Part shown: piece after piece, positions 1-64,000 of the stretch
Numbering within the stretch: the first letter of the stretch is position 1
Layout: every line of letters starts with the position of its first letter
NCBI GenBank assembly: GCA_018266455.1
Contig: JAFEAJ010000016.1
Span: 12,157-76,156, forward strand
Source of the DNA: Bacteroidota bacterium
GTDB lineage: Bacteria; Bacteroidota; Bacteroidia; Chitinophagales; Chitinophagaceae
Reading direction: 5' to 3'
Length of the DNA stretch: 64,000 nt
Made by a program: the position numbers and the translations under genes
Notes under the pieces: generated by a model
The model's database searches: none
Seen by the model: the letters and a program-made list of their open reading frames with translations, nothing else
Told to the model about the DNA's origin: nothing

Positions 1-790
1 ATAATGCATAAGGTAAGGAATGTTTTTCTTTCCATTCGTTTGTCTTCAAATTAAACTGAAAGTTTGAAGAATACAGATCGCTTGGCCTGTCTGCCATTTT
101 CATTCTTCCCCCGATCAGGTAAATGCAATCATCATGCCCATTGGATTGAACAGCCATTACCGCATGTGAAACCGCCTGGCGAAGAGGAGGCAAATTTTTC
201 CATCCTGCGGCAACATCATTTAAGTCCAGATACATAAAATGACTTGAAACCCCGCCGGGCATTTCTCCCCCTGCAAGGTAAATTTTATTGTCATGAGCTA
301 CTGCAGAAGCATTGGTAACAGCAAAAAGAAGGTCTGGCAGATTGCTGATGCTGATGTTTTGTGCGCCTTCATCCCACCGGGCCAGCAGCACCTTATTGCT
401 GATGCCGCTTTCATTTTCGCCTCCCGCAATAACAATGCCCATGCTGGTGGAAACATTGGCGGAATAAGCCAACGAAAAAGGAAGTTTGAAGGACTTAAAA
501 AGCATCAAGGAGCCTTTATCATCTTTTTTGAAAACATACAGGTCATCATAGTATTTTTTCTTGCCCCCAAGCCAGGGCAACCTGTCAGGGAAATTAGAAC
601 CGCCGCCAACGATGAGCACCTCATTGTGCATGCCTGCAACAGGGCCTGCCAACCCCAATGCTTTCCCGTTCGTTAAAGGCAATAGCCCGGCTTTATCCCA
701 TTCAATGGATTTCACATAATTTTTTTGTGCCGACAAATCAGCGGTTAAAAAAAAGAAAAACAGCAATGCGCCAATCGCTGTGCGATACAT
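1..790 (-). CDS. Kelch-repeat protein, N-acetylneuraminate epimerase/mutarotase (NanM-like); 3' end runs off the window
   Basis: Not in the ORF track. Manual translation from the ATG at 790 gives MYRTAIGALLFFFFLTADLSAQKNYVKSIEW..GLAGPVAG..LIVGGGSNFPDRLPWLGGKKKYYDD..IVIAGGENESG..IYLAGGE..IYLIGGR: a signal peptide and repeated kelch GG motifs, with no stop found in the stretches translated. It lies directly downstream of nanA. Confidence 0.8.
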   Translation of the reverse strand, partial: MYRTAIGALLFFFFLTADLSAQKNYVKSIEWDKAGLLPLTNGKALGLAGPVAGMHNEVLIVGGGSNFPDRLPWLGGKKKYYDDLYVFKKDDKGSLMLFKSFKLPFSLAYSANVSTSMGIVIAGGENESGISNKVLLARWDEGAQNISISNLPDLLFAVTNASAVAHDNKIYLAGGEMPGGVSSHFMYLDLNDVAAGWKNLPPLRQAVSHAVMAVQSNGHDDCIYLIGGRMKMADRPSDLYSSNFQFNLKTNEWKEKHSLPYAL

Positions 791-793
791 GAT

Positions 794-1735
794 TTATACT
801 TTTGCTGCAGAAGCCTTACGAGAGCAAAAGCTGCTGAAACCTATTTGCTCCGTATCTTTTTTAAACTCTTCAAATTGTGCCGGGGGCATGTTGCTCACCG
901 GCAGGCGGAATTCCCCGCAATCGATGCCAATCAATTTCATGTATGCCTTGCCTGTCGCAATGCCACCGTATTTCCCAAGCAAACGGATCATATCAATAGA
1001 TTGCTGTTGTTTTTTTCCTGCTGTTTCAAAATCCCCTTTTTCAAATGCACTGATCATATCGTTGTATAACGGCGCTGCATAGTTGAAGGTGCTGCCAACG
1101 CCTCCCTTTGTGCCGAGGATTAATGCGCTCAACAGGTTTTCATCTCTTCCCCACAACATATCGTATTTGCCGTTTTTGAAATTCATGCAGGACAAGAAAT
1201 CCATAAAATCTTCGTGTGTATATTTTACTCCTGCAAAATTCGGGATATGCCCGTCAACGGCATTAAGCAACTCAAACATCGGGATGTTCGTTCCGTTTAA
1301 AACCGGGATATGATAATAATAAAACGGCATATCGGGCACCGCGTCAGCAATGGCCTTGCAACATTGTGCAAGCATTTTTGCCGAAGCGGGTTTAAAATAA
1401 AACGGGGCGGTGAACGCAATGGCATACAATCCAAATGAGCGGGCATGTTTTGCCAGTTCAATACAATCAGTAATGCTTGTGCCGCCGGTGAGCGTAATTA
1501 CTTTAAAATCTTTATCACCTGCTGTTGCTTTCGCCCAGGCTTCTGCAGTTTGCATTTTTTCCTTAACGCTCATAGATACGCCTTCGCCGGTAGAGCCGCA
1601 AATAAACCCGCCCTTCACATTATTTGCTTTTAGCATTGAATAATACTTCGGGATAATGGAAAGATTCAACGTTCCATCGGGTTGCATGGGCGTAAAGGGG
1701 GCTGCGATTAGTCCATGTAGGTGTTCCATTGTCAT
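794..1735 (-). CDS. nanA: N-acetylneuraminate lyase (DHDPS family class I aldolase)
   Basis: GSTGEG motif, YYYHIP, and Schiff-base Lys in GVKYT; sialidase context. The ORF track starts at 1771; the ATG at 1735 or 1729 is the more likely start. Confidence 0.88.
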   Translation of the reverse strand: MTMEHLHGLIAAPFTPMQPDGTLNLSIIPKYYSMLKANNVKGGFICGSTGEGVSMSVKEKMQTAEAWAKATAGDKDFKVITLTGGTSITDCIELAKHARSFGLYAIAFTAPFYFKPASAKMLAQCCKAIADAVPDMPFYYYHIPVLNGTNIPMFELLNAVDGHIPNFAGVKYTHEDFMDFLSCMNFKNGKYDMLWGRDENLLSALILGTKGGVGSTFNYAAPLYNDMISAFEKGDFETAGKKQQQSIDMIRLLGKYGGIATGKAYMKLIGIDCGEFRLPVSNMPPAQFEEFKKDTEQIGFSSFCSRKASAAKV

Positions 1736-1767
1736 AAATATATTTTGTTCAAATAATAATTTTAAAA

Positions 1768-2985
1768 TCACTCACCAGGTACCTGGTTATATTGGAAAGA
1801 GATAAATGTTATCGCTCCGTAATTGTTCGACTCATACAGCACGCCAATATGTCCCAAAGGCAATATCACCAAATCCGAATAAGCCGCAGGCCCCCCGTTA
1901 AGAATTACAGGGCTTGTCCATGTCTTCCCCCAATCAAAACTTTGTCTTACACCTAACTGGTTTCTCGACAAATCCGGGCTAACCGGATTGGAAAAAAGAA
2001 GAACCTGTTTTCCTGCCGTCGTGGTATAATTGATCATACTTCCCTCGCATACCGGATCGGGAAGATACGTGTTAAAGCCCGTTTGCCATTTGGTAGTGCC
2101 ATCAAGATTTCCTGAAACATCATAAGAAAGTATTCTCTCATGACTGCCGAGGTACTGATCTCTTGAATTGAGCAGCACACCGCCATTTTGTAATTCAGTA
2201 GCCGTAGTTTCATCTGACTGAAACGGAACATCTGGCGAAAGAAGAAAGCTTACACCATGATCATCGGAATAAAAAGCGGCTGCATAATTTGTTTTGCTGG
2301 AATAAATGCCATGATTAATGGGCACAACCATTCTTCCCGTATGCGCACCTTGTGTGAGTTGCAGCGCATGGCCGGGGCCCGTTGCATAGGCTGTCCATTT
2401 CAAAGTATCAGTATAAGCAGGGTTAAACGTGGGCTGATATGGATGATGGACCTGTAAAGTAATATTTGTTGGCGCAGACCATGTGGCCCCGTTATCCGTG
2501 CTTGTGGTGTACCAAACTTCTCTTACTCCAACAAGGTTAGTAACGTTTGCCTGTGTATTGTTTCCCGTGCAATAAAACAAAAATATTCTTCCCTGCGGAT
2601 AATTAGGGTCTGTATTATCAACTACCGGCGAAGGGTTCCCTGCCTGCAAATTGCTGTTCTGGGCAACCAATTCCGAAGCGCTCCATGTTTTGCCATTATC
2701 CATGCTTTTCTTCACCAATATTTTTATATCGCCGAAATCGGCAGAATTGTTTACCCGGCCTTCAGTAAAAGCAAGCAGCCCGCCATCGTTCGTTTTAATG
2801 ATTGCAGGAATCCTGAAAGTATTGTATCCTTCCTGCCCGCTAATATACACCTGGGAAGAAAAAGAAAGCGTGTCTTTTGGCGATACATTATTATTTGATG
2901 CCGGAAGGCCTTTTTTCGCACAGGAAAAGAAGATTACCTGAATAAGCGCAATCATTAATATGGCAACAGATTTTTTCCTTCTCAT
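1768..2985 (-). CDS. Exo-alpha-sialidase (GH33), lipoprotein
   Basis: FRIP motif; four Asp-boxes (SMDNGKTW, STDNGATW, SDDHGVSF, SFDWGKTW); NSR, AYSDL and LYES catalytic-type motifs; lipobox FFSC. Confidence 0.9.
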   Translation of the reverse strand: MRRKKSVAILMIALIQVIFFSCAKKGLPASNNNVSPKDTLSFSSQVYISGQEGYNTFRIPAIIKTNDGGLLAFTEGRVNNSADFGDIKILVKKSMDNGKTWSASELVAQNSNLQAGNPSPVVDNTDPNYPQGRIFLFYCTGNNTQANVTNLVGVREVWYTTSTDNGATWSAPTNITLQVHHPYQPTFNPAYTDTLKWTAYATGPGHALQLTQGAHTGRMVVPINHGIYSSKTNYAAAFYSDDHGVSFLLSPDVPFQSDETTATELQNGGVLLNSRDQYLGSHERILSYDVSGNLDGTTKWQTGFNTYLPDPVCEGSMINYTTTAGKQVLLFSNPVSPDLSRNQLGVRQSFDWGKTWTSPVILNGGPAAYSDLVILPLGHIGVLYESNNYGAITFISFQYNQVPGE

Positions 2986-3045
2986 AAATTACGCCATCGC
3001 TATTATTTATTGTCAGGATAATGTTTTGCTGAAAAAAAATTGTTG

Positions 3046-3081
3046 AAAAAAGCCGGGGGCGCTGCTTTTTACCCACCGGCT
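3046..3081 (-). terminator. Intrinsic terminator-like hairpin between susD and the sialidase gene
   Basis: Minus strand reads AGCCGGTGGG-loop-CCCCCGGCT followed by a T run. Confidence 0.6.
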
Positions 3082-3139
3082 GAAACCACTGCTTATGAAG
3101 AAAATTTTGACTACGGGATTCGTTTCAAAAATTCATTCT

Positions 3140-4744
3140 TTAGTGCGAAGCATATCCGGGATTTTGCGTTAGTTGTGTGTTATTCGTCAAAGCAGTCTGG
3201 TCTATCGGCCACAATAATTGATACGCTTGCGTAGCGGTGGTATGTTCAAACACATAACTACCTGCAGGGTCCATCCTTACCAAATCGTACCAACGCTTTC
3301 CTTCAAATATAAATTCATAAAAGCGCTCTTGCAGCAATGCTTCAACCGGGTTGGCGTCAATGGGCTGGTTGGGGAAGCCCATTGTGGCGGCATTATAATT
3401 TGCGCCATACGCCCTTGCTCTTACCATATTTATTTCATTTGAAGGGTCGGTGCCTAAAATAATTTCAGCTTCTGCTTTAAGCAATAGCAAGTCGGCATAC
3501 CTGTATATCGGAAAATCATTGTCGATTGCCCGGTTACCGGTTACAAATTCTCCCTGGTATTTATCGGCAAAACAGCCGGCAATGGTATAGTTGCCTCCCG
3601 AAAAAGTATATGCAGGCTGAATCGAAGCAAGCGCTCGCGTGTCTAAAGGATTGAATTGCCTGAAGGCGGCTATTTTTACCGGGGCACGAAGTAGCCCGCC
3701 CCAGTTGCCCGTGGTGTTGCCATTGAACTGAACATTATTTACCGAATCATAAAAATTAGAGATCAGCCCTGTTTGAGGAACAAAACTGTTGGTAACAAAA
3801 CTCATTGTGGCTTCATTGACCGAAGCGCTATATAAATAGTGAGAGGCGAAAATAATTTCTGCATTTCCTTTATTAGCAGAAGAGAAAACGCTCGCATAAG
3901 GGCTCAGCAACCCGCTGCCGGTAACAGGGCCTGTAACAGATGCATTGGTTGTGATCAATTTCAATGCGGGCACATTGGTTTGAATATCATTCAGCGCATT
4001 TAATGCAGTAGTAGCATCTGCTGCTCCTCCTCCCCGGTAACTTGTCCATAAATAAACATTGGCTTTTAACATTTCAGTGGCAGCCTTCGACCAATATGCT
4101 TTGCCAAATCCGGTGAAGAAAGAATAGTTGGCCCCGAAATTATTTAATGAGCTGTCTATGTCTGTTTTAATAAGAGCAGTTACCTGGGCTGCTGAAGAGG
4201 CCGGTTTAGCCAATGTTGCAATGTTGAATGACAAAACAGGGTCGGTTTGTATGACTACCGCGCCCCATGAGCGCAATAGATGAAAATAGTAAAACGCCCT
4301 CATGCCATAAGCAATGCCTAAATAATACTGGCGGTTAGCTGCAGGCACTACGGTGGTAGTTTGCAGCTTGCTGATCAGTAAATTGATCTGGTTGATGTTA
4401 TAATAAAACCCTCCAAAATTAGTAACTGGCGTAGCAGTAAGAGTAAGGTTATTTTGCCAGGTGCGCTCAAGGCCTTGTGTAGCTTCCCCGGTAAATGCGC
4501 TCAGGTTAGGAAGATCGGTGCCGAATATGTCTGCCCGCATCTCGCCAAGCGTTTGCATGTTGGCATTGTCCTGCCGGAATTGCGCATGAACGCCGGTAAC
4601 AAAAGCATCAAACTGGTTAGATGTTTTCCAATAGCTGGCATTGCTGATGCTGCTGATGGGGTTTAAATTCAATTGCTTTTGGCAGGAACTGAAAGCCGCA
4701 ATGAGCGCTATGCCTGCTAAAGAAAAATTTATATATTTTTTCAT
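3140..4744 (-). CDS. SusD/RagB family nutrient-binding outer-membrane lipoprotein
   Basis: Lipobox FSSC; IYRYADLLLLKAEA and ERFYEFIFEGKRWYDLVR motifs; directly downstream of SusC. Start taken at MKKYINF. Confidence 0.93.
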   Translation of the reverse strand: MKKYINFSLAGIALIAAFSSCQKQLNLNPISSISNASYWKTSNQFDAFVTGVHAQFRQDNANMQTLGEMRADIFGTDLPNLSAFTGEATQGLERTWQNNLTLTATPVTNFGGFYYNINQINLLISKLQTTTVVPAANRQYYLGIAYGMRAFYYFHLLRSWGAVVIQTDPVLSFNIATLAKPASSAAQVTALIKTDIDSSLNNFGANYSFFTGFGKAYWSKAATEMLKANVYLWTSYRGGGAADATTALNALNDIQTNVPALKLITTNASVTGPVTGSGLLSPYASVFSSANKGNAEIIFASHYLYSASVNEATMSFVTNSFVPQTGLISNFYDSVNNVQFNGNTTGNWGGLLRAPVKIAAFRQFNPLDTRALASIQPAYTFSGGNYTIAGCFADKYQGEFVTGNRAIDNDFPIYRYADLLLLKAEAEIILGTDPSNEINMVRARAYGANYNAATMGFPNQPIDANPVEALLQERFYEFIFEGKRWYDLVRMDPAGSYVFEHTTATQAYQLLWPIDQTALTNNTQLTQNPGYASH

Positions 4745-4763
4745 TGTTTGCATTTTTATCTTT

Positions 4764-7700
4764 TTAAAGTGAAACCTGAACGCCTATTACATAAGTACGT
4801 GGAGTTGGGTAAGTGCCGGAATATACGCCCGTGATTTGCCCCGCAACATTAACGGGAGGCTCGGGGGAATAACCGGAAAATTTAGTTACGTAAAATATAT
4901 TATTCAGGCTGGCATAAACCCTTGCTGATGTAAAAGCCCTTGTCTTTGACAAAATGGTTTTAGGTATCATGTATGACAGTGTCATTTCCCTGCAGGCCAA
5001 GTAATTTCCTTTTTCATAAAACCTGGAATTGTTGCCATTCAGGTTCGCTGAAGCATTGTTTACCCTGGTGTAGTTGTCTTTGTACAACTGATCGGCATAA
5101 TATACTTTAGGAATAGAGGTATTGGTGTTGGTAGGCGACCATGCCTGTTTCTGAAGTTCCATAAAATTAAATGTTCCCTGGTATTGCCCAAGCGTGCGGG
5201 CCACAAGATCATTGTAAATGGTGTGGCCAAGCGCATAATCAAAGCGCACATACAACGAAACTCCTTTGTAGCCAACAGTAGTACCAAAACCTCCTGTATA
5301 TTTTGGGTAGATATTTCCAATATATACCTGGTCCCTGGTATCAATCGTGTCGTTGCCTTTCACATCAAGCCAGTTCACATCACCTGCGGTTATATGGCCA
5401 CGGGTTCCCGGGGCCAGGTTCGGCCCTGTAATATTTGCAACCAGGTCTACCCTGTTCCCTGCTGTTTTCTGAACATCCCCGTCATCTTTAAAAATGGAAA
5501 CTTGCTTGAAGGCATAAATATTCCCCAGGGGCTGTCCTTGCTGAAGGCCGCCTACCCATACCAACTGACCTGTGTTAGGGTCCCAAACCTGTATGCCCCC
5601 CTGCCTGTTATTGGCATTGCCGTTGAATGGCAGTTTCAGCACTTTATTGGTGTTGTATGAAATGTTTGCATTTACGTCCCATGTAAAGCTGTTGGGCAAC
5701 CGGATAATGTTTGCATTTATTGAAATCTCATACCCTTTGTTTTGTAATGTGGAAAGGTTGGTTGTTACAGATGAGAAGCCTACATAACTGGGCAGCGTAA
5801 GGTTAGTAAGCAAATTGGTAGTCTTGCGGTTATAGATGTCTGCAATAATGGTGACCCGGTTGTTCAGCAAACCAATATCAGCGCCATAATCAATCGTAGC
5901 GCTTTGCTCCCATTTTAATCCACTGTTCACGGGAGATGTGTTGAGGTAACCACCAACGCCATTGTAATTGGTTTGTGCTCCGAACACACCCTGTACCTGG
6001 TAATAAGAAATTGTGCTGAGCGATGCGTTGCCATTAACCCCATAGCTGATGCGGGGCTTTAAGGTGGAGATGTATTTGCTTATATTGCTGTTTGCAAAAA
6101 ATTTCTCATTGTGCACATTCCATCCCGCCGACATGCCGGGAAAGAAGCCCCAGCGATTGGCAGCGGTAAGGTTAGATACGCCGTCTTCGCGGCCTACCAG
6201 AGTCAGCAGGTAGCGTGAATCGTAATCATAGGTTAAACGGCCAAAGGCAGAAACAATAGCGTATTGATATTGCGTAGTATAATTGTTGCCTGCTGCAAAA
6301 GTAGTGGAAGCATTGGCGGTTGAGATAAAGTCGGTAGGCGCACCGGTGCCATAAACCTGCATGTATGTGTTTTTCTGGCCGAAATATTCCGATCCTGCCA
6401 TGATGCTGAGGTGGTGCTTCTCGTTAATTGTTTTGGTGTAGTTGATGATGCCATTGAATTGCGTTTGGAACAAGCTTGCATTGTACATGATGGATGGCCT
6501 CGTAGTGCTGTAAGTGCCTGATACCAACTGCTGGTAAGATTGTGTGGCATCTGTAAAAGACTGTTGTACATTCTGGTTATAATACGCCATTCCGGTAAGC
6601 TTAACATATAGCCCGGGGATGATATCGTATTTTAAAGAGGTATTTGCCGTGATCTGGTTTACAATATTCTTGCGGTTAATCTTGCTTAGGTTGTATAGGG
6701 GATTTCCATCAGAATTGCCATTGCCCGGGTTTGGCTGGGTGTGTGCCGCATCAAGCCATGGGTTGAATGTTGGCCATATTGCCAAGGTACGGTAAATGGC
6801 ATTGGTTTCATTTCCGGAATTTTGATCTCCGGCACTGCCAATAGTGTTTGACGTGCTGGGTATCCCTAATTGATTAGAAGTAGAGAATGTTGCCCCTGAA
6901 CTAATTTCCAGGTTCGGGTTGATTTTATACGATCCGTTGATATTTCCTGTAAAACGCTGGTAGCCAGAGCCTACAATAATTCCGTTTTGATTAAAATAGT
7001 CAAAACTGCTATAGAACTTGCCTTTGTCATTCCCTGCTGTAACATCCACAAAGTGCTCCTGTGTGTGGGTGTTTTGAAAAAGCGCATCCGCTACCTGCCC
7101 GCTATGGTCTTTAAAAGTGATGATCCCGCTGTAATATCCGGGCGTGCCCTGAATTCCCTGAGGGCCATACGGATCGGTTACAGTATCCCATCCCGGTGCT
7201 ATAGCACCCGTATATGCCAGGATATCAAATGAAGCCAGGTTGCCGGGATCTGTCAGCAGCCCATAGCCCCTACGGGTATTCACTGCCGTAAAGGAAACGC
7301 CTGCATTCAGGTTACCAAGCCTGTTGTAATAAATAAAATCGTGGGCGTTCATATATTGATACCCCTTGCGCTGGTTATTAAAGCCTTGTGTAAATTTGTA
7401 AGATACCTGAGCTTTCCCCGATTTGCCTTGCTTGGTTGTTACGAGGATAACTCCATTGTTTGCACGGGCACCGTAAATAGCTGTGGAAGCGGCATCCCTT
7501 AGCAGGTCAATAGAAGCGATGTCGCCTGCCGGGATATCGCTTAAAGAAGGCCTTACGATCCCGTCAACCACAACCAAGGGTGGCGCCGGTGCATTAATGG
7601 AAGCGCCTCCACGCAAAAAGATTGCCGGAGTTGCTCCGGGCGTGCCGCTGGAGCTTACAACTTTAACTCCGGCGATAGCTCCCTGCAGGCTGCTTGCCAC

Positions 7701-8114
7701 ATTTGCAATTGGGGCTGTTTGAAGAACCGCGTTATCTAATTTGCCAATTGAGCTGGTAACGCTTTTCCTGATCTGGGTGCCATAGCCTATGACCACCACT
7801 TCTTCCATTTTAGCAGCTACTGCTTTTAAAGAAATATCAATAGCAGTTTGCTGGCCTACACGTATTTCCTCGGGAGTGTAACCGACAAATGAAAATAACA
7901 AGACATCTCCGGTATTAGCATCAATGGAATAGCTTCCGTCAGCAAGACTTTGTGTTCCTGACGTTTTGCCTTTAACTGTGATGCTTACATTTTGGAGGGT
8001 TTTGCCATCGTCGTTGCTAATGTGGCCGGTAATTTTTTTTGACTGTGCCCAGGCCGTTGTGCTGCAAAAGAATGCAAGCACCAGGAGGAGCAGAGAAGCA
8101 AAGAATGATTTCAT
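4764..8114 (-). CDS. SusC/RagA TonB-dependent outer-membrane transporter
   Basis: 1116 aa; EEVVVIGYG; plug motif DAASTAIYGARANNGVILVTTK; KWEQS; C-terminal YPTPRTYVIGVQVSL. Confidence 0.95.
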   Translation of the reverse strand: MKSFFASLLLLVLAFFCSTTAWAQSKKITGHISNDDGKTLQNVSITVKGKTSGTQSLADGSYSIDANTGDVLLFSFVGYTPEEIRVGQQTAIDISLKAVAAKMEEVVVIGYGTQIRKSVTSSIGKLDNAVLQTAPIANVASSLQGAIAGVKVVSSSGTPGATPAIFLRGGASINAPAPPLVVVDGIVRPSLSDIPAGDIASIDLLRDAASTAIYGARANNGVILVTTKQGKSGKAQVSYKFTQGFNNQRKGYQYMNAHDFIYYNRLGNLNAGVSFTAVNTRRGYGLLTDPGNLASFDILAYTGAIAPGWDTVTDPYGPQGIQGTPGYYSGIITFKDHSGQVADALFQNTHTQEHFVDVTAGNDKGKFYSSFDYFNQNGIIVGSGYQRFTGNINGSYKINPNLEISSGATFSTSNQLGIPSTSNTIGSAGDQNSGNETNAIYRTLAIWPTFNPWLDAAHTQPNPGNGNSDGNPLYNLSKINRKNIVNQITANTSLKYDIIPGLYVKLTGMAYYNQNVQQSFTDATQSYQQLVSGTYSTTRPSIMYNASLFQTQFNGIINYTKTINEKHHLSIMAGSEYFGQKNTYMQVYGTGAPTDFISTANASTTFAAGNNYTTQYQYAIVSAFGRLTYDYDSRYLLTLVGREDGVSNLTAANRWGFFPGMSAGWNVHNEKFFANSNISKYISTLKPRISYGVNGNASLSTISYYQVQGVFGAQTNYNGVGGYLNTSPVNSGLKWEQSATIDYGADIGLLNNRVTIIADIYNRKTTNLLTNLTLPSYVGFSSVTTNLSTLQNKGYEISINANIIRLPNSFTWDVNANISYNTNKVLKLPFNGNANNRQGGIQVWDPNTGQLVWVGGLQQGQPLGNIYAFKQVSIFKDDGDVQKTAGNRVDLVANITGPNLAPGTRGHITAGDVNWLDVKGNDTIDTRDQVYIGNIYPKYTGGFGTTVGYKGVSLYVRFDYALGHTIYNDLVARTLGQYQGTFNFMELQKQAWSPTNTNTSIPKVYYADQLYKDNYTRVNNASANLNGNNSRFYEKGNYLACREMTLSYMIPKTILSKTRAFTSARVYASLNNIFYVTKFSGYSPEPPVNVAGQITGVYSGTYPTPRTYVIGVQVSL

Positions 8115-8137
8115 GACAGCAGTTTAGTTTATGTATT

Positions 8138-8148
8138 ATGTATGACAT
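8138..8148. promoter_or_regulatory. Candidate FadR/GntR operator ATGTATGACAT (related copy ATACATGACAT at 8217-8227)
   Basis: Near-palindromic GT-N3-AC core typical of FadR-subfamily sites, in the divergent susC/regulator intergenic region. Confidence 0.4.
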
Positions 8149-8269
8149 AATAAAGGTAATGGTTTTAACATTCCATTTCCAAATTTTTTTTAAAAAAATT
8201 AATCTATTGATAATCAATACATGACATTTTTTTATTATTAAATTACTATATTAGCGTCTTTCAATTTAG

Positions 8270-8995
8270 TTGAACATGGTTATAGATAGCGCTGCAATCA
8301 AAGACAGATTTTCACCTATTGATACCCGTTCGCTGGTGGATAAAGTGGAGGCTAACCTCGTTGGGCTTCTTCAGCAAAAAAAGTTGAAGATTGGGGATAG
8401 CATTCCCAAAGAGATTGAACTGGCGGAAAACCTTGGGGTAAGCCGTACCGTTGTCAGGGAAGCTTTGCTCAGGTTGCGAATGATGGGCCTCATTGAGTCA
8501 AAAAAGAAAAAAGGTGCAGTGCTGACAAGCCCCGACTTGTTTGGGATAATCAATAAAAGCATGAACCCCCATATCCTTGACCAGGATACTTTGAAAGAAA
8601 TGTTTGAGATCCGGCTGGTGCTTGAAATAGGAATGGCTGACCTGATTTTTAACCGCATCGTACCAAATGACATTGAAGAGCTTTACCGCATCGTAAGCGA
8701 TGAGCCCCCGGCTGCTCAATACCATTTGTTCAATATCGATCACGAAATCAGTTTCCATGGAAAATTATATGAGATCACTGGCAATGAAACCATGAAAAAA
8801 TTCCAGAAAATGCTGTTGCCGATATTTGATTATGTACATAACAGCGGCTTGCTGAAAAAACAACCGGCCCTGAAAACATTCGTTTCGCATAAAGAGCTCG
8901 TTGATATTCTTCAGCACGGCAATCCCGAAAAATTCAGGAACGGCATGCGCAGCCACCTGGAAAATCACTTTGCCAGGATATTTGACAGAGATTAG
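8270..8995 (+). CDS. FadR/GntR family transcriptional regulator, probable regulator of the sialic acid locus
   Basis: wHTH IPKEIELAENLGVSRTVVREAL plus FCD domain (EIRLVLE, FHGKLY); divergent from susC. Confidence 0.9.
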   Translation: MNMVIDSAAIKDRFSPIDTRSLVDKVEANLVGLLQQKKLKIGDSIPKEIELAENLGVSRTVVREALLRLRMMGLIESKKKKGAVLTSPDLFGIINKSMNPHILDQDTLKEMFEIRLVLEIGMADLIFNRIVPNDIEELYRIVSDEPPAAQYHLFNIDHEISFHGKLYEITGNETMKKFQKMLLPIFDYVHNSGLLKKQPALKTFVSHKELVDILQHGNPEKFRNGMRSHLENHFARIFDRD

Positions 8996-9057
8996 AACAC
9001 GCAATGCCCAAGATGCTTGATCAAATAGCCTTTCTTGCTAATGCTCTTTTTAAAAAA

Positions 9058-10362
9058 TCAACTGATATAAATTTCATTTTGGCGAGGCGGGCCATGTTTG
9101 ACCATTTGCCCTACATTTGCTACCAACATTCCTGAGAAAAGAACAATGGCAGCAAACAGCAACAGCACATTAATAAATGGCGCTTCAATATAAGCCATAT
9201 CGCATGCGCCTTGTATCATCAGCAGCAGTTCATTCAAAATAATTCCTGCCACAAAAATTTTAAACCCGTTAATTGATAGTTTGTTCACCCTGACCAGGTT
9301 TAATGTTTGCATATAGGTAATGATGAAGAGCGAGATAACGCCTAACAGAACAAGATGGAGATAACCGATAACAATTGGCCTGAAACCAAAGGCAAGCCTG
9401 CTTAAAGGAGGGATGACAGAAATTGCCTGAAGGACAAGTTTAACTGAAAGGGCAATAGCCACCAATGTAAATAAAACCTTTGAAAGCGGAGATAATGCTG
9501 CTTGTATCAGCTTGAGTTTTTTTCTGATCTGCAGCAACAACAGAAGCCAGCCTGCCAGTTGTAGCAAAGAGGCTACCACAACAAGAATATAAACCCACAA
9601 AGGAATATGCAGCCATAATACTGAAAGAAAATAAGCAGGGACGCATGCTGCCGCAAATAAATAATAGGCCTGCTGCATTGAACGGCCTGCGATGCCATAT
9701 TCTGTTAGCTGAAAAGAGAGTAACCCCATGCAGGCAAAGAAGAACCAACCGTCGTACTGGAAATGCAGAAAGAAATAAACTGATGCCAGGTAAACATCCT
9801 GGTGTATGTTTTTTGATGCCATCATGTAAGCCAGCGTGAATGGGCCAATCGAAGAGATCACATTGAAAAATAATGAAGCTTTGAACCAGGAATGACAGAG
9901 CCTATTTTGTTGTAGCCTGTTCAAATCTTTCCAGAAAAAAATAGCAAATAAGTAAGATACAAAAATAGAAAGGGTAGAAAACAAGATGGAAAGAAATGCG
10001 TACCCCATAAACGGAAAAGTAAACAACATTCCGTATGCAGATACGAGGTTTGCCAATAGTATCCAGCGGTAACGCTTGAATGCGTTTTCTTGCTGTTGCT
10101 TTACAAGATAGCCAACAAGCAGTGCCATCAGCGCTTGGGTTACCCATCCGGAAAATGCAAAATGAGAATGTGCGTGCAATAGGAACCGTTGGTTTACAAA
10201 AGGCAGGGAGAATGCGATCTTGTACCGCAATACAGTTCCCAAAAGCGCAATGACCAATAAGTTGAATAATGAAATCCGCAGCCACTTGCTTTGCATATTG
10301 TTCATTTCTTTTTGGGAGCAAAATAACAACCCGGTTATTTTTTGCATTATGATTTTTATCAT
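9058..10362 (-). CDS. Polytopic membrane protein with His-rich helices (NnrS-like or heme-copper oxidase-like; function uncertain)
   Basis: About 12 hydrophobic segments; motifs LHAHSHFAFSGW, FLHFQYDGW and YLHLVLLG; ORF overlaps the Crp/Fnr gene end by 4 nt. True start may be a downstream Met. Confidence 0.6.
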   Translation of the reverse strand: MIKIIMQKITGLLFCSQKEMNNMQSKWLRISLFNLLVIALLGTVLRYKIAFSLPFVNQRFLLHAHSHFAFSGWVTQALMALLVGYLVKQQQENAFKRYRWILLANLVSAYGMLFTFPFMGYAFLSILFSTLSIFVSYLFAIFFWKDLNRLQQNRLCHSWFKASLFFNVISSIGPFTLAYMMASKNIHQDVYLASVYFFLHFQYDGWFFFACMGLLSFQLTEYGIAGRSMQQAYYLFAAACVPAYFLSVLWLHIPLWVYILVVVASLLQLAGWLLLLLQIRKKLKLIQAALSPLSKVLFTLVAIALSVKLVLQAISVIPPLSRLAFGFRPIVIGYLHLVLLGVISLFIITYMQTLNLVRVNKLSINGFKIFVAGIILNELLLMIQGACDMAYIEAPFINVLLLFAAIVLFSGMLVANVGQMVKHGPPRQNEIYIS

Positions 10363-10961
10363 ATAGCCTTACAGTACACTTTGCCTTTTAAAATTTTTAT
10401 TTCCCCTTTTTCATGAAGGTGCCGCATGCTGCGGATAACAGTTTCCACGCGAAGCCCGGTCATATCTGCAATTTGCTGGCGGGTGAGTTTGATTTGATTG
10501 CATTTCGGGCAAATATTTTTTTTTGACTGCTTGAAATAATCAATCAAAATCGAAATGCGGTGTTCGGAATCGGCGCAGGCAAGTTCTTTCAATAACAAAA
10601 ATTTAAAGCGCAACCTTTGTGTGAGCATTTTATCGAATTCAAAATGTATCTCAGGCTCTTCTTTCAACAACTGAAGAAAGCTTGATTTGTGAAGGCGGAT
10701 CACCACTGAATTTTCGTTGGCTATTGCCGAAGAAGCATAGGGGGAATCGTCGAACAAAGGAAACTCCCCAAAGCATTCTCCGGGCTGAATAAAATCATGA
10801 ATAAATTCTTTCCCTTCATCATTGATGTCTACCCAACGTACCGAACCGCCAGCTAACTGATGATAGAAAATACATTGTTGCCTTTCACTGAAGATTGTTT
10901 CTCCAGCAGTTACTTTTTTGTAGGTAGCGCCCCATGCCAGAAGTGTATCGATGCCAATCAT
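10359..10961 (-). CDS. Crp/Fnr family transcriptional regulator
   Basis: cNMP-binding fold (GECFGEFPLF, YASSAIA) and HTH LTRQQIADMTGLRVETVIR; start taken at MIGIDTLL. Confidence 0.92.
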   Translation of the reverse strand: MIGIDTLLAWGATYKKVTAGETIFSERQQCIFYHQLAGGSVRWVDINDEGKEFIHDFIQPGECFGEFPLFDDSPYASSAIANENSVVIRLHKSSFLQLLKEEPEIHFEFDKMLTQRLRFKFLLLKELACADSEHRISILIDYFKQSKKNICPKCNQIKLTRQQIADMTGLRVETVIRSMRHLHEKGEIKILKGKVYCKAI

Positions 10962-11060
10962 CGTATTGTGTTTTGATAAATAGATAATTCGATAATATAT
11001 AAAAACGCGCAAACCTCCTTAATTCAGCAACAAAGGGTAATGAGATTAAATAGTACACCA

Positions 11061-11076
11061 TATGACAATAATCATA
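11061..11076. promoter_or_regulatory. Crp/Fnr-type palindrome TATGA-CAATAA-TCATA
   Basis: Perfect 5-6-5 inverted repeat on the regulator side of the divergent intergenic region. Confidence 0.65.
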
Positions 11077-11186
11077 GCGCAGGCATTGCTGAAATCGCCA
11101 AAACCAATAGAATGCAGCACAGGCAAGGGTCTTAAAGTTTTTGTGAAATTAATAAAAAAAACGATTCTGGTCAGTATGAGCCAGAA

Positions 11187-11202
11187 TATGACATAACTCA
11201 TA
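11187..11202. promoter_or_regulatory. Crp/Fnr-type palindrome TATGA-CATAAC-TCATA
   Basis: Second perfect copy, about 50 bp upstream of the cytochrome c start and 21 bp upstream of a -7-like box (TAATCTTG, 11224-11231). Confidence 0.65.
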
Positions 11203-11253
11203 AAATGACAGCAGGCGTACGCTTAATCTTGCATAAAATTTAAAGATTTCATT

Positions 11254-11733
11254 ATGAAAAAAATAATTGTAACCGGGCTAATGGCTGCGTTGGTTATTGC
11301 ATGCGGCAGTAACAATTCCGGGGAGAACCAAGCTCCTTCTTCTCCCGCTTCATCTGATCAAAGTTCTTCATCCGGCAACCCTTCTTACGATCCGAACCGG
11401 GGAGCGGGGAAATTTACAAAAGTAGAAATATCTGCTAGCCTGGATGCAGCCAAAGCAGAAGCCGGAAGCAAAGTGTACTCGGTTAAATGCAGCGCCTGTC
11501 ATAAGCTGACTGATGAAAAATTAGTTGGCCCTGGATGGAAAGGCGTTACCAGCAGGCACAGTGCTGAATGGATCATGAATTTTGCTACTAACACAGATGA
11601 AATGCTTACAAAGGACCCAAAAGCGCAAGCACAATTAGAAATTTGCCTGGTGCGAATGCCAAACCAAAATTTAACAGATGATGATGCAAGGAATGTATAT
11701 GAGTTTATGCGAAAAAATGATGGGATAAAATAG
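11254..11733 (+). CDS. Monoheme cytochrome c lipoprotein of the nos cluster
   Basis: Lipobox VIAC; CSACH heme motif; VGPGW; distal Met candidate in LVRMP. Confidence 0.9.
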   Translation: MKKIIVTGLMAALVIACGSNNSGENQAPSSPASSDQSSSSGNPSYDPNRGAGKFTKVEISASLDAAKAEAGSKVYSVKCSACHKLTDEKLVGPGWKGVTSRHSAEWIMNFATNTDEMLTKDPKAQAQLEICLVRMPNQNLTDDDARNVYEFMRKNDGIK

Positions 11734-11792
11734 TAAGAAATGTTTCAGTTAATCAGTAAATTATTTTTTGACCTTCAATAATGTATTTCAAT

Positions 11793-13784
11793 ATGAAAAA
11801 AAATCAAGTATTGCCATTATATGTTTTAGCAGCAGTTGTTCTGCTGGGAACATATTCTTGCAAACCAAGAAACGCAGGCAGCGCTGTTACTTCAGGAGCT
11901 GCTGAGAAAGCTTATGTAGCCCCGGGAAAATATGATGAGTTCTATAATTTTGTTTCTGGCGGTTTCAGCGGGCAAATGAGTGTTTATGGCATCCCCTCAG
12001 GGAGGTTGCTTCGCGTAATCCCGGTATTCTCTGTTGACCCGGAGAAAGGTTATGGCTATTCAGAAGAAACAAAACCTATGCTGAATACATCTCATGGCTT
12101 TGTTCCATGGGATGACCTTCACCATACTGAACTTTCACAAACAAATGGAGAAATTGACGGACGATGGGTTTTCGGCAACGCTAATAATACCCCTCGTGTT
12201 GCACGGCTCGATCTTACTACGTTTTCTACCGCTGAAATTATTGAGCTGCCTAATAGCGCAGGCAACCACTCTTCCCCTTTTATTACCGAAAACACAGAAT
12301 ATGTAGTAGCAGGAACAAGGTTCAGTGTCCCACCGGATAATGTGAACGGTGATGTTCCTATCAATACATACAAGAAAAATTTTAAAGGCTACCTCAGCTT
12401 TATCAGTATTGGCAAAGAAGGCCAGATGGATATTGCATTCCAGATCCAATGCCCTGGGGTGGACTTTGATTTAAGCCATGCAGGCAAAGCTAAATCGCAC
12501 GACTGGTTTTTCTTCACGTGCTATAACAGCGAACGGGCAAATACCTTGCTGGAAGTGAACGCCTCTCAAAAAGACAAAGATTTTATTCTTGCTTTGAACT
12601 GGAAAAAAGCGGAAGAGTATGTAAAAGCAGGCAAAGGAAAGAAAGTGGCAGTTAAATATGCCCACAACGTTTATAACGAAAAAACACACACTGCCACTTC
12701 TGAAATCAGGAATGAAGTAACTGTTCTGGATTCAAAAGATTTTTCTGATCTGTGCTATTTCATTCCCTGCCCCAAATCACCTCATGGTTGTGATGTTGAC
12801 CCGACAGGAGAATATATAGTAGGGAGCGGGAAACTGGCAGCGCTGATCCCTGTTTTCAGTTTTGATAAATTGCAAAAAGCAATTGCCAACAAAGAATTTG
12901 ATGGCAATTATGAGGGCATCCCTGTTGTGAAATACGAGTCAGCATTGTATGGAGAAGTGCAGAAACCTGGCCTTGGCCCCTTGCATACCGAGTTCGATGG
13001 GAAGGGCAACGCTATTACTTCCTTTTTCGTTTCTTCAGAGCTGGTGAAATGGAATATTAAAGATTTGAAAGTCCTTGACAGAGTGCCCACTTATTATTCT
13101 GTAGGCCACCTTTGCATACCAGGCGGCGATACCAGAAAGCCAAATGCAAAATATGTGATCGCTTATAACAAAATTACAAAAGACCGCTACTTGCCAACAG
13201 GGCCTGAACTGGCTCAAAGTGCGCAATTGTTTGATATCACCGGTGATAAAATGCAGTTGATCCTTGACTTCCCTACCATTGGAGAACCTCACTATGCACA
13301 GGCTGTATCTGCCGACCTGATAAAAAGCAAGTCAGTGAAATTTTTCAACATCAACGATAACGCCAATCCTTACGTGTCAAAAGGGGAGCCCGAAGCAAAA
13401 GTTGTTCGTGAAGGAAATAAAGTGCATGTGTACATAACATCTATCCGCTCGCACTTTAACCCTGATAATATAGAAGGCATTAAAATTGGCGATGAAGTGT
13501 ATTTCCACGTAACAAACCTTGAACAGGACTGGGACATACCTCACGGGTTTGCGGTTAAAGGAGCGCCAAACGGGGAGCTGCTGATTATGCCCGGCAGTAC
13601 CCAAACACTGAAATGGGTGCCCGACAGAGTGGGGATATTCCCCTTCTACTGTACTGATTTCTGCAGCGCTTTGCACCAGGAAATGCAAGGCTATGCAAGG
13701 GTTTCTCCGGCAGGCAGCACTGTGCCGCTAATGTTTAGTACCGGCAAAAACCTGCCCCCATCAGACTCAACTTCAGCAAAATGA
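11793..13784 (+). CDS. nosZ: Nitrous oxide reductase, clade II (Sec-dependent)
   Basis: CuZ His motifs DDLHH, GNHSS, SPHG, PLHT, EPHY; CuA motifs PHGF and YCTDFCSALHQEM; no twin-Arg; lipobox-like GTYSC. Start taken at MKKNQ. Confidence 0.97.
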   Translation: MKKNQVLPLYVLAAVVLLGTYSCKPRNAGSAVTSGAAEKAYVAPGKYDEFYNFVSGGFSGQMSVYGIPSGRLLRVIPVFSVDPEKGYGYSEETKPMLNTSHGFVPWDDLHHTELSQTNGEIDGRWVFGNANNTPRVARLDLTTFSTAEIIELPNSAGNHSSPFITENTEYVVAGTRFSVPPDNVNGDVPINTYKKNFKGYLSFISIGKEGQMDIAFQIQCPGVDFDLSHAGKAKSHDWFFFTCYNSERANTLLEVNASQKDKDFILALNWKKAEEYVKAGKGKKVAVKYAHNVYNEKTHTATSEIRNEVTVLDSKDFSDLCYFIPCPKSPHGCDVDPTGEYIVGSGKLAALIPVFSFDKLQKAIANKEFDGNYEGIPVVKYESALYGEVQKPGLGPLHTEFDGKGNAITSFFVSSELVKWNIKDLKVLDRVPTYYSVGHLCIPGGDTRKPNAKYVIAYNKITKDRYLPTGPELAQSAQLFDITGDKMQLILDFPTIGEPHYAQAVSADLIKSKSVKFFNINDNANPYVSKGEPEAKVVREGNKVHVYITSIRSHFNPDNIEGIKIGDEVYFHVTNLEQDWDIPHGFAVKGAPNGELLIMPGSTQTLKWVPDRVGIFPFYCTDFCSALHQEMQGYARVSPAGSTVPLMFSTGKNLPPSDSTSAK

Positions 13785-13857
13785 TTACCCTTGGCCAACT
13801 GCATGCAGTTACCGGTTTGCAGTTGGCTTTCATATTTTCTAACTCCTCAATATGATT

Positions 13858-14427
13858 TTTATGAAAAATATTTATCTGGTCTTGACATTGTTTGTGGCCT
13901 TCAATATTTTTTCGTGCAGTAATGAACCTGAAAAACAACCCGAACAGGCTACAAACACTCAGCCGCCTGCGAGCGGCGGGCAGGAAAATGTAAAAGATGA
14001 TGAGTCGCAAAAAGATGTTGTGAAAGCGGCCATGGGATCCAAAGACCATACCACTTTGGTTGCAGCAATCAAACAAGCCGATTTGGTTACCACGCTTTCA
14101 AATGCCGGGCCATTCACCGTTTTTGCGCCCACCAATGCCGCTTTTGATAAACTTCCGGCAGGCACTGTCGATGGCCTGATGAAACCTGAAAAAAAAGAGG
14201 CCCTGACGAATATCTTAGAATATCATGTAACCGTGGGAGTGCTGAAACCTGAAAGCTTTGCCGACGGCCAAAGCCTGGGAATGGTGAATGGTGATAATGT
14301 GAAGGTGACCATAAAAGACGGAAAGGTAATGCTGAACAATTCGGCAACTATAACAGCTTCTATACCGGTTTCAAACGGCATTATTCACGTTGTTGATGCC
14401 GTGCTATTGCCACCTGAAAAAAAATAA
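13858..14427 (+). CDS. Fasciclin (FAS1) domain lipoprotein
   Basis: FTVFAPTNAAF, ILEYHV and NGIIHVVDAVL FAS1 motifs; lipobox IFSC. Confidence 0.92.
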   Translation, partial: FMKNIYLVLTLFVAFNIFSCSNEPEKQPEQATNTQPPASGGQENVKDDESQKDVVKAAMGSKDHTTLVAAIKQADLVTTLSNAGPFTVFAPTNAAFDKLPAGTVDGLMKPEKKEALTNILEYHVTVGVLKPESFADGQSLGMVNGDNVKVTIKDGKVMLNNSATITASIPVSNGIIHVVDAVLLPPEKK

Positions 14428-14459
14428 ATTTTTAATTTGACGGACATAAAAAAGTTTTT

Positions 14460-15065
14460 ATGGAAAAAGGCAAGTTAAGCCCCATCGTTAGGATACTTCT
14501 GTTAGCCGGTGCAATAGCGCTAACAGTAAGCATTTTTGTCCCGATATGGCAAATTGATTTAGATGCTCCGCAATATCCAGAAGGGCTGACCCTGCTCATA
14601 TTCAGTAATAAATTAGGGGGCAATGTGGATATCGTGAACGGGCTTAACCATTATATCGGGATGAAGACCCTGCATGCTGAAGACTTTATTGAATTCACCG
14701 TACTCCCTTACCTGATTGGTTTTTTTGCATTTGCTTTTTTGCTCACATCACTTATTGCAAAAAAGAAACTGTTATATGTGTTACTGATTGTTTTCATCCT
14801 TTTTGGAATTGTGGCAATATTTGATTTCTGGAGATGGGAATATAATTACGGACATAACCTAAACCCGGAAGCGGCAATTATAGTGCCGGGCATGACCTAC
14901 CAGCCACCTTTAATAGGGTTTAAACAATTGCTTAATTTTGGTGCTTATTCCATTCCTGCGCTTGGGGGATGGTTGTTTATAAGCTCAGGAATATTGCTCG
15001 TGATCAGCGTTTTTCTTTCAACAAAAAAAAAAAGTTCAACCCGGCATTTGAAAAATCTTCAATAA
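14460..15065 (+). CDS. nosB: NosB-type membrane protein of clade II nos clusters (possibly the N-terminal half of a NosB-NosL fusion)
   Basis: WQIDLDAPQYPEGL, NGLNHYIGMK and YNYGHNLNP motifs; about 4 TM segments; sits between nosZ and nosL. Confidence 0.78.
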   Translation: MEKGKLSPIVRILLLAGAIALTVSIFVPIWQIDLDAPQYPEGLTLLIFSNKLGGNVDIVNGLNHYIGMKTLHAEDFIEFTVLPYLIGFFAFAFLLTSLIAKKKLLYVLLIVFILFGIVAIFDFWRWEYNYGHNLNPEAAIIVPGMTYQPPLIGFKQLLNFGAYSIPALGGWLFISSGILLVISVFLSTKKKSSTRHLKNLQ

Positions 15066-15481
15066 TAGTACCTGGCTTGCTGTTGATGATCAGCCTCAAC
15101 AGTTGCAACCCGGGACCGCAACCCATTGCGCCAGGAAAAGACAATTGCGCATTCTGCAAAATGATGGTTACTGATTTGCGCTATTGTTCAGAAATAGTAA
15201 CTAAAAAAGGAAAGACCTATAAGTTTGATGACCCGCATTGCCTGATGTCTTTCCTTCATGCGAGCGAAGTTAAACAAGGTGAAATCCGGGACATTTACTT
15301 TGCAGACTTTACCGATAACCGACATTTCATTAAGGCAGGCGAAGCCGTTTTTTTTCAAAGCGATTCGCTGGCAACCCCCATGAACGGCAATATTGCAGCT
15401 TTTACAAATACACAAACCCTTCAGCAGGCGATGAAAAACCATGACGGCAAAATTTTGCATTGGAACGACATCAATAAATGA
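14969..15481 (+). CDS. nosL: NosL copper chaperone; 5' end uncertain (see A11 finding)
   Basis: CAFCKMMV, KFDDPHCL and TPMNGNI motifs; lipobox-like LNSC. Confidence 0.85.
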   Translation: MVVYKLRNIARDQRFSFNKKKKFNPAFEKSSIIVPGLLLMISLNSCNPGPQPIAPGKDNCAFCKMMVTDLRYCSEIVTKKGKTYKFDDPHCLMSFLHASEVKQGEIRDIYFADFTDNRHFIKAGEAVFFQSDSLATPMNGNIAAFTNTQTLQQAMKNHDGKILHWNDINK

Positions 15482-16713
15482 AAAAAATATTATTATACGC
15501 ATTGCTTTTCTGCACCTGCTTTTCATTGTATGCAAATACGATAAAAGTAGGCCGGAACGAAAATATCTCAACTATCGCCAAAGGAATTGCGCTAGCCGCA
15601 AATGGAGATACTGTGCTGGTTGGCCCGGGGCTATATAAAGAGCATGGCCTCATAGTCAACAAATCAATTTTGCTGAAAGGGGCCAATAATCCGGTCATTG
15701 ATGGAGAAAACAAATTTGAAGTGGTCGCAATCACTGTCAGCAATGTTACTATAGAGGGGTTTACGGTTATCAATTCAGGTTCTTCTTCAGTAGAAGATTA
15801 TGCAGGGATCAAGATCATCAACAGTAAAAATGTCATCATCAGGAACAATATCCTTCAGAACAATTTTTTCGGAATTTATTCCCAACATGGCACCCATTGC
15901 AGGATTGAAAATAATCGCATCAGTTCAACTGCTGTGTCGGAGCAACTGAGTGGCAATGGCATTCATTGCTGGAAGAGCGATAGCATGTACATTATCGGGA
16001 ACAAAATGAATGGCAACAGGGACGGGATCTATTTTGAATTCGTTACCAATTCTGTCATCAGCAGAAACGAGTCTTTCAAAAATGTACGCTACGGACTGCA
16101 TTTTATGTTCTCCAACAACGATGCTTATATCAGCAACCTCTTTCACAACAATGGTTCCGGTGTAGCAGTAATGTATTCGCATGGGGTAAGCATGATCCGC
16201 AATTTCTTTTTTGAAAACTGGGGAGATGCAGCTTATGGGCTGCTGCTGAAAGAAATTGCTGACAGCTATATTGATAACAATTCATTTGAAAAAAATACCA
16301 GCGGGATTGTGATGGAAGGAGCAAGCCGCATCCAGGTGCAGCGTAATTCTTTCAATAGAAATGGCACAGCATTGCGCATACAAGCCAGTTGCATGGACAT
16401 CGATATCAAAAAAAACAATTTTATCGGCAACACTTTCGACGTGTCTACCAACGGGTCGCTGGTGCTGAATTCCTTTAAAGGAAATTTTTGGGACAAATAT
16501 GAAGGCTATGATTTGAACAGAGATGGCATCGGCGATGTGCCATACCGGCCGGTAAGCTTATATTCTATGATCATTGAGAAAAATCCGCCTGCCATGATTT
16601 TATTCAGGAGCTTTATGTCGTCATTGCTGGATAAAACCGAAAGGGTACTGCCCGGTCTGACACCCGAAGCGCTAAAGGACGATAACCCATTAATGAAACC
16701 ATTAAAGTTATGA
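15478..16713 (+). CDS. nosD: NosD periplasmic CuZ maturation protein (parallel beta-helix)
   Basis: GIHCWKS, RDGIYFEF, RYGLHFMFS, GNFWDKYEGYDLNRDGIGDVPY. Confidence 0.93.
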   Translation: MKKILLYALLFCTCFSLYANTIKVGRNENISTIAKGIALAANGDTVLVGPGLYKEHGLIVNKSILLKGANNPVIDGENKFEVVAITVSNVTIEGFTVINSGSSSVEDYAGIKIINSKNVIIRNNILQNNFFGIYSQHGTHCRIENNRISSTAVSEQLSGNGIHCWKSDSMYIIGNKMNGNRDGIYFEFVTNSVISRNESFKNVRYGLHFMFSNNDAYISNLFHNNGSGVAVMYSHGVSMIRNFFFENWGDAAYGLLLKEIADSYIDNNSFEKNTSGIVMEGASRIQVQRNSFNRNGTALRIQASCMDIDIKKNNFIGNTFDVSTNGSLVLNSFKGNFWDKYEGYDLNRDGIGDVPYRPVSLYSMIIEKNPPAMILFRSFMSSLLDKTERVLPGLTPEALKDDNPLMKPLKL

Positions 16714-17417
16714 TCATTGCCAGTAATGTGTCGAAAAAATTTAAGAAGCTGACCGTTTTGGAAAACGTGTCGTTGAACTGTATAAAGGGAGAGTGCATCG
16801 CATTGATTGGCCCGAACGGCAGCGGCAAAACAACACTTATCAAAACGATCCTGGGCATGGTAGTGCCAGACAGTGGGTTTATAACCTTCAATGGCAGGAA
16901 TATTTTGCACGACTGGAAATACCGTTCACACATCGGCTATATGCCCCAAATAGGCCGTTATCCTGATAACATGACAATAGGCCAGGTGCTGAGTATGATG
17001 AAAGACATTAGGGCACACAAAGAAAAAACCTTTGATGAAGAACTGATCTATGCATTCGGATTAAACATATTGCTAAATAAACGGATGCGCACATTATCAG
17101 GTGGGACGAGGCAAAAGGTGAGCGCTTGCCTTGCCTTCCTGTTCGATCCGGAAGTGCTCATACTGGATGAGCCGACTGCAGGGCTGGACCCGCTCTCTTC
17201 TGAACTTTTAAAAGACAAGATCAGGAAAGAAAAACAAAAGGGCAAGCTTATTATGATCACTTCGCATATCCTTAGTGAACTGGACGACCTTATCACACAG
17301 GTAATTTATATGCAGGAGGGGAAATTGGTATTTCACAAAAATATTGATGACCTGCGTAAGGAAACAGGAGAACAGAAACTGTCAAAAGCCATTGCATCCG
17401 TTATGATAAAAAAATAA
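16710..17417 (+). CDS. nosF: NosF ABC ATPase
   Basis: Walker A GPNGSGKT, signature LSGG, Walker B ILDEP; overlaps the nosD stop. Confidence 0.9.
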   Translation: MIIASNVSKKFKKLTVLENVSLNCIKGECIALIGPNGSGKTTLIKTILGMVVPDSGFITFNGRNILHDWKYRSHIGYMPQIGRYPDNMTIGQVLSMMKDIRAHKEKTFDEELIYAFGLNILLNKRMRTLSGGTRQKVSACLAFLFDPEVLILDEPTAGLDPLSSELLKDKIRKEKQKGKLIMITSHILSELDDLITQVIYMQEGKLVFHKNIDDLRKETGEQKLSKAIASVMIKK

Positions 17418-17421
17418 ATGC

Positions 17422-18189
17422 ATGATAAAAATTGTTAAATATGTTATTGTGGATATCCTGCGAAATAAAATCGTAATCGCTTACACAGCCTTCCTGCTTG
17501 CGATTTCTCTGAGTATTTTTAACCTGGAAGACAATACTTCAAAAGGCTTGCTAAGCCTGCTGAATATCATATTGATCATCATCCCGCTGGTATCCATTAT
17601 TTTTTCTACCATTTATGTCTACAATAGCTCTGAGTTCCTAGAACTGCTGGTGAGCCAGCCATTGAAGAGAAAGAATATATGGATGAGCCTTTTTGCAGGC
17701 CTTGCTATTTCTCTTTCGTTTGCATTTTGTATAGGAGCTGGGATACCAATTATTTTATATGCAGCATCTTCCACAGGGTTCGTGATGCTTGGAATGGGCC
17801 TCATCTTATCCATCGTGTTCGCTTCGGTAGCCATGTTAAGCGCAGTAATGATCCGCGATAAAGCCAAGGGGATCGGCATTTCCATTTTACTGTGGCTGTA
17901 TTTTTCATTGCTGTTCGATGGGATGGTTTTGTTCATATTGTTCCAGTTTGAAGATTATCCGCTGGAAAAAATAATGGTTGCAATTACTGCATTTAACCCA
18001 ATAGATCTTGGGCGGATCCTGATTTTGCTAAAAATGGATATTTCAGCGATGATGGGCTATACGGGAGCAATATTCAGGGATTTTTTTGGCACCGGAACCG
18101 GGTTTTTTATCGCATTGCTTGTGATGCTGCTTTGGGTTGCAGTACCTGCCTGGCTATCTGTCAGGACCTTTAACAGGAAAGACCTGTAA
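17422..18189 (+). CDS. nosY: NosY ABC permease
   Basis: 6-7 TM segments; ELLVSQPLKR and FNPIDLGRI; follows nosF. Confidence 0.87.
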   Translation: MIKIVKYVIVDILRNKIVIAYTAFLLAISLSIFNLEDNTSKGLLSLLNIILIIIPLVSIIFSTIYVYNSSEFLELLVSQPLKRKNIWMSLFAGLAISLSFAFCIGAGIPIILYAASSTGFVMLGMGLILSIVFASVAMLSAVMIRDKAKGIGISILLWLYFSLLFDGMVLFILFQFEDYPLEKIMVAITAFNPIDLGRILILLKMDISAMMGYTGAIFRDFFGTGTGFFIALLVMLLWVAVPAWLSVRTFNRKDL

Positions 18190-18204
18190 CATATTGTTCT
18201 GACC

Positions 18205-18636
18205 ATGCTATTACAACTGGCAAAAATGAAAAAAGACATTGAAACAAGAAAAGATATCGAGCTGCTCGTAAATGAATTTTATGAGCGGGTTAAAAATGAC
18301 GACCTGATTGCATTCATTTTTACAGCAGTAAGAAAAGTGGATTGGAATAAGCATTTGCCTGTTATGTACGATTTCTGGGAAAATATTTTATTTCAATCCG
18401 GGACATATTATGGCAACCCAATGGCATTGCACAAACAATTGCACCAGCAGGTGCCCTTGAAGCAGGAATATTTTCAGCGATGGGTTTATCTTTTCGATCA
18501 AACTGTTGATGATTTATTTTATGGAGAGAACGCATCCCTGGTCAAAAAAAGGGCATCAAGCATTGCTGAAGTGATGCAAATGAAAATCCTACATAAAAAT
18601 GATTTTTTATCTGGGAAACCTGGCTTAACCAACTGA
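18205..18636 (+). CDS. Group III truncated haemoglobin (trHbP)
   Basis: LVNEFYERV, HLPVMYDFW, YYGNPMALH, FQRWVYLF and A..IA pattern. Confidence 0.9.
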   Translation: MLLQLAKMKKDIETRKDIELLVNEFYERVKNDDLIAFIFTAVRKVDWNKHLPVMYDFWENILFQSGTYYGNPMALHKQLHQQVPLKQEYFQRWVYLFDQTVDDLFYGENASLVKKRASSIAEVMQMKILHKNDFLSGKPGLTN

Positions 18637-19107
18637 TTGATCCCGCCACATGTCAGCGCCAACAATAAAAAACAAAATACAGGTTCGGGCAAGGAGGGTT
18701 AACATTGGGCCTTCTTTTCTTAATAAGAAAACTCTTGGAGCAGAAGGTGAAAACCTGAGGTACAAAGTTTTTTTAGAAAATAGGAATAATTGTTTTATAG
18801 TTTCATACAACTTCAGTTAACGAAGTGCAATACTTGAAAAACCTTATGTCGAATATGGCCGAGTACAAATAAAGTAATTAAAAAAAACCGCCCCCCCCAC
18901 TGCCGGCACCTCCGTGCCCTTAATACAACATGCGGAAAATAATCAGCAAGCAATAAGGGTAAGGAGCTGTTTTAGATAATTGACCCAAGTTGAAAGTTAA
19001 AAAGAGCATAGAATAAAGAATAATTTCGAGTTGCTGGGCTAAAACCTCTTTAGTTATGCTCAGCAAAGATAGAATTATAGGTATTTTTTGTTATAATAAC
19101 CATTGCC

Positions 19108-19359
19108 ATGAGCTTTTCAAACATCACCGGTTCAATTGGGGTAATGCTTTTATTGGTGGCATTTTTCCTGAACCTCTTCAAATTCATTTCACATGACAGT
19201 AGGGCATACATTATCCTAAATGTGGCTGGTGCGGGGTTGTCCTGTTATGCCTCCTGGCTGATCAATTATATGCCCTTTGTGATCCTGGAAGCAATCTGGT
19301 GCATTGCAGCCCTGGCAGCATTTGTTAAAAAAATAGCCGCTAAACGATTTTCCCCATAA
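19108..19359 (+). CDS. Small 3-TM membrane protein (CBU_0592-like)
   Basis: 83 aa; IGVMLLLVAFFL, LNVAGAG and PFVILEAIW patterns. Confidence 0.65.
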   Translation: MSFSNITGSIGVMLLLVAFFLNLFKFISHDSRAYIILNVAGAGLSCYASWLINYMPFVILEAIWCIAALAAFVKKIAAKRFSP

Positions 19360-19671
19360 AATGGCTGTTTCATATTATATTTGTTAATGGCTTTTGATGA
19401 AGCCTTGAAAAGAAGCGGCAGGGCCGGCAAGTGGTAGTGGGCTGGTGAACAGGATTTCTATTAATATATTTTTGTGATTTATTTTGAACAAGCATACTTT
19501 ATATGGCGCCTCTTATATTAACATGGCACCCATTGGCTTTTTCATAACAATAAGTTGTACTGATGAAGCGCTGCTACAAGAGCGCCTCGCCACCAAAGCT
19601 TAATAGAATTCGTTAGCCGGGCTCGTCATTTTTCTTCTTTTCCTTTTCGTTCACTGAAATTTTATTCTGAT

Positions 19672-20850
19672 ATGGGATGCGATAATTGCAGCAGCGCTAA
19701 CGGCAAACCTGCCGGCTGCAAAAGCAATGGGGGGTGCAGCACCGGCGGATGCAACCGCATGAATGTTTATGACTGGCTTTCGAACCTGCCGATGGCCAGC
19801 GAAGACTGCAAAGTGGTAGAAGTAACTTTTAATAACGGCAGCCGCAAAGATTTTTACCGCAACGCTACCACGCAACCTTTCGAGAAAGGGGATATGGTGA
19901 GCATTGAAGGCATAAGTGGTTTTGACGTGGGCTCCATTTCTTTAACAGGCGAAGCGGTACGCCTGCAAATGAAAAAGAAAGGCATTGAAGAAGATGACCC
20001 TGGGATGAAAAAAGTGTTAAGGCGTGCCAGTGAAAGAGACCTGCAAACACTGGAACAACATAAAAAGCGGGAACCTGATGTTTTGATAAGGTCGCGGGCC
20101 ATCGCTAAACAATTGAACCTGGATTTGAAAATGAGCGAAGTGGAAATACAGGCCGATGGAAGAAAAGCTACTTTTTTTTATATAGCCGATGACCGCGTGG
20201 ATTTCCGGGAACTGATAAAATTATATGCCGGTGAATTCAAGCTGAAAGTGGAAATGAAACAGATTGGCGCAAGGCAAGAAGCGGCAAAGGTGGGGGGCAT
20301 TGGCAGTTGCGGCCGTGAGCTTTGTTGCGCTACCTGGCTTTCTGATTTCAAATCGGTGAACACTACGGCTGCCCGCTATCAAAACCTGTCCATTAACCAG
20401 ACAAAGCTCAGCGGTCAGTGCGGCAGGCTGAAATGTTGCCTGAACTATGAACTGGATACCTACCTTGATGCGCTCCAAAACTTCCCTGAAAATACGGATA
20501 CATTACAAGTAGCTAAAGGGAATGCTTTGCTTATTAAAAAAGATATTTTCAAGAACCTGATGTGGTATGTTTTGCCAGACAGTAACAAACAATACCCGAT
20601 TACTATTGAACGCGCAAAAAAAATCAGGCAACTGAACCTGCAGGGCACTATCCCAGAGGGCCTAGAGCCGGTAGAGCTGAGCTCAGGCAAAGTAAAGGAA
20701 GAAGAAAAGGGATATGTGGACCTGGTTGGGCAGATCAGTTTGAAAACGCTTGAGAAAGCCGCCCGTAGGAAAAAACACGGTCATCATGAAAGGCCAGGCC
20801 GCCCTCATAACCAGCAACAGAATAAGGACAGGAAGGAAGGGAGAAAATAA
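19672..20850 (+). CDS. ricT: PSP1-domain protein, RicT/YaaT family
   Basis: FYIADDRVDFRELIK; GGIGSCGRELCCATW; NQTKLSGQCGRLKCCLNYE. Confidence 0.88.
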   Translation: MGCDNCSSANGKPAGCKSNGGCSTGGCNRMNVYDWLSNLPMASEDCKVVEVTFNNGSRKDFYRNATTQPFEKGDMVSIEGISGFDVGSISLTGEAVRLQMKKKGIEEDDPGMKKVLRRASERDLQTLEQHKKREPDVLIRSRAIAKQLNLDLKMSEVEIQADGRKATFFYIADDRVDFRELIKLYAGEFKLKVEMKQIGARQEAAKVGGIGSCGRELCCATWLSDFKSVNTTAARYQNLSINQTKLSGQCGRLKCCLNYELDTYLDALQNFPENTDTLQVAKGNALLIKKDIFKNLMWYVLPDSNKQYPITIERAKKIRQLNLQGTIPEGLEPVELSSGKVKEEEKGYVDLVGQISLKTLEKAARRKKHGHHERPGRPHNQQQNKDRKEGRK

Positions 20851-20871
20851 AGGCTTAGCGATATTATAAAC

Positions 20872-21002
20872 TGATTTCAGAGATGTCGCTTAAATCAATT
20901 TAACTTTTCCAAAGCTTTAACACAATGTAAAAAATTCACCAGGGGGTTCAATCTTTGCAAAAGCTGAACTTATTAATGGTTCAAAAAATCATTTTTGAAA
21001 AG
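20872..21002. repeat. Degenerate copy of the palindromic repeat family (see 51350-51512)
   Basis: Left arm TGATTTCA..AACTTTTCCAAAGCTT matches about 38/47 by hand; right arm CTTTGCAAAAGCTGAACT..AAATCATTTTTGA matches the reverse complement of the family arm. Confidence 0.65.
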
Positions 21003-21146
21003 ATTGCACAACACCAATAAAAAATGAGAAAACAAACTATCTGCTTTCTTGTTTTTCTTGCACCATTTTCAAAAGCATTGTGTTAACTTTTCTTCATCTT
21101 CAATGTTACATATTGTTCTTACTACATTTAGCAATGCTTATTCAAC

Positions 21147-22001
21147 ATGAAAAAAGTTTTTATGAGAATGTTTTTGGCATTGGGGATCATCTTTTTGGCA
21201 TGGCTTGTATTGGCACAAAGCTGTATGACCTTTCGGCAGGCGGATAGCGAAGAAAAGAAAAAATTTTTAGCAGAAGGCGTTAAGCTGACAACAGCAACCA
21301 TAAATATTGATGGCCATCACCTGCACTATGCAGAAACGGGGAGCGATACTTTGCCCATCATTTTTTTTGTTCACGGCTCTCCCGGAAGCTGGGATGCATT
21401 TGCAAATTACCTGGGCGACAAAGACCTCTTGAAAAAGTTCCGTATGGTTTCCATCGACAGGCCGGGGTTCGGCTACAGCGATTTTGGCAACCCTGAGCAC
21501 CTGGCAAAACAATCTGAAATCATCAGTCCCATTTTTACTTTGCTCAATAACCATCAGCCGATGTTCCTGGCAGGCCATTCGCTTGGCGGGCCAATGGTTG
21601 CAAAGTTGGCAGCAGACAATCCAACCACTTTTTCGGGAGTTGTTATTATATCCGGTTCCATTGATCCGGCTGAGGAAAAACCGGAAAAGTGGAGACCGGT
21701 TTTATACAAGACCCCCCTCGATTATTTTGTGCCCGGTGCAATGCGGCCTTCTAATGAAGAGCTTTGGTACTTGAAAACAGACCTGGTTGATTTGAAAAAA
21801 GATTTCCTGAAAATCACCTGCCCGGTTTATTTTATACATGGCACTGCCGATACCTGGGTGCCGCCGGCAAATGTGGATTATGGCAAAAAAATGCTGGTAA
21901 ATGCCAGCCGTGTTGAAGAAACGTTAATTCCGGGCGCAAATCATTTTATTCCATGGACAAAATTCAACGAAATAAAGCAGGTGCTGTTAAAATTGTACTG
22001 A
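21147..22001 (+). CDS. Alpha/beta hydrolase with N-terminal membrane anchor
   Basis: HGSPG, nucleophile elbow GHSLGG, HGTAD, NHFIPW. Confidence 0.88.
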   Translation: MKKVFMRMFLALGIIFLAWLVLAQSCMTFRQADSEEKKKFLAEGVKLTTATINIDGHHLHYAETGSDTLPIIFFVHGSPGSWDAFANYLGDKDLLKKFRMVSIDRPGFGYSDFGNPEHLAKQSEIISPIFTLLNNHQPMFLAGHSLGGPMVAKLAADNPTTFSGVVIISGSIDPAEEKPEKWRPVLYKTPLDYFVPGAMRPSNEELWYLKTDLVDLKKDFLKITCPVYFIHGTADTWVPPANVDYGKKMLVNASRVEETLIPGANHFIPWTKFNEIKQVLLKLY

Positions 22002-22122
22002 CTTTTTGAACCACTTGAGCCGGCAGAAATGCTAATATGTCTTACCGCCTGATGTGGTTCGATTTTAGATACTATAAAATCATGTTCTTATTTAGTAAAT
22101 TGCACATCTAAATTTTATAACC

Positions 22123-22893
22123 ATGGCACTTTTCGAATCAGGCAACCCAACCCTCAGCGAAAAAATATTTAACCGTTCTTTGGCCGATCAGCACGAAGGC
22201 ACTATGACCGTACGGGGGTCCATTAATAAATTCGGCTTTTTAATGCTGATGGTCCTTGCAGGTGCCATCTTCACCTGGCGCGAGTTCACGCTGGGCAGGC
22301 CGGGCACTATGCAGACATTTATGATGATTGGCCTTTTTGGAGGGCTTATTTCTGCTATAATTATTTCTTTCAAACCTGCTACGGCAAGGTATTTAGCGCC
22401 TGCTTACGCCATTTTTGAAGGGCTTTTGCTTGGCGCGCTTTCTGTGGTCATCAATAATGCTTTCAGCAAATCGTACCCGGGCATTGTGATGCAGGCCGTG
22501 GGGCTGACTTTTGCCGTGGCAATTGTTATGTTCCTGCTTTATAACTTCCGTATCATAAAGCCAACGGCAAAATTCAAAGCTGTTCTTGTGTCGGCAACGC
22601 TTGGTATATTCCTGTTTTATATGGTCATGCTCATCCTGAGCTTTTTCCATGTCAACATGGCTTTTATGAGCTGGACTGATGCCAGCCCGCTTGGTATTGG
22701 CATCAGCTTGTTTGTCATCGCGATTGCTGCGCTCAACCTGATATTAGATTTTGAACAGATTGAAACCGGTGAAGCAATGGGTGCCCCAAAATACATGGAA
22801 TGGTATGGCGCATTCGGGCTACTGGTAACATTGGTTTGGTTGTACATAGAAATATTAAAACTGCTGAGCCGCTTTGCCAGCAGCAGGAATTAA
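22123..22893 (+). CDS. Bax inhibitor-1/YccA family membrane protein
   Basis: SGNPTL start; about 7 TM segments; NLILDF..IE and LLVTLVWLYIEILKLL. Confidence 0.88.
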   Translation: MALFESGNPTLSEKIFNRSLADQHEGTMTVRGSINKFGFLMLMVLAGAIFTWREFTLGRPGTMQTFMMIGLFGGLISAIIISFKPATARYLAPAYAIFEGLLLGALSVVINNAFSKSYPGIVMQAVGLTFAVAIVMFLLYNFRIIKPTAKFKAVLVSATLGIFLFYMVMLILSFFHVNMAFMSWTDASPLGIGISLFVIAIAALNLILDFEQIETGEAMGAPKYMEWYGAFGLLVTLVWLYIEILKLLSRFASSRN

Positions 22894-22908
22894 TTATATT
22901 GCTTCTAT

Positions 22909-22948
22909 AAACAAAAAAGGCTGGAACCGGTTCCAGCCTTTTTTGTTT
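22909..22948. terminator. Bidirectional intrinsic terminator (perfect 40-bp palindrome)
   Basis: AAACAAAAAAGGCTGGAACC|GGTTCCAGCCTTTTTTGTTT between convergent genes. Confidence 0.85.
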
Positions 22949-23068
22949 TATGTAACCAGCCGGAGAATTTTGTTCAGCATCCTTGCGTCGCACTCTTCAG
23001 CAGTAAAGTTCCTGTTCAGCGCCATACTATCGGCAACGCGCAACCGATTTAATTTTTCCTACTTTGTT

Positions 23069-23872
23069 TTAAAAACCGTCTCCGTCAATCAAATTCCCCA
23101 ATCCGCCTAATACGCTGCCCTCTTCCCTCCTGTGGCCAAGTTGCGGGCTATACTGAATGATGCGGCTGGCCAGCCTGCTTATGGGCAGTGACTGCAGCCA
23201 TATTTTTCCAGGCCCGCGCATCACTGCAAAAAACAAGCCTTCGCCACCAAACATCCAGTTCCTGATGCCACGGATAAATTCAATATCAAAATCAATTGAA
23301 GGTTGATAAGCTACCACACAACCTGTATCCACTTTCAGGACAACGCCGGCCTGCAATTCCTTCTCCACAATATATCCGCCGGCGTGCATAAAAGCCATCC
23401 CGTCTCCTTCCAGCTTTTCCATAATAAAGCCTTCGCCGCCAAAAATGCCCGTCCCTAACCTTTTCTGAAAAGCAATGCCAACGCTCACTCCCTTAGCTGC
23501 ACACAGGAATGCATCTTTTTGAGCAATGATTGTTCCGCCCAATTGCTGCAGGTCAAACGCAATAATTTTACCGGTGTATGGAGCGGCAAAGCTTACGCGC
23601 CTCTTCCCCTGTGCAGTATTGGTAAACGCGGTCATGAACATGTTCTCGCCCACAAGCACACGCTTCCCTGCGCTCAATAATTTTCCTAACAAACCGCCCT
23701 GCTGCGATTGCTGTGAACCATCCCCAAAGATGGTTTGCATTTCGATTCCATCATCCATCATCATAAAGCCGCCCGGCTCGCCAATAACCGTTTCATTGGG
23801 GTCCAGCTCAATTTCCACGAACTGTAGCTCCTCGCCATAAATCTTATAATCTATTTCATGGTTCTTCCTCAT
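23069..23872 (-). CDS. TIGR00266/AIM24 family protein
   Basis: QFVEIELDPNETVIGEPG, AQKDAFLCAAKGV, FGGEGF, KVDTGC, LQSLPISRL. Confidence 0.88.
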   Translation of the reverse strand: MRKNHEIDYKIYGEELQFVEIELDPNETVIGEPGGFMMMDDGIEMQTIFGDGSQQSQQGGLLGKLLSAGKRVLVGENMFMTAFTNTAQGKRRVSFAAPYTGKIIAFDLQQLGGTIIAQKDAFLCAAKGVSVGIAFQKRLGTGIFGGEGFIMEKLEGDGMAFMHAGGYIVEKELQAGVVLKVDTGCVVAYQPSIDFDIEFIRGIRNWMFGGEGLFFAVMRGPGKIWLQSLPISRLASRIIQYSPQLGHRREEGSVLGGLGNLIDGDGF

Positions 23873-23916
23873 AAAAAAATTTTAGCGAAAAAAACGAAAC
23901 GTAGTCTGTCAAGTAA

Positions 23917-26900
23917 TTACATCCAGGCGCCTACGATTGCTTCAGGCGCACTTGGCCCAAGCCTTCTTCTTCTCCTTGCAACTTTTACTTTTTGCACGAG
24001 CACGGTTACAAACATCAGGGGAATAAATATCAGGGTCAGGGGCGGTATTCCCAACATGGAAATCCACGTTCCCCCATACATTTTCCGCATCGGGCGCTTC
24101 AGCCTTAATGCAATCAAATACATGCTTGGCACTATCACCAGTGTCATAAAAAATGCGAATGCCAGGCCAAAAATAATTGTCCATGACAGCGGCTTCCAGA
24201 ACACCGCGCTATCACCGCCAAAGAAAATATGGGGGTTTAATTCTGAGAAAAGCGTTATGAAATTCATGTTCAGCCCTACTGCAAGCGGAACCAATGCCAG
24301 TATAGCTGCCATAGCAGTAAGCATTACCGGGATGATGCGCGTTTTCCCGGCCTGTATAACGGCCTCGCGTATGCGTAAGCCACGGCTGTGCAGCTCATCT
24401 GCGAACTCAATAACCAAAATACCGTTCTTTACCACAATGCCTGCCAGCCCAACAATGCCCAGGCCCGTCATCACTACCGAAATTTCCATTTTGGTGAAGG
24501 CAAAACCAAGCAGCACGCCAATAACGCTAAAGATAATTTCAGTAAGGATAATAACCGATTTGCTCACAGAATTAAACTGAAGAACAAGAATGAGCAAGAT
24601 GATCATTAATGCGATGACCAGCGCTTTGAACAGGAATGCGCCTGTTTCCTGTTGTTGCTTCCCTTCACCGGTTTGCGTAATGGTAACCCCTTCTTCTTTT
24701 CCTTTAAAATTGTCGATTGCCTTTTTGATGACAGCATTAACAGCCGTTGGGGTAAACCCCTGGCTCGTAAGCACGTTCGAGTACAAAGTAATCATTCGCT
24801 TTTGCGATTTGCGCTTGATGCTACCGTAAGTGCTGGTATAATCTACCTCTACCAAATTGCTGATGGGAATTTGCTTTACCGCGCCTCCTGAAGCCATATC
24901 GCGAAAAACAATTTTCATGTTCAGCAAATCCGTGAGGCTTTTTCTTTGCAGTTCGGTGTTGCGCAGTTGTATTTTGTATTCATCTTTGTTTTCTTTTATT
25001 TTAGAAACCTCCCTGCCAAATAATGCAGTCCTGATTTCCATGCCAACCTGCTGTGTTGATATGCCTTCAATCATTGCCCGCTGACGGTTGACCGTCAGCG
25101 TTATTTCAGGGTTAGTGAGGTCAACATCCATTTTCAGTTCTTCCACACCAGCTATTTGTAACGAATCAAGATAGTTTTTTAATGCGATCCCTGTTTTGGT
25201 AAGGTTGTCAAAATTGTCGCTGGCTATTTCAATATTAACAGGGGGGTCAGTTGGCGGGCCATTCTGTTCCTGGTCAACGGAAATCACCGCTCCGGGTATG
25301 CCGCGCATTGCTAAGCGAATAGAGTCAAGATAAGGTCTTGTGGAACTACCGTGCCGGTTTTCATACTGCACAAAAGAGACCTGAACGCGTCCCAATTCCG
25401 GGTGCGTGCTCCTGTCCCCGCTATTCGGGTCATTAGCGCCGATGGCCACATTAGAGATCACGCTTTCTACAATCGGGTTCCCAATGTTGTGCACAGGATC
25501 CATGTGCAGGACCTTGTACACGCGGTTCTCCAGTTCATGGGTAACAGAATCGGTATAATCAACATTTGTGCCTACGGGCAGCTTCAGGTAAACATAAATG
25601 AAATTCGGATCGCCCTTCGGGAAAAACACCACCGGCACTTTACGAACAGCAAGTAAAACAACAGAAAAGATGAGCAGCAAAAAAGTGACGAATAAAAGCC
25701 AGGCTGGCCGCCACCCTTTCAATGCCCAGCGCAACAGGGTTTCATAGTGGCCCATGATCCAGGGCAGGGCCCTGTTCTGGAAACTGTGGATCATGCCATC
25801 AAAAATATATTTGTTGAACACCATTAAAATGGCAAAAAATATCAGCAGGTTGCCAAAAAAAGTTACATGGCTCACATCAAGCAAAATGCCTGTAGCTAAG
25901 AATATCCATAATAAAGGTTTTTTGAAAACATCCGATTTCCTGGATTGGCCATGCTCAGGATGGTTCATAAAATCGACTGCGAACACCGGGTTCATGATAA
26001 ATGCAACAATCAGTGAAGCAGTTAATGTGAAGATGAGCATTGCAGGAAGATAGATCATGAACTTGCCGATAATGCCGGGCCAGAACAATAGCGGGAAGAA
26101 TGGGGCCAGTGTGGTGAGCGTGCCTGCCAACACGGGAATAAACACTTCGCCCGCCGCGATTTTAGCCGCAATCACTGAAGTTAATTTTCCCTTTGCCTGT
26201 GTGAATATCCTGTGCGTGTTTTCAATTACCACAATGGCATCGTCCACAATAATGCCAAGCCCGAACAACAACGCAAAAAGCACCATGAAGTTGAGGGTGA
26301 CATTTGATCCGATGATCAAATCTGCCGCAGGTAAAAAGATAAATGCCACGAACATGCTAAGGGGTACTGATAAAGCAACAAAAAAGGCATTGGTGACCCC
26401 CATAAAAAACATCAGGATCAACAGCACCAGTATGAAACCGATCACAATGGAATTTACCAGGTCGTTGAAAGAAGTCCGGGTGTTCCGGCTCAGGTCGCCG
26501 GTAATGACCATCTGCAGGTCTTTAGGGAACTGTTCCTGCATTTCCTGTACCGCCCCTTTCACTTCATCTGAAGTCTCGATCAGGTTTTCGCCACTGCGCT
26601 TAATGATGTTCAGCGTAATCACATTTTTGCCCATTAAGCGTGCATAGCTTTCGCTTTGTTTCACAGTGTCTTTTATCTCTGCAATATCTTTCAGGTAAAC
26701 CGGCGCTCCTGAAGTATTTCTCAAAACCACTTGCGCAATATCGCTGGCCGTATGGAATTGCCCTTTCAATTGCAAGGTGCGCTTCATATTTCCTACTTCG
26801 AGCAAACCGCCGGTAATGTCCGTATTTTCTCCTGCAATAGCATTAGCAATATCATTAAAAGTAATGTTGGCGCTTTGCATTTTGTAGTTGTCAACATTAA

Positions 26901-27498
26901 TCTGAAACTCCCTTTCCGGCGCACCGACTTCATCAACACGATTGATCTGTGCGATGTCCTCCAGGCGGTCCTTCAGGTCATCAGCATATTTTTTCAGGCG
27001 CTGCATATCGTAATCCCCGCTCACGTTCACATACATGATCGGCATATCAGAAAAGCTCACTTCTACCACATTTGGCTGGGTTGTCAAATCGGTCGGCAGA
27101 TCATTTTTTGCTTTATCAACAGCATCTTTCACCTTCTGTATCGCCACATCTGTTTTCACATCCGTTTCAAATTCCACGACGATGGCAGAAAAATCCTGCA
27201 CAGAAGTGCTGGTAAGCTTATTGATTTTTGCGCCGGTAATGCTTTTAAGCTGTTTTTCTATCGGGCGGGTAACAAGGTTCTCAATGTCCTTCGGCGAGTT
27301 GCCCACATAGGTAGTTGATACGTAAATGGTAGGTATTACAATATCCGGAAATTGTTCTTTAGGCGTTGTGCCAAACTGGTACACCCCCCAAACGGTAACA
27401 ATGACCACCAACAGATAGATAGCCGTTTTATTATTGATAGCCCAACTTGTTATCGGGAATTCTTTGATCTTCCCTTTAAAATTTTCTAATGCGCTCAT
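23917..27498 (-). CDS. RND efflux transporter permease (AcrB-like)
   Basis: PKEQFPDI; GIIVDDAIVVIEN; GIVVKNGILVIEF; RIIPVMLT; 1193 aa. Confidence 0.95.
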   Translation of the reverse strand: MSALENFKGKIKEFPITSWAINNKTAIYLLVVIVTVWGVYQFGTTPKEQFPDIVIPTIYVSTTYVGNSPKDIENLVTRPIEKQLKSITGAKINKLTSTSVQDFSAIVVEFETDVKTDVAIQKVKDAVDKAKNDLPTDLTTQPNVVEVSFSDMPIMYVNVSGDYDMQRLKKYADDLKDRLEDIAQINRVDEVGAPEREFQINVDNYKMQSANITFNDIANAIAGENTDITGGLLEVGNMKRTLQLKGQFHTASDIAQVVLRNTSGAPVYLKDIAEIKDTVKQSESYARLMGKNVITLNIIKRSGENLIETSDEVKGAVQEMQEQFPKDLQMVITGDLSRNTRTSFNDLVNSIVIGFILVLLILMFFMGVTNAFFVALSVPLSMFVAFIFLPAADLIIGSNVTLNFMVLFALLFGLGIIVDDAIVVIENTHRIFTQAKGKLTSVIAAKIAAGEVFIPVLAGTLTTLAPFFPLLFWPGIIGKFMIYLPAMLIFTLTASLIVAFIMNPVFAVDFMNHPEHGQSRKSDVFKKPLLWIFLATGILLDVSHVTFFGNLLIFFAILMVFNKYIFDGMIHSFQNRALPWIMGHYETLLRWALKGWRPAWLLFVTFLLLIFSVVLLAVRKVPVVFFPKGDPNFIYVYLKLPVGTNVDYTDSVTHELENRVYKVLHMDPVHNIGNPIVESVISNVAIGANDPNSGDRSTHPELGRVQVSFVQYENRHGSSTRPYLDSIRLAMRGIPGAVISVDQEQNGPPTDPPVNIEIASDNFDNLTKTGIALKNYLDSLQIAGVEELKMDVDLTNPEITLTVNRQRAMIEGISTQQVGMEIRTALFGREVSKIKENKDEYKIQLRNTELQRKSLTDLLNMKIVFRDMASGGAVKQIPISNLVEVDYTSTYGSIKRKSQKRMITLYSNVLTSQGFTPTAVNAVIKKAIDNFKGKEEGVTITQTGEGKQQQETGAFLFKALVIALMIILLILVLQFNSVSKSVIILTEIIFSVIGVLLGFAFTKMEISVVMTGLGIVGLAGIVVKNGILVIEFADELHSRGLRIREAVIQAGKTRIIPVMLTAMAAILALVPLAVGLNMNFITLFSELNPHIFFGGDSAVFWKPLSWTIIFGLAFAFFMTLVIVPSMYLIALRLKRPMRKMYGGTWISMLGIPPLTLIFIPLMFVTVLVQKVKVARRRRRLGPSAPEAIVGAWM

Positions 27499-27662
27499 AC
27501 AATCAGTTTATTATTTTGTAGCCCTGTGTTGCCCCTTCTGATAAGGAGGGTTATGTTGCTCGATCTTGCTTTCGATGCTTAACCTTAAAAAAGTAAATAA
27601 TGATCTGCGATCATTGCAGGATGACTCTTTGTGCTATTCACTTTTTAACTTTTGCTTCCATT

Positions 27663-28838
27663 TTATCGGCCTGTTGTGATGGCCTGCCCATCGTACAAGC
27701 CTTGTATGCCCTCGGTAATAATGGCATCGCCGGGCTGCAAGCCATTTTTGATAATAATTTTATCAGCATAGAATTGCCCGGTTTCAACGGGTTTCTTTCT
27801 GGCTACCAGTTGCCCTTTTTCATTAGCAGCGACCAGCACATATTTCCCTTTTGTGTCATTCTGCACAGTATTGATTGGCACTACCAAAACGTTTGGTGCG
27901 CTATAATCCTGGATCTTTACCAATGCTATCTGGTTAGGATGGAAATTCTTATCATAAGGCATTTTTGCTTCGATATAAAAGCTGCGGGTGTTGGGATCAA
28001 TTAGTTTTCCGGCAACCGTTATTTTAAGGTCCAAAGTTTTATTATTGATCTCGGGCAATGTTACTTTCACAGTTGAGCCAACTTTTACCTTGTCAAGGTA
28101 AAACTCGGGCACCTGGGCGGTTGCTTTGAGGTTATCAGTATTCACAATGCGTATCTGAGGAGTGCTTGTTCCTGGAACTGCTCCTGTAAAACCTTCACCC
28201 AGCCTAACGTTTACGGCATCAGCAACGCCAGGGATATCTGAATACACATTTGTGAGGTCGATCTGTTGCTTCAAAATACTGATCTGCTTCTGCACCTGGT
28301 CAACAGTGTTCTTTGCGTTGATCACATCCACTTCAGTGCCAATGTTCTGTTTCCACAGGTTATCTCTCCTGTTATACAAATCCTGGGCATAAGCCAATTG
28401 GGTTTGTGCCTGTGCCATTTGTTTTTGCAGCACGGCATCATCAAGTTTCAGCAACAACTGTCCCTTTTTTACATAATCGCCCTGTTTTACATAAATTGCT
28501 GTTACGATCCCTCCCGTGCCATTGCGTGGTGCAACATAAGCAACGTTAAGGGCATCAATTTTTCCCTGAAGATCTATATAATGGGTAAACGATCCCGGGG
28601 CGAGTGTTTCAACAGCAACCAACTTTGCTTTTTCTTTTTTTATGGCATTGGTATCCAGTTTGTCGATTTCTTTTTGCAGCGCCTGGATATTATCGTTCAG
28701 TTTTGATTGTTCCTGCTTCAGCTTGTCCAATTGCGCCTTTTTCCCTTCAAGCGATTGGCTTTCGTTAGAAGCATTTGTGCCGCAGGAAGCAATAAGAATA
28801 ATTTCTGCCGCCACCAACACATGCAATATTCTTTTCAT
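27663..28838 (-). CDS. RND periplasmic adaptor (membrane fusion protein), lipoprotein
   Basis: Lipobox IASC; coiled coil; lipoyl-like VKQGDYVKKGQLL; LVVPINTV. Confidence 0.92.
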   Translation of the reverse strand: MKRILHVLVAAEIILIASCGTNASNESQSLEGKKAQLDKLKQEQSKLNDNIQALQKEIDKLDTNAIKKEKAKLVAVETLAPGSFTHYIDLQGKIDALNVAYVAPRNGTGGIVTAIYVKQGDYVKKGQLLLKLDDAVLQKQMAQAQTQLAYAQDLYNRRDNLWKQNIGTEVDVINAKNTVDQVQKQISILKQQIDLTNVYSDIPGVADAVNVRLGEGFTGAVPGTSTPQIRIVNTDNLKATAQVPEFYLDKVKVGSTVKVTLPEINNKTLDLKITVAGKLIDPNTRSFYIEAKMPYDKNFHPNQIALVKIQDYSAPNVLVVPINTVQNDTKGKYVLVAANEKGQLVARKKPVETGQFYADKIIIKNGLQPGDAIITEGIQGLYDGQAITTGR

Positions 28839-28862
28839 GATAATCTGTTTTAATTAGTTAAA

Positions 28863-30278
28863 TTAATATTTGAGCCTGCCGATTGCCTTCATATAATCGA
28901 CCTTGGCTATTACTGCGTCGTACATGGCGCTGATATAATTTGTTTGAGCTGCAACCAGGTCTGTTTGCGCATTGGTGATGTCGGTATTTGAAGCCAGGCC
29001 CGATTCATATTTCTTTTTTGTTTGATTATATACAGATTCTGCGAGCTGCATGTTCTTTTTCTGAAAATCCATGGTAAGCACATCTGTTTTAAATTTATTC
29101 TGAGCCTGCTCAACATCATTATCAATTGAATTTTTCAAATTTTCGATTTGGTTCTGGGTTTGCTGAAGCTGAAGCCTTGCTTTTCTTAAATTGGCGTCTC
29201 TCGCGAAGCCGCTGAAAATGGGCACGCTGATGTTAAGGCCAATATAGGAATTGGTTGACCAAAAAGCCGACTTTTGGAAGACGTCGAATGTGTTTGCCAT
29301 ATCCGTTTTCTGAAAAAAACCTGTAAGGTTTGCGGTGGGCAAATAAGCTGATTTGTTTGCTTTAATATTATAGTTATACAGCTTTTCCGTTAAAATGAGG
29401 CTTTGATAGTCATTCCTGTTTGAATAGCTGTATGCAGTATCAACCAGTGCATTGCTTTTTAATTCATCTTCATTAAAATTATCTGTCAGCGCTAGCGAAT
29501 CCTTTACGGGCATGCCCAACAAAAATTTTAGCCCAAGGTACCCGTTGTCAATGGTTGTTTGTGCTGATTGTTTTTGTGTTTGCAGGTTTGCTAACTGAAC
29601 AGTAGCTCTGTCAACATCTAACTTTTCCTGAAAGCCATTTTCGTACAATGCCTTTGTATCGTTCAGCAATTTCTGTGCCCTGGCAATATTAGCGTCCAAT
29701 TGGGCCATCTGTGTTTTGCTGACCAATAACTGATAATATATTTTATAAACATTGGTAGCAATGGTTTCGCGGGTAATATCGATTGTTTTCTGAGCCAGGT
29801 CAATTGAAGCTTTCCTCGCCTGCAGCCCCACAAACACCTGGCCATTGAACAGTACCTGGTTAAGGGTCAACCCAAAGTTGGAGTTCCATTTTGTGCCAAA
29901 GGCTGCATGCACATAACCAAAATCATCAGGTGCTTTAATCGGGACCCCGTTGCCATCTTTCACGCCTTCCTGCATCAGCACCCCGTAAGTGGCCGCTCCA
30001 ATAAAGTTGGGGAATGTTTGAGCCGGCACATTAAAAAAATAAGTGGAGCCAATGCTGCCTGAAAGAGAAGGCAAAGCCCCGGCCGTTGTTGCTTTGTTGC
30101 TCTGCTCCTGAACCTGTAGGTCAAGCAGTGCATTTTTCACCTGCACATTATGCTGTCGCGAATAATCAATACATTGTTGTACAGAAAAGGCATGCGTTTC
30201 CGGCCCATTTTGAGGATAAGCTGCAATAAAGATATTTGCAAATACAGCAGTCAATATTATTTTTCCCACGCTATTCAT
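28863..30278 (-). CDS. TolC family outer-membrane efflux protein
   Basis: FSVQQCIDYS; ISVPIFSGF; C-terminal YESGL..YMKAIG. Start taken at the ATG at 30278 overlapping the tetR stop. Confidence 0.92.
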   Translation of the reverse strand: MNSVGKIILTAVFANIFIAAYPQNGPETHAFSVQQCIDYSRQHNVQVKNALLDLQVQEQSNKATTAGALPSLSGSIGSTYFFNVPAQTFPNFIGAATYGVLMQEGVKDGNGVPIKAPDDFGYVHAAFGTKWNSNFGLTLNQVLFNGQVFVGLQARKASIDLAQKTIDITRETIATNVYKIYYQLLVSKTQMAQLDANIARAQKLLNDTKALYENGFQEKLDVDRATVQLANLQTQKQSAQTTIDNGYLGLKFLLGMPVKDSLALTDNFNEDELKSNALVDTAYSYSNRNDYQSLILTEKLYNYNIKANKSAYLPTANLTGFFQKTDMANTFDVFQKSAFWSTNSYIGLNISVPIFSGFARDANLRKARLQLQQTQNQIENLKNSIDNDVEQAQNKFKTDVLTMDFQKKNMQLAESVYNQTKKKYESGLASNTDITNAQTDLVAAQTNYISAMYDAVIAKVDYMKAIGRLKY

Positions 30279-30900
30279 ACAATCCATGTTTACTTTTTTG
30301 GACGTTTTTTTGCATATATTTTTCAACTAACTTTCTCCCCTTCGCATTCGTGATGCCGTAGAGATATAAATACGCGAGCTCAAACAACACATCATTAACC
30401 CTGAATTTCGCATGAGGAAAAATATCCTGGTTAAAACCCATAAAAGCTGTTTCCACGCGATGCTTGGCAACAATTCCTATATTCATGTCATCGCGAAACA
30501 ACGCTTCCTTTCTGCCGCGTTCGAGGTTTTTTAGCACGGCCTCATACAAAAAACGGTATTTAAAATCCCTGATGCGCTTATGCGATTTTGGATAATGCTT
30601 TTCTAAGTCATACATGATCATGGGGTTCATCCCTCTAAGCATTTCGCTGGTGTTGGCAACTGCCATAAAAATTTCATGCACTGCATTTTCAGCATCGGCA
30701 GTAAACGAAACACACCGTTCTTCATTGCCGGAAATCAATTTATCTACTACTGCTTCCACTATTTTATCTTTATCAGTATAAAACTGATAAATGGTCTTTT
30801 TGCTGATGCCCAATTGCACAGCAATCTCATCCATAGTAATTGCACGGATGCCATAACGCATAAATAAATCGGCAGCTTTTTCAAGAATCCTTTCTTTCAT
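30271..30900 (-). CDS. TetR/AcrR family regulator
   Basis: ITMDEIAVQLGISKKTIYQFY HTH; first gene of the efflux operon. Confidence 0.93.
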   Translation of the reverse strand: MKERILEKAADLFMRYGIRAITMDEIAVQLGISKKTIYQFYTDKDKIVEAVVDKLISGNEERCVSFTADAENAVHEIFMAVANTSEMLRGMNPMIMYDLEKHYPKSHKRIRDFKYRFLYEAVLKNLERGRKEALFRDDMNIGIVAKHRVETAFMGFNQDIFPHAKFRVNDVLFELAYLYLYGITNAKGRKLVEKYMQKNVQKSKHGLYE

Positions 30901-30926
30901 GCCCCTAATTCACTTTAAACGGAGAG

Positions 30927-30963
30927 CAAAACTATGGAAACTATTTTTGTAGCAAAAGTTTCC
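30927..30963 (-). promoter_or_regulatory. tetR promoter -7 box (TAGTTTTG, 30927-30934) and candidate operator GGAAACT-N14-AGTTTCC (30936-30963)
   Basis: Bacteroidota TAnnTTTG consensus with an adjacent 7-bp perfect inverted repeat. Confidence 0.5.
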
Positions 30964-31073
30964 TTCGTAAATTTTAGGTTATTTTTACATGCGGCCTTTT
31001 TTCCGGATAAATGGCAGGAGGCAAACGTGTTGTTTGTCCAGCAGCTTCGCATCATTATTATCTGTGAATAACC

Positions 31074-31081
31074 TAATTTTG
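31074..31081 (+). promoter_or_regulatory. Bacteroidota -7 promoter box TAATTTTG
   Basis: Matches TAnnTTTG, 19 nt before the DUF502 ATG. Confidence 0.5.
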
Positions 31082-31100
31082 AAACGCCAAACTACTACTG

Positions 31101-31730
31101 ATGGAATTCAGGAAACTTCTTCGTAAACTGTTCCAGTATTTCTTGCAGGGGCTCATTATTCTTGCCCCGATCGCCATTACCCTATTTGCAGTAACCTCAC
31201 TGTTCGACTGGGTCGACAGCATATTGCCAAACCTTATTCACAAAGTAGCCCCTAATTGGCTGGGGGTTGATCAATATGGCTTGCCCAGGCGCATTCCTGG
31301 TTTAGGTTTTATTATAGTGGTAGCGATAGTGCTTTTGGTAGGTTACATTTCTTCATCGTTTGTAGTGGGCAGGCTGGTAGAATTGTTCGATAAAATATTA
31401 GAAAAAACTCCGGGCATTAAGATTATTTATTCCACTGTAAAAGATTTTTTTGAAGCCTTTGCCGGCAACAAGCGCAAATTCGACAGGGCTGTGCTCGTGA
31501 GCACAGAAGCAAATGATGTATGGAGGATCGGGTTCATTACCCAGGAAGAAGCGAAACAGTTCGGGCTGCAGGATTATGTGGCAGTGTACGTTCCGCAAAG
31601 CTATGCCTTTGCCGGCCACTTATATTTTGTGAAGAAAGAAAGAGTGAGGATATTGTCTGATATCAGCTCTGCCGATGCCATGAAATTTGCCATTTCAGGG
31701 GGCGTGACTGAAATTGAAGAAGAAACATAA
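31101..31730 (+). CDS. DUF502 family membrane protein
   Basis: FLQGLIILAPIAIT; TPGIKIIYSTVKD; VYVPQSY; MKFAISGG. Confidence 0.88.
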   Translation: MEFRKLLRKLFQYFLQGLIILAPIAITLFAVTSLFDWVDSILPNLIHKVAPNWLGVDQYGLPRRIPGLGFIIVVAIVLLVGYISSSFVVGRLVELFDKILEKTPGIKIIYSTVKDFFEAFAGNKRKFDRAVLVSTEANDVWRIGFITQEEAKQFGLQDYVAVYVPQSYAFAGHLYFVKKERVRILSDISSADAMKFAISGGVTEIEEET

Positions 31731-31768
31731 CAACCGCTCATTTGCCAATGATTTTAAAATGACCTTCC

Positions 31769-32731
31769 ATGAAAAAAATAACCTTATCCGCCATATTATT
31801 ACTGTTATTCCAAAAAGTTTTTTGCTGGGGTTTTTTTGCTCATAAACAAATAAACTACTACGCCGTTTTTTTGCTGCCGCCTGAAATGATGGCTTTGTAC
31901 AAGCCCAATATTGATTTCATCGCCGAGCATGCCGTTGACCCCGATAAAAGAAGGTATGCAAGCAATGCCGAAGGCGCCCGCCATTATATTGATATTGATC
32001 ATTATGGAAAATACCCTTTTGCTGAATTGCCGAGAAAATGGGAGGATGCCATAAAAAAGTTTTCGGAAGACACCTTGCGGGCTTATGGAATTGCTCCCTG
32101 GTGGATCAGCACCATGCTTTCCAGGCTCACAAATGCTTTTAAAGAAAAAAACCAAACCAAAATTTTAAAACTGTCAGCAGATATTGGCCATTATATTGCC
32201 GATGCCCATGTGCCACTGCATAGCAGTAGCAACCACAATGGCCAGCTCACCGGGCAGGAAGGCATACATGGTTTTTGGGAGTCGAGGATACCTGAACTTT
32301 TAGCTGACAAAGAATGGGACTTTTTTATAGGCAAAGCAGGATATATTGAAAGCCCGCAAACCTTTATCTGGAAAAGGGTCCTCGAAAGCGCTGCTGAAGC
32401 AGACACGGTCCTGAAGTTTGAAAAAGAATTAAGTGAAAAATATCCATCAGATAAAAAATTTTCCTTTGAAGAAAGAAATGGAAAAATCACAAGGCAATAT
32501 TCTTCAGCATACGCTATTGCGTACAACAATAAAATGGAGAACATGGTCGAGCGCAGAATGCGGCAATCCATTTATGCGGTGGCCAGTTTTTGGTACACGG
32601 CCTGGGTGAATGCGGGGCAGCCAGACTTGAAAAACCTTGGCCATAAAAATTTCAGTCTCGAGGAACTGATGGAATTTGAACAACTTGACAGCAATTGGAA
32701 GAATAGCCCGATAAAAGGAAGGGAAGAATAG
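31769..32731 (+). CDS. Zinc-dependent phospholipase C / S1-P1 nuclease family, secreted
   Basis: Signal peptide then WGFFAH; HYID; GHYIADAHVPLH; IHGFWES. Confidence 0.83.
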   Translation: MKKITLSAILLLLFQKVFCWGFFAHKQINYYAVFLLPPEMMALYKPNIDFIAEHAVDPDKRRYASNAEGARHYIDIDHYGKYPFAELPRKWEDAIKKFSEDTLRAYGIAPWWISTMLSRLTNAFKEKNQTKILKLSADIGHYIADAHVPLHSSSNHNGQLTGQEGIHGFWESRIPELLADKEWDFFIGKAGYIESPQTFIWKRVLESAAEADTVLKFEKELSEKYPSDKKFSFEERNGKITRQYSSAYAIAYNNKMENMVERRMRQSIYAVASFWYTAWVNAGQPDLKNLGHKNFSLEELMEFEQLDSNWKNSPIKGREE

Positions 32732-33003
32732 TTGAAAGCCTTCATGCTTTTTCTAGCCTCATAAAATTCATATCAAAGCATGCTTTAAAACAAGATTGCC
32801 TTACGCAAAGAATTCAAAGCAAACAAATAACATGACGGATTTTTAGAAAGCCCATCGTTGTTGATTAGCACTTGTAGGGCCTTTATGTGAATTTATAGTT
32901 TATAATATAGCTTGTATTTACAATTCTTTCCTATTCCACAACTGCGCCCTGATTTTAATCTTGGGAGCTGCAAACAGTGTACTACAAACTCAAAACTGTT
33001 TTG

Positions 33004-33011
33004 TAGTTTTG
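33004..33011 (+). promoter_or_regulatory. Bacteroidota -7 promoter box TAGTTTTG
   Basis: Matches TAnnTTTG, 5 nt before the serC ATG at 33017. Confidence 0.5.
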
Positions 33012-33016
33012 CGGCT

Positions 33017-34108
33017 ATGACAACATTACATTATACCGGCGTGGCCCATAATTTCAATTCGGGCCCCAGCGTGCTGCCCAGGGAAGTGTTTGAACAGGCA
33101 AGCCAGGCCATTCTTGATTTTAATAACAGTGGTCTGTCTATCCTGGAAATCGGGCACCGCACTTCCTTGTTCCAGGAAGTAATGGATGAAGCCGTTGCGC
33201 TTTTAAAAGAATTGATGAAATTGGATAACGAGCACGAAGTGTTGTTCCTGCATGGAGGAGCCTCCACGCAATTTTTCCAAATACCGATGAACTTGCTGGA
33301 TGAAAAAGAAACCGCTGCTTACATGGACTGCGGCACCTGGGGGACCAAAGCCATCAAAGAAGCGAAATTGTTCGGTAACGTGGACGTTGTGGCATCATCA
33401 AAAGACAAAAGCTATACTTATATCCCTAAGGGGTTTACCATACCATCATCAGCAAAATATTTTCATTACACTTCCAACAACACCATCGAGGGAACGCAAA
33501 TGCACGCCATTCCTGAAACGAATGTGCCCTTAGTAGCCGACATGAGCAGCGACATATTGAGCACTTCTGTTGATTTCAACCGTTTCAGTTTGATTTATGC
33601 GGGCGCACAAAAAAATATTGGCGCTGCTGGCGTGAATGTGGTCGTTGTAAAAAAAGACATCCTTGGAAAAGTAAGCCGCAAGTTGCCCACTATGATGGAT
33701 TACCGGAACCATATTGAAAACGGCTCTATGCTGAATACGCCTCCTGTCTTTGCCGTGTATGTATGCATGCTCACGCTCCGCTGGCTGAAACAACAGGGAG
33801 GCATACCTGAAATGGAGAGGCTGAATGAAGCAAAAGCAAAACTTTTGTATGCTACATTAGACAGCTTGCCTGTCTTCCGCCCGAAAGTAGCAAAAGAAGA
33901 CAGGAGCAAGATGAATGTGGTGTGGGTAATGGATGATGTAGAACTGGAAAAGAAATTTCTTGCAGAATGCAAAAACAATGGCATGGTTGGCATCAAAGGG
34001 CACAGAACAGTGGGTGGCTTCAGGGCTAGTTTATATAACGCGTTGCCCATTGAAAGCGCCATTGCCTTGTCTGATGTGATGAAAGATTTTGCCAGGAAAC
34101 ACGGCTGA
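33017..34108 (+). CDS. serC: Phosphoserine aminotransferase
   Basis: NFNSGP, GGASTQF, NNTIEG, DMSS, AGAQKNIG (PLP Lys), LNTPP, GHRTVGGFRASLYN. Start reassigned from 32912. Confidence 0.95.
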   Translation: MTTLHYTGVAHNFNSGPSVLPREVFEQASQAILDFNNSGLSILEIGHRTSLFQEVMDEAVALLKELMKLDNEHEVLFLHGGASTQFFQIPMNLLDEKETAAYMDCGTWGTKAIKEAKLFGNVDVVASSKDKSYTYIPKGFTIPSSAKYFHYTSNNTIEGTQMHAIPETNVPLVADMSSDILSTSVDFNRFSLIYAGAQKNIGAAGVNVVVVKKDILGKVSRKLPTMMDYRNHIENGSMLNTPPVFAVYVCMLTLRWLKQQGGIPEMERLNEAKAKLLYATLDSLPVFRPKVAKEDRSKMNVVWVMDDVELEKKFLAECKNNGMVGIKGHRTVGGFRASLYNALPIESAIALSDVMKDFARKHG

Positions 34109-34129
34109 TTTAAAAAAAACAACAAACCA

Positions 34130-35359
34130 ATGGCTGTTATCAAGCCCTTTAAAGCATTGCGCCCAATCAAAGAACTTGCTTCAAAAATTGCTTCACGACC
34201 TTATGATGTGCTGAGTTCAGAAGAAGCGAGAGTAGAGGCAACCGGCAACCCATTGTCGTTCTTGCACATTACGAAATCTGAAATTGATTTGCCTGCTGAA
34301 ATTGACATACATTCTCAACAGGTTTATGATACGGCGAAAAAGAACTTAGGCGCATTTCAACAAAAAGGATCTTTATTTAAAGAAGAAAGCCCTTGCTATT
34401 ATATTTATCAACTGGATATGAATGGCAGGAGCCAAACAGGGCTGGTTTGCGTTAGCTCTATTGATGATTATGAAAATGGCATCATCAAAAAACATGAGCT
34501 GACAAGGCCGGACAAAGAGCTTGACCGTATCAATCACATAAAAACCACAGGCGCTCAGACCGGAAATGTATTTCTTACTTATAAAACAAATGATCGGCTG
34601 AATAAAGAAATTGAAGACTGGAAAGCAAGCCATCATCCCGAATATGATTTTGTTGCCGATGATAAAGTGAAACATATTATTTGGTTGGTTAATGACGAGG
34701 GCACTATTGAACGCATCAGCAGTTATTTTGCAGAAACAGTTCCATTCACTTATATCGCTGATGGGCATCACCGAGCAGCTTCTGCCGCCAAAGTGAGAAA
34801 AGCATTGATCAGTAATGCTTGTGAGGAAAGCAATTATTTTCTTACCACATTGTTCCCGGCCAGCCAGCTATCGATATTGGATTATAACCGCGTGGTAAAA
34901 GACCTGAATGGTTTATCGACCGAAGTGTTTTTGCATAATCTTGAAAATGATTTTTTTGTTGGCAAGATGGAAAGCGCATTCGTTCCTTCCCAATTTCATG
35001 AATTTGGGATGTACCTTGATGGGAACTGGTTTAAATTGATTGCCAAAGAAGGCACTTATGAAAATGACCCTATCGGAGTTCTCGACGTTTCCATCCTTCA
35101 AAAAAATGTGCTCGACAAAATTCTTGCCATCAAAGATGTCCGCACCGATAAGCGGATTGATTTTGTAGGCGGCATCCGCGGCACTGCTGAACTAGAAAAA
35201 CGAGTGGACAGCGGCGAGATGAAGGCAGCATTCAGCCTGTGCCCGGTGAGCATGCAACAACTGATGGACATTGCCGATAGCGGCAACATCATGCCACCCA
35301 AAAGCACCTGGTTCGAACCAAAACTAAGGGATGGCTTATTAACGCACCTGATTGCCTGA
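34130..35359 (+). CDS. DUF1015 family protein (ParB/Srx-like fold)
   Basis: PYDV, KKHELTR, YIADGHHRAASA, DYNRVV, MPPKSTWFEPKLRDGL. Confidence 0.88.
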   Translation: MAVIKPFKALRPIKELASKIASRPYDVLSSEEARVEATGNPLSFLHITKSEIDLPAEIDIHSQQVYDTAKKNLGAFQQKGSLFKEESPCYYIYQLDMNGRSQTGLVCVSSIDDYENGIIKKHELTRPDKELDRINHIKTTGAQTGNVFLTYKTNDRLNKEIEDWKASHHPEYDFVADDKVKHIIWLVNDEGTIERISSYFAETVPFTYIADGHHRAASAAKVRKALISNACEESNYFLTTLFPASQLSILDYNRVVKDLNGLSTEVFLHNLENDFFVGKMESAFVPSQFHEFGMYLDGNWFKLIAKEGTYENDPIGVLDVSILQKNVLDKILAIKDVRTDKRIDFVGGIRGTAELEKRVDSGEMKAAFSLCPVSMQQLMDIADSGNIMPPKSTWFEPKLRDGLLTHLIA

Positions 35360-35513
35360 CCAAGCTGAAATGATAACAGCGCATTTGTTATTCTCGTTTT
35401 TTAAAACCGTGCATAACCAAATAAATTAAACCGGCCGGTAGCATCCGATAAAAACAGCCCCTCAGGTTTTGTAAAACTTCATCATTGACAATTCCCCACT
35501 AACTTTGACAATC

Positions 35514-36530
35514 ATGAAAAGTATATATTCATTTATTGCGCTGGCATTGATGCCTGCTTTTTGTTTTGCGCAACAACAAGATGCCAAAGCGCTTGATGAG
35601 ACTGCTAAAACTTTTATGCGCCAGGGCGATTATACGAATGCCGTTGTAGTGCTGAACCGCGCACTGGAAAAAGAACCAAAAAACATCGAACTGCTCAAAG
35701 ACCTTGCATTTACCTACTACTTAGACAGGAATTATGAAAAAGCGATGGCTGTTGCCAAGCCTTTAACTGAGCGGAGCGATGGGGATGTGCAGAGCTACCA
35801 GATACTCGGTATGGTGTACAAAGCAACAGAACAAAGAAAAGAATGTGAAAAAATGTATAAACAGGCTTTAAAAAAATTTCCTGAAAGTGGTGTTTTGTAT
35901 AATGAATACGGGGAAGTGATCGGCACAGAAAATGGCCCGGCGGCAATTAAGCTTTGGGAGAAGGGAATTGAAGCTGACCCGGGATTTGCAACTAATTATT
36001 ATAATGCCAGCAAATATTATTATACAAAAAATGAAAAAATGTGGTGCGCACTGTACGGAGAAATTTTTGCGAATATGGAAAGCTACAGTGCCCGCACAGC
36101 AGAAATGAAGGGTATCCTTCTGGCAGTATATAAAAAAATCTTTGCCGATGAGGCATTATTAAAAAACCAGAAAATAAAAAATGAATTTGAATCGGCAGTG
36201 GTAAACGGATTAAGCGCACAAGCCAACGCCGTTTCAAACGGGGTGAACACTGAAACACTCACGGTAATGCGCACTGAATTTATCCTTTCGTGGTTCAATC
36301 AAAAAATTACCCGTTTCCCTTTTCGGTTATTTGATTACCAACAGCAGCTTTTGAAAGAAGGTATGTTCAATGCCTACAACGAATGGCTTTTTGGTGCTGA
36401 GGAAGACCTGGCCAAATTTCAAACCTGGACAAAAACCCATGATGAAGAATACAACCGTTTCATCGCTTTTCAGAAAGGCAGGATTTTTAAAGTTCCTGGT
36501 GGCCAGTACTACCAGGCTATAGCAAAATAA
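35514..36530 (+). CDS. Secreted TPR-repeat protein
   Basis: Signal peptide; N-terminal TPR-like helices (GDYTNAVVVLNRALEKEP); -7 box TAACTTTG at 35500-35507. Confidence 0.78.
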   Translation: MKSIYSFIALALMPAFCFAQQQDAKALDETAKTFMRQGDYTNAVVVLNRALEKEPKNIELLKDLAFTYYLDRNYEKAMAVAKPLTERSDGDVQSYQILGMVYKATEQRKECEKMYKQALKKFPESGVLYNEYGEVIGTENGPAAIKLWEKGIEADPGFATNYYNASKYYYTKNEKMWCALYGEIFANMESYSARTAEMKGILLAVYKKIFADEALLKNQKIKNEFESAVVNGLSAQANAVSNGVNTETLTVMRTEFILSWFNQKITRFPFRLFDYQQQLLKEGMFNAYNEWLFGAEEDLAKFQTWTKTHDEEYNRFIAFQKGRIFKVPGGQYYQAIAK

Positions 36531-36694
36531 CAACCCTTTTGTTGTTATTAATTTTTTACCTAATTTTTACCTTGTGAATCACTAATGCATATAGGAAAGG
36601 TCGCGGTTGAAAGCATAACGCAGCTTAATTAGAGATTTCCTTGCATTTTATTTTTTATCATTTGCAGCTTGCTGTTCATTACTAAACACATTAC

Positions 36695-38482
36695 ATGACA
36701 GAGCCTAAACGATTGTTTGACTGTATTGCTTACCAATTAGCAAATTTTCCAAAAGACGACATGCTCGCTGCCAAAGAAAATGGCAACTGGAGAACTTACA
36801 GCACAAAAGAAATCCACCAGGCTGTGAACTGCCTTACAGCAGGGCTTTTGCAGCTCGGCGTTTCAGGAAATGACATGACGACCGAAAACCGGGACAAGAT
36901 TGCTATTATCGCAAACAACCGGCCGGAATGGCTTATTGCAGATATGGCTGTGCAACAATCCGGTGCCATATTGGTCCCTGTTTATCCTACAACAAGCCAG
37001 AATGAAATTGAATTTATTTTCAATGATGCTGCCGTGAAATATGTTTTCGTGAGCAGCGAAGACCTGCTTGAAAAAATAAAAAGCATCCAACATAAAGTTC
37101 CTTCATTGAAAGATATTTATACGTTCAATGAAATCCCAAACGTCAACCACTGGTCTAAATTATTATTGCCTGTTAATGACGATGCGCTCTCAAAAATTGA
37201 ATCGTCCAAACAAAAAGTAACAGATGATTGCCTTTGCACGATCATCTACACATCAGGAACAACGGGCGTTCCAAAGGGCGTGATGCTCAGCCATCGCAAT
37301 ATTGTAAGCTGTATTTTCCTATCCAAAGAAAGTTTCCCGTTCGAAAACAACCCATCTCAAAAGGCGCTGAGCTTTTTGCCGCTCAACCATATTTTCGAAA
37401 AAACCGTAAGTTATATCTACTTGTTCAGCGGCTATAGCATTTATTTTGCTGAGAGCCTCGAAACAATTGGCGCTAATTTACAGGAGCTCAAGCCTCATGT
37501 ATTCACCACCGTGCCAAGGCTTCTGGAAAAGGTGTATGAGCGCATTATGGCAAAGGGGGCTGAGCTTAAAGGCATTAAAAGAAAGTTGTTTTTTTGGGCT
37601 GTTGAACTGGGCAAAAAGTACGACAACAGGATCAGTAATGGGTTTTTTTACAACATACAATTAGCGATAGCGAATAAGATTATTTTTAATAAATGGAGAG
37701 ATGCGCTCGGAGGCTCTATCAGATATATTATTACCGGTGGCGCAGCCTGCCAGGAAAGACTGATGCGCATTTTCAATGCAGCTAAAATTCCATTGTATGA
37801 AGGGTATGGCCCTACCGAAAATTCGCCTGTCATTTCAGTGAACAGCCGCCTTCCGGGAAGGTGCAAGTTCGGCACGGTTGGCCCCGTCATTAAGGGCATT
37901 GAAGTGAAGCTGGAAGAAGATGGAGAAATTTGCGTGAAAGGCCCGACGATGATGGTCGGTTATTATAAACGCCCTGACCTCACAGCAGAAACTGTTATTA
38001 ATGGCTGGCTCCACACCGGGGACATCGGTACATTTGAAGATGGGATTTTTCTTCGCATTACCGACAGGAAAAAAGAGCTTTTCAAAACAAGCGGCGGAAA
38101 ATATGTTGCTCCTGCTGCTATCGAAAACAAACTGAAAGAATCGCGTTTTATTGAGCAGGTTATCATTGTTGGCCCTGAGCGGAAATTTGTGGGCGCACTG
38201 ATTGTCCCTTCATTCGCAGCCATTAGCGATTGGGGCAGGCACAATAATATTGTTTTCACATCCAACGAACAGATGGTTCACAACCCCCAAGTGCAGGCAT
38301 TTTATAAACAGATTGTTGAAAATTACAATCAAAACTTCAATCATGTGGAGCAGATTAAAAAATTCGAATTGCTGCCAAATGAATGGAGCATTGAAACCGG
38401 AGAGATGACTCCAAAGCTGAGCCTGAAGCGCAAAGTGATCATGGAAAAATACAAAAACGCGATTGAAAGGATCTATGCGTAA
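36695..38482 (+). CDS. Long-chain fatty acid-CoA ligase (AMP-dependent synthetase)
   Basis: IYTSGTTGVPKG, YEGYGPTE, WLHTGDIG, ITDRKKELFKTSGGKYVAP. Confidence 0.93.
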   Translation: MTEPKRLFDCIAYQLANFPKDDMLAAKENGNWRTYSTKEIHQAVNCLTAGLLQLGVSGNDMTTENRDKIAIIANNRPEWLIADMAVQQSGAILVPVYPTTSQNEIEFIFNDAAVKYVFVSSEDLLEKIKSIQHKVPSLKDIYTFNEIPNVNHWSKLLLPVNDDALSKIESSKQKVTDDCLCTIIYTSGTTGVPKGVMLSHRNIVSCIFLSKESFPFENNPSQKALSFLPLNHIFEKTVSYIYLFSGYSIYFAESLETIGANLQELKPHVFTTVPRLLEKVYERIMAKGAELKGIKRKLFFWAVELGKKYDNRISNGFFYNIQLAIANKIIFNKWRDALGGSIRYIITGGAACQERLMRIFNAAKIPLYEGYGPTENSPVISVNSRLPGRCKFGTVGPVIKGIEVKLEEDGEICVKGPTMMVGYYKRPDLTAETVINGWLHTGDIGTFEDGIFLRITDRKKELFKTSGGKYVAPAAIENKLKESRFIEQVIIVGPERKFVGALIVPSFAAISDWGRHNNIVFTSNEQMVHNPQVQAFYKQIVENYNQNFNHVEQIKKFELLPNEWSIETGEMTPKLSLKRKVIMEKYKNAIERIYA

Positions 38483-38755
38483 AGCAGGTTGAAATTTTTT
38501 GTGGTATCGGCATACCAACTTCTTTTAAGCATCGCTGCTACCTGTCCTGCAGCATTGCCGGATCACATTTCGCTCATCAGTTGTGCTGTTATTTAGCTTT
38601 TGCCCGCTGATTCATTTTCTTAAGAAAATCGAAACCGATCAAATTATTGCTTGCAAATTATTAACAAACCATGGAGCAAATTCTGCCTTCTTTTAACCAA
38701 AATCAGCTTAATTTTCCATTCAATTCTACACGAAAAAAATTATTTAAATTTTCTT

Positions 38756-39565
38756 ATGGAAAAAAAATTAGCTGGCCAGATAGCTATTATAACAGGAGCC
38801 AGTTCAGGTATTGGCGCAGGCGTAGCAAAATCATTATCAATCTCAGGCGCTACTGTGGTCATTAACCATCCTGTTGAAGCCACAAAAGCTGCTGCTGAAA
38901 TGGTGCTGGCAGAAATTAAGAACACCGGTGGCGAAGGGATCACTTATCAATGCGATGTGAGCAAGGAAGACGAAGTGATGAAAATGTTCGCTGATGTCAT
39001 CACTCAATTTGGCACAGTAGATATATTGATAAACAATGCCGGATTGCAGCGCGATTCACCATTTACAGAAATGACCTTGGAACAATGGGATCTTGTTATC
39101 AGTGTAAACCTCACTGGCCAGTTCCTGTGCGCACGTGAAGCCATCAAAGAATTTTTACGCAGGGGGATTGTTCCCGAAAAATCAAAAGCTGCCGGCAAAA
39201 TAATTTGCATGAGCAGCGTTCATGAAGTGATCCCCTGGTCAGGCCATGCAAATTACGCAGCCAGCAAGGGAGGCATTATGCTGCTGATGAAAAGCATCGC
39301 ACAAGAGTTTGCACCAAAAAAAATACGAGTGAACAGCATTTGCCCTGGCGCTATTCAAACACCTATTAATAAAGCTGCATGGGGCACTCCCGAAGCGCTC
39401 CAATCTTTATTAACGCTTATCCCATACCAGCGGATTGGGCAACCCGAAGACATTGGCAAGGCTGCCGTTTGGCTCGCCAGCGATGATTCTGATTATATCA
39501 CCGGCACTTCTATCTTCATTGATGGTGGAATGACGCTTTACCCTGGGTTTAGCACCAACGGATAA
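38756..39565 (+). CDS. SDR family oxidoreductase, glucose 1-dehydrogenase-like
   Basis: TGASSGIG, NNAG, SSVHEVIPW, YAASK. Start reassigned from 38651. Confidence 0.88.
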   Translation: MEKKLAGQIAIITGASSGIGAGVAKSLSISGATVVINHPVEATKAAAEMVLAEIKNTGGEGITYQCDVSKEDEVMKMFADVITQFGTVDILINNAGLQRDSPFTEMTLEQWDLVISVNLTGQFLCAREAIKEFLRRGIVPEKSKAAGKIICMSSVHEVIPWSGHANYAASKGGIMLLMKSIAQEFAPKKIRVNSICPGAIQTPINKAAWGTPEALQSLLTLIPYQRIGQPEDIGKAAVWLASDDSDYITGTSIFIDGGMTLYPGFSTNG

Positions 39566-39656
39566 AGAGAAGCTTGAATTGGGCATAAGCCAAAGGGCCC
39601 GAAATGGCTTTTATAAAATTTTTAAAGAACCAAAATATGCCTTCGGGTAAGCATTT

Positions 39657-42272
39657 ATGAATATCGAACGTCAACGCCTTCAAAATAAAGAATGGAAAAA
39701 ATGGGGCCCATATATAAGCGACCGCCAGTGGGGAACAGTTCGCGAAGATTACAGCTTCAATGGTGATGCATGGAACTATACTACCCACGATATGGCGCGC
39801 AGCAAAGCATGGCGCTGGGGTGAGGAAGGCATTGCTGGTATCTGCGATGATAAACAGCAGATATGCTTTGCCGTTAGCCTATGGAATAAAAAAGACCCGA
39901 TTATAAAAGAACGCCTATTCGGGCTTACTGGTGAAGAAGGCAACCATGGCGAAGATGTAAAAGAACTTTATTATTATCTCGATTCTGCCCCTACACATTC
40001 TTACATGAAGATGCTTTACAAATATCCCCAGGCCGAATTCCCCTACAAATGGCTGGTTGACGAGAATAAAAGGCGCACCAGGCTTGACCCTGAATTTGAA
40101 TTGATCGATACCGGCATCTTCAATGATGATCAATATTTCGATGTACTTGTGGAATATGCCAAAGCAGATGAAGAAGACATCCTGATAAAAATTTCAGTAT
40201 TGAACCATTCAAACAAGAGCGCATCACTAAATTTACTGCCAACTATTTGGTTCCGCAATACCTGGGCCTGGGGCTATGATGATTACAAACCTGGTTTATT
40301 TGCAATCTCAGATAATGTGATCGCATTACAGCATAGGAATGCCGGGGATTTTAAATTGTACTGCGGCAATAACAGCTTGCTTTTGTTCTGCGATAACGAA
40401 ACCAATAACCTAAAGCTGTTCAATTGTGATGACTGCAAAAAATACTATAAAGATGGGATCAATGATTTTATTGTTCATGGAGCGCATACGGTGAACCCTG
40501 ACCGTGGCGGGACCAAAGCGGCAGCGAATTATGACCTTGCTATCGGCCCGAACCAAACCCAAGTTGTTAGTTTAAGATTTAGCAATAAAGACCTAAGCAA
40601 CCCTTTCGATGATTTCGAAAATATTTTCAATCAAAGAATAAATGAAGCAAACGAGTTTTATGCAGAACTTCAAAAAGACCTGCCCAATGATGATGAAAAG
40701 CTTATACAACGACAGGCAATGGCAGGCATGTTATGGAACAAACAATTTTATTATTATGATATCGCTCAATGGCTGAAAGGCGACCCCTCTCAGCCTGCAC
40801 CTCCGAAGGAAAGATTAGAAGGCAGGAACAGTGATTGGAAACATTTGAACAACGCTGATATTATTTCAATGCCAGATAAATGGGAGTACCCATGGTATGC
40901 TTCCTGGGACCTGGGGTTCCATTGCATTAGCCTGGCACTAATTGATCCGGCATTTGCAAAAAAGCAGTTGATGCTGCTGACACGCGAGTGGTACATGCAC
41001 CCTAACGGGCAATTGCCCGCCTATGAATGGTCATTCAGCGATACCAACCCCCCGGTACATGCATGGGCTGCTTACAGGGTCTATGAATTGGACTGGCAAC
41101 AAAATGATGGAAAAAGAGATACAAGATTTTTAGAAGCTATTTTTCACAAGCTCCTTATCAATTTCACATGGTGGGTTAACCGAAAAGATGCTGAAGGGAA
41201 CAACATTTTTGAAGGCGGGTTTTTGGGAATGGACAATATCAGCCTGTTCGACCGGGACCAGCAATTGCCGGATGGCGCGCACCTGGAGCAATCAGATGGC
41301 ACAAGCTGGATGGCCATGTATTCATTAAACCTGATGCGAATGGCTTTGGAGCTCGCCCAAACAAATGCCGTGTACCAGGACATGGCTACAAAATTTTTTG
41401 AGCATTTTCTATACATAGCAGGGGCCATGGCCAGCATGGGCGAAAACAATTCAGGGTTATGGGACGAAGAAGATGAATTTTTTTATGACATCATCAGGAT
41501 GCCCGATGGCGAAGTGATCAAATTAAAAATCCGTTCCATGGTGGGGCTGGTTCCTTTATTTGCAGTTGAGGTCTTAGATGATGAACTGTTACAGTCGCAG
41601 CCAGAATTCATGGAACGCATGAAGTGGTTTTTAAATTATAGGCCAGACCTGGCAAACCTGGTTTCTCGGTGGCATGAAAAAGGAACTGATGAGAAGCACC
41701 TGCTGTCATTGCTGCGCGGACATCGCATGAAAAGGATATTGTACCGCATGCTCGATGAAACAGAGTTCCTGAGCGAATATGGTATAAGGGCACTATCTAA
41801 ATTTCATGAACTGCACCCTTATGAATTTAACGTAAACGGCCGGAAGCTCAGCGTGCAGTACACACCGGGAGAATCTACTACTCCGCTTTTCGGGGGCAAT
41901 TCAAATTGGCGCGGGCCGGTATGGATGCCGGTAAACTTCCTGATCATCGAATCGCTGCAGCGCTTCCATCATTATTACGGCGATGATTTTAAAGTGGAAT
42001 ACCCAAGCAATTCAGGGCAATATTTATCGTTGAATGATATTGCAACCGAATTGGGCAACAGGCTTTCCAGGATATTTTTAAAAGACCATAATGACAGAAG
42101 GCCGGTTTTTGGAACGAACAACAAGTTTCAGTTCGATCCCAATTTCAACAATTATATCTTATTTTATGAATATTTTCACGGTGATTATGGAAAAGGCATC
42201 GGCGCTTCGCACCAAACCGGTTGGACGGGGCTGATAGCAAAAGTCCTGCAGCCAAGAAAACTGGCGAACTAA
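39657..42272 (+). CDS. GH63/MGH1-like glycoside hydrolase
   Basis: WGTVREDYS, MPDKWEYPWYASWD, FLGMDNI, SNWRGPVW, YEYFHGD, GASHQTGWT. Confidence 0.88.
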   Translation: MNIERQRLQNKEWKKWGPYISDRQWGTVREDYSFNGDAWNYTTHDMARSKAWRWGEEGIAGICDDKQQICFAVSLWNKKDPIIKERLFGLTGEEGNHGEDVKELYYYLDSAPTHSYMKMLYKYPQAEFPYKWLVDENKRRTRLDPEFELIDTGIFNDDQYFDVLVEYAKADEEDILIKISVLNHSNKSASLNLLPTIWFRNTWAWGYDDYKPGLFAISDNVIALQHRNAGDFKLYCGNNSLLLFCDNETNNLKLFNCDDCKKYYKDGINDFIVHGAHTVNPDRGGTKAAANYDLAIGPNQTQVVSLRFSNKDLSNPFDDFENIFNQRINEANEFYAELQKDLPNDDEKLIQRQAMAGMLWNKQFYYYDIAQWLKGDPSQPAPPKERLEGRNSDWKHLNNADIISMPDKWEYPWYASWDLGFHCISLALIDPAFAKKQLMLLTREWYMHPNGQLPAYEWSFSDTNPPVHAWAAYRVYELDWQQNDGKRDTRFLEAIFHKLLINFTWWVNRKDAEGNNIFEGGFLGMDNISLFDRDQQLPDGAHLEQSDGTSWMAMYSLNLMRMALELAQTNAVYQDMATKFFEHFLYIAGAMASMGENNSGLWDEEDEFFYDIIRMPDGEVIKLKIRSMVGLVPLFAVEVLDDELLQSQPEFMERMKWFLNYRPDLANLVSRWHEKGTDEKHLLSLLRGHRMKRILYRMLDETEFLSEYGIRALSKFHELHPYEFNVNGRKLSVQYTPGESTTPLFGGNSNWRGPVWMPVNFLIIESLQRFHHYYGDDFKVEYPSNSGQYLSLNDIATELGNRLSRIFLKDHNDRRPVFGTNNKFQFDPNFNNYILFYEYFHGDYGKGIGASHQTGWTGLIAKVLQPRKLAN

Positions 42273-42321
42273 GCCGCAAAATTGTCGAAATCATTCAACT
42301 ATAGTTTCACTTTCAACATCC

Positions 42322-43770
42322 ATGGAAAACATTATTGAAGAAATAAGAAACCTTTTTCAATCCTACAGCCCAGCGGCTATACTTAGCATCGCAAAAATCC
42401 CCCAGTCAGGAAGCATCCGAATTTATTTTCGCATCACTACAAACGAAAAAAATTTCATTGCAGCGTATGGCGATAATGTAAAGGAGAACAGGGCATTTAT
42501 TTATTTCAGCAGGCATTTCAAAAAATGCAAGTGCCCCGTTCCTGAAATTTTCGCAGTAAATAAAGAAGGAACAATTTATATACAAGAAGATTTTGGCGAT
42601 GTTTCTTTGCTCAACAAGCTGGAAGAACATGGCTATAACGATTATGCGTATTCGCTTTTTCAGAAAAGCCTGGCAGCATTGGCACAGCTTCAGATTGAGG
42701 GCGACAAAAATTTAGATTACAGTTATTGTATCACTTCGAAAGAATTTGGTCTGCAGGCAATTTTAAGCGACCTCCTTTATTTCAAATACTACTTCCTGGA
42801 TGCATTGCAATTGCCTTACGATAAAGAAAAAATGCTGGACGATTTTGATAAGCTGAGCGAATACCTTTCAAAAGCTGATTATAAATATTTTATGTTCCGC
42901 GATTTCCAGAGCAGGAATATTATGATCAAAAATGAACAGCCGCATTTCATAGACTTCCAGGGCGGCATGAAAGGCGCATTGCAATACGATGTGGCATCTA
43001 TGCTGTGGCAGGCAAAAGCCAGCCTGCCTGACGAATGGAAAAATAACCTGCTCACCTATTATATGGATTGCACGGAAGCAATGCTGAACAAAGAAATTGA
43101 CCGCAGTCGTTTTGAAAACCGGTATAACGGTTATGTGCTCATCCGGTTGATGCAGGTGCTTGGGGCCTATGGCTTCAGGGGGCTGTTCGAACGCAAAGCG
43201 CATTTTCTTACCAGCATTCCACTGGGGCTAAGAAACCTCAAATGGTTTCTGAAAAATAAAACAATGGGCATTGATTTGCCAGAATTTCAACGAATGTTGA
43301 ACCGGATTGTGGAAGATGATATCATTAGGAGGTTTGAGCCGGTGCAGGCAAATGAAAAAACGCCTTTGCTTGTTCACATCAATAGCTTCTCCTATAAAAA
43401 AGGGATACCACAAGATGATACTGATAATGGGGGAGGGTTTGTATTTGATTGCAGGGGAATTTTAAACCCCGGAAGGATCGAAGAATTTAAAAAACTAACC
43501 GGCCGTGATAAACCTGTAAAAGATTACCTGGAGCAACAAACCAAAATGCCGGGTTTCCTGAACAGTGTTTTTGATATTGTTGACATTACTGTTGAAGATT
43601 ATATCAAAAGAAACTTCAACAGCCTGATGGTGAGCTTCGGGTGCACCGGCGGCCAGCACAGGAGCGTATATGCCGCAGACGCGCTGGCAAGGCACCTCCG
43701 AAACAAATTCCAGGTAAAAACTGTGCTTCATCATATTGAGCAGGAAGGAAAAAAATGGTTGAACAGTTAA
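42322..43770 (+). CDS. Phosphotransferase (APH/AmgK-like) fused to a RapZ C-terminal domain
   Basis: SGSIRIYFR, FRDFQSRNIM, IDFQG; C-terminal SFSYKKG..FVFDCR..FGCTGGQHRSV. Confidence 0.87.
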   Translation: MENIIEEIRNLFQSYSPAAILSIAKIPQSGSIRIYFRITTNEKNFIAAYGDNVKENRAFIYFSRHFKKCKCPVPEIFAVNKEGTIYIQEDFGDVSLLNKLEEHGYNDYAYSLFQKSLAALAQLQIEGDKNLDYSYCITSKEFGLQAILSDLLYFKYYFLDALQLPYDKEKMLDDFDKLSEYLSKADYKYFMFRDFQSRNIMIKNEQPHFIDFQGGMKGALQYDVASMLWQAKASLPDEWKNNLLTYYMDCTEAMLNKEIDRSRFENRYNGYVLIRLMQVLGAYGFRGLFERKAHFLTSIPLGLRNLKWFLKNKTMGIDLPEFQRMLNRIVEDDIIRRFEPVQANEKTPLLVHINSFSYKKGIPQDDTDNGGGFVFDCRGILNPGRIEEFKKLTGRDKPVKDYLEQQTKMPGFLNSVFDIVDITVEDYIKRNFNSLMVSFGCTGGQHRSVYAADALARHLRNKFQVKTVLHHIEQEGKKWLNS

Positions 43771-43882
43771 AACAGCATTATGCAATGACCAGCAGCACCG
43801 GGTTGCCATTCAAATGCATAATGTCTTTAACATGATTTATGTTGGCAACAGCCAACTGTGAACTCTGAACTATATTTGCTTC

Positions 43883-44791
43883 ATGTATTATATTGTTTTT
43901 GGCCTGTTGTACCTATTATCATTGTTGCCAATGCGGGCCTTGTATATGTTTTCTGATTTATTTTATTTTTTAGTTTATTATGTAACAGGTTACAGAAAAA
44001 AGGTGGTGATGCATAACCTGTTGGTCGCTTTTCCTGAAAAAACGGAAACAGAGCGGGTGGCAATTGCAAAACAGTTTTATAAAAATTTTATTGATTCATT
44101 CATCGAAGCGATAAAGCTCGTTTCCGCTAAGGATGATTTCCTGAAAAAGAGGTTCACTATAACCAACGCGGGCGCATTAAATGAGCTCCACCAGTCAGGC
44201 AAGTCCTGCCAGGTACACCTGGGGCATACTTTTAACTGGGAATGGGGGCAGTTGGTATTGCAAACATGTACGCTTTATAAATTAATGGTAGTGTATATGC
44301 CGATCAGCAATGCTGTTTTTGAAAAGCTGTTTTACAAAATTCGCACCAGGAATGGCAGCATTTTTTTGCCGGCAACGAGCATGAAATCATCAATGGCCCA
44401 TTACAAAAACTCACAGTATCTGTTAGCCCTTGTTGCAGACCAAAGCCCGGGAAACCTCCATGGGGCATACTGGCTGAATTTTTTTGGGAAGCCAACGGCT
44501 TTTGTGTCGGGCCCCGAAAAAGGAGCCCGCCTGAATAACCTGCCAGTAATCTTTGCCTATATTGAAAAACCACGGCGCGGCTATTATCATGCAGTTATTG
44601 ATATTGCCTGTGAAGATGCAGGCAAATTGCCGGAAGGAGAACTGACGGTAAAATATGTGCGCTACCTGGAGGAAGTAATAAAACGCAATCCATCTATGTG
44701 GCTATGGAGCCACAGAAGATGGAAACATCAATGGAAAGAAGAATATACAAAAAACTGGATTGATGAAAAACAACATCCAGCCATTGTTTGA
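43883..44791 (+). CDS. Lipid A/lysophospholipid acyltransferase (LpxL/HtrB-like)
   Basis: GHTFNWE, VADQSP, FFGKPT, WLWSHRRWK; -7 box TATATTTG at 43871-43878. Confidence 0.9.
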   Translation: MYYIVFGLLYLLSLLPMRALYMFSDLFYFLVYYVTGYRKKVVMHNLLVAFPEKTETERVAIAKQFYKNFIDSFIEAIKLVSAKDDFLKKRFTITNAGALNELHQSGKSCQVHLGHTFNWEWGQLVLQTCTLYKLMVVYMPISNAVFEKLFYKIRTRNGSIFLPATSMKSSMAHYKNSQYLLALVADQSPGNLHGAYWLNFFGKPTAFVSGPEKGARLNNLPVIFAYIEKPRRGYYHAVIDIACEDAGKLPEGELTVKYVRYLEEVIKRNPSMWLWSHRRWKHQWKEEYTKNWIDEKQHPAIV

Positions 44792-44914
44792 TTTTGCCTG
44801 TTATACTTTTTTAAGCCGTTATAACCAGCATACCTTGAAAGACCGGAATTGCAATGCTTGCTGCGAAAGGATATGGCGAACGTTAATTGGCAATTTTGCA
44901 TAAGCCAAAACCAG

Positions 44915-46321
44915 CTAGTTCAGGATGCTTTTCTCTTTTACTGTTTCTATATTCTTTTGCTCTTTAATGCTGTTCCAGCCTCCAGAAATATTTCGAAGGT
45001 TATGTATCCCCTGTCGTTTAAATAATGAAGCGGCTATTATGCTCCTGTAACCACTGCCGCAATGCAGGTAAAGATTTTGGGTATCTTCAAAGTTTGCCAT
45101 TGCTGCGGGGTCGTTCATTTCACTGAGCGGGATATTGACAGCGCCTTGTATATGCCCATCAGCAAATTCTGTTTCCCTCCTCACATCAACGACAACAAGG
45201 TTTTTGTCGAATTGTAAATCCATTGCAAGCTCATCTGCTTCTATATCGATAATCATATCCAAAGCATTACCAGCTTCTTTCCATGCATCGAGCCCGCCGT
45301 CCAGGTATCCTTTTATTTTATCAAATCCTACTCTTGCCAGGCGAACAATGCTTTCTTTCTCTTTCCCGATATCTGCAATCAACACAATCGGCTTATCAAA
45401 TGGCAATAAGCTTCCCGCCCACTCTGCAAATCTTCCATTTAACCCAATATTTATCGAGCCTGGCACAAAACCTTGTGAAAACACGGTTTCCGGCCTTGTA
45501 TCTAAAATAATAACATCTTCATCTTTTATTATTTTTTTAAGCTCCTCTGTTCCCAGTGGATTCAACCCCTGCTCCAGCACATGATCAAGGCTGTCATAGC
45601 CTTCTTTATTAATTTTTGCATTAACGGGAAAATATTTTGGGGGGATATTTAACCCTTCCGTGACCGATAGCACAAATTGTTCCTTGTTTGCAGCATTCAA
45701 AGCATAATTATATTTTTTTTCATCTGCAATGGTGCTATAAGTATCCGGGCCGAGGTTTTTTCCGCAACTGCTCCCGGCGCCATGCGCGGGGTAAACAATA
45801 ACTACGCCGGGCAAAGGCATTATTTTGCTGTGCAATGAATCATAAAGCATCGCCGCCAATTCTTCCTTGCCCAGGTTGCCACTGCTCAAATCGGGCCTTC
45901 CCACATCGCCAACAAAAAGCGTATCGCCTGTAAAAATTGCATGCGGCTTGTTCTTTTCATCTTTTACCAAAAAACAGGATGACTCAAGCGTGTGGCCAGG
46001 GGTATGCAACACCTCGATAGTGATTTTGCCTAATGTGAAGATTTCACCATCAGTTGCTTTATGGATCTTGAAATTGGTTTCAGTTCCGGGGCCATAGATA
46101 ATGGGGGCATTAGTGGCCCTGCTAAGATCCAGGTGGCCGCTTACAAAATCTGCATGAAAATGGGTCTCAAAAATATACTTGATCACCGAATTTCTTTCTG
46201 CAGCAAGCTGAAGATAAGATTCGATATCGCGCAAGGGGTCTATGATAGCCGCTTCTTTATCACTCTCAATATAATAAGTAGCTTCGCTGAGACAGCCAGT
46301 ATAAAGTTGCTTAATGAACAT
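44915..46321 (-). CDS. MBL-fold hydrolase with two rhodanese domains (persulfide dioxygenase-like)
   Basis: ETHFHADF, HTPGHT, GDVGRPDL, PAHGAGS; C-terminal rhodanese active-site LHCGSGYRS; -7 box at 46332-46339. Confidence 0.9.
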   Translation of the reverse strand: MFIKQLYTGCLSEATYYIESDKEAAIIDPLRDIESYLQLAAERNSVIKYIFETHFHADFVSGHLDLSRATNAPIIYGPGTETNFKIHKATDGEIFTLGKITIEVLHTPGHTLESSCFLVKDEKNKPHAIFTGDTLFVGDVGRPDLSSGNLGKEELAAMLYDSLHSKIMPLPGVVIVYPAHGAGSSCGKNLGPDTYSTIADEKKYNYALNAANKEQFVLSVTEGLNIPPKYFPVNAKINKEGYDSLDHVLEQGLNPLGTEELKKIIKDEDVIILDTRPETVFSQGFVPGSINIGLNGRFAEWAGSLLPFDKPIVLIADIGKEKESIVRLARVGFDKIKGYLDGGLDAWKEAGNALDMIIDIEADELAMDLQFDKNLVVVDVRRETEFADGHIQGAVNIPLSEMNDPAAMANFEDTQNLYLHCGSGYRSIIAASLFKRQGIHNLRNISGGWNSIKEQKNIETVKEKSILN

Positions 46322-46378
46322 AATTTTTCTGCAAAATTATGTATTTAAAAACAAGATAGAAATAGATGGGATTTGGGG

Positions 46379-46723
46379 CTATTCAATGAGGTTTTCAACA
46401 CATTTCATGACTTGCTCTACACGTCCGTCATCAATGGTGTAATAAATAAATTTCCCGTCCCGCTCGGTGGACACAATACCAGCCTTGCGCAAAATAGCCA
46501 AATGCTGGGAAGCGACGGATTGCTCTAACCTGAGCTGGACATATATCTCTGTCACGGTCATTCTTTTGTTCTCATCAAGCAGCCTCACAATCTGTTGCCG
46601 TAACTTATGGTTCACTGCCCTCAATATCATTGCGGCCTTTTTTAAGCTCACAAAATCAATTTTTAGCGGAGCACCATTTGAACCATTGATGAACATCCAG
46701 TGATTGCTTGAAGTCAGTGTCAT
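46379..46723 (-). CDS. ArsR/SmtB family regulator
   Basis: LRAVNHKLRQQI, EQSVASQHLAILR, RDGKFIYY; -7 box at 46754-46761. Confidence 0.9.
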   Translation of the reverse strand: MTLTSSNHWMFINGSNGAPLKIDFVSLKKAAMILRAVNHKLRQQIVRLLDENKRMTVTEIYVQLRLEQSVASQHLAILRKAGIVSTERDGKFIYYTIDDGRVEQVMKCVENLIE

Positions 46724-46812
46724 CAGGAAGTGATTTAAGAATCAGGAGATAAACAAAATTAACGCAGCCGGCCCAAAATATGAGAGCTAAATTTAATTAA
46801 TTGATAACCCGG

Positions 46813-47490
46813 TTATTTTTTAATATAAAAATGGAAATCTTTTATATAAGCGGGCTGACTGGAAATGGTGTCGGCGAATTGACCGATGATAAATTTTTCA
46901 TAGGCCAGGACAGACAGGTGTGCCGCATTATAAGGCACCTCTGCAAACCGAATATTGGGCAACATGGCAATATTTTTCCATTTTGCGCTGCCGCTCCCGA
47001 AAAAGTATATTTCTGCTGATTTAAGATGGCCTGAAAAGCTTTGATCATTCAAAATCATGGCTATTGGCGGCATCAGTTCTTTTAAACCGCATGTGTACAG
47101 GGCAGTAAAAACTTCCATCCTCCTCGCGTCAATCATGGGGCAGAGAAGCGAAGGCCCGGTATCTTTTATTTGAACAGTTGCGGCATAAGCCATTGTTTTC
47201 AAAGTGCTTTCCGTGATCAAGGGGATATTGAGCGCAAAGCAAAAACCTTTAGCTGCCGACATGCCTACCCGTAGCCCTGTGTATGAGCCAGGGCCATCAA
47301 TAACAGCAATGGCATCAAGATCTTTTACTGAACAGCCATTTAATTTCATCATGTCATCAATAGCTACATGAAGCCATGAAGCATGATCTTTCTGATTTTT
47401 GTTCTCGTGCAGCGATAACACTTTGCCATCTTTTGAAAGACAAATGCTTGCAGATTCTGTAGCCGTGTCAATATTTAATATCAGTGCCAT
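46813..47490 (-). CDS. tsaB: tRNA threonylcarbamoyladenosine biosynthesis protein TsaB
   Basis: LNIDTAT, GPGSYTGLRVG, PMIDARRMEV. Confidence 0.93.
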   Translation of the reverse strand: MALILNIDTATESASICLSKDGKVLSLHENKNQKDHASWLHVAIDDMMKLNGCSVKDLDAIAVIDGPGSYTGLRVGMSAAKGFCFALNIPLITESTLKTMAYAATVQIKDTGPSLLCPMIDARRMEVFTALYTCGLKELMPPIAMILNDQSFSGHLKSAEIYFFGSGSAKWKNIAMLPNIRFAEVPYNAAHLSVLAYEKFIIGQFADTISSQPAYIKDFHFYIKK

Positions 47491-47493
47491 TTT

Positions 47494-48123
47494 TTATTCC
47501 AGTTCTTTTTTCAACGCTTCAGAAACACTATACCTGCTATCGTTCTTGCTAAGCTCGTTCAGCAGGTCGTAAACTTTGCTGAGCCCTATTTTCCTGCCCC
47601 ATTCAAACGGGCCAAGCGGATAGCTTGTTCCCCATTTCATTGCAACATCTATTTCTTCTTTTGTGCTTACTTTATCCTGCAATGCATAATAAGCTTCGTT
47701 AATAATCATTGCCAGTATCCTTGCGCTGATCATCCCGCTGATGTCGGGCACAAAACGGAATTGCCAGTTCAATCCCAAAAAAATATTTTCTACTCCTTTT
47801 TTCTGATCTTCATGTAAAACCGATACTTCTATGATCGGCCTTCCCAGGAAACCCGGCCATGCATTCATGCGGATGAATGGCTGCCGTATCTGGCCAATTG
47901 TACTTGTCACCGAGTTAATAAACACCGGGCTGGGCGCCAATTTCTTGAGCTGAGCAACCCTGCTCTCTTGATTTTGGAATTCAAAGTCGAAATAAGCGCT
48001 TGCATTTGCTATGTTCATCAAGCCTTCTATTGAATCAGCCCAAACCCAACTCACGCCAGGTACGGCAGGTTTCTGCAATATTTCATTTCTTGCTATTTCA
48101 TTGGCCAGCGCAGCAATTTTCAT
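47494..48123 (-). CDS. 3-hydroxyacyl-CoA dehydrogenase family protein with a truncated NAD-binding domain
   Basis: C-terminal dimerisation domain RILAMIINEAY..IDVAMKWGTSYPLGPFEW; no GxGxxG. Confidence 0.72.
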   Translation of the reverse strand: MKIAALANEIARNEILQKPAVPGVSWVWADSIEGLMNIANASAYFDFEFQNQESRVAQLKKLAPSPVFINSVTSTIGQIRQPFIRMNAWPGFLGRPIIEVSVLHEDQKKGVENIFLGLNWQFRFVPDISGMISARILAMIINEAYYALQDKVSTKEEIDVAMKWGTSYPLGPFEWGRKIGLSKVYDLLNELSKNDSRYSVSEALKKELE

Positions 48124-48527
48124 GACCCAATTTTAAGCAAAGAAAACCCATTTGCCGCTAACTGTGCAACCCTTAACTTTTATATACATATGGAGCGTTT
48201 CCCGCCGGTATGGTTCTGTGCATGACTTTACCAACGGCAGGGATATAAAGACAACTGTTCCTGCTGGTGTTTGCCGTGCTGCCGTCATTGCTAAAACCTG
48301 CCCGGAGCTGCAAGCCCCGGGCAGCAGATTGTTGCCTGCCCAGCATACCAAGGGCGAAGAAGTACTGTAAGATTCAGCATTTAAGAATAGTAATCAAGCG
48401 CTGCGACAGCGGGCATTGGCTTACATAAGTTAGTTTCAAAAGAATTCTTCTATATTTTATCGACTTTCAGTAATAATATTTTAAAAACCGACTGGTAGTT
48501 TCAAGACCATGAAACACTCAGGGGGTA

Positions 48528-48991
48528 TCATTTTTTTTTGCCTACCGCAAAGTGGGCAATAATGCCTAATCTCATATTCCATTGATGAATATCGGCGCTC
48601 GATGGGTCGACCACAGCAAAAGAAGGAAAGCCTTCTCCCTTTGCATTTACACCGAAGTAAGAAGAATTATTTGAAATATTCGGAGGATTAATATATGCGG
48701 CATTAAATCTAAGCGCAACAATCGGAATAAAAAAATACACGATACCAGCCTGACCAGTCCAGGAAAAACTGGTATGAGGACTTGGATAATCTGAGTATGA
48801 TTTTTCAACATTAGTGAATCCTCAAAGCATCCAATATAGGGACGTATTTTTTTGAAGGGCAAAGAAAAATTGATACCTATTACAAACCTAAAGGCCAGGT
48901 GGGGCAGAATAGGGAGGGGGTAAAGGATTGGAAGAATGTAGACAAGAATCTTCGAAGCCGGCACAGCTTTAAAAGATGTAAGAAGATTCAA
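48528..48991 (-). pseudogene. Frameshifted remnant of an outer-membrane beta-barrel protein gene
   Basis: One frame gives FVIGINFSLPFKKIRPYIG. Another continues, after an in-frame TGA, as GFTNVEKSYSDYPSPHTSFSWTGQAGIVYFFIPIVALRFNAAY..WNMRLGIIAHF. No signal peptide. Confidence 0.55.
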
Positions 48992-49036
48992 ACAGTTTTC
49001 ACTTTTGTCCTCCCGGCATTACTGGCTTCTTAATGT

Positions 49037-49064
49037 AAAAAGCCCGGGTCGCTAAACCAGGGCT
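49037..49064 (-). terminator. Intrinsic terminator downstream of the small ORF 49095-49310
   Basis: Minus strand AGCCCTGGT-loop-ACCCGGGCT followed by TTTT. Confidence 0.6.
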
Positions 49065-49094
49065 CATGATGATTGGAAGGTTATAAATGGAAAA

Positions 49095-49310
49095 TTAGTT
49101 GCTGTGGAATGCGGCCATTTCAATATCGTCTAACAATACCCCCCCCTTTTGTGCAAGAGATTTCCTTTCGGCAGTGAGGCGCCGGTTATCATACTTGCCC
49201 AACAGCTTGAAAACCCATTTTTGTTTTGCTGTTTCTCCTTTGAATAATCCAATAACAGTTCCGATAGTAACCGCCAGGAATATCACCATTTTGTTTTTAG
49301 TCCCTTGCAT
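49095..49310 (-). CDS. Small hypothetical protein with one N-terminal TM helix
   Basis: 71 aa, ATG start, hydrophobic MVIFLAVTIGTVIGLF then a basic segment; followed by its own terminator. Confidence 0.5.
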   Translation of the reverse strand: MQGTKNKMVIFLAVTIGTVIGLFKGETAKQKWVFKLLGKYDNRRLTAERKSLAQKGGVLLDDIEMAAFHSN

Positions 49311-49607
49311 ACGCCCACGGTTTAATGAATGATTAAATTAGATTTACTATAAGACAATTCTATATTGCCAAAAGCTGTACCAGTTTTAAAAAAAAAGGCA
49401 TACTTTTTTTGGGGCATGTAAATTTTTTTCTTGAAAAAAGAAAAATGAAACCATGAAACCCTTTGCTACATTGGTTTGACGCGATAGCCTGCAATTTGGT
49501 TACCGCTTTTTAACTGTTATGTTAATTCTTTGTTCTCAATTTTCAGGAGCAGCAATAGCCCCGCTTGTATTTTTTTTGGAAATTTGTTCCCAAAAAAAAC
49601 CTGTTAG

Positions 49608-51317
49608 ATGAAGCGGTTTATGTTTAGCTCTTTGTTCTTTATTTTTTCCGGCCCTTTGTTCTGCCAGCTTTTTTCTGTAAAAAATTATCCGCAGCATTAT
49701 TTCCGCGATCCACTAAATATACCCATTAGCCTTGCCGGTAATTTTGGAGAGATCCGGCCCAACCACTACCACATGGGGCTTGATATAAAAACACAAAAGC
49801 GGGTAAACCTTCCTGTTTACGCAGCAGCAGACGGGTATATTTCCAGGGTGAAGGTGGAACCTGCCGGGTTTGGCCAGGCCATTTACATTAATCACCCTAA
49901 CGGTTACGCTACGGTATATGCCCACCTGGATGACTTTTTCCCGGCATTGTCGGGCTATGTAAAAAAAGAACAATACCGGCTTGAATCGTGGAGGGTTTTC
50001 CTGGATATACCGCCGAATTTGTTCCCGGTCAAAAAAGGCGAACTGATTGCTTATAGCGGCAGCACAGGCGGCTCAGAAGCGCCACACCTGCATTTTGAGA
50101 TCAGGCGAACCAGCGATGATGTGAACCTGAACCCCAGCCTATTTGGATTGCCTATTACAGATCATACCAGCCCGGGCATTTTAAAGCTTGCTGTATATGA
50201 TGGCAATAAAAGCATCTACGAACAATCTCCCAAAATTATTGCTGTAAAAAAAACGAAAGGAGCTTTTGCCATTCCCGGCAATGTGATTGCCACGCCTTAC
50301 GCAAAAGTGCGGTTTGCCATAGCTGCTTTTGATACGGAATCGGGCTCGCCGAACCGCAATGGCATTTATCGGGCATCCCTTTATGACAATGGCCGGGCAG
50401 AAGCTGGTTTTGAAATGGACGATATCAGCTACCTCGGCACAAGAAATGTGAATGCACATATTGATTTTAAAACAAAGGCCCAAGGCGGCCCAACGCTCCA
50501 GCAATTGTTCCGGCTACCAGGTTATGTAAATTCTATTTATTATGCCAGGAAGGATGATGGAGTGATTGATATTAGCGATGGCTCCCTGCATAAAATAAAA
50601 ATTGAGGTGCAAGATGGCCATGGGAACAGCAGTGCGCTGAATTTTTCGGTGCGATATAAAGCCGTCCCTGAAAACAGCACAAAAATTACCGGGAAGACCT
50701 TCTATCCGCAAATGCTGGATGGCGCTGAAAACCCTAACTGCGCATTTTACATAGGTGAAAAATGCTTGTACGATTCTGTGCATATCAAATATGCTGAATC
50801 AAATGCTGTTTCGCCCAATGCGGCCTCGGCAGTTCATTCTATCGGGGAAACCTACATTCCTTTGCAAGACTCTTTTTTGGTAAGGATAAAGCCAAATGCC
50901 AATTTCGATATCAGCAAAAAAAGTAAAATAGTCATGCAGTGTTCTGCCGGGCCGAAAACCGAGGTGAGCACTGTACAATGGCAGGCAGGATGGGCATCGG
51001 CAAAATTCCGTGATTTTGGCGATTTTCAACTATTGGTTGATGAAGAGGCGCCGCAGGTCATCCCTGTTGGTTTTGTGGATGGAGCGAACCTTAGCCGGGC
51101 TCCCCGTATTGGTTTCATTATAAAAGACAACCTTGGTTCTGTTAAGAATTTCAGGGCGGAACTGGATGGGAAATGGCTTCGCTTCACAAATGATAAAGGC
51201 AAATCCTTTATTTATACATTTGATGAACATTGCCCGCCAGGGAACCATGAACTAAAGATTTCTGTTCAGGATGAAGCGGGGAATATAGCTGGGCAGGTAT
51301 ATCACTTTACAAGATGA
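49608..51317 (+). CDS. M23 family metallopeptidase, secreted, with C-terminal Ig-like domains
   Basis: HMGLDIKT (HxxxD), YAHL, PHLHFEIR (HxH). Confidence 0.9.
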   Translation: MKRFMFSSLFFIFSGPLFCQLFSVKNYPQHYFRDPLNIPISLAGNFGEIRPNHYHMGLDIKTQKRVNLPVYAAADGYISRVKVEPAGFGQAIYINHPNGYATVYAHLDDFFPALSGYVKKEQYRLESWRVFLDIPPNLFPVKKGELIAYSGSTGGSEAPHLHFEIRRTSDDVNLNPSLFGLPITDHTSPGILKLAVYDGNKSIYEQSPKIIAVKKTKGAFAIPGNVIATPYAKVRFAIAAFDTESGSPNRNGIYRASLYDNGRAEAGFEMDDISYLGTRNVNAHIDFKTKAQGGPTLQQLFRLPGYVNSIYYARKDDGVIDISDGSLHKIKIEVQDGHGNSSALNFSVRYKAVPENSTKITGKTFYPQMLDGAENPNCAFYIGEKCLYDSVHIKYAESNAVSPNAASAVHSIGETYIPLQDSFLVRIKPNANFDISKKSKIVMQCSAGPKTEVSTVQWQAGWASAKFRDFGDFQLLVDEEAPQVIPVGFVDGANLSRAPRIGFIIKDNLGSVKNFRAELDGKWLRFTNDKGKSFIYTFDEHCPPGNHELKISVQDEAGNIAGQVYHFTR

Positions 51318-51349
51318 TATCTTGTTTCATGTGCGAATAAATAAAACTC

Positions 51350-51512
51350 ATCCTAAGAAGCTGTCTAAAAACGATTATAGGAACAACCGGCAGGCTTACT
51401 CTTTTCCAAAGCTCATACAGGATCGCCCGGTTATCATCAATTACAAGCTTTGGAAAAGTTGAACTGACGTTATATGAAATCTTGAAATCATTTTTCGACA
51501 GTTTCTTAGGAT
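51350..51512. mobile_element. Non-coding MITE/REP-like palindromic element, 163 bp
   Basis: 27-bp terminal inverted repeats (24/27 match) enclosing a perfect 13-bp inner stem CTTTTCCAAAGCT/AGCTTTGGAAAAG (51401-51413 and 51446-51458); related copies at 20872 and 60254. Confidence 0.65.
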
Positions 51513-51563
51513 AAAAAGCAATTTCAAAGAACGGCAAGGTTCAAACAACAAATTACAGACCGC

Positions 51564-52031
51564 ATGGTTACTCTAAAAGAAGGCGACAAAGCCCCGGCAT
51601 TCGCCAGCGCTGATCAGGATGGGAAAAAAGTGGCTTTGAGCGATTATAAAGGAAAAAAAGTGGCATTGTATTTTTACCCGGAAGATGACACCGAAACATG
51701 CACCATACAAGCATGCAACCTGCGCGACAATTATGCTTTATTAAAAAAAGAAGGATTTGTGGTTTTAGGCGTTAGTCCCAATGATGAAAAAAGCCACAAA
51801 AAATTTGAAAAGAAATATGATCTGCCGTTTACCTTGCTTGTAGATACCGAACATAAAATAATTGACAAATATGGTGTTTGGGGCGAAAAGCAAATGTTCG
51901 GCAACAAGTATATGGGGCTTCACCGCACTACTTTTTTGATTGACGAAAAAGGCATCATCAGGAAAATATTCCTGAAACCCAAGTCGAAGCAGCATGCCCA
52001 GGAAATTGTGAAGGCATGGAAGGGGTTATAA
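51564..52031 (+). CDS. bcp: Peroxiredoxin Bcp/PrxQ
   Basis: LYFYPEDDTETCTIQAC, VLGVSP, RTTFLIDEKG. Confidence 0.92.
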   Translation: MVTLKEGDKAPAFASADQDGKKVALSDYKGKKVALYFYPEDDTETCTIQACNLRDNYALLKKEGFVVLGVSPNDEKSHKKFEKKYDLPFTLLVDTEHKIIDKYGVWGEKQMFGNKYMGLHRTTFLIDEKGIIRKIFLKPKSKQHAQEIVKAWKGL

Positions 52032-52147
52032 GCAACCTTTTATAAGCCTTAAATTTTGAAAAAGGCACAATAAAGTTTGCCGGGGTATAGCATAAGCGAT
52101 CCTCTATAAAAAAAATATTTTTCAAGCTTATTCCACAATCAAAACGT

Positions 52148-52855
52148 ATGAAGGACACTACTCTTTCTTATATAGAGCTCCGGAATATTATCGGGGTTGT
52201 AGGTGTTGGCTTGCCTGTTTTCTTAATACTGGGCTCAGGCATATTCACTGGCGGCCAACAATTCATTCAGCCATCCATTAGCCATTATTACTATAGCATC
52301 ATGCATGTGCTTTTTATGTGGGAGCTGATTATTTTGGGCATAACGCTGATTGTGTACAAAGGCAATAAAGCACAAAAGGTGGTTTCGACCATTGCCGGGT
52401 TTGCAGCATTTGGAGTTGCTGCTTTCCCAACTAAAATTGAAGAGTTTAAACCCAATACTGATAGCTCTTATATTTGTTTGAATAATCCGGTTACCGGATC
52501 CGGGAATTCAGTGCATTTTTCTTTTGCCACCATACTTTTTATTTGTTTTGCCATTTTTTGCTTTTGGCTATTTCAGCAACCAGATGAACCGCTAAAAACA
52601 GCATCAGAAAAGGTTAAAAAAAGAAGAAGAAATATTGTTTATCACATCTGCGGCAGCGTGATCACTGCATGCATTTTATCAATCGCTTTTTTCTCATTTT
52701 GCGCATCCAAATATGCAGCAGCACATTTTCCTTATCATGTGATCGCTTTTGAAATCCCCGCTTTAGAAGCATTTGGAATTTCCTGGCTTGTAAAAGGAAG
52801 CGCAAATTGGAAGAGGTACCGGGTGCTGCGCCCTGTTATTTCCCCCCTGCGATAA
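52148..52855 (+). CDS. Membrane protein, DUF998-like
   Basis: About 6 TM segments; QPSISHYYY, VAAFPT, VHFSFA. Confidence 0.6.
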   Translation: MKDTTLSYIELRNIIGVVGVGLPVFLILGSGIFTGGQQFIQPSISHYYYSIMHVLFMWELIILGITLIVYKGNKAQKVVSTIAGFAAFGVAAFPTKIEEFKPNTDSSYICLNNPVTGSGNSVHFSFATILFICFAIFCFWLFQQPDEPLKTASEKVKKRRRNIVYHICGSVITACILSIAFFSFCASKYAAAHFPYHVIAFEIPALEAFGISWLVKGSANWKRYRVLRPVISPLR

Positions 52856-52888
52856 TGGCGGAACAAAACAAAATACTTTTTCCAGAGT

Positions 52889-53680
52889 TTAGGATTTTGG
52901 AAAAGGCATTGCCCATTCCACTTCCCCAAACTCAAAACATCTTTCCATAGCGTCTGTTGTGACCAGGTTGCCATGCGCATTCACTTCCTTGATCGTCGTT
53001 TCAAAAACCAAAGCACCTTTTTTTAACTTTACCTTTTTATTCTTTTTGTACAAATGGCTGTTGTAGCCGGAAATGATTTTTTCTTTTTTCCCGTAGACAA
53101 GGTGCTGGTATCTTTTGTTGAGCAATACACATAATTCTTTGGCCAGGGCAATAACATCATAATTTTTTTCTGTGACCAATTTTAGTGAAGTAGGGTTGGG
53201 CAGGGTTTCGTCAAAATCTGTTTGATTGATATTAATGCCTATACCGACAATAGCAAATTTCCAGTTTTCGCCGGAAATGATATTTTCGATCAGTATCCCA
53301 CCTGTCTTTCTGTCACGGAAATAAAGATCATTTGGCCATTTTAAAGAAATGTTTCCCGGGAAATACATATTTAACAAATCGAAACAGGCCAGGGCCATGG
53401 ATGCGCTGAGCAGGAACTGGTCATGAAGCGCCAGCCCCAGCGGCTCTAAAACTACGCTCATTAGAATGTTTTCATTGATGCCGGTCATCCATCTTTTCCC
53501 CCTCTGGCCTTTACCGGCAGTTTGTTCATGCGCAAAAAAAACATTTCCATGAAAAGCCTTGCTGTCATGAACCTGGGCCATGGCATAATTGTTGGAACTG
53601 TCAACAGTCTTTAATTCAATGAAAAGGTTGCCTATTTGAGGCTGTGGTATATCTTGTCGGAAGGTATCAGGATATGACAA
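52889..53680 (-). CDS. birA: Biotin--acetyl-CoA-carboxylase ligase without an HTH domain
   Basis: DSSNNYA, QTAGKGQRG, KWPND, KTGGILIE, GIGIN; TTG start uncertain. Confidence 0.92.
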   Translation of the reverse strand: MSYPDTFRQDIPQPQIGNLFIELKTVDSSNNYAMAQVHDSKAFHGNVFFAHEQTAGKGQRGKRWMTGINENILMSVVLEPLGLALHDQFLLSASMALACFDLLNMYFPGNISLKWPNDLYFRDRKTGGILIENIISGENWKFAIVGIGININQTDFDETLPNPTSLKLVTEKNYDVIALAKELCVLLNKRYQHLVYGKKEKIISGYNSHLYKKNKKVKLKKGALVFETTIKEVNAHGNLVTTDAMERCFEFGEVEWAMPFPKS

Positions 53681-53848
53681 AAGATTACTATTTTTGAGCC
53701 CGGCAAAATTACGGTTTGCGGCTCAAAGTTCGGCGTGCCAAAAAGGGAGGGGAACTTTAAACCAAAAGCAGGATCTGGAACAAATAAGTCAATCTCAAAA
53801 CTTGTTTCGCACAAGTAAAACATAATTCATCACAAAACGTCTTAATTA

Positions 53849-54253
53849 TTGGAACAACTGTCTATGTTATCTACCCGCAAAAGGCAGCGGGTAGCGCGAA
53901 TTACCAGGAATTCAAAAATTTTTAAAACAATCATCCACGCCATCCAGGAAAAAAAAGGGGAAAATATTTTATCGCTCGACTTGCGGAAGATACATGAAGC
54001 GGTAGCCGATTTTTTTATTATCTGCGAAGCCAAAAGCCATACGCAGGTGAAAGCCATTGCTGATTTTGTGGAAGAAAAGGTAAGGGAACAATGTGAAGAA
54101 TTTCCGTACAAACATGAAGGCATGCAGGCATTGCGGTGGGTGCTGATTGATTATGTTAATGTGGTGGTGCACATCATGCTCCCCGAAAACAGGAAATTCT
54201 ACAGGCTGGAAGAAATGTGGAACGATGCGATAGCTGAGCAACATGAGGATTAA
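53849..54253 (+). CDS. rsfS: Ribosome silencing factor
   Basis: IQEKKGENI..DFFIICEA..WVLIDYVNVVVHIM..RKFYRLEEMW. Confidence 0.93.
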   Translation: MEQLSMLSTRKRQRVARITRNSKIFKTIIHAIQEKKGENILSLDLRKIHEAVADFFIICEAKSHTQVKAIADFVEEKVREQCEEFPYKHEGMQALRWVLIDYVNVVVHIMLPENRKFYRLEEMWNDAIAEQHED

Positions 54254-54351
54254 TAAAAGGGCGGGTGGCCGGCAAGCCATTCTTATGAACTTTTTACTTC
54301 GATAATTATTATAATATTTTAGTGTGAAGAGAAACTGGAAACAAAAATTAT

Positions 54352-56439
54352 ATGCCACAGGACGATTTGAAACAAAGCGATAAGAGCAATTTCCCGCGGT
54401 TTAGGCCAAGGAATGATAATGAAAACAACAACAGCCAGCGCAAAGGCCCGAAATTCAACATCTATTGGATATGGGGCATCATTGCTGTTACTCTACTGGG
54501 GTTCCAGTTTTGGGGAGGATGGTCTGGTTCCGATATCCACAAACTTGACTCCGACCAGGATTTCTGGGAGCAAATGCTTTCTAAAGGGGATGTCCAGAAA
54601 CTGGATTTGATCACGAATAAAAATGTGGTCAGGGTATATATTAAAAAAGACAGCCTTGATAAGCCTTATTACAAAGACAAGCTGAACAAGAGCTGGCCCG
54701 GGATGACAAAAGCAGATGGCCCACAATTCGAGTTCCAGGTCATTAAAATTGATGAATACGAAAAAAGGCTCAATGATTATTTTGCAAAGAACCCTTTAAT
54801 GAGCGTACCGATACAGGTGAAACAGGAAGGGGAATGGTTCCCGCAGGCATTGAACATTTTGCTGCCCATATTTATTATAGGATTGCTGTGGATTTTGATG
54901 ATGCGGAAGATGGGAGGGCAAGCAGGCAGTGGCGGCCCCGGCGGTATCTTTAACATCGGTAAATCGAAAGCCACTTTGTTCGATAAAGGCACAAAAGTGA
55001 ACATCACCTTCAGCGATGTGGCAGGGCTTGATGAAGCGAAAGTGGAAGTGATGGAGATAGTGGACTTCTTAAAAAACCCTAAAAAATATACTGCGCTTGG
55101 AGGCAAGATACCGAAAGGCGCTTTGCTTGTTGGCCCTCCCGGAACTGGCAAAACTTTGCTGGCCAAAGCGATGGCAGGCGAAGCCCAGGTGCCTTTCTTC
55201 TCAATGAGCGGCTCCGATTTTGTTGAACTGTTTGTAGGCGTTGGGGCCAGCCGTGTCCGCGATTTGTTCAAACAAGCCCGCGAAAAATCGCCCTGTGTTA
55301 TTTTTATCGATGAAATTGATGCTATTGGCCGTGCAAGAGGGAAAAATGCTATAATGAGCAATGATGAGCGCGAAAGTACCCTGAACCAGTTGCTTGTTGA
55401 AATGGATGGTTTCGGGGGAGACAGCGGCATCATTGTTCTTGCTGCTACGAACAGGCCTGATGTTTTGGACACAGCATTGCTCAGGCCCGGCCGTTTCGAC
55501 AGGCAGATTTCTATTGACAAACCAGACCTGAAAGGCCGCGAAGCGATCTTCAAAGTGCATTTGAAGCCAATCAAAATTTCGAGCAAACTTGATATCCACA
55601 AACTGGCCGAGCAAACACCCGGCTTTGCGGGGGCTGATATCGCTAATGTTTGTAATGAAGCTGCGTTGATTGCTGCAAGAAAAGGGAAAGAAACAGTGGA
55701 AATGGACGATTTCCAGGATGCTGTTGACCGCGTGATTGGCGGCCTTGAAAAGAAAAACAAGATCATTTCTCCGGATGAAAAAAGGATTATTGCCTATCAT
55801 GAAGCAGGCCATGCTATTTGCGGATGGTACCTTGAGCACGCTTACCCTTTATTGAAAGTGACCATTGTGCCAAGAGGTGTCGCAGCGCTTGGTTATGCAC
55901 AATACACTCCAAAAGAACAGTACCTTTATAATACCGACCAGTTGTTCGATCAGATTTGTATGACACTCGGTGGCCGCGCAAGCGAAGAACTGAACTTTGG
56001 CAAAATTTCTACCGGTGCGCAAAACGACCTTCAGCAGGTAACGCGCATCGCTTATTCAATGGTTACGGTGTATGGCATGAACGATAAGATTGGCAATGTT
56101 AGTTTTTACGACCCGCAGCAGGAAACCTCTTTTACCAAACCCTATTCAGAAGAAACCTCAAAGCTGATTGATGAAGAAGTGCGCAAATTGATTGATGAAG
56201 CATTTAACAGGACAAAGCAACTGCTCATTGAAAAAAGCCGGGAGGTGAAGATACTGGCCGAAGCATTGCTTGATAAGGAAGTGCTTTTCCAGAGCGATGT
56301 GGAAGTATTGATCGGCAAAAGGCCATTTGAGGAAAAAAGAGCGCTTGATGTAACAGAGCATGGCAGCCAGAATGGTGAAAATGGTTCTGTAACCGAAAAA
56401 ACAGAAAGCCCTTCCGAGCAGGAAAAAGTAAAATCATAA
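54352..56439 (+). CDS. ftsH: ATP-dependent zinc metalloprotease FtsH
   Basis: GPPGTGKT, FIDEID, SRH ATNRPDVLDTALLRPGRFDR, HEAGH. Confidence 0.97.
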   Translation: MPQDDLKQSDKSNFPRFRPRNDNENNNSQRKGPKFNIYWIWGIIAVTLLGFQFWGGWSGSDIHKLDSDQDFWEQMLSKGDVQKLDLITNKNVVRVYIKKDSLDKPYYKDKLNKSWPGMTKADGPQFEFQVIKIDEYEKRLNDYFAKNPLMSVPIQVKQEGEWFPQALNILLPIFIIGLLWILMMRKMGGQAGSGGPGGIFNIGKSKATLFDKGTKVNITFSDVAGLDEAKVEVMEIVDFLKNPKKYTALGGKIPKGALLVGPPGTGKTLLAKAMAGEAQVPFFSMSGSDFVELFVGVGASRVRDLFKQAREKSPCVIFIDEIDAIGRARGKNAIMSNDERESTLNQLLVEMDGFGGDSGIIVLAATNRPDVLDTALLRPGRFDRQISIDKPDLKGREAIFKVHLKPIKISSKLDIHKLAEQTPGFAGADIANVCNEAALIAARKGKETVEMDDFQDAVDRVIGGLEKKNKIISPDEKRIIAYHEAGHAICGWYLEHAYPLLKVTIVPRGVAALGYAQYTPKEQYLYNTDQLFDQICMTLGGRASEELNFGKISTGAQNDLQQVTRIAYSMVTVYGMNDKIGNVSFYDPQQETSFTKPYSEETSKLIDEEVRKLIDEAFNRTKQLLIEKSREVKILAEALLDKEVLFQSDVEVLIGKRPFEEKRALDVTEHGSQNGENGSVTEKTESPSEQEKVKS

Positions 56440-57087
56440 ATGAAAGTCTCTGCAGCTAAAGAAAATATTTTAAAAAAAATAAGAAAGGCGTTGATTCACT
56501 CAACGCCTATTCCATTTCCTCAAAGTGAAGGTAATGACGCTGTGTTTGAGCCATCAAAACAGGAACTGGAAGTTGAATTTGCGGAAAAGTTCACAAACCT
56601 CCTCGGGAAATTTATTTTTTGTGCCGATGAAGTTGAGCTTTTGTCTCAAATGTCCGCACTGGTCGCTGCTAACAAATGGACTGATGTTTTTTGTAAGGAC
56701 GAGAGGCTCAAAAAAATTTTCTTTAAAAAATTTTCGCCGGTTATTTCCGAACGCGAACTCGCCAATTGCCAGGCATCGATAACAGACTGTGAGGCGCTGA
56801 TAGCCAGGACAGGCAGTATTGTAATGAGCTCTGCCCAGCAAAGTGGCCGAACAGTGAGCGTGTATGCCCCTGTTCATATCTGCATCGCATATACCAGCCA
56901 ATTGGTATATGACATTAAGGATGGCTTAAAAAAAATTAAAGAAAGATATGCTGATCACATCCCTTCGCTCATCACGTTTGCAACCGGCCCCAGTCGCACT
57001 GCAGATATTGAAAAAACATTAGTGGTTGGGGTCCATGGGCCAAAAGAAGTTTATGTTTTTTTGGTAGATGGGCCAACTCCTAAATAA
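56440..57087 (+). CDS. LUD domain protein (LutC/YkgG-like)
   Basis: ARTGSIV, GPSRTADIEKTLVVGVHGPKEV; ATG immediately follows the ftsH TAA. Confidence 0.87.
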   Translation: MKVSAAKENILKKIRKALIHSTPIPFPQSEGNDAVFEPSKQELEVEFAEKFTNLLGKFIFCADEVELLSQMSALVAANKWTDVFCKDERLKKIFFKKFSPVISERELANCQASITDCEALIARTGSIVMSSAQQSGRTVSVYAPVHICIAYTSQLVYDIKDGLKKIKERYADHIPSLITFATGPSRTADIEKTLVVGVHGPKEVYVFLVDGPTPK

Positions 57088-57113
57088 GTATTTTTATTTG
57101 CTATTTTTACCAA

Positions 57114-57899
57114 ATGCAAATTCCTGCCGGCAAAAAAATTTACTTTCTTTCAGACTTTCACCTCGGCGCCCCCGACCGGGAAATTAGCCTTGAACGGGAA
57201 AAAAAAATTGTTCAGTTTTTGGACGAAATACAAGAAAAAGCTGCAGAGGTTTTTATTGTTGGCGACCTGTTTGACTTTTGGTACGAATACAGAAAGGTGG
57301 TGCCGAAAGGCTATACGAGGATTTTGGGAAAACTTGCAGCGCTTACTGATAGTGGTATCCCTGTCCACTTTTTTGTTGGCAACCACGATATGTGGATGAA
57401 AGGATATTTCCAGGAAGAACTGAACATACCTGTTTATTTTGAGCCGAAAACTTTTGACAGGAACGGCCAGTCATTTTATATTGGCCACGGCGATGGCCTT
57501 GGGCCAGGGGACCATGGGTATAAATTCATGAAAAAAATTTTCAGGAACAAATTCTGCCAATGGCTTTTTGGTGTCCTTCCGCCTGCAGTTGGAGTAGGGC
57601 TTGCAAATTATTTGAGCAAAAAGAGCCGCGCCGTTACCGGTTTGGTCGATGAAGAATTCCTTGGCGAGGACAAAGAATGGCTGATAGCCTATTGCAAAGA
57701 AGTTTTGCAAAGAGAACATTTTGACTTTTTCATTTTTGGCCACCGGCACCTGCCCATCGATTTTTCATTGGGAAATGACACCCGCTATATTAATTTGGGC
57801 GACTGGATCCGTTATTATACCTATGCGGAGTTTGATGGGGAAAAGCTTGAGCTGACATCAAGATTGCCTGAACTGGAATATAAAATCGTTAGAAAATAA
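57114..57899 (+). CDS. lpxH: UDP-2,3-diacylglucosamine diphosphatase (LpxH-like calcineurin-like phosphoesterase)
   Basis: SDFHLG, GDLFDFW, GNHD, HGDG, GHRH, NLGDW. Confidence 0.85.
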   Translation: MQIPAGKKIYFLSDFHLGAPDREISLEREKKIVQFLDEIQEKAAEVFIVGDLFDFWYEYRKVVPKGYTRILGKLAALTDSGIPVHFFVGNHDMWMKGYFQEELNIPVYFEPKTFDRNGQSFYIGHGDGLGPGDHGYKFMKKIFRNKFCQWLFGVLPPAVGVGLANYLSKKSRAVTGLVDEEFLGEDKEWLIAYCKEVLQREHFDFFIFGHRHLPIDFSLGNDTRYINLGDWIRYYTYAEFDGEKLELTSRLPELEYKIVRK

Positions 57900-58708
57900 T
57901 GCGATTCATTTTGTTCATATCGTTTTTTCTTTTCTCCTTTTACTTTGCTCAAGCGCAAAGCGACACTTCTTTTTATTTGAGCAAAACCTTAGCAGGCGAT
58001 ATTGTTGATTTTAATGTTGATAATACCGGCAATATCTATCTGCTGAACAAAAATAACCAGCTTAAGAAATTAAATACCGATGGCGATTCAATTGCGGTTT
58101 ACAATGCTGTGAATACTTATGGAGATGTTTATTATATTGATGTTACCAACCCCCTTAAAGTGCTTTTGTACTATAAAGATTTTTCCACCATTGTGGAGGT
58201 TGACAGGCTCCTGAATATCCTGAACACCATTGATCTTCGTAACCTGAATATTTTGCAGGTAAAAGCAATTGGGCTGGCTTATGATAATAATATCTGGGTT
58301 TATGATGAGCTTAATGCCACCTTAAAACGCATACGTGATGACGGCTCGCTGGCAGACCAGACCACCGATTTCAGGCAGTTGTTCGATTCTGTTCCCGACC
58401 CTACTTTGGTCATTGATCAGGGCGGGCTGGTATATTTGTATGACATCAATAAAGGCGTTTATGTTTTTGACCATTATGGAAGCTTTAAAACCAAAGTTGC
58501 AATAATGGGCTGGCAGGATTTTACTGTGATCGATAAAAACCTGGTGGGAAGAGATGAGCTTTTTTTTTATAAATATCAACTGGGCGGGCAGGGGATCCGC
58601 CAACAGCCGGTACCAGCACCATATAGGAGCGCAATAAAAATTAAAATCATGCCTGCTGCAGTATATGTGCTCAAAAAAAATATGCTTCAGGTTTATTCCC
58701 ATCGCTAA
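57899..58708 (+). CDS. Secreted hypothetical protein, probable beta-propeller
   Basis: Signal peptide; repeated VDNTGNIYLL, YDNNIWVY and DQGGLVYLY blades; TAATG overlap with lpxH. Confidence 0.65.
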   Translation: MRFILFISFFLFSFYFAQAQSDTSFYLSKTLAGDIVDFNVDNTGNIYLLNKNNQLKKLNTDGDSIAVYNAVNTYGDVYYIDVTNPLKVLLYYKDFSTIVEVDRLLNILNTIDLRNLNILQVKAIGLAYDNNIWVYDELNATLKRIRDDGSLADQTTDFRQLFDSVPDPTLVIDQGGLVYLYDINKGVYVFDHYGSFKTKVAIMGWQDFTVIDKNLVGRDELFFYKYQLGGQGIRQQPVPAPYRSAIKIKIMPAAVYVLKKNMLQVYSHR

Positions 58709-58743
58709 AACAGTGCTTAATTTCACGTTATATACATTTGCTC

Positions 58744-59838
58744 ATGCATGATTTTTGGAACCAGGTTTTCTTTAGCAACCCCTTTAAAAAATATGTTGGC
58801 GTTGGCATTGCCATTTTGCTTGCGCTGATTTTAAAGCGGTTTCTTTCACGGTACATTGCAGGCCTGTTATTTCGGTTAGTGAAGAAAGCTTCTTCAGGAA
58901 TTGATAAAACCTCTTTTGTAAACCTTATTGCTGAGCCAATATCCATTTTTCTTTTTTTGGTTATTTCATTTGCTGCTATTGAAAAGCTTCATTTCCCCAA
59001 TGAGCTGGATTTTGACGTTTTTGAAGTGCCTGCGAAAACGATTTTGCGCAGCTTGTCTATAGCCATCATTATTATAGGGTTTATCTGGCTGCTGCTCCGC
59101 ATTATTGATTTTATATCCATGATACTTGCCCATAAGGCAAGCGAAACCGGCGATGTGCGCGATAACCAGCTTATTGTTTTTTTCCGTGATTTCTTAAAAG
59201 TGATCATCGCCATTATTGGTATTTTGATGACGCTGGCATTTGCTTTTAATGTGGAAGTGTCCAAACTTACCGCAGGGCTTGGGCTTGCCGGTGCTGCACT
59301 TGCCCTTGCTGCAAAGGAAAGCGTGGAGAACCTCATCGCTTCGTTCATCATTTTTTTCGACAAGCCTTTTACAGCAGGCGACGCAGTGAAAGTGCAGGGC
59401 ATTTCCGGAAATATCGAAAAAATCGGGTTGCGCAGCACGCGCATCCGAACGGACCTGAAAACTTATGTTACGGTTCCTAACAAGCAGATGGTCGATAGCA
59501 TTGTCGATAACCTGACCCGGAGAACACAGCGGAAAGCCGAGATGAGGCTGCAATTGAGCTTATCGGTCGCCCCGGCGACAATGGAAAAATTTGTAGTGGG
59601 CGCACGATCAATTTTAAAAAAAGAGGTGATCGTAAACCCATCGGTTTTTTTAAATGATATTGCCACCAATGCTTTTTTGGTGAATATCGATTATTTCACA
59701 TCTCCCATACCACTGGAAGATTTTAATAACCTGAAACAGCAGGTGAATGTGGAGATGATGCAACTGATGGAAAAATTGGGCATCCAGGTGGCCGGCGCAA
59801 GCACGGATGTAAATGTGGTCACGAAGTCGAACCAGTGA
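58744..59838 (+). CDS. Small-conductance mechanosensitive channel (MscS family)
   Basis: GLAGAALALAAKESVEN, DKPFTAGD, GNIEKIGLRSTRIRT, VPN; -7 box TACATTTG at 58733-58740. Confidence 0.92.
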   Translation: MHDFWNQVFFSNPFKKYVGVGIAILLALILKRFLSRYIAGLLFRLVKKASSGIDKTSFVNLIAEPISIFLFLVISFAAIEKLHFPNELDFDVFEVPAKTILRSLSIAIIIIGFIWLLLRIIDFISMILAHKASETGDVRDNQLIVFFRDFLKVIIAIIGILMTLAFAFNVEVSKLTAGLGLAGAALALAAKESVENLIASFIIFFDKPFTAGDAVKVQGISGNIEKIGLRSTRIRTDLKTYVTVPNKQMVDSIVDNLTRRTQRKAEMRLQLSLSVAPATMEKFVVGARSILKKEVIVNPSVFLNDIATNAFLVNIDYFTSPIPLEDFNNLKQQVNVEMMQLMEKLGIQVAGASTDVNVVTKSNQ

Positions 59839-59947
59839 TTTTTTTTGTTATTGCGCTGGCCGGTATCTTTAATTCAGCGCTTGTGTTGTTGGCGTTTCCT
59901 AACGCACCTTGCTATGCGCAATACCAATAATGGCTGAGCGCCATTGC

Positions 59948-60199
59948 TTATTTGTATTTGATTTTATAAAAAAGAATGATAGCCGAAAAAAGAAGAGTAA
60001 CCCCATTGGCCACAATGATAGGGATATTGGCTGTGAATAAACCATAGACCAGCCAAAGCAATGTGCCGAGGGTAAAAATACTGTACATATAAAGCGAAAT
60101 GCCTGATGTGTTTTTTGTCCTGATGGTATGGAGCGCCTGGGGTATGAACGAAAAAATTGTAAGAAAAGCAGCTGCCAGGCCAATGCTTGTAACAATCAT
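59948..60199 (-). CDS. SemiSWEET family sugar transporter
   Basis: 83 aa, 3 TM segments, FIPQA PQ-loop, TSGIS, PIIVANG. Confidence 0.9.
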   Translation of the reverse strand: MIVTSIGLAAAFLTIFSFIPQALHTIRTKNTSGISLYMYSIFTLGTLLWLVYGLFTANIPIIVANGVTLLFSAIILFYKIKYK

Positions 60200-60253
60200 A
60201 AACGTCTTTTCTGCAAAATAAAGGACTTTTTCCCTGCATAATCCTTTGCGCTA

Positions 60254-60353
60254 CTAAGAAGCTGTCAAAAAATGATTTCAAGAAGCTCATATAACAACAG
60301 TTCAGCTTTTCCAAAGCTTGCAATTGATTATAAATCGGGTAACCCTGAATGAG
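60254..60353 (+). repeat. Partial copy of the 51350-51512 repeat family
   Basis: About 84/100 identity by hand alignment to the reverse complement of about 51411-51510; opposite terminus missing. Confidence 0.78.
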
Positions 60354-60472
60354 TGTAGGGTTCCCCAAAATCCCGCCATTGAAAATTAGAGCTCCGTATA
60401 AATAACACTTTCGCAGGCACGGCCGTGTTGAAGGCAATGAAATTTCAAGGCATAGTAAAAAAATATTACAGG

Positions 60473-61675
60473 TCAGCGCACTACTGCAACCGATTTATGC
60501 GCTACTATATGATAAAGCTTTATGGTAAGTGCATGAAAAAGCATTTTCGCATGGGCGTTGCGCTCAATATAATAAGCAGCTTTGTCTAATTCGCCGATAA
60601 TGGCCTGCTGTTGGGAAACATCAGCAATTTTATTCAACCTCCGGGCAAAGTCTTTTTCATTTTCGGGTATGCTTATCCGTTGTTCGCCCATTATATTCAG
60701 CCTTATTGCCTGCTCCAGCAGATGGTTAAAATAGCGGAGAAATTGTTTTTGCTTCTCCCTTCCCAGCTTGCTCGCTTCGTCAATCCATTTCATTTGCGCA
60801 AGAGGCCCCGTTTTCAGGATGGCATTCAACCAGTCTCTTAAAAGGCTTTGCCAGTCTTCTTCAGCATTTTGCAATAAATGCAAAGCTTCACGGTAGTTCC
60901 CTTCGCTAATGGATGCGACCTGCCTGGCATTTTCAGGATTAACTTTAGCCCGCTCAATAAGCGCTTGTTCAATATCATCAATGCCAAGCTGTGGGATTTT
61001 TATTAATTGTGTTCTTGATAAAATTGTTGGTAAAATCAGCGATTCATTTTCGGCAACCAATATAAACAGTGTGTTGGGCGGGGGCTCTTCAATTAATTTT
61101 AATAGTTTATTTCCTTCATTGCCCAAATACTCGGGCATCCATAAGATCAGTACCTTATAAATGCTCTCAAAACTTTTCAGGCTCAGTTTCCTGATGATTT
61201 CGTTGCATTCATTAGCGGTAATATTTCCCTGCTTGTTTTCTGCACCAATAAATTGCAGCCAGTCATAACAATTGCCATAAGGAAATTTGGAAATAAATTC
61301 CCTCCATTCAGCAATATAATCTGTGCTCAAAGGCTTGTCTCCCGATTTTCGCGGAATGACGGGGTATGAAAAATGGATATCGGGGTGGATGAACTGCTGT
61401 GCCTTGATGCAAGAAGGGCAGGCGCCGCAGGCATCTGTTTGTGATTGTAAGTTCGAGGCTTGTGATTCATTCGATCCGAAAAGAGTTGGCCCTGGCATTT
61501 GTGCAGGAGAGGCTTTTTCGCATACTACATATTGTGCAAATGCAAGGGCTAAAGGCAATGCCCCGTTTCCTTCAGCCCCTAAAAAAAGCAAGGCATGGCT
61601 CAACCTGTTCTGTTGAACCATTTCCACAAGCTGATGTTTTGTTGCCTCCTGGGCAATCACATTTTTGAAAGGCAT
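60473..61675 (-). CDS. holB: DNA polymerase III subunit delta-prime
   Basis: RLSHALLF, CGACPSC, HPDIHF, LLKLIEEPP, TILSRTQ; start taken at MPFKNV. Confidence 0.9.
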   Translation of the reverse strand: MPFKNVIAQEATKHQLVEMVQQNRLSHALLFLGAEGNGALPLALAFAQYVVCEKASPAQMPGPTLFGSNESQASNLQSQTDACGACPSCIKAQQFIHPDIHFSYPVIPRKSGDKPLSTDYIAEWREFISKFPYGNCYDWLQFIGAENKQGNITANECNEIIRKLSLKSFESIYKVLILWMPEYLGNEGNKLLKLIEEPPPNTLFILVAENESLILPTILSRTQLIKIPQLGIDDIEQALIERAKVNPENARQVASISEGNYREALHLLQNAEEDWQSLLRDWLNAILKTGPLAQMKWIDEASKLGREKQKQFLRYFNHLLEQAIRLNIMGEQRISIPENEKDFARRLNKIADVSQQQAIIGELDKAAYYIERNAHAKMLFHALTIKLYHIVAHKSVAVVR

Positions 61676-61750
61676 CGGCAAATATAATGAATGTGAAAAT
61701 GGCTCAATGCCGCAATTGTGGCACTGAGCCATTCATTATGAAGTGGGCAA

Positions 61751-62266
61751 TTAGTTCAGGTATTTTGTTACCTCATCGCTTAATACGCTTGTCCGGTTGA
61801 ATATTACTGTAATCAGGTTCCCGTGTTCGTCCAGTAGAAATTTGGTAAAGTTCCATTTTATCGGGTCATGAAACCCTTTTTTCTCAGCTTCGTCAACAAG
61901 CCATTTGAATAAAGGGGCAATATCATCTCCTTTAACAGAAACCTTTTCTGCCATTGGGAAAGATACCCCGTAGTTCTTTTTACAGAATTCCTGGATCTCT
62001 CCGTTTGTTCCTGGCTCCTGGTGCCCGAAATTGTTAGCGGGAAAGCCTACAATCACCAGCTTGTCTTTATACTTCTCGTACAATTTTTCCAAGTCCGCAT
62101 ATTGGGGGGTATTGCCGCATTTTGAAGCAGTGTTCACGATCATGATTTTTTTTCCTTCGAATTTGGAAAAGTCAATCGTGCCTTTGCCATCAAGGGCTGG
62201 CACTTTAAAATCGTAAATGGTCATTGAGCTGACGAGCATCAATGAAAAAACAGCAGTGCGAATCAT
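61751..62266 (-). CDS. Glutathione peroxidase family (Cys-type)
   Basis: VNTASKCG (TGC codon), GFPANNFGHQEPG, WNFTKFL. Confidence 0.93.
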   Translation of the reverse strand: MIRTAVFSLMLVSSMTIYDFKVPALDGKGTIDFSKFEGKKIMIVNTASKCGNTPQYADLEKLYEKYKDKLVIVGFPANNFGHQEPGTNGEIQEFCKKNYGVSFPMAEKVSVKGDDIAPLFKWLVDEAEKKGFHDPIKWNFTKFLLDEHGNLITVIFNRTSVLSDEVTKYLN

Positions 62267-62397
62267 TGTAATGGATTTTGAGATGAATGTGTGTTTCCTG
62301 TTCTACAAATATCACTACAAAATGTTCAGGGCCTTAACAAATTAAAAGAAAACGATCAGAGAAAAATGAAAGGTATTGAAATTTAACGACAAAAAGG

Positions 62398-63795
62398 TCA
62401 TTGCTGCTTTTCATAACAACCCAAATCGGTTGCAGCGCCAATCAGCCTGGGATTCCCGTCCAGGTCGTATGCATAACCTGTTGCAATACCATAGTCAATC
62501 GCTGGTGAGCCGGTTTTTAGGTGAAAATCATAATATCTTTTCTGGTTGTTTACGCTGTCAAACATGGGATCAGTGCTTAGCATATTGGAAGCGGTGATAC
62601 CCGCAGGAATATTTTTTACCCGCCACAGGCAGTTGCTGAAATTAGCGACAAATGCATTGTTTCCTTGTTTTGAAACGGCTACTTCATTATCAACACTTCC
62701 TGAACTTCCCCAAAAAATACAGTTGCTGAAATGTGCGTTCATATCGGCAGTTAAGTTGCCAGTTGGGCCTGCTGTGTAATTGTTGATGTTCAATACGGGC
62801 CCGGTATGCAAAATATAATCGTTCGAATAGCTGGCTATGGTGCAATTGGTGAATGAATAGTTGCCCCCGTAGCTAAGCATTATATTTTTCCCGCAGTTGC
62901 TGATCAGGCAATTTTGGGCATTAATATTTGTTTGAGTGCCTGATATCCCTGCATCATAAATATTGTCGATTATACAATTGTTCAAGATCAGTTTGGGGTT
63001 TCCATTGATCGATAAATTTTCAGAGACAAGGCCCTGGTAAGCATTCCTGATAACTGCAAATGTCAAAACATTGTCCGTGCTGCTTTCCCTGAAATAAATG
63101 CCGGGCCAGGCTGCCGGAAAATCTTTGTAAGGCTCGTCGAGGCGGTCGCCTGAAAAATAAACCCTTGAGCTGTCAGTGCCCTGGACTTTTAAAGAACCGT
63201 CAACAATCAAAGGAGCGCCCGCATGGACATAAATTCTGCATCCCTTTTGTATTGTTAATGTATATCCTGAATCAATTTGAAGGCCGCCAAGAATAACATA
63301 AGGCAAATCATTTATCCACGTAGTGGTTGTTTGTATTTCTTTGCTTTTAAGGAAATGTGCGTTCTGCCCATAAGCCTGGAGCTGTATGAACTTTTGGTTG
63401 TTGTTATAAGAAACAAGAATGCTGTCCTGAAGAATAAATGGCAAGTTATTGTTGTTTGCATTTATTAAAACAGAAACGAAAACATAAATGCTGTCATTGG
63501 CCGATATTTCAATATTGTTCGCATCACTGGTATTGTTGCCATCGATATTTATTTTAAAGGCGGAGCTGTTCCCGCCCATCAACTTTACATCTTTGAGCAA
63601 AACCTTCTGGTTGTAAGGATTGATGATCTTGATGGATTGGGTGATGGAGCCTGTTGATACAAAAACGGTATCGAAGCGGACAGTATCTGTTGAAAAATTA
63701 ATTACGGCATCACTGCCGGTAATGAAAGAATCTTTTTTGCAGGAAAAAATGAAAAGCGATATCAATAATGATATCAACAGTAAAGATTTGTTCAT
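62398..63795 (-). CDS. Lipoprotein with Ig-like N-terminus and right-handed parallel beta-helix; function unknown
   Basis: Lipobox IFSC; FSTDTVRFDTVF; Asn-rich repeats (LNNCII, AQNCLISN, FTNCTIA, FSNCIFW); tail DLDGNPR..DLGCYE. Confidence 0.72.
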   Translation of the reverse strand: MNKSLLLISLLISLFIFSCKKDSFITGSDAVINFSTDTVRFDTVFVSTGSITQSIKIINPYNQKVLLKDVKLMGGNSSAFKINIDGNNTSDANNIEISANDSIYVFVSVLINANNNNLPFILQDSILVSYNNNQKFIQLQAYGQNAHFLKSKEIQTTTTWINDLPYVILGGLQIDSGYTLTIQKGCRIYVHAGAPLIVDGSLKVQGTDSSRVYFSGDRLDEPYKDFPAAWPGIYFRESSTDNVLTFAVIRNAYQGLVSENLSINGNPKLILNNCIIDNIYDAGISGTQTNINAQNCLISNCGKNIMLSYGGNYSFTNCTIASYSNDYILHTGPVLNINNYTAGPTGNLTADMNAHFSNCIFWGSSGSVDNEVAVSKQGNNAFVANFSNCLWRVKNIPAGITASNMLSTDPMFDSVNNQKRYYDFHLKTGSPAIDYGIATGYAYDLDGNPRLIGAATDLGCYEKQQ

Positions 63796-63886
63796 TGGTT
63801 AAAAATACAAACTGGTAACAGTTTATTCTATAACGGCATTTGAGTGCTAAAGTTGTTTTGCCCGGGAAATTTGAATGTGCCTGATT

Positions 63887-64000
63887 TTATATTAAAGTAT
63901 AAGCAAGAGCGGCAATGCTGATTTTGGCATACTGGGCTTTCATCAGCTCCATGGCGCAAGCTTCAAGCGTGGCCCCAGTCGTCACAATGTCATCAACTAA
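63887..64000 (-). CDS. comF: ComF family phosphoribosyltransferase-like protein, C-terminal fragment (5' end outside the window)
   Basis: Manual translation LVDDIVTTGATLEACAMELMKAQYAKISIAALAYTLI* contains the PRPP-binding motif. Confidence 0.8.
   Translation of the reverse strand, partial: LVDDIVTTGATLEACAMELMKAQYAKISIAALAYTLI

Follow-up and report, generated by a model that had tools for sequence, protein, structure and literature searches.

The analysed window, a stretch of 64,000 nucleotides from a Bacteroidota bacterium, contains a genuine clade II nitrous oxide reductase (nos) cluster of a kind often met in Bacteroidota from soil and wastewater. Four accessory genes accompany it: they encode a Crp/Fnr regulator, a membrane protein that resembles haem proteins but has no annotation, a truncated haemoglobin of group III and a lipoprotein of the fasciclin family. 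They remain linked to nos in most related loci and share with the nos operon an operator-like palindromic box. With a probability of about 0.6, we read the whole as a regulon for sensing and protection, akin to Dnr/NnrR-NnrS, that surrounds the clade II nos operon, a reading drawn from gene identities, conserved linkage, box positions and predicted folds.

Gene content and layout

All eleven genes of the layout proposed in an earlier note on this DNA were found in place. A polytopic membrane protein with 12 helices (9058–10362, minus strand) and a Crp/Fnr regulator (10359–11012, minus strand; Pfam cNMP_binding, E 1e-17, and HTH_Crp_2) diverge from a plus-strand series cytC-nosZ-fasciclin-nosB-nosL-nosD-nosF-nosY-globin. 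The regulator is likely to start at M18 (10961) and the membrane protein at M20 or M23 (ATG at 10305 or 10296). The first gene of the series, cytC (11254–11733), encodes a mono-haem c-type cytochrome (Pfam Cytochrom_C, E 1e-9; CSACH at residue 79), which has a lipoprotein-type signal ending in VIAC and a low-complexity linker. This cytochrome, presumably the electron donor to NosZ, was found in all 47 complete loci compared, and its gene is an already recognised member of clade II clusters (PMC9697520, PMC6264515).

NosZ (11781–13784) scored 920 bits against the Sec-dependent model TIGR04246 and 371 bits against the Tat-type model TIGR04244, the cut-off being 625 in both cases. Its N-terminus, MYFNMKKNQVLPLYVLAAVVLLGTYSC, lacks a twin-arginine pair and closes with a lipobox-like TYSC, and the protein carries the CuA motif C-x3-C-x3-H-x2-M. 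The fasciclin (FAS1) lipoprotein (13852–14427; Pfam Fasciclin, E 5e-35; lipobox FSC) is encoded between nosZ and nosB. Further downstream are nosD (15478–16713; TIGR04247, 416 bits, cut-off 300), nosF (16710–17417; Pfam ABC_tran) and nosY (17422–18189; Pfam ABC2_membrane_2), which together encode the maturation ABC complex. The globin gene (18205–18636; Bac_globin, 27.5 bits, cut-off 21) is the last of the operon, and its likely start is M8 at 18226.

NosB (14460–15065) is polytopic, is encoded next to nosZ and contains both LNHYIGM (residue 62) and YGHN (residue 130), conserved NosB stretches cited in PMC9697520, which supports its assignment. The copper chaperone NosL (14969–15481; Pfam NosL, E 3e-13) is read in frame −1 relative to nosB. 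The earlier note lists the two as separate genes, a point corrected here: in 72 of the 77 loci compared, one fused ORF covers both nosB and nosL. In the window, whose junction was set against that of ten relatives, a run of eleven A residues (15023–15033, plus strand) divides them; here the reading frame shifts by −1, from that of nosB to that of nosL.

The arrangement that marks clade II, nosB next to nosZ without nosR or nosX, was recovered when the 64 kb window was searched for the latter two genes. As the earlier note had also stated, nir, nor, nosR and nosX (ApbE) are absent from the window, none being found among ORFs of at least 280 aa, and neither nosG nor nosH was detected in the cluster. 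The term island, taken to mean foreign DNA, finds no support in the G+C content, which matches the rest of the window, or in flanking tRNA genes, of which there are none. The flanking gntR and PSP1 genes were, on the other hand, absent from all 80 related loci.

Conservation of the accessory genes

Synteny was assessed in 47 genome loci with full flanks, from about 160 related loci overall. Looking within 10 kb in these 47 loci, we found the Crp/Fnr gene in 43, the membrane gene in 40, the globin gene in 40 and the fasciclin gene in 32, so that the accessory genes are indeed conserved beside Bacteroidota clade II nosZ, as had been anticipated. The membrane gene is missing at this distance in seven loci and the fasciclin gene in 15. 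The globin gene follows nosY in 40 of the 47. The NosZ proteins of the compared loci are at least 70% identical to that of the window, and at 76–85% identity in related loci, part of the synteny reflects common descent.

Linkage persists through at least three layouts. In the Flavobacterium layout, the fasciclin, membrane and crp genes all lie downstream of the globin gene, and the fasciclin gene is found either between nosZ and nosB or on its own, preceded by a box in 28 of 30 cases. Nearly every locus that has both crp and the membrane gene has them as same-strand neighbours, which in the window abut or overlap. A reverse search starting from the membrane protein found nos adjoining in nearly all metagenome loci of at least 9 kb. 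In L155 and L160, the crp-membrane-fasciclin trio has no nos gene within 10 kb and lies beside an OsmC-cytochrome c-NorB-like operon, which carries boxes too. A NorB-like gene occurs within 10 kb in 12 of the 160 loci and, by the positions read, directly beside the membrane gene at L001, L155 and L160. Three loci have nirK inside or beside the cluster. We count these neighbours in favour of a tie to NO metabolism.

A shared palindromic box and its candidate regulator

Three copies of the palindrome TATGA-N6-TCATA lie inside the cluster. The first, TATGATTTTTATCATA (10348–10363), overlaps the stop codon of crp, some 50 nt ahead of the likely start of the membrane gene; TATGACAATAATCATA (11061–11076) is the crp-proximal copy in the region between the divergent crp and cytC genes; and the centre of TATGACATAACTCATA (11187–11202) is about 60 nt before the cytC ATG. 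The window contains four boxes in all, the remaining one being at 26431.

Calling a box at one mismatch or fewer, for which the chance expectation in 200 nt is about 0.015, we found it before cytC in 74 of 76 genome loci and 49 of 52 metagenome loci, mostly 50–75 nt from the start. It precedes crp in 58/65 genome and 43/44 metagenome loci, and the membrane gene in 47/59 and 46/70, respectively, with a placement of about 46 nt; about one-fifth of the membrane genes in genome loci and one-third of those in metagenome loci are boxless at this threshold. Stand-alone fasciclin genes have the box in 28 of 30 cases. Three groups served as controls: none of 13 in-operon fasciclin genes had a box, only one of 53 globin genes was preceded by its own, and the internal nos genes had 0–3 boxes among 65–78 genes. 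The metagenome set repeats the pattern of the genome set. The co-regulation of the accessory genes foreseen in the earlier note is, in its in-silico form, supported by this conserved operator-like box, which is common to them and the nos operon.

We infer that the adjacent Crp/Fnr protein binds these boxes. It carries a CPKC motif and a recognition helix, RVETVIR, conserved among 53 orthologues. The N-terminal cysteine cluster that holds the [4Fe-4S] centre of FNR is missing from the protein; the sole cysteine motif is a CxxC that about 75–80% of orthologues have, near residues 151–154 in the trimmed protein. The Arg82/Ser83 pair with which CRP binds cAMP is likewise lacking when GEFPLFDDSPYASS is read without gaps against CRP GELGLFEEGQERSA, an alignment that places Ala at the Arg82 position. 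All NCBIfam equivalogs stay below their cut-offs (CRP model, 79 bits, cut-off 266). Vfr/CRP ranked best among PDB matches, followed by FNR and DNR. By sequence the regulator is nearest to CRP/Vfr and not to Dnr or NnrR, which counts against a Dnr/NnrR-like reading.

The membrane protein

The membrane protein had no match in Pfam (E up to 10), NCBIfam or PDB sequences. More than 5500 homologues were retrieved, forming 1989 clusters at 50% identity, and each is unnamed or annotated as hypothetical. Its AF2 model (pLDDT 86, pTM 0.89) retrieved CcoN (6xkw_n, TM 0.75), qNOR, cNOR and COX1 as best Foldseek matches, and 35 of the 39 top matches were subunit I, NorB or qNOR chains. The protein is thus predicted to have the fold of haem-copper oxidase subunit I. 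At the sequence level it cannot be assigned to PF00115, with about 12% identity and no match to that profile. A weak internal repeat relates helices 1–4 to helices 5–8 (E 8e-4).

The protein had been called His-rich, a description that conservation across 124 representatives does not sustain: just four histidines are invariant or nearly so (ORF numbering), H65 and H67 in helix 2, H200 in helix 6 and H336 in helix 10, accompanied by a conserved E378 in helix 11. The six canonical oxidase ligands (one in helix 2, one in helix 6, two in helix 7 and two in helix 10) are not all there, helix 7 having none. Lacking the HH pair of helix 7 and with a single histidine in helix 10, the protein cannot form the canonical haem-CuB centre of oxidases and NOR.

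Assignment to NnrS (PF05940) by sequence was rejected, as Pfam gave no match at E up to 10 and hhalign returned probabilities of 2.3% against S. meliloti NnrS and 0.3% against an NnrS alignment. NnrS-like traits are nevertheless present in the length of about 400 aa, the 12 helices and the helix 2 pattern H-x-H-x4-G-aromatic (HSHFAFSGW; HAHEMLFGF in NnrS). An AF2 model of a genuine NnrS matched the same CcoN and NorB chains. We read the protein as a structural and contextual analogue of NnrS.

Comparison with known systems

In Campylobacter jejuni, NssR is a Crp/Fnr-type nitrosative-stress regulator that controls Ctb, a group III truncated haemoglobin. The globin of the window has Ctb as its best PDB match (2IG3, E 1e-12), the two aligning at FYERV/FYEKV, ALHKQL/KKHLDL and RWVYLF/IWLKLF, which contain the B10 Tyr, the proximal His and the G8 Trp, and it too appears to belong to a Crp/Fnr-type regulon. 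In contrast to ctb, it is co-transcribed with a nos operon without being preceded by a separate box, and the NssR box is different. The globin has no signal peptide; since it is cytoplasmic and NosZ periplasmic, any protection of NosZ would be indirect.

The proteobacterial NnrR/Dnr-NnrS system (PMC1274295) likewise combines a Crp/Fnr-family activator with an FNR-like palindrome that precedes N-oxide reductase genes and also the gene for a membrane protein with 12 helices, about 400 aa and the same helix 2 pattern. Models predict the subunit I fold of haem-copper oxidases for NnrS and for the membrane protein of the window alike. The window differs in its TATGA-N6-TCATA box, in a membrane protein with no Pfam NnrS match and an hhalign probability below 3%, in a regulator that by score is not an NnrR/Dnr orthologue, and in having nos as its main target rather than nir or nor. 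CcoN, NorB, qNOR and COX1 themselves share with the membrane protein twelve helices, a TM-score of up to 0.75 and histidines in helices 2, 6 and 10; they differ from it in sequence (about 12% identity), in its four conserved histidines and in the missing helix 7 HH pair.

Clade II nos clusters of Bacteroidota have been described in Flavobacterium azooxidireducens (PMC9697520) and in fosmids of marine Flavobacteriia (PMC6264515). These share with the window the gene order cytochrome c, Sec-type nosZ, nosB (in place of which a fusion with nosL may stand), nosL, nosD, nosF and nosY and the absence of nosR and nosX, but the two papers describe no terminal group III globin, fasciclin lipoprotein, oxidase-fold protein paired with Crp/Fnr or common box. 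Regulator genes beside the clusters of PMC6264515 are mostly Rrf2, with one NnrR-like case. We found no paper that treats the four accessory genes as one module. New here are their synteny, the common box, the family of membrane proteins with a predicted oxidase fold and the count of nosB-nosL fusions.

Alternative explanations

The membrane protein could instead be the missing electron-entry module, a quinol-oxidising haem protein that replaces NosR/NosGH and hands electrons to NosZ via the lipoprotein cytochrome c. Such a role would suit its predicted fold, in which helices 2, 6 and 10 carry conserved histidines, its tight linkage to nos and a cluster devoid of nosR, nosX, nosG and nosH. We consider it unlikely: the gene is preceded by a separate box and transcribed together with the regulator, outside the operon, it adjoins a NorB-like operon away from nos in L155 and L160, and seven of the 47 nos loci do without it nearby. 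Moreover, no quinol site can be read from its sequence, and alternative complex III can supply electrons to cytochrome c in Bacteroidota. It is about equally doubtful that the membrane protein is a sensor partner, a haem protein relaying an NO or O2 signal to a cofactor-less regulator, even though the two genes are near-constant same-strand neighbours and the regulator has neither the FNR cysteine cluster nor the cAMP arginine. The regulator retains a full effector domain, the box before the membrane gene makes its product look like a target and not an upstream component, and a Crp/Fnr protein that takes its signal from a partner with 12 helices would, to our knowledge, be the first of its kind.

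The least probable of the alternatives is that the accessory genes are mere co-inherited neighbours within a lineage, unrelated to N2O reduction, and the box a generic site of a global anaerobic FNR-like regulator. The NosZ identity of at least 70% does make the compared loci fairly close relatives, the box resembles the FNR consensus TTGAT-N4-ATCAA, and the window has the extra box at 26431. Against this, linkage survives three gene orders while the flanking genes are never common, the fasciclin box is found when the gene is stand-alone and not when it is in the operon (28/30 versus 0/13), and three of the four boxes of the window fall within the cluster.

Proposed function

Under the Dnr/NnrR-NnrS-like reading, which we prefer, the Sec/lipoprotein-type operon cytC-nosZ-fasciclin-nosB/L-nosDFY-trHbIII of this Chitinophagaceae-like Bacteroidota bacterium would sit inside a small local regulon. 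The Crp/Fnr protein, which has no Fe-S cysteine cluster or cAMP-binding arginine, would bind boxes about 45–70 nt before start codons and so control four units: the operon, crp itself, the membrane gene and, where it stands alone, the fasciclin gene. By analogy, the module may work like Dnr/NnrR-NnrS combined with NssR-Ctb of Campylobacter. Low O2 and/or NO would switch on N2O reductase, the cytochrome c would pass electrons to NosZ, and the module would buffer the cell against NO or O2 during NosZ activity.

More tentatively, the family with the predicted oxidase fold could be a new haem membrane protein for N-oxide respiration in Bacteroidota, either an NO/O2 scavenger with a non-canonical active site or the electron-entry point of clade II NosZ, and the paired Crp/Fnr protein a new sensor of NO or O2. 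If this is true, the sensor would time the onset of N2O reduction in the organisms that are its most abundant agents in the environment.

Gene content of the nos cluster

The earlier note had read its gene list and coordinates from the sequence alone, and the ORF map and family scans bore both out. A polytopic membrane ORF of 434 codons (9058-10362, minus strand, from the ORF map) and a Crp/Fnr gene (10359-11012, minus strand, from the ORF map and family scans) precede a plus-strand set at 11254-18636 that encodes a mono-haem cytochrome c, NosZ, a fasciclin protein, a NosB-like protein, NosL, NosD, NosF, NosY and a small globin. NosZ scored 920 bits on the Sec-dependent model TIGR04246 (cut-off 625) and 371 bits on the Tat-type model. 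Its N-terminus lacks a twin arginine, a lipobox-like TYSC stands at its end, and the CuA motif is intact. The 201-aa ORF 3' of the fasciclin gene contains LNHYIGM and YGHN, the stretches described as diagnostic of NosB in a Flavobacterium study (PMC9697520). The solved structure closest to the globin is 2IG3 (E 1e-12), the group III truncated haemoglobin Ctb from Campylobacter; the two align at the positions of B10 Tyr, the proximal His and G8 Trp.

Lipobox-like signal ends occur in the cytochrome c (VIAC, 11293), NosZ (TYSC, 11850), the fasciclin protein (FSC, 13909) and NosL (LNSC, ~15100), which suggests that the entire periplasmic N2O-reducing set is lipid-anchored as a membrane-tethered periplasmic assembly. 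Speculatively, the fasciclin protein could be the scaffold of such an assembly.

The absence of nosR, nosX, nir and nor from the window, also claimed in the earlier note, was upheld among the 20 other ORFs of at least 280 aa. When the window was compared by tblastn with 49 kb of Sinorhizobium meliloti pSymA encoding NnrS, NirK and NorB homologues, the sole match was the Crp homologue. No Rfam families or tRNAs were detected in the window, and sigma-70 promoter and terminator scans, which do not cover Bacteroidota promoters, gave sites no commoner than in shuffled sequence. Upstream of the cluster, at 794-8995, lies a polysaccharide/sialic-acid utilisation set (DHDPS/NanA-like, BNR sialidase-like, SusD, SusC-type TonB receptor and GntR genes), which has no relation to nos and is missing from all related nos loci.

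The earlier note had listed nosB and nosL as two separate genes. Both are present, and their separation is the exception: among 77 loci (the window and 76 related loci), NosB and NosL form a single continuous ORF of ~335-340 aa in 72 and are split in five, the window among them. Since the ORF is fused in so many loci, the window copy is read as a one-base frame change, which falls within an A11 run at 15023-15033. The two window frames, LSTKKK... and ...NKKKKFNPAFEKSSIIVPGLLLMISLNSC, jointly match the architecture of the relatives, in which lysine-rich sequence and then a hydrophobic segment with SC at its end link the last NosB helix to the NosL domain. Assembly error, a genuine frameshift and slippage are all candidate causes of the split. 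Fused NosB-NosL proteins have been described before (PMC9697520).

Linkage of the accessory genes across relatives

Scanning species-representative genomes with the window NosZ retrieved 80 loci (NosZ identity 76-85%) from Chitinophagaceae, Flavobacterium, Cytophagales and other hosts. Cultured relatives among the loci include Flavobacterium fluvii DSM 19978, Hydrotalea sandarakina DSM 23241, Pinibacter soli and Flavihumibacter profundi. All 47 loci with full flanks contained cytC, nosB, nosL, nosD, nosF and nosY. The four accessory genes, which the earlier note had proposed to form a module around NosZ, were likewise syntenic within 10 kb: the Crp/Fnr gene in 43/47, the membrane protein and the globin in 40/47 each and the fasciclin in 32/47. 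The position of the fasciclin gene varies, being either between nosZ and nosB, as in the window, or on the opposite strand downstream of the globin gene; in the Flavobacterium layout, the fasciclin, membrane and crp genes are all downstream. The GntR and PSP1 genes that flank the cluster in the window were found in none of the 80 loci.

In the reverse test, metagenome contigs were searched from the membrane-protein family, and crp, cytC and nosZ adjoined the membrane gene in nearly all loci of at least 9 kb. Informative exceptions were two loci, L155 (9388-14207) and L160. In both, OsmC, a cytochrome c and a COX1-family (NorB-like) gene of 448 aa come after crp, the membrane gene and the fasciclin gene, and nos genes are absent within 10 kb. 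A NorB-like gene occurred within 10 kb in 12/160 loci and adjoined the membrane gene directly where positions were read (L001, L155 and L160). Homologues of nirK, 54-56% identical to S. meliloti NirK, were present in or beside the cluster in 3/160 loci (L054, L153 and L161), in L054 at 16070-17050 between nosY and the globin gene; some close relatives are thus not pure N2O sinks.

A shared box and its candidate regulator

The palindrome TATGA-N6-TCATA occurs in the cluster at 10348, 11061 and 11187. The 64 kb window holds a single further copy, the box-like site TATGAAACCGATCACA at 26431, which lies inside an AcrB-family efflux gene (23917-27498) and is probably a chance match. Allowing one mismatch in the 200 nt that precede each gene, we found the box before cytC in 74/76 genome loci and 49/52 metagenome loci, before crp in 58/65 and 43/44, before the membrane gene in 47/59 and 46/70, and before stand-alone fasciclin genes in 28/30 and 14/17, respectively; the chance rate in shuffled sequence is ~0.015 per 200 nt. 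Fasciclin genes inside the operon never carried it (0/13 and 0/6), and nosZ, nosB, nosD, nosF and nosY did so in 0-3 of 65-78 genome loci and in no metagenome loci. Distances from box to start are narrow (~50-75 nt for cytC, ~46 nt for the membrane gene). L155 and L160 carry the box before crp, the fasciclin gene and the OsmC-NorB-like operon. Judged from sequence, this distribution is the pattern that would be expected of one activator acting over several transcription units. The box stands before the globin gene in only 1/53 genome and 1/25 metagenome loci, which indicates that this gene is transcribed last in the nos operon.

From its adjacency and its FNR-like recognition helix (RVETVIR), we infer that the Crp/Fnr protein is the putative binder of the box. 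It combines a cNMP-type effector domain with a Crp helix-turn-helix and reached none of the NCBIfam equivalog cut-offs. The protein has no FNR-type N-terminal cysteine cluster, and Ala stands where CRP has its cAMP-binding Arg82. Between the effector domain and the helix-turn-helix, a CPKC motif is encoded at window positions 10500-10511, and CxxC is found in ~75-80% of 53 orthologues; this motif may act as a thiol or metal switch.

An unannotated membrane-protein family with a predicted oxidase-like fold

More than 5500 homologues of the membrane protein, all unnamed or 'hypothetical' and without a Pfam domain, make up a family of ~2000 clusters at 50% identity. The protein gave no match in Pfam and NCBIfam (E up to 10) or with phmmer against the PDB, and a 124-sequence profile of the family likewise matched nothing in the PDB. 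Among the best 150 representative matches listed there were no remote relatives, all being full-length family members. The AF2 model (28 sequences; pLDDT 86, pTM 0.89) has twelve helices, and Foldseek matched it to catalytic subunits of the haem-copper oxidase superfamily: CcoN of cbb3 oxidase ranked first (TM 0.75), with qNOR, cNOR and COX1 next. Profile alignments (hhalign) with FixN, S. meliloti NorB and a NorB-like protein, aimed at matching the histidines to the oxidase ligands, were not significant (probability ≤0.5%). Helix 2 of the family could correspond to oxidase helix 2 or to oxidase helix 10.

Residues invariant or nearly invariant in 124 diverse representatives include H65 and H67 (helix 2), H200 (helix 6), H336 (helix 10) and E378 (helix 11). 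Helix 7 has no histidine pair and helix 10 has one histidine only, so the canonical haem-CuB centre would be absent. The histidines lie in H-x4-G-(W) motifs spaced ~133-136 residues apart, and helices 1-4 align weakly with helices 5-8 (E 8e-4); comparisons with helices 9-12, as for an internal threefold repeat, were not significant. The motif spacing and the weak repeat agree with the pseudo-threefold architecture known from oxidase subunit I.

For comparison with NnrS, we used the product of S. meliloti pSymA nnrS (L081:20126-21334; PF05940, E 2e-113). Identity of the membrane protein with NnrS by sequence was rejected, profile similarity between them not being significant. The AF2 model of S. 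meliloti NnrS (pLDDT 79) matches the same cbb3 CcoN and NorB chains (TM 0.6-0.7), and by this model the fold of NnrS itself appears to be like that of haem-copper oxidase subunit I. Its second helix also carries H-x-H-x4-G-F. The family therefore resembles NnrS in size, topology, predicted fold, motif style and kind of genomic partner, whereas it differs in sequence and profile similarity.

A proposed accessory regulon

The best-supported reading is that of a dedicated Crp/Fnr activator over the nos operon and the accessory genes. The activator would drive the nos operon together with a putative NnrS-like membrane haem protein, the periplasmic fasciclin lipoprotein and the cytoplasmic Ctb-type globin, a regulon that may be likened to Dnr/NnrR with NnrS of proteobacteria (PMC1274295). 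The occasional NorB-like, nirK and OsmC neighbours point to NO and oxidative/nitrosative stress as the context of the cluster. A second analogy for the proposed regulon is NssR with Ctb in Campylobacter.

Two alternatives give the membrane protein another role. It is unlikely to be an electron-entry component, and a function as a sensor seems a shade less probable again. The least probable alternative is that the accessory genes are mere inherited neighbours; they stay with the cluster though its flanks and internal order change.

Bacteroidota with clade II nosZ account for most N2O-reducing genomes in wastewater, many of them non-denitrifying sinks (PMC11409646), and clade II clusters that combine cytochrome c with nosB or nosBL, nosL, nosD, nosF and nosY are well documented (PMC9697520, PMC11409646). 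In a fosmid study of Bacteroidetes nos clusters, the adjoining regulators were mostly Rrf2, with one NnrR-like, and nnrS or dnrN was occasional (PMC6264515). Literature searches for a fasciclin, truncated haemoglobin or oxidase-like protein together with nosZ returned nothing relevant, and we found no report of the globin, fasciclin, oxidase-fold family or box as parts of nos clusters. The nos core is ordinary; the under-described part is the conserved accessory regulon, as proposed here, and the unannotated oxidase-fold family.

These observations bear on NosZ regulation, electron supply and protection from O2 and NO in Bacteroidota, a gap noted previously (PMC9697520, PMC6264515). They offer concrete, testable points of entry, namely an operator candidate, a regulator candidate and three accessory proteins conserved alongside nos; one of the three represents a large, unannotated family whose predicted fold is oxidase-like. 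Should the regulon prove real, sequence could predict when these bacteria consume N2O.

Follow-up and report, generated by a model that had tools for sequence, protein, structure and literature searches.

Predicted Crp/Fnr-type operators at three promoters of a clade II nos locus in a member of the Chitinophagaceae

Introduction

In Escherichia coli, FNR recognizes the box TTGAT-N4-ATCAA, which is centred at -41.5 in class II FNR-dependent promoters, and a centre near -41.5 is the class II position of Crp/Fnr activators. The Fnr protein of Bacillus subtilis carries its Fe-S cluster on three C-terminal cysteines plus an Asp residue. The N2O reductase NosZ is a copper enzyme, and the -7 promoter element of Bacteroidota has the consensus TAnnTTTG. 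Crp/Fnr-type regulators of denitrification genes have been described by Rodionov et al. (2005; PMC1274295), and FixK2, a regulator of this type, acts at nosRZDYFLX of Bradyrhizobium diazoefficiens (PMC5582078). Crp/Fnr proteins have also been implicated in the expression of clade II nosZ, namely NssA, NssB and NssC of Wolinella succinogenes and those of Nitrosophilus labii (PMC11539149). The nearest published Bacteroidota motif is the one predicted for the Bacteroides Crp (BT4338), wwwTATGTTnTAnAACATAwww, with the site TATGTTnTAnAACATA (PMC3878776). The literature searched contained neither a described nos regulator for Bacteroidota nor the motif TATGA-N6-TCATA.

In soil, sediment and wastewater, Bacteroidota with clade II nosZ count among the major N2O sinks, and no paper on their control of nosZ was found. 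Here, we analyzed a stretch of 64,000 nucleotides from a bacterium of the family Chitinophagaceae (the window) for which a first-pass annotation had described two TATGA-N6-TCATA boxes as a Crp/Fnr-type operator for nos and for the gene of an adjacent regulator. We propose, with a probability of about 0.7, that these boxes are operators of the adjacent 200-aa Crp/Fnr regulator, which would act as a local activator of a module of three promoters.

In its predicted features the locus matches a familiar kind of switch, the class II design of FNR, DNR and FixK at denitrification genes. Like FNR at class II promoters of E. coli, it would combine a TGA-N6-TCA inverted repeat, an E..R recognition helix with Val, and a site at about -41 that replaces the upstream promoter element. 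Unlike in the FNR system, the nos box has the flank A-TGA (TATGA) instead of T-TGA, the promoter is of the Bacteroidota -7/-33 type, the small regulator is devoid of both the N-terminal Cys cluster and Cys122, and its regulon appears to be local (three promoters) rather than global. As in the ANR-DNR system of Pseudomonas and in the NNR/NnrR and FixK2 systems, a dedicated Crp/Fnr regulator of denitrification or N2O-reductase genes would act through an FNR-like box, and it may likewise sit below a second, oxygen-responsive regulator. However, ANR-DNR, NNR/NnrR and FixK2 control clade I nosZ in Proteobacteria via TTGAT-type boxes, the targets of ANR-DNR and NNR/NnrR also including nir and nor, while the present locus carries clade II nosZ, belongs to the Chitinophagaceae and has a different half-site. 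By description, it resembles the Nss-type regulators of Campylobacterota in that clade II nosZ would be controlled by the Crp/Fnr superfamily, but the consensus assumed for the latter is TTGA-N6-TCAA, and that study does not mention a module of three promoters that includes a gene for a membrane protein (PMC11539149). With the BT4338 motif the boxes share the outer TATG...CATA arms, the 16-bp span and a predicted autoregulation; in this comparison of motifs, they differ in the fifth base (A in TATGA, T in TATGT) and in that the Bacteroides regulon is global and sugar-catabolic.

Results

Both boxes were found in the window exactly as the first-pass annotation had given them, TATGACAATAATCATA at positions 11061-11076 and TATGACATAACTCATA at positions 11187-11202, and they contain the TGA-N6-TCA inverted-repeat core that is found in operators of the Crp/Fnr family. 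A pattern search of the window returned a third perfect copy, TATGATTTTTATCATA at 10348-10363, which had been missed, bringing the predicted operators to three instead of two. The expected number of TATGA-N6-TCATA matches per shuffled window was 0.06, and none of 100 shuffles gave three. A genome-wide scan for the same pattern, as proposed in the first-pass annotation, yielded six matches in 3.88 Mb, half of which lie within 855 bp at the nos locus. Since the remaining three perfect boxes (C42:43870, C51:43363 and C64:184836) have unrelated neighbour genes and show no -7 geometry, they were treated as chance matches.

The three local sites are assigned to the promoters of the nos operon (P_nos), of the regulator gene (P_reg) and of a membrane-protein gene (P_memb). 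When the genome was ranked with a position weight matrix (PWM) built from the sites of relatives, P_memb came first (19.7 bits), P_nos fourth and P_reg eighth. No other site had both a high score and a -7 element correctly placed at +21, which makes the regulon of the small regulator in its own genome look local and confined to three promoters. No nir or nor promoter with a box was found in the scans of this genome.

The predicted operator of P_nos (TATGACATAACTCATA, plus strand, 11187-11202) precedes an operon at 11254-18636 on the same strand, which comprises genes for a cytochrome c, clade II (Sec-type) nosZ, fasciclin, nosB-like, nosL, nosD, nosF, nosY and a truncated globin. The cytochrome c gene, starting with the ATG at 11254, is the first gene of the operon, and the NosZ protein matches TIGR04246 with 920 bits. 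Exactly 21 nt after the box follows the -7 element TAATCTTG (plus strand, 11224-11231), which is nearly invariant in orthologues and is of the TAnnTTTG type, the consensus used in PMC9723704 and PMC7366714. Of 30 loci drawn from different genera of the family, 28 had this layout of box, 21 nt and -7 element at P_nos, and so did 71 of another 75. Because the box ends 21 nt before the -7 element, its centre would fall at about -40.5 to -42.5, or near -41.5 with the -7 element placed at roughly -12 to -5; we infer a centre at about -41 relative to the transcription start.

The family consensus of P_nos reads tTATGAyTnaACGCATAAA-N-gTAATCTTG. Most relatives carry GCATA instead of TCATA as the promoter-proximal arm, and the perfect palindrome of the genome studied here is therefore a minority form. 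The perfect palindrome claimed in the first-pass annotation thus holds for this genome, while the nos site of the family has the consensus TATGAyNNNACGCATAA. At P_nos, pairwise identity reached 0.87 for the box and 0.96 for the -7 element, against 0.28 for the spacer and upstream flank, which is a clean phylogenetic footprint. No conserved TTTG -33 element was found at these promoters in the aligned orthologous loci, where the information content is near zero outside the box. The distance between the boxes of the divergent promoters P_nos and P_reg is 126 bp in the window and ranges from 31 to 158 bp in orthologues. This range rules out a fixed phasing of the two boxes (126 bp, about 12 turns), and the spacing is therefore without special meaning. 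A palindrome, AAAAGAyA-N5-TGTCTTTT, is conserved shortly after the -7 element TACTTTTG at the nos promoters of a set of Chitinophagaceae that have no small regulator (L036, L162 and L166-L180). The window does not contain this palindrome, which may serve as a second operator or form a 5' hairpin.

P_reg lies on the minus strand upstream of the regulator ATG at 10961. Its distal predicted operator (TATGATTATTGTCATA, 11061-11076), which is conserved as yATGA-N6-TCATr, would be centred at about -63.5. It is followed by a weak proximal site (ACTATTTAATCTCATT, 11039-11054) with a conserved TCAT half at 11040-11043 and by the -7 element GAGGTTTG (11010-11017), for which orthologues have TAGyTTTG at the same distance. 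The complete layout, i.e. palindrome, 17 nt, TCAT, 22 nt and TAnnTTTG, is kept in 64 of 75 loci. Within the proximal site the TCAT is near-invariant (about 1.8-2 bits per position), and the distal half appears only as a weak "cTG". The 22 nt between TCAT and the -7 element equal the distance of the promoter-proximal arm of the nos box, which points to a weak site at about -41.5 and places the strong palindrome, 22 bp upstream of it, at about -63.5. At three loci, the palindrome itself occupies the -41.5 position. The autoregulatory site claimed in the first-pass annotation is thereby retained as a predicted operator, to which the overlooked conserved half-site has to be added. An earlier candidate for the -7 element of P_reg, TACCCTTT directly after the box, was dropped, as orthologues conserve GAGGTTTG, 22 nt further on. 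Conservation in orthologous promoters had been named at the outset as a point on which the operator reading could fail; both originally reported boxes stand at fixed distances from their -7 elements in more than 100 orthologous loci, which represent many genera of the family.

The third predicted operator, P_memb (TATGATAAAAATCATA, minus strand, 10348-10363), overlaps the stop codon TGA of the regulator gene (10359-10361). On this strand it is followed by 21 nt, the -7 element TTATTTTG (10319-10326), 13 nt and an ATG at 10305. The corresponding pattern, T[A/G]TGATTnnAATCATA with 21 nt and TTAyTTTG, is located directly after the regulator stop codon in 58 related loci. On the strength of this conservation we assign to the membrane-protein gene (minus strand, 9058-10305) its own predicted box-dependent promoter and a start at 10305; the open reading frame beginning at 10362 is 19 codons too long. 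The resulting length of 415 aa agrees with that of the homologues (401-426 aa). The protein is polytopic and has more than 5,200 homologues, every one of them annotated as "hypothetical"; the family is uncharacterized, and a search for Pfam domains gave no match. Among the best 80 related loci, which come from Ferruginibacter, Sediminibacterium, Hydrotalea, Puia, Flavipsychrobacter and other Chitinophagaceae, the gene is syntenic in almost all, the gaps being mainly truncated contigs. Through its predicted promoter, the membrane-protein gene would be co-regulated with nos.

The regulator (200 aa, minus strand, 10359-10961) consists of the Pfam domains cNMP_binding and HTH_Crp_2. Its AlphaFold2 model has a pLDDT of 90, and the top Foldseek matches are structures of cAMP-bound E. 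coli CRP with a TM score of about 0.8. The recognition-helix residues VETVIR named in the first-pass annotation are indeed present, as part of R171-V-E-T-V-I-R177, which aligns with R-E-M-V-G-R of Vfr, the Glu and the Arg being kept. We take Glu173 and Arg177 to correspond to E181 and R185 of CRP and to E209 and R213 of FNR. The position of CRP R180 is occupied by Val, and FNR likewise carries Val (V208) there. Among the four Crp-like open reading frames of the genome, the RVETVIR helix occurs in the small regulator only.

In the alignment with Vfr, the Arg that contacts the cAMP phosphate (Arg82 of CRP) is replaced by Ser, and orthologues have Ser or Thr at this position. The protein scores 78 bits against the NCBIfam CRP model, for which the cut-off is 266. 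The Arg82 replacement, the sub-threshold NCBIfam score and the box, which is TATGA and not TGTGA, rule out CRP proper, i.e. a cAMP receptor. An FNR-type N-terminal Cys-x2-Cys-x5-Cys motif is absent, the protein starting with MIGIDTLLAWG and no N-terminal extension, and Cys30 and Cys63 are only partly conserved (29 and 46 of 63 orthologues, respectively). The missing cluster, together with A rather than T before TGA in nearly all sites, rules out FNR proper, the oxygen sensor. Judged from the sequence, the signal of the regulator is not cAMP and is not read by an FNR-type N-terminal Fe-S cluster. DNR (3dkw) gave only a weak sequence match (E = 4e-6).

Three other cysteines are highly conserved among 63 close orthologues: Cys151 in 62, Cys154 in 61 and Cys197 in 58. 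Cys151-x2-Cys154 forms a CxxC motif in the hairpin before the helix-turn-helix, and Cys197 is the C-terminal residue, with 51 of the 63 proteins ending exactly there (...GKVYC). The activating region 1 loop of CRP comprises residues 156-164, and Cys151 and Cys154 would fall about where this loop lies. As in B. subtilis Fnr, the conserved cysteines are located toward the C-terminal end and not at the N-terminus, but their arrangement differs, two lying before the helix-turn-helix and the third being the terminal residue. DNR and NnrR sense NO through a haem in their N-terminal domain, in contrast to the DNA-binding domain in which the conserved cysteines are found here. A more distant subgroup of 45-49% identity has kept helix and boxes without these cysteines. 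Cys151-x2-Cys154 and Cys197 are the best candidate for a sensing site. Only tentatively, we suggest that this three-cysteine site in the DNA-binding, polymerase-contacting domain, and not the N-terminal part, senses the signal, with an Fe-S cluster, Cu(I) or a redox disulfide as the conceivable ligand. If true, the site and the co-regulated membrane protein would represent a new sensing design in the Crp/Fnr family, and three-cysteine sensing would set the timing of N2O consumption by the Chitinophagaceae that are abundant in soil and wastewater.

In a sample of 150 genera of the family, nosZ was present in 78 genomes and a close orthologue of the regulator in 38. All 38 regulator-positive genomes carry nosZ, and none of the 72 nosZ-negative genomes carries the regulator; since the genomes are related and not independent, we report this linkage as a count rather than as a test. 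Searching 151 family genomes for a strict composite pattern (TATGA-N6-KCATA, 21 nt, TWnnYTTG) gave 87 matches, compared with 6 for the reversed control. By hand assignment from coordinates, 50 of the 87 matches belong to the nos/regulator module, 4 lie at 5-10 kb in the same cluster and 2 are beside paralogous regulators with the same helix. Cross-tabulation, also by hand, placed a strict match at the module in 32 of the 38 regulator-positive genomes versus 4 of the 40 nosZ-positive genomes without a close orthologue. The position of the boxes, the linkage to nosZ and the local PWM geometry give comparative support to the earlier claim that nos and the regulator gene itself are served by a Crp/Fnr-type operator.

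Individual genomes depart from this picture in different ways. Two have a box without an adjacent regulator, the orthologue being located elsewhere in the nos cluster (G044, G060). Another has the box but carries, in place of an orthologue, just a homologue of 35% identity whose helix is likewise GLRVETVIR (G017), and a fourth has neither box nor orthologue and only a 25%-identical paralogue (G035). Paralogous RVETVIR regulators elsewhere also adjoin a box (G044:C7, G029 and G045). Among Bacteroidota Crp/Fnr proteins of 35-42% identity the GLRVETVIR helix is common, and several of these proteins have a TATGA-N6-TCATA box upstream with nosZ not nearby. Overall, the nos regulatory module was found in at least 587 genome loci.

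Strict boxes with the -7 geometry were also seen at L230 (G044), L236 (G119), L231 (G053), L232 (G051), L241 (G096) and L244 (G045). The genes behind this set of boxes encode stand-alone fasciclin proteins, a cbb3-type oxidase subunit I, a nirK-like multicopper protein, FeoA and a cupin, and the cupin gene adjoins a 40%-identical paralogous regulator. The only other sampled genome of the genus from which the window comes is 100% complete (G057), and neither nosZ nor the regulator was seen in it. Members of the genus therefore differ in whether they have the nos module.

Discussion

In the mechanism we propose, a dimer of the small regulator would read TATGAyT-N2-ArTCATA via the recognition helix RVETVIR. 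P_nos and P_memb would each have one site, centred some 41 bp ahead of the start and covering the place of a -33 element, and RNA polymerase would for this reason need the activator, as in a class II mechanism. At P_reg, positive autoregulation would result from the strong palindrome at about -63.5 together with the weak site at about -41.5, which are separated by 22 bp. That the regulator binds the boxes, that it activates rather than represses and where transcription starts are what we infer from the arrangement and conservation of the sites. The module would constitute a concrete circuit of one regulator, three predicted operators with defined bases and a co-regulated membrane protein of an uncharacterized family. 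The identity of the signal, be it oxygen, NO, N2O or copper, would help to predict and engineer N2O consumption, and the operator consensus allows regulon scans in any metagenome-assembled genome.

Other readings of the boxes differ in who reads them and to what effect. There is a negligible probability that the palindromes are due to chance or bind some unrelated factor, for instance the GntR/FCD regulator encoded nearby (8270-8995): chance is contradicted by the shuffles, the genome-wide counts and the conservation across genera, and the GntR gene, which has gene proximity in its favour, is missing from all 80 syntenic loci and was rejected as the cognate factor because it is not syntenic. 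Repression, with the regulator blocking the -33 region until a signal releases RNA polymerase, would equally suit the overlap of the box with the -33 position, but we consider it improbable. The lack of a conserved TTTG -33 element at these promoters is typical of activator-dependent promoters, and the constant 21-nt helical register in more than 100 loci corresponds to a requirement of class II activation and goes beyond what repression needs. Moreover, Crp/Fnr regulators of nos in other phyla, such as FixK2, are activators.

A less remote, though still unlikely, reading assigns the boxes, or at a minimum the tandem pair at P_reg, to a REC-Crp hybrid, i.e. a two-component receiver fused to a Crp/Fnr module with the helix T-E-S-L-I-R. 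It would act either alone or atop a cascade in which REC-Crp switches on the gene of the small regulator and the latter in turn activates nos, an arrangement resembling ANR-DNR or FixLJ-FixK. Two REC-Crp proteins are encoded in the genome itself (C14, C44), the TESLIR helix of REC-Crp paralogues shares the E, I and R positions with the small regulator, and the layout of a box, 22 bp and a half-site recurs elsewhere in this genome at hsp20, thioredoxin (by a REC-Crp gene) and usp promoters. Three genomes (G012, G139 and G148) have ATGA-N6-TCAT boxes at the nos and membrane-gene promoters and no orthologue of the small regulator; in G148, a 352-aa receiver-Crp hybrid with the helix TTESLIR is encoded beside the membrane gene. 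Where nosZ-positive genomes lack the small regulator, a REC-Crp gene often stands 2-4 kb from nosZ, and in most of these genomes a TGA-N6-TCA box with less constant flanks precedes the -7 element by 21 nt. The flanks speak for the small regulator, however: promoters of the REC-Crp type have A, C or T before TGA, while ATGA...TCAT hardly varies among the three local sites and their orthologues. In addition, nosZ and the strict box co-occur with the small regulator and not with REC-Crp, and P_nos and P_memb are single sites. A strict covariation of RVETVIR with ATGA and of TESLIR with [G/T]TGA holds only partly, as it is broken by G148, G012 and G139. Strict boxes were further found upstream of ccoN and of a nirK-like gene in genomes without the small regulator. 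Because boxes are kept without the regulator and REC-Crp proteins share its helix residues, the assignment of the adjacent regulator as their reader, made in the first-pass annotation and favoured by the co-occurrence, is not exclusive.

Besides the nos locus, the genome contains a box upstream of a gene pair for a PAS histidine kinase and a REC-Crp protein (TTATGATTCAAATCATTT at C44:36469, 18.1 bits), where the -7 element is poor. Two TGA-N6-TCA-type sites 22 bp apart and 21 nt from a -7 element were observed at C33:77546, C44:33574, C62:3435 and C62:13023. These tandem-site promoters precede genes for Hsp20, thioredoxin (next to a REC-Crp gene), a PNPOx-like protein and a universal stress protein, and they may form a separate REC-Crp regulon.

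What the first reader, a model, noticed from the sequence alone, without database searches (positions are those of the whole stretch)
15023..15033. A11 run at the nosB/nosL junction: one extra A gives a 340-aa NosB-NosL fusion
Seen: nosB (ends 15065) and the nosL ORF overlap by 97 nt, with nosL in the -1 frame. The only nosL ATG close to its lipobox gives a 7-residue leader (MISLNSC), too short for a signal peptide. Adding one A, or a -1 slip on A-AAA-AAA, gives ...LSTKKKKFNPAFEKSSIIVPGLLLMISLNSC..., a single 1023-nt ORF. Inference: the native gene is a fusion. The split is then a homopolymer sequencing error, a phase-variable switch on copper delivery to NosZ, or programmed slippage producing both NosB and the fusion. 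I saw no convincing frameshift-stimulating structure.
Basis: partly seen in the sequence, partly recalled or inferred. Interest (0 to 1): 0.65.

Follow-up and report, generated by a model that had tools for sequence, protein, structure and literature searches.

The report
Frameshifted NosB-NosL fusion gene (A11)
A run of eleven A's breaks, by one base, a gene that in this bacterium's nearest relatives makes a single membrane-protein-plus-copper-chaperone (NosB-NosL) for nitrous-oxide reductase; the break looks real rather than an assembly slip, but it is an ordinary homopolymer frameshift in a fusion gene that is already known.

Summary
A11 lies at 15023-15033 and is the longest homopolymer in the window. 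A 201-aa NosB-like ORF (14460-15065) overlaps a NosL ORF (14969-15481) by 97 nt, with NosL in the -1 frame. One extra A gives a 340-aa open frame.

That fusion matches at least 7,987 database proteins. The best 120 are 325-363 aa with 93-100% coverage. Of 105 family genomes with the gene, 80 carry an uninterrupted fused frame and 21 carry two genes. All 20 split relatives examined have a proper NosL start and lipoprotein signal peptide; the window has neither. It nests (SH-aLRT 96) among fused sequences. The NosB-NosL fusion is already in the literature (PMC9697520).

A11 is probably genuine. Four other assemblies of the same strain show exactly A11: Logan contigs from SRR24111734 and SRR24111674, one further Logan contig and MAG GCA_018266495.1. 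Logan contigs of a sister run correct a different homopolymer frameshift in this assembly.

Nothing supports a programmed site. Relatives' linker A-runs are 8 or shorter, and no downstream structure stands out.

The likeliest reading is a recent strain-specific -1 frameshift. Some full-length protein may still arise by slippage on A11, which is inferred, not shown. Earlier scan notes on other genomes also recorded single-ORF NosB-NosL fusions.

The parts
15023..15033 (+). A11 homopolymer in the Lys-rich cytoplasmic linker. It is the site, or lies within 5 nt of the site, of the 1-nt frame break between the NosB and NosL parts.
   Evidence: The run is identical in four other assemblies.
14460..15065 (+). 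NosB-like 4-TM membrane domain ORF (201 aa). The last 10 residues, SSTRHLKNLQ, are out-of-frame tail.
   Evidence: It carries the motifs LNHYIGM and YGHN (PMC9697520). An AF2 model of the fused relative P0003 shows helices at 8-26, 77-99, 102-132 and 168-188.
15023..15481 (+). NosL part in the -1 frame: linker KKKKFNPAFEKSS, signal-peptide-like helix IIVPGLLLMISL, lipobox LNSC (Cys codon 15104-15106), then the NosL copper-chaperone domain.
   Evidence: PF05573. PDB 7OG7 NosL matches by sequence and by fold, TM 0.78. All residues invariant across the family are kept.
14969..14971 (+). First ATG of the NosL frame, 97 nt inside nosB. It would give a 46-residue leader, and its start context is poor.
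   Evidence: Start-context score -5.45, the 1.4th percentile of true starts in this genome.
15086..15088 (+). ATG giving the leader MISLNSC. This is the start that gene callers chose for the 131-aa NosL. The leader is too short for a signal peptide.
   Evidence: Start-context score -6.07, the 1st percentile.
11781..13784 (+). Clade II Sec-type nosZ, intact.
   Evidence: TIGR04246, 920 bits.
15478..18189 (+). nosD, nosF and nosY, intact and tightly packed downstream.
   Evidence: Gene calls in the Logan and NCBI copies agree.

Best explanation
This is a strain-specific, genuine one-base frameshift in a nosBL gene. That gene is the known fusion of the clade II membrane protein NosB with the copper chaperone NosL. 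The break lies in or right next to an A11 tract that encodes the Lys-rich cytoplasmic loop between NosB helix 4 and the signal-peptide-like helix plus lipobox that precede NosL.

Standard decoding gives a complete 4-TM NosB with a 10-residue foreign tail. NosL is left without a usable start or export signal. Any exported NosL must therefore come from products that regain the frame on the A run. One route is RNA polymerase stuttering, giving A12 or A9 mRNAs. The other is a -1 ribosomal slip on A-AAA-AAA. Either gives the 339-340-aa fusion.

Shown here: the fusion is the norm in the nearest relatives, A11 is reproducible, there is no independent NosL start, and the genome has no second nosL. Inferred from what is known of A runs of 9 or more in other bacteria (PMC1088944, PMC5009743): some full-length protein is made by slippage. 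Neither shown nor suggested: that this slippage is a selected, programmed device.
For: Fusion is the norm:
- At least 7,987 hits to the 340-aa reconstruction. The top 120 are 325-363 aa with 93-100% coverage and 53-71% identity.
- 80 of 105 family genomes carry an uninterrupted fused frame.
- The window sits in a starred clade (SH-aLRT 96) with four fused sequences.
- Homology runs unbroken across the junction, and all family-invariant residues are kept.

A11 is real:
- Logan contigs from SRR24111734 and SRR24111674, one further Logan contig that was not displayed, and the NCBI MAG GCA_018266495.1 carry the same 201-aa ORF. The three fetched copies read exactly A11 and are 100% identical to the window over 2.9-6.6 kb.
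- Neither the A12 nor the A9 fused protein is among about 15 billion stored sequences.
- At least 10 other A/T runs of 10-11 nt in this genome sit in frame inside long ORFs.
- Logan contigs of a sister run (SRR24111730) read A8, giving an intact 2054-aa protein, where this assembly has an A9 frameshift in an alpha-2-macroglobulin gene. Logan assemblies of this strain can therefore differ from this assembly at a homopolymer, yet the Logan nos contigs agree with it on A11.

No independent NosL:
- The candidate starts at 14969, 15083 and 15086 score at the 1st-2nd percentile of true starts and TTG 15077 at the 12th. The nosB, nosD and nosY starts score at the 70th-97th.
- All 20 split relatives have their own start plus a lipoprotein signal peptide.
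- The genome, 99.7% complete, has only one NosL.

Recent or still under constraint:
- NosL-domain identity to P0003 and P0004 is 68% and 65%. P0003 versus P0004 is 66%.
Against: No reads could be inspected, so a systematic A12-to-A11 miscall, or a mixed population, is not formally excluded. All the other assemblies are 100% identical and may share technology, and the Logan runs may share samples with this assembly. Only the 2021 MAG is plausibly independent data. This assembly differs from Logan contigs of the same strain at one other poly-A tract, which shows that homopolymer lengths in it are not beyond doubt. Slippage rescue is inferred from other organisms. In this genome, A/T runs of 9 or more are only mildly depleted in ORFs, which gives no sign that slippage is strong here. 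The missing base need not be in the run. A 1-nt loss in the TC after AGT (15036-15037) or an A9 ancestor would fit the relatives' KKKS-N motif equally well.
Confidence: 0.62

Rival explanations
1. Sequencing or assembly error. The organism really carries an in-frame run (A12 or A9) and an ordinary fused nosBL gene.
For: The break sits at the longest homopolymer in the window. All conserved residues downstream are intact, and the NosL domain shows no accelerated divergence. The same assembly has an A9 where Logan contigs of the same strain have A8 in an alpha-2-macroglobulin gene.
Against: Four other assemblies carry the same split ORFs, and the three that were fetched read A11. They include Logan per-run assemblies and an older MAG from a separate deposit. 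No A12 or A9 version of the protein exists in the 15-billion-sequence collection. Other 10-11-nt runs in this genome are in frame.
Confidence: 0.13
2. Phase variation. The tract toggles between A11 (NosB only) and A12 or A9 (NosB-L) by replication slippage, switching copper delivery to NosZ on and off within the population.
For: A tracts of 9 or more are hypermutable (PMC1088944). Another poly-A tract differs by one base between assemblies of this same strain. The frame break leaves a complete NosB.
Against: Every assembly seen has A11, and no alternative allele is on record. Relatives keep the linker run at 8 or shorter, so the tract is not a conserved contingency locus. Contigs hide minority variants, so this remains untested rather than refuted.
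Confidence: 0.1
3. Selected recoding. Transcriptional slippage or -1 ribosomal frameshifting on A-AAA-AAA-AAA-A is used to make NosB and NosB-L in a fixed ratio.
For: The heptamer A-AAA-AAA is a classic -1 slippery site. The -1 product equals the conserved fusion. The zero-frame product is a complete NosB resembling the stand-alone NosB of split relatives.
Against: The frameshift is not conserved. All nearest relatives, and 80 of 105 family genomes, are plainly in frame. Their linker A-runs are 8 or shorter or interrupted. No downstream structure exceeds shuffled controls, with z between 0 and -1.25.
Confidence: 0.06
4. Incipient gene fission. The two ORFs now work as separate nosB and nosL genes. 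NosL would be translated from ATG 14969 with a 46-residue lipoprotein signal peptide.
For: Fused and split forms interchanged at least 6 times in the family tree, with at least 3 changes forced by well-supported branches. One split relative (L054) appears to start NosL from an ATG inside the nosB 3' end in the other frame. The leader from 14969 has basic residues, a hydrophobic core and the lipobox. A TAnnTTTG motif lies at 14933.
Against: The context of ATG 14969 is at the 1.4th percentile of true starts in this genome and looks like an internal ATG. The TAATTTTG motif is forced by the conserved L-N-F-G codons and is expected by chance at about 0.3 per kb. Ribosomes translating nosB would cover the site.
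Confidence: 0.07

Closest known systems
NosB-NosL fusion protein (NosB-L) of clade II nos clusters, reported for Dyadobacter fermentans and for Flavobacterium azooxidireducens, F. denitrificans and F. crocinum (PMC9697520, citing Hein et al. 2017 and van Spanning 2011)
   Same: [quoted passage not shown] The frame-restored length of 339-340 aa matches.
   Different: Here the two parts are out of frame by one base at an A11 tract, so the fusion is not encoded by standard decoding.
Separate nosB and nosL genes, as in Wolinella succinogenes, other flavobacteria and 21 of 105 genomes of this family
   Same: The zero-frame product ends just after helix 4 with a Lys-rich tail, as stand-alone NosB does.
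   Different: Stand-alone nosL genes have their own ATG or GTG, often in an ATGA overlap, and a 15-25-residue lipoprotein signal peptide. The window has no credible start and groups with fused genes.
Frameshifted genes rescued by transcriptional slippage at poly(A) tracts, including disrupted ORFs with 9A/9T runs and Thermus dnaX (PMC1088944; review PMC5009743)
   Same: A run of at least 9 A's sits exactly where the frame must change. The out-of-frame downstream part is fully conserved.
   Different: No RNA or protein evidence exists here, and the organism's slippage propensity is unknown. Long runs are only mildly depleted in its ORFs.
-1 programmed ribosomal frameshifting on A-AAA-AAG or A-AAA-AAA (E. 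coli dnaX, IS3-family transposases)
   Same: Slippery A-AAA-AAA heptamers, and a -1 frame that carries the functional downstream domain.
   Different: No stimulatory downstream structure. The frameshift is not conserved in relatives.

Membership tests
NosL (PF05573) copper chaperone | Pfam NosL domain above the gathering score | tested here: met
   50.5 bits against a cut-off of 24, residues 57-169 of the 170-aa ORF. The only copy in the genome.
NosL (PF05573) copper chaperone | Fold and sequence similarity to solved NosL | tested here: met
   phmmer to 7OG7, E 0.0024. The AF2 model of the fused relative P0003 matches 7OG7 with E 7.5e-8 and TM 0.78, and matches the NosL chains of NosDFYL complexes. 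This was tested on the 71%-identical relative, not on the window protein itself.
NosL (PF05573) copper chaperone | Lipoprotein: signal peptide plus lipobox Cys | tested here: inconclusive
   The lipobox L-N-S-C and a hydrophobic helix are present, and the Cys is invariant in 19 and 43 aligned relatives. As sequenced, no start codon supplies an N-terminal signal peptide. Lipidation is not testable in silico.
NosB (clade II nos membrane protein) | Polytopic membrane protein encoded next to clade II nosZ | tested here: met
   The gene lies two genes downstream of a Sec-type nosZ, TIGR04246. Four TM helices appear in the model of the relative.
NosB (clade II nos membrane protein) | Conserved stretches LNHYIGM and YGHN (van Spanning alignment, as quoted in PMC9697520) | tested here: met
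   LNHYIGM at residues 62-68 and YGHN at 130-133 of the 201-aa ORF. Both are invariant in relatives.
NosB (clade II nos membrane protein) | Required for N2O respiration (Wolinella nosB deletion) | not testable with these tools
   Literature only (PMC9697520, citing Hein 2017).
NosB-L fusion | NosB and NosL parts in one continuous reading frame | tested here: not met
   As sequenced, the frames differ by -1 at or near A11. They are continuous only after adding 1 nt or removing 2 nt. The nearest relatives meet the feature.
Programmed -1 frameshift / recoding site | Slippery sequence allowing re-pairing in the -1 frame | tested here: met
   ACA AAA AAA AAA AGT in the zero frame.
Programmed -1 frameshift / recoding site | Frameshift and slippery site conserved among orthologues | tested here: not met
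   The nearest relatives and 80 of 105 family genomes are in frame. Linker A-runs are 8 or shorter in the 19 fused relatives measured, and shorter or interrupted in the closest three.
Programmed -1 frameshift / recoding site | Stimulatory downstream RNA structure | tested here: not met
   Folds of 60-125 nt downstream give z-scores from 0.00 to -1.25 against shuffles.
Homopolymer phase-variable (contingency) locus | Tract-length heterogeneity within or between populations | not testable with these tools
The window and the three other assembly copies that were fetched show A11. Pattern scans of JGI metagenomes and GTDB genomes for run lengths of 8-14 found nothing.

The most novel reading that the evidence does not exclude
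The A11 tract is not just a lesion. It would be a working switch or ratio-setter at the one point where nosB and nosL can be joined or separated. The Lys-rich, A-rich linker would act as an evolutionary toggle, consistent with at least 3-6 fused/split changes in the family. In this strain, RNA-polymerase or ribosome slippage on A11 would yield both free NosB and NosB-L. The fusion's internal lipobox would then be cut by Lgt/LspA to release lipidated NosL from a polytopic precursor.
Probability: 0.08. Interest if true: 0.55.

Novelty: new member of a known kind. Interest (0 to 1): 0.27.

Why it matters
In practice, this locus should be annotated as a frameshifted nosBL, either a pseudogene or a slippage-dependent gene, rather than as two genes. 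Gene callers currently emit a "hypothetical protein" plus a 131-134-aa NosL that has no export signal. That annotation would wrongly count the strain as having a normal copper chaperone for NosZ.

Biologically, the strain is a natural test of whether NosL, or its tethering to NosB, is needed for clade II N2O reduction. NosZ, NosD, NosF, NosY and NosB are all intact, and there is no second nosL. If the strain still reduces N2O at low copper, then either slippage on A11 supplies enough NosB-L or NosL is dispensable.

The family-wide pattern is a modest evolutionary point about how neighbouring membrane-protein and lipoprotein genes fuse and split. The two parts have been joined and separated repeatedly at a Lys-rich linker, and the fusion keeps the lipobox.

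Tried and rejected
- Pattern scans for the flanks with a run of any length from 8 to 14, in JGI metagenome contigs and in GTDB genome contigs: 0 hits each. The window's own records are left out by design.
- Literature search for the MAG accession: 0 papers. The first nosB/nosL/Bacteroidetes query also gave 0.
- Genome-wide scan for homopolymer sites where a 1-nt change merges two ORFs of at least 100 codons: 79-86 candidates, nearly all ordinary gene junctions. Adding a start-context filter did not separate true frameshifts. Of the five candidates with runs of 9 or more that were inspected, only the A2M case was confirmed by homology.
- Exact look-up of the 1221-aa A2M N-fragment: not on record. 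The 827-aa C-fragment look-up worked.
- Downstream RNA structure as a frameshift stimulator: rejected.
- Internal promoter: the single TAnnTTTG at 14933 is explained by the conserved LNFG codons.
- Depletion of long A/T runs in ORFs, as a proxy for slippage propensity: weak trend only, from 0.78 to 0.63.
- Fold search for the NosB part: only weak claudin/TARP-like 4-TM matches (E 0.008-0.1, TM about 0.27). Not used for any claim.

Full report
**1. The observation.** The sequence at 15023-15033 is exactly eleven A's, flanked by C and G. It is the longest homopolymer in the window. The genome has only five A/T runs of 11 in 3.88 Mb. ORF 14460-15065 (201 aa) and ORF 14969-15481 (170 aa) overlap by 97 nt, and the second is in the -1 frame. 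The zero frame reads ACA AAA AAA AAA AGT TCA ... TAA, giving ...STKKKSSTRHLKNLQ*. The -1 frame reads AAC AAA AAA AAA AAG TTC AAC CCG, giving ...KKKKFNPAFEKSSIIVPGLLLMISLNSC. One extra A gives a 340-codon open frame. A -1 slip of Lys-tRNAs on A-AAA-AAA gives the same protein.

**2. The genes.** The locus is a compact clade II nos cluster. It holds cytochrome c (11254-11733), Sec-type NosZ (TIGR04246, 920 bits), a fasciclin protein, the two ORFs in question, NosD, NosF, NosY and a truncated globin.
- The downstream ORF is NosL. It hits PF05573 at 50.5 bits and the solved NosL 7OG7.
- The upstream ORF has no Pfam or NCBIfam model. It carries LNHYIGM (62-68) and YGHN (130-133), the two blocks used in the literature to recognise NosB (PMC9697520).
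- That paper also states that NosB is fused to NosL in Dyadobacter fermentans (citing Hein et al. 2017 and van Spanning 2011). It reports that some flavobacteria carry a NosB-L fusion while others carry two genes. The fusion itself is therefore known.

**3. Relatives.**
- *Database search.* The 340-aa reconstruction finds at least 7,987 proteins. The best 120 are 325-363 aa, cover 93-100% of the query at 53-71% identity, and are named NosL in Ferruginibacter, Hanamia, Sediminibacterium and other Chitinophagaceae. Homology is continuous through the junction, and every family-invariant residue is present in the window.
- *Family survey.* Among 200 genomes of the same family (151 genera), 105 have the gene. 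Of these, 80 have one uninterrupted frame of about 340 aa, 21 have two genes, one has an in-frame stop, and three are cut by contig ends (my count of its table).
- *Split relatives.* I fetched 20 of the 21 two-gene cases. All have a normal gene boundary. NosB ends in a Lys-rich tail just after helix 4. NosL starts with its own ATG (GTG in one case), often in an ATGA overlap, followed by a 15-25-residue lipoprotein signal peptide and lipobox.
- *Tree.* A maximum-likelihood tree of 62 sequences puts the window in a clade with four fused sequences, P0003-P0006 (SH-aLRT 96). It needs at least 6 fused/split changes, of which at least 3 are forced by well-supported branches.
- *Conclusion.* The ancestor of the window's gene was fused. 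Both architectures evidently work and have interconverted repeatedly.

**4. Anatomy of the junction.** An AlphaFold model of the closest fused relative P0003 (71% identical; mean pLDDT 76.7) shows helices at 8-26, 77-99, 102-132 and 168-188, a fifth helix at 197-212, and then a NosL fold (7OG7 TM 0.78). Lys clusters follow helices 2 and 4. By the positive-inside rule, which is an inference, the two conserved loops and NosL face the periplasm and the KKKK linker is cytoplasmic. The fifth helix plus L-x-S-C aligns with the signal peptide and lipobox of stand-alone NosL. Its Cys is invariant in the fused proteins. The frameshift therefore falls exactly in the equivalent of the signal peptide's n-region. 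Upstream of it lies a complete NosB. Downstream lies a NosL that lacks only a start codon.

**5. Independent NosL start.** I built a start-context log-odds model from 1,231 unambiguous starts of this genome, set against internal ATGs.

| Candidate NosL start | Score | Percentile among true starts |
|---|---|---|
| ATG 14969 | -5.45 | 1.4 |
| TTG 15077 | -1.05 | 11.7 |
| TTG 15083 | -4.62 | 2.0 |
| ATG 15086 | -6.07 | 1.0 |

The starts of nosB, nosD and nosY score at the 89th, 70th and 97th percentiles. The three downstream candidates leave leaders of at most 9 residues. ATG 14969 would give a 46-residue leader. That is not impossible, but nothing supports it. A TAATTTTG at 14933 resembles the Bacteroidota -7 box. 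It is dictated by the invariant L-N-F-G codons and is expected by chance at about 0.3 per kb. The genome is 99.7% complete and has no second NosL.

**6. Is A11 real?**
- *Other assemblies.* The exact 201-aa product and the short NosL calls occur on other contigs. These are Logan SRR24111734 (26.6 kb), Logan SRR24111674 (2.9 kb), one further Logan contig that was not shown, and the NCBI MAG GCA_018266495.1 (JAFEAK010000234.1). The three copies that were fetched are 100% identical to the window over 2.9-6.6 kb and read exactly A11. Neither the A12 nor the A9 fused protein is among about 15 billion stored sequences.
- *Other long runs.* At least ten other A/T runs of 10-11 nt in this genome lie in frame inside long ORFs.
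- *An unplanned control.* On contig C3, outside the window, an alpha-2-macroglobulin gene is split at an A9 run. Genus relatives have one frame of about 2,050 aa across the site. Logan contigs of the same strain (SRR24111730 and two more samples) read A8 and give an intact 2,054-aa protein. They differ from this assembly by that single base in 7,165 nt.
- *Reading the control.* This assembly's homopolymer lengths are not infallible, or the tracts are polymorphic. Logan assemblies of this strain do not simply reproduce this assembly, yet at nosBL they and the MAG agree with it.
- *Estimate.* I put the chance that A11 is the true majority genotype at about 0.8.

**7. Programmed or accidental?** The closest fused relatives have AAA AAG AAA, AAG AAA AAA or A8 at this spot. 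In the 19 fused family genes measured, the longest linker A-run ranges from under 4 to 8 nt and never reaches 9. No fold downstream of the run exceeds shuffled controls, with z from 0.00 to -1.25. The frameshift is confined to this strain. These results argue against a conserved recoding device.

A runs of 9 or more do cause RNA-polymerase stuttering in many bacteria, and this can restore disrupted ORFs (PMC1088944; PMC5009743). A-AAA-AAA is also a classic -1 slippery site. Some full-length NosB-L is therefore likely to be made, but this is an inference. The NosL domain shows no excess divergence: 68% and 65% identity to P0003 and P0004, against 66% between those two. That fits either a recent lesion or continued expression.

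**8. Where exactly is the missing base?** The frame can be restored by A12 (TKKKKFNPAF, 340 aa), by A9 (TKKKFNPAF, 339 aa), or by one extra base in the TC at 15036-15037 (TKKKSSNPAF). The relatives read KKKS-N, which is compatible with all three. The homopolymer is the likeliest site a priori, but this is not proven.

**9. Verdict.** The most likely state is a genuine, recent, strain-specific homopolymer frameshift in a known type of fusion gene. Function is possibly retained in part through slippage. Sequencing error, phase variation, selected recoding and incipient fission remain as minority rivals, and read, cDNA and protein data would separate them. The finding is useful for annotation and as a natural experiment on NosL. 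It is not a new kind of system.

Noticed in passing
window 15068-15106; alignments A1 and A2; loci L052-L071: Fused NosB-L proteins keep a signal-peptide-like fifth helix and an invariant lipobox Cys (L-x-S-C). These align with the signal peptide of stand-alone NosL. This suggests that the fusion is an internally processed, lipidated polytopic precursor, or that the Cys has another essential role.
   Followed up: partly
family tree of 62 sequences (loci L022-L071): Fused and split nosB/nosL architectures changed at least 6 times in Chitinophagaceae, with at least 3 changes forced by supported branches. Split forms usually overlap by ATGA in a different frame, so single-base indels in the A-rich Lys linker could toggle the two states.
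   Followed up: partly
G000 contig C3:28471-28479 (outside the window); L077: An alpha-2-macroglobulin gene is frameshifted at an A9 run in this assembly (1221 aa plus 827-838 aa). Logan contigs of the same strain (SRR24111730 and two more samples) read A8 and give an intact 2054-aa gene, with 1 gap and 0 mismatches in 7,165 nt. This is either an assembly error here or a poly-A length polymorphism.
   Followed up: yes
L004 (G018, same genus), about 1980-2075: Another genome of the genus has the NosB and NosL parts in different frames. There is no homopolymer at the break and no NosL start upstream of ...FMSMLLDSC. It looks like an independent disruption of the fused gene in the same linker.
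   Followed up: partly
L007 (G005, same genus): The NosL part changes frame near residue 285 at a G6 run (CTGGGGGGCG). The genome is a single-contig assembly scored 75% complete, so this is probably a long-read homopolymer error.
   Followed up: no
model m33ca9b093586 (P0003): The NosB part (4 TM helices plus short periplasmic strands) gives only weak Foldseek matches to claudin/TARP-type 4-TM proteins (E 0.008-0.1, TM about 0.27). The two most conserved periplasmic loops (NVDIxNGLNHYIGMK and AAIxVPGMxYQPPLIGFK) are modelled with pLDDT below 50.
   Followed up: no
window 11781 and 11793; 13852 and 13861: For nosZ, the second ATG (11793, MKKNQVL...) has a much better start context than 11781 (6.7 against 1.9). 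Logan gene calls give 663 aa rather than 667 aa. The fasciclin gene likewise has a better-scoring ATG at 13861.
   Followed up: partly
G000 C64:178331-178348 and C64:325706-326331 (outside the window): A C18 tract outside any long ORF. Separately, three A/T runs of 10-11 nt lie within about 630 nt inside long ORFs. All five 11-nt A/T runs of the genome lie in long ORFs.
   Followed up: no
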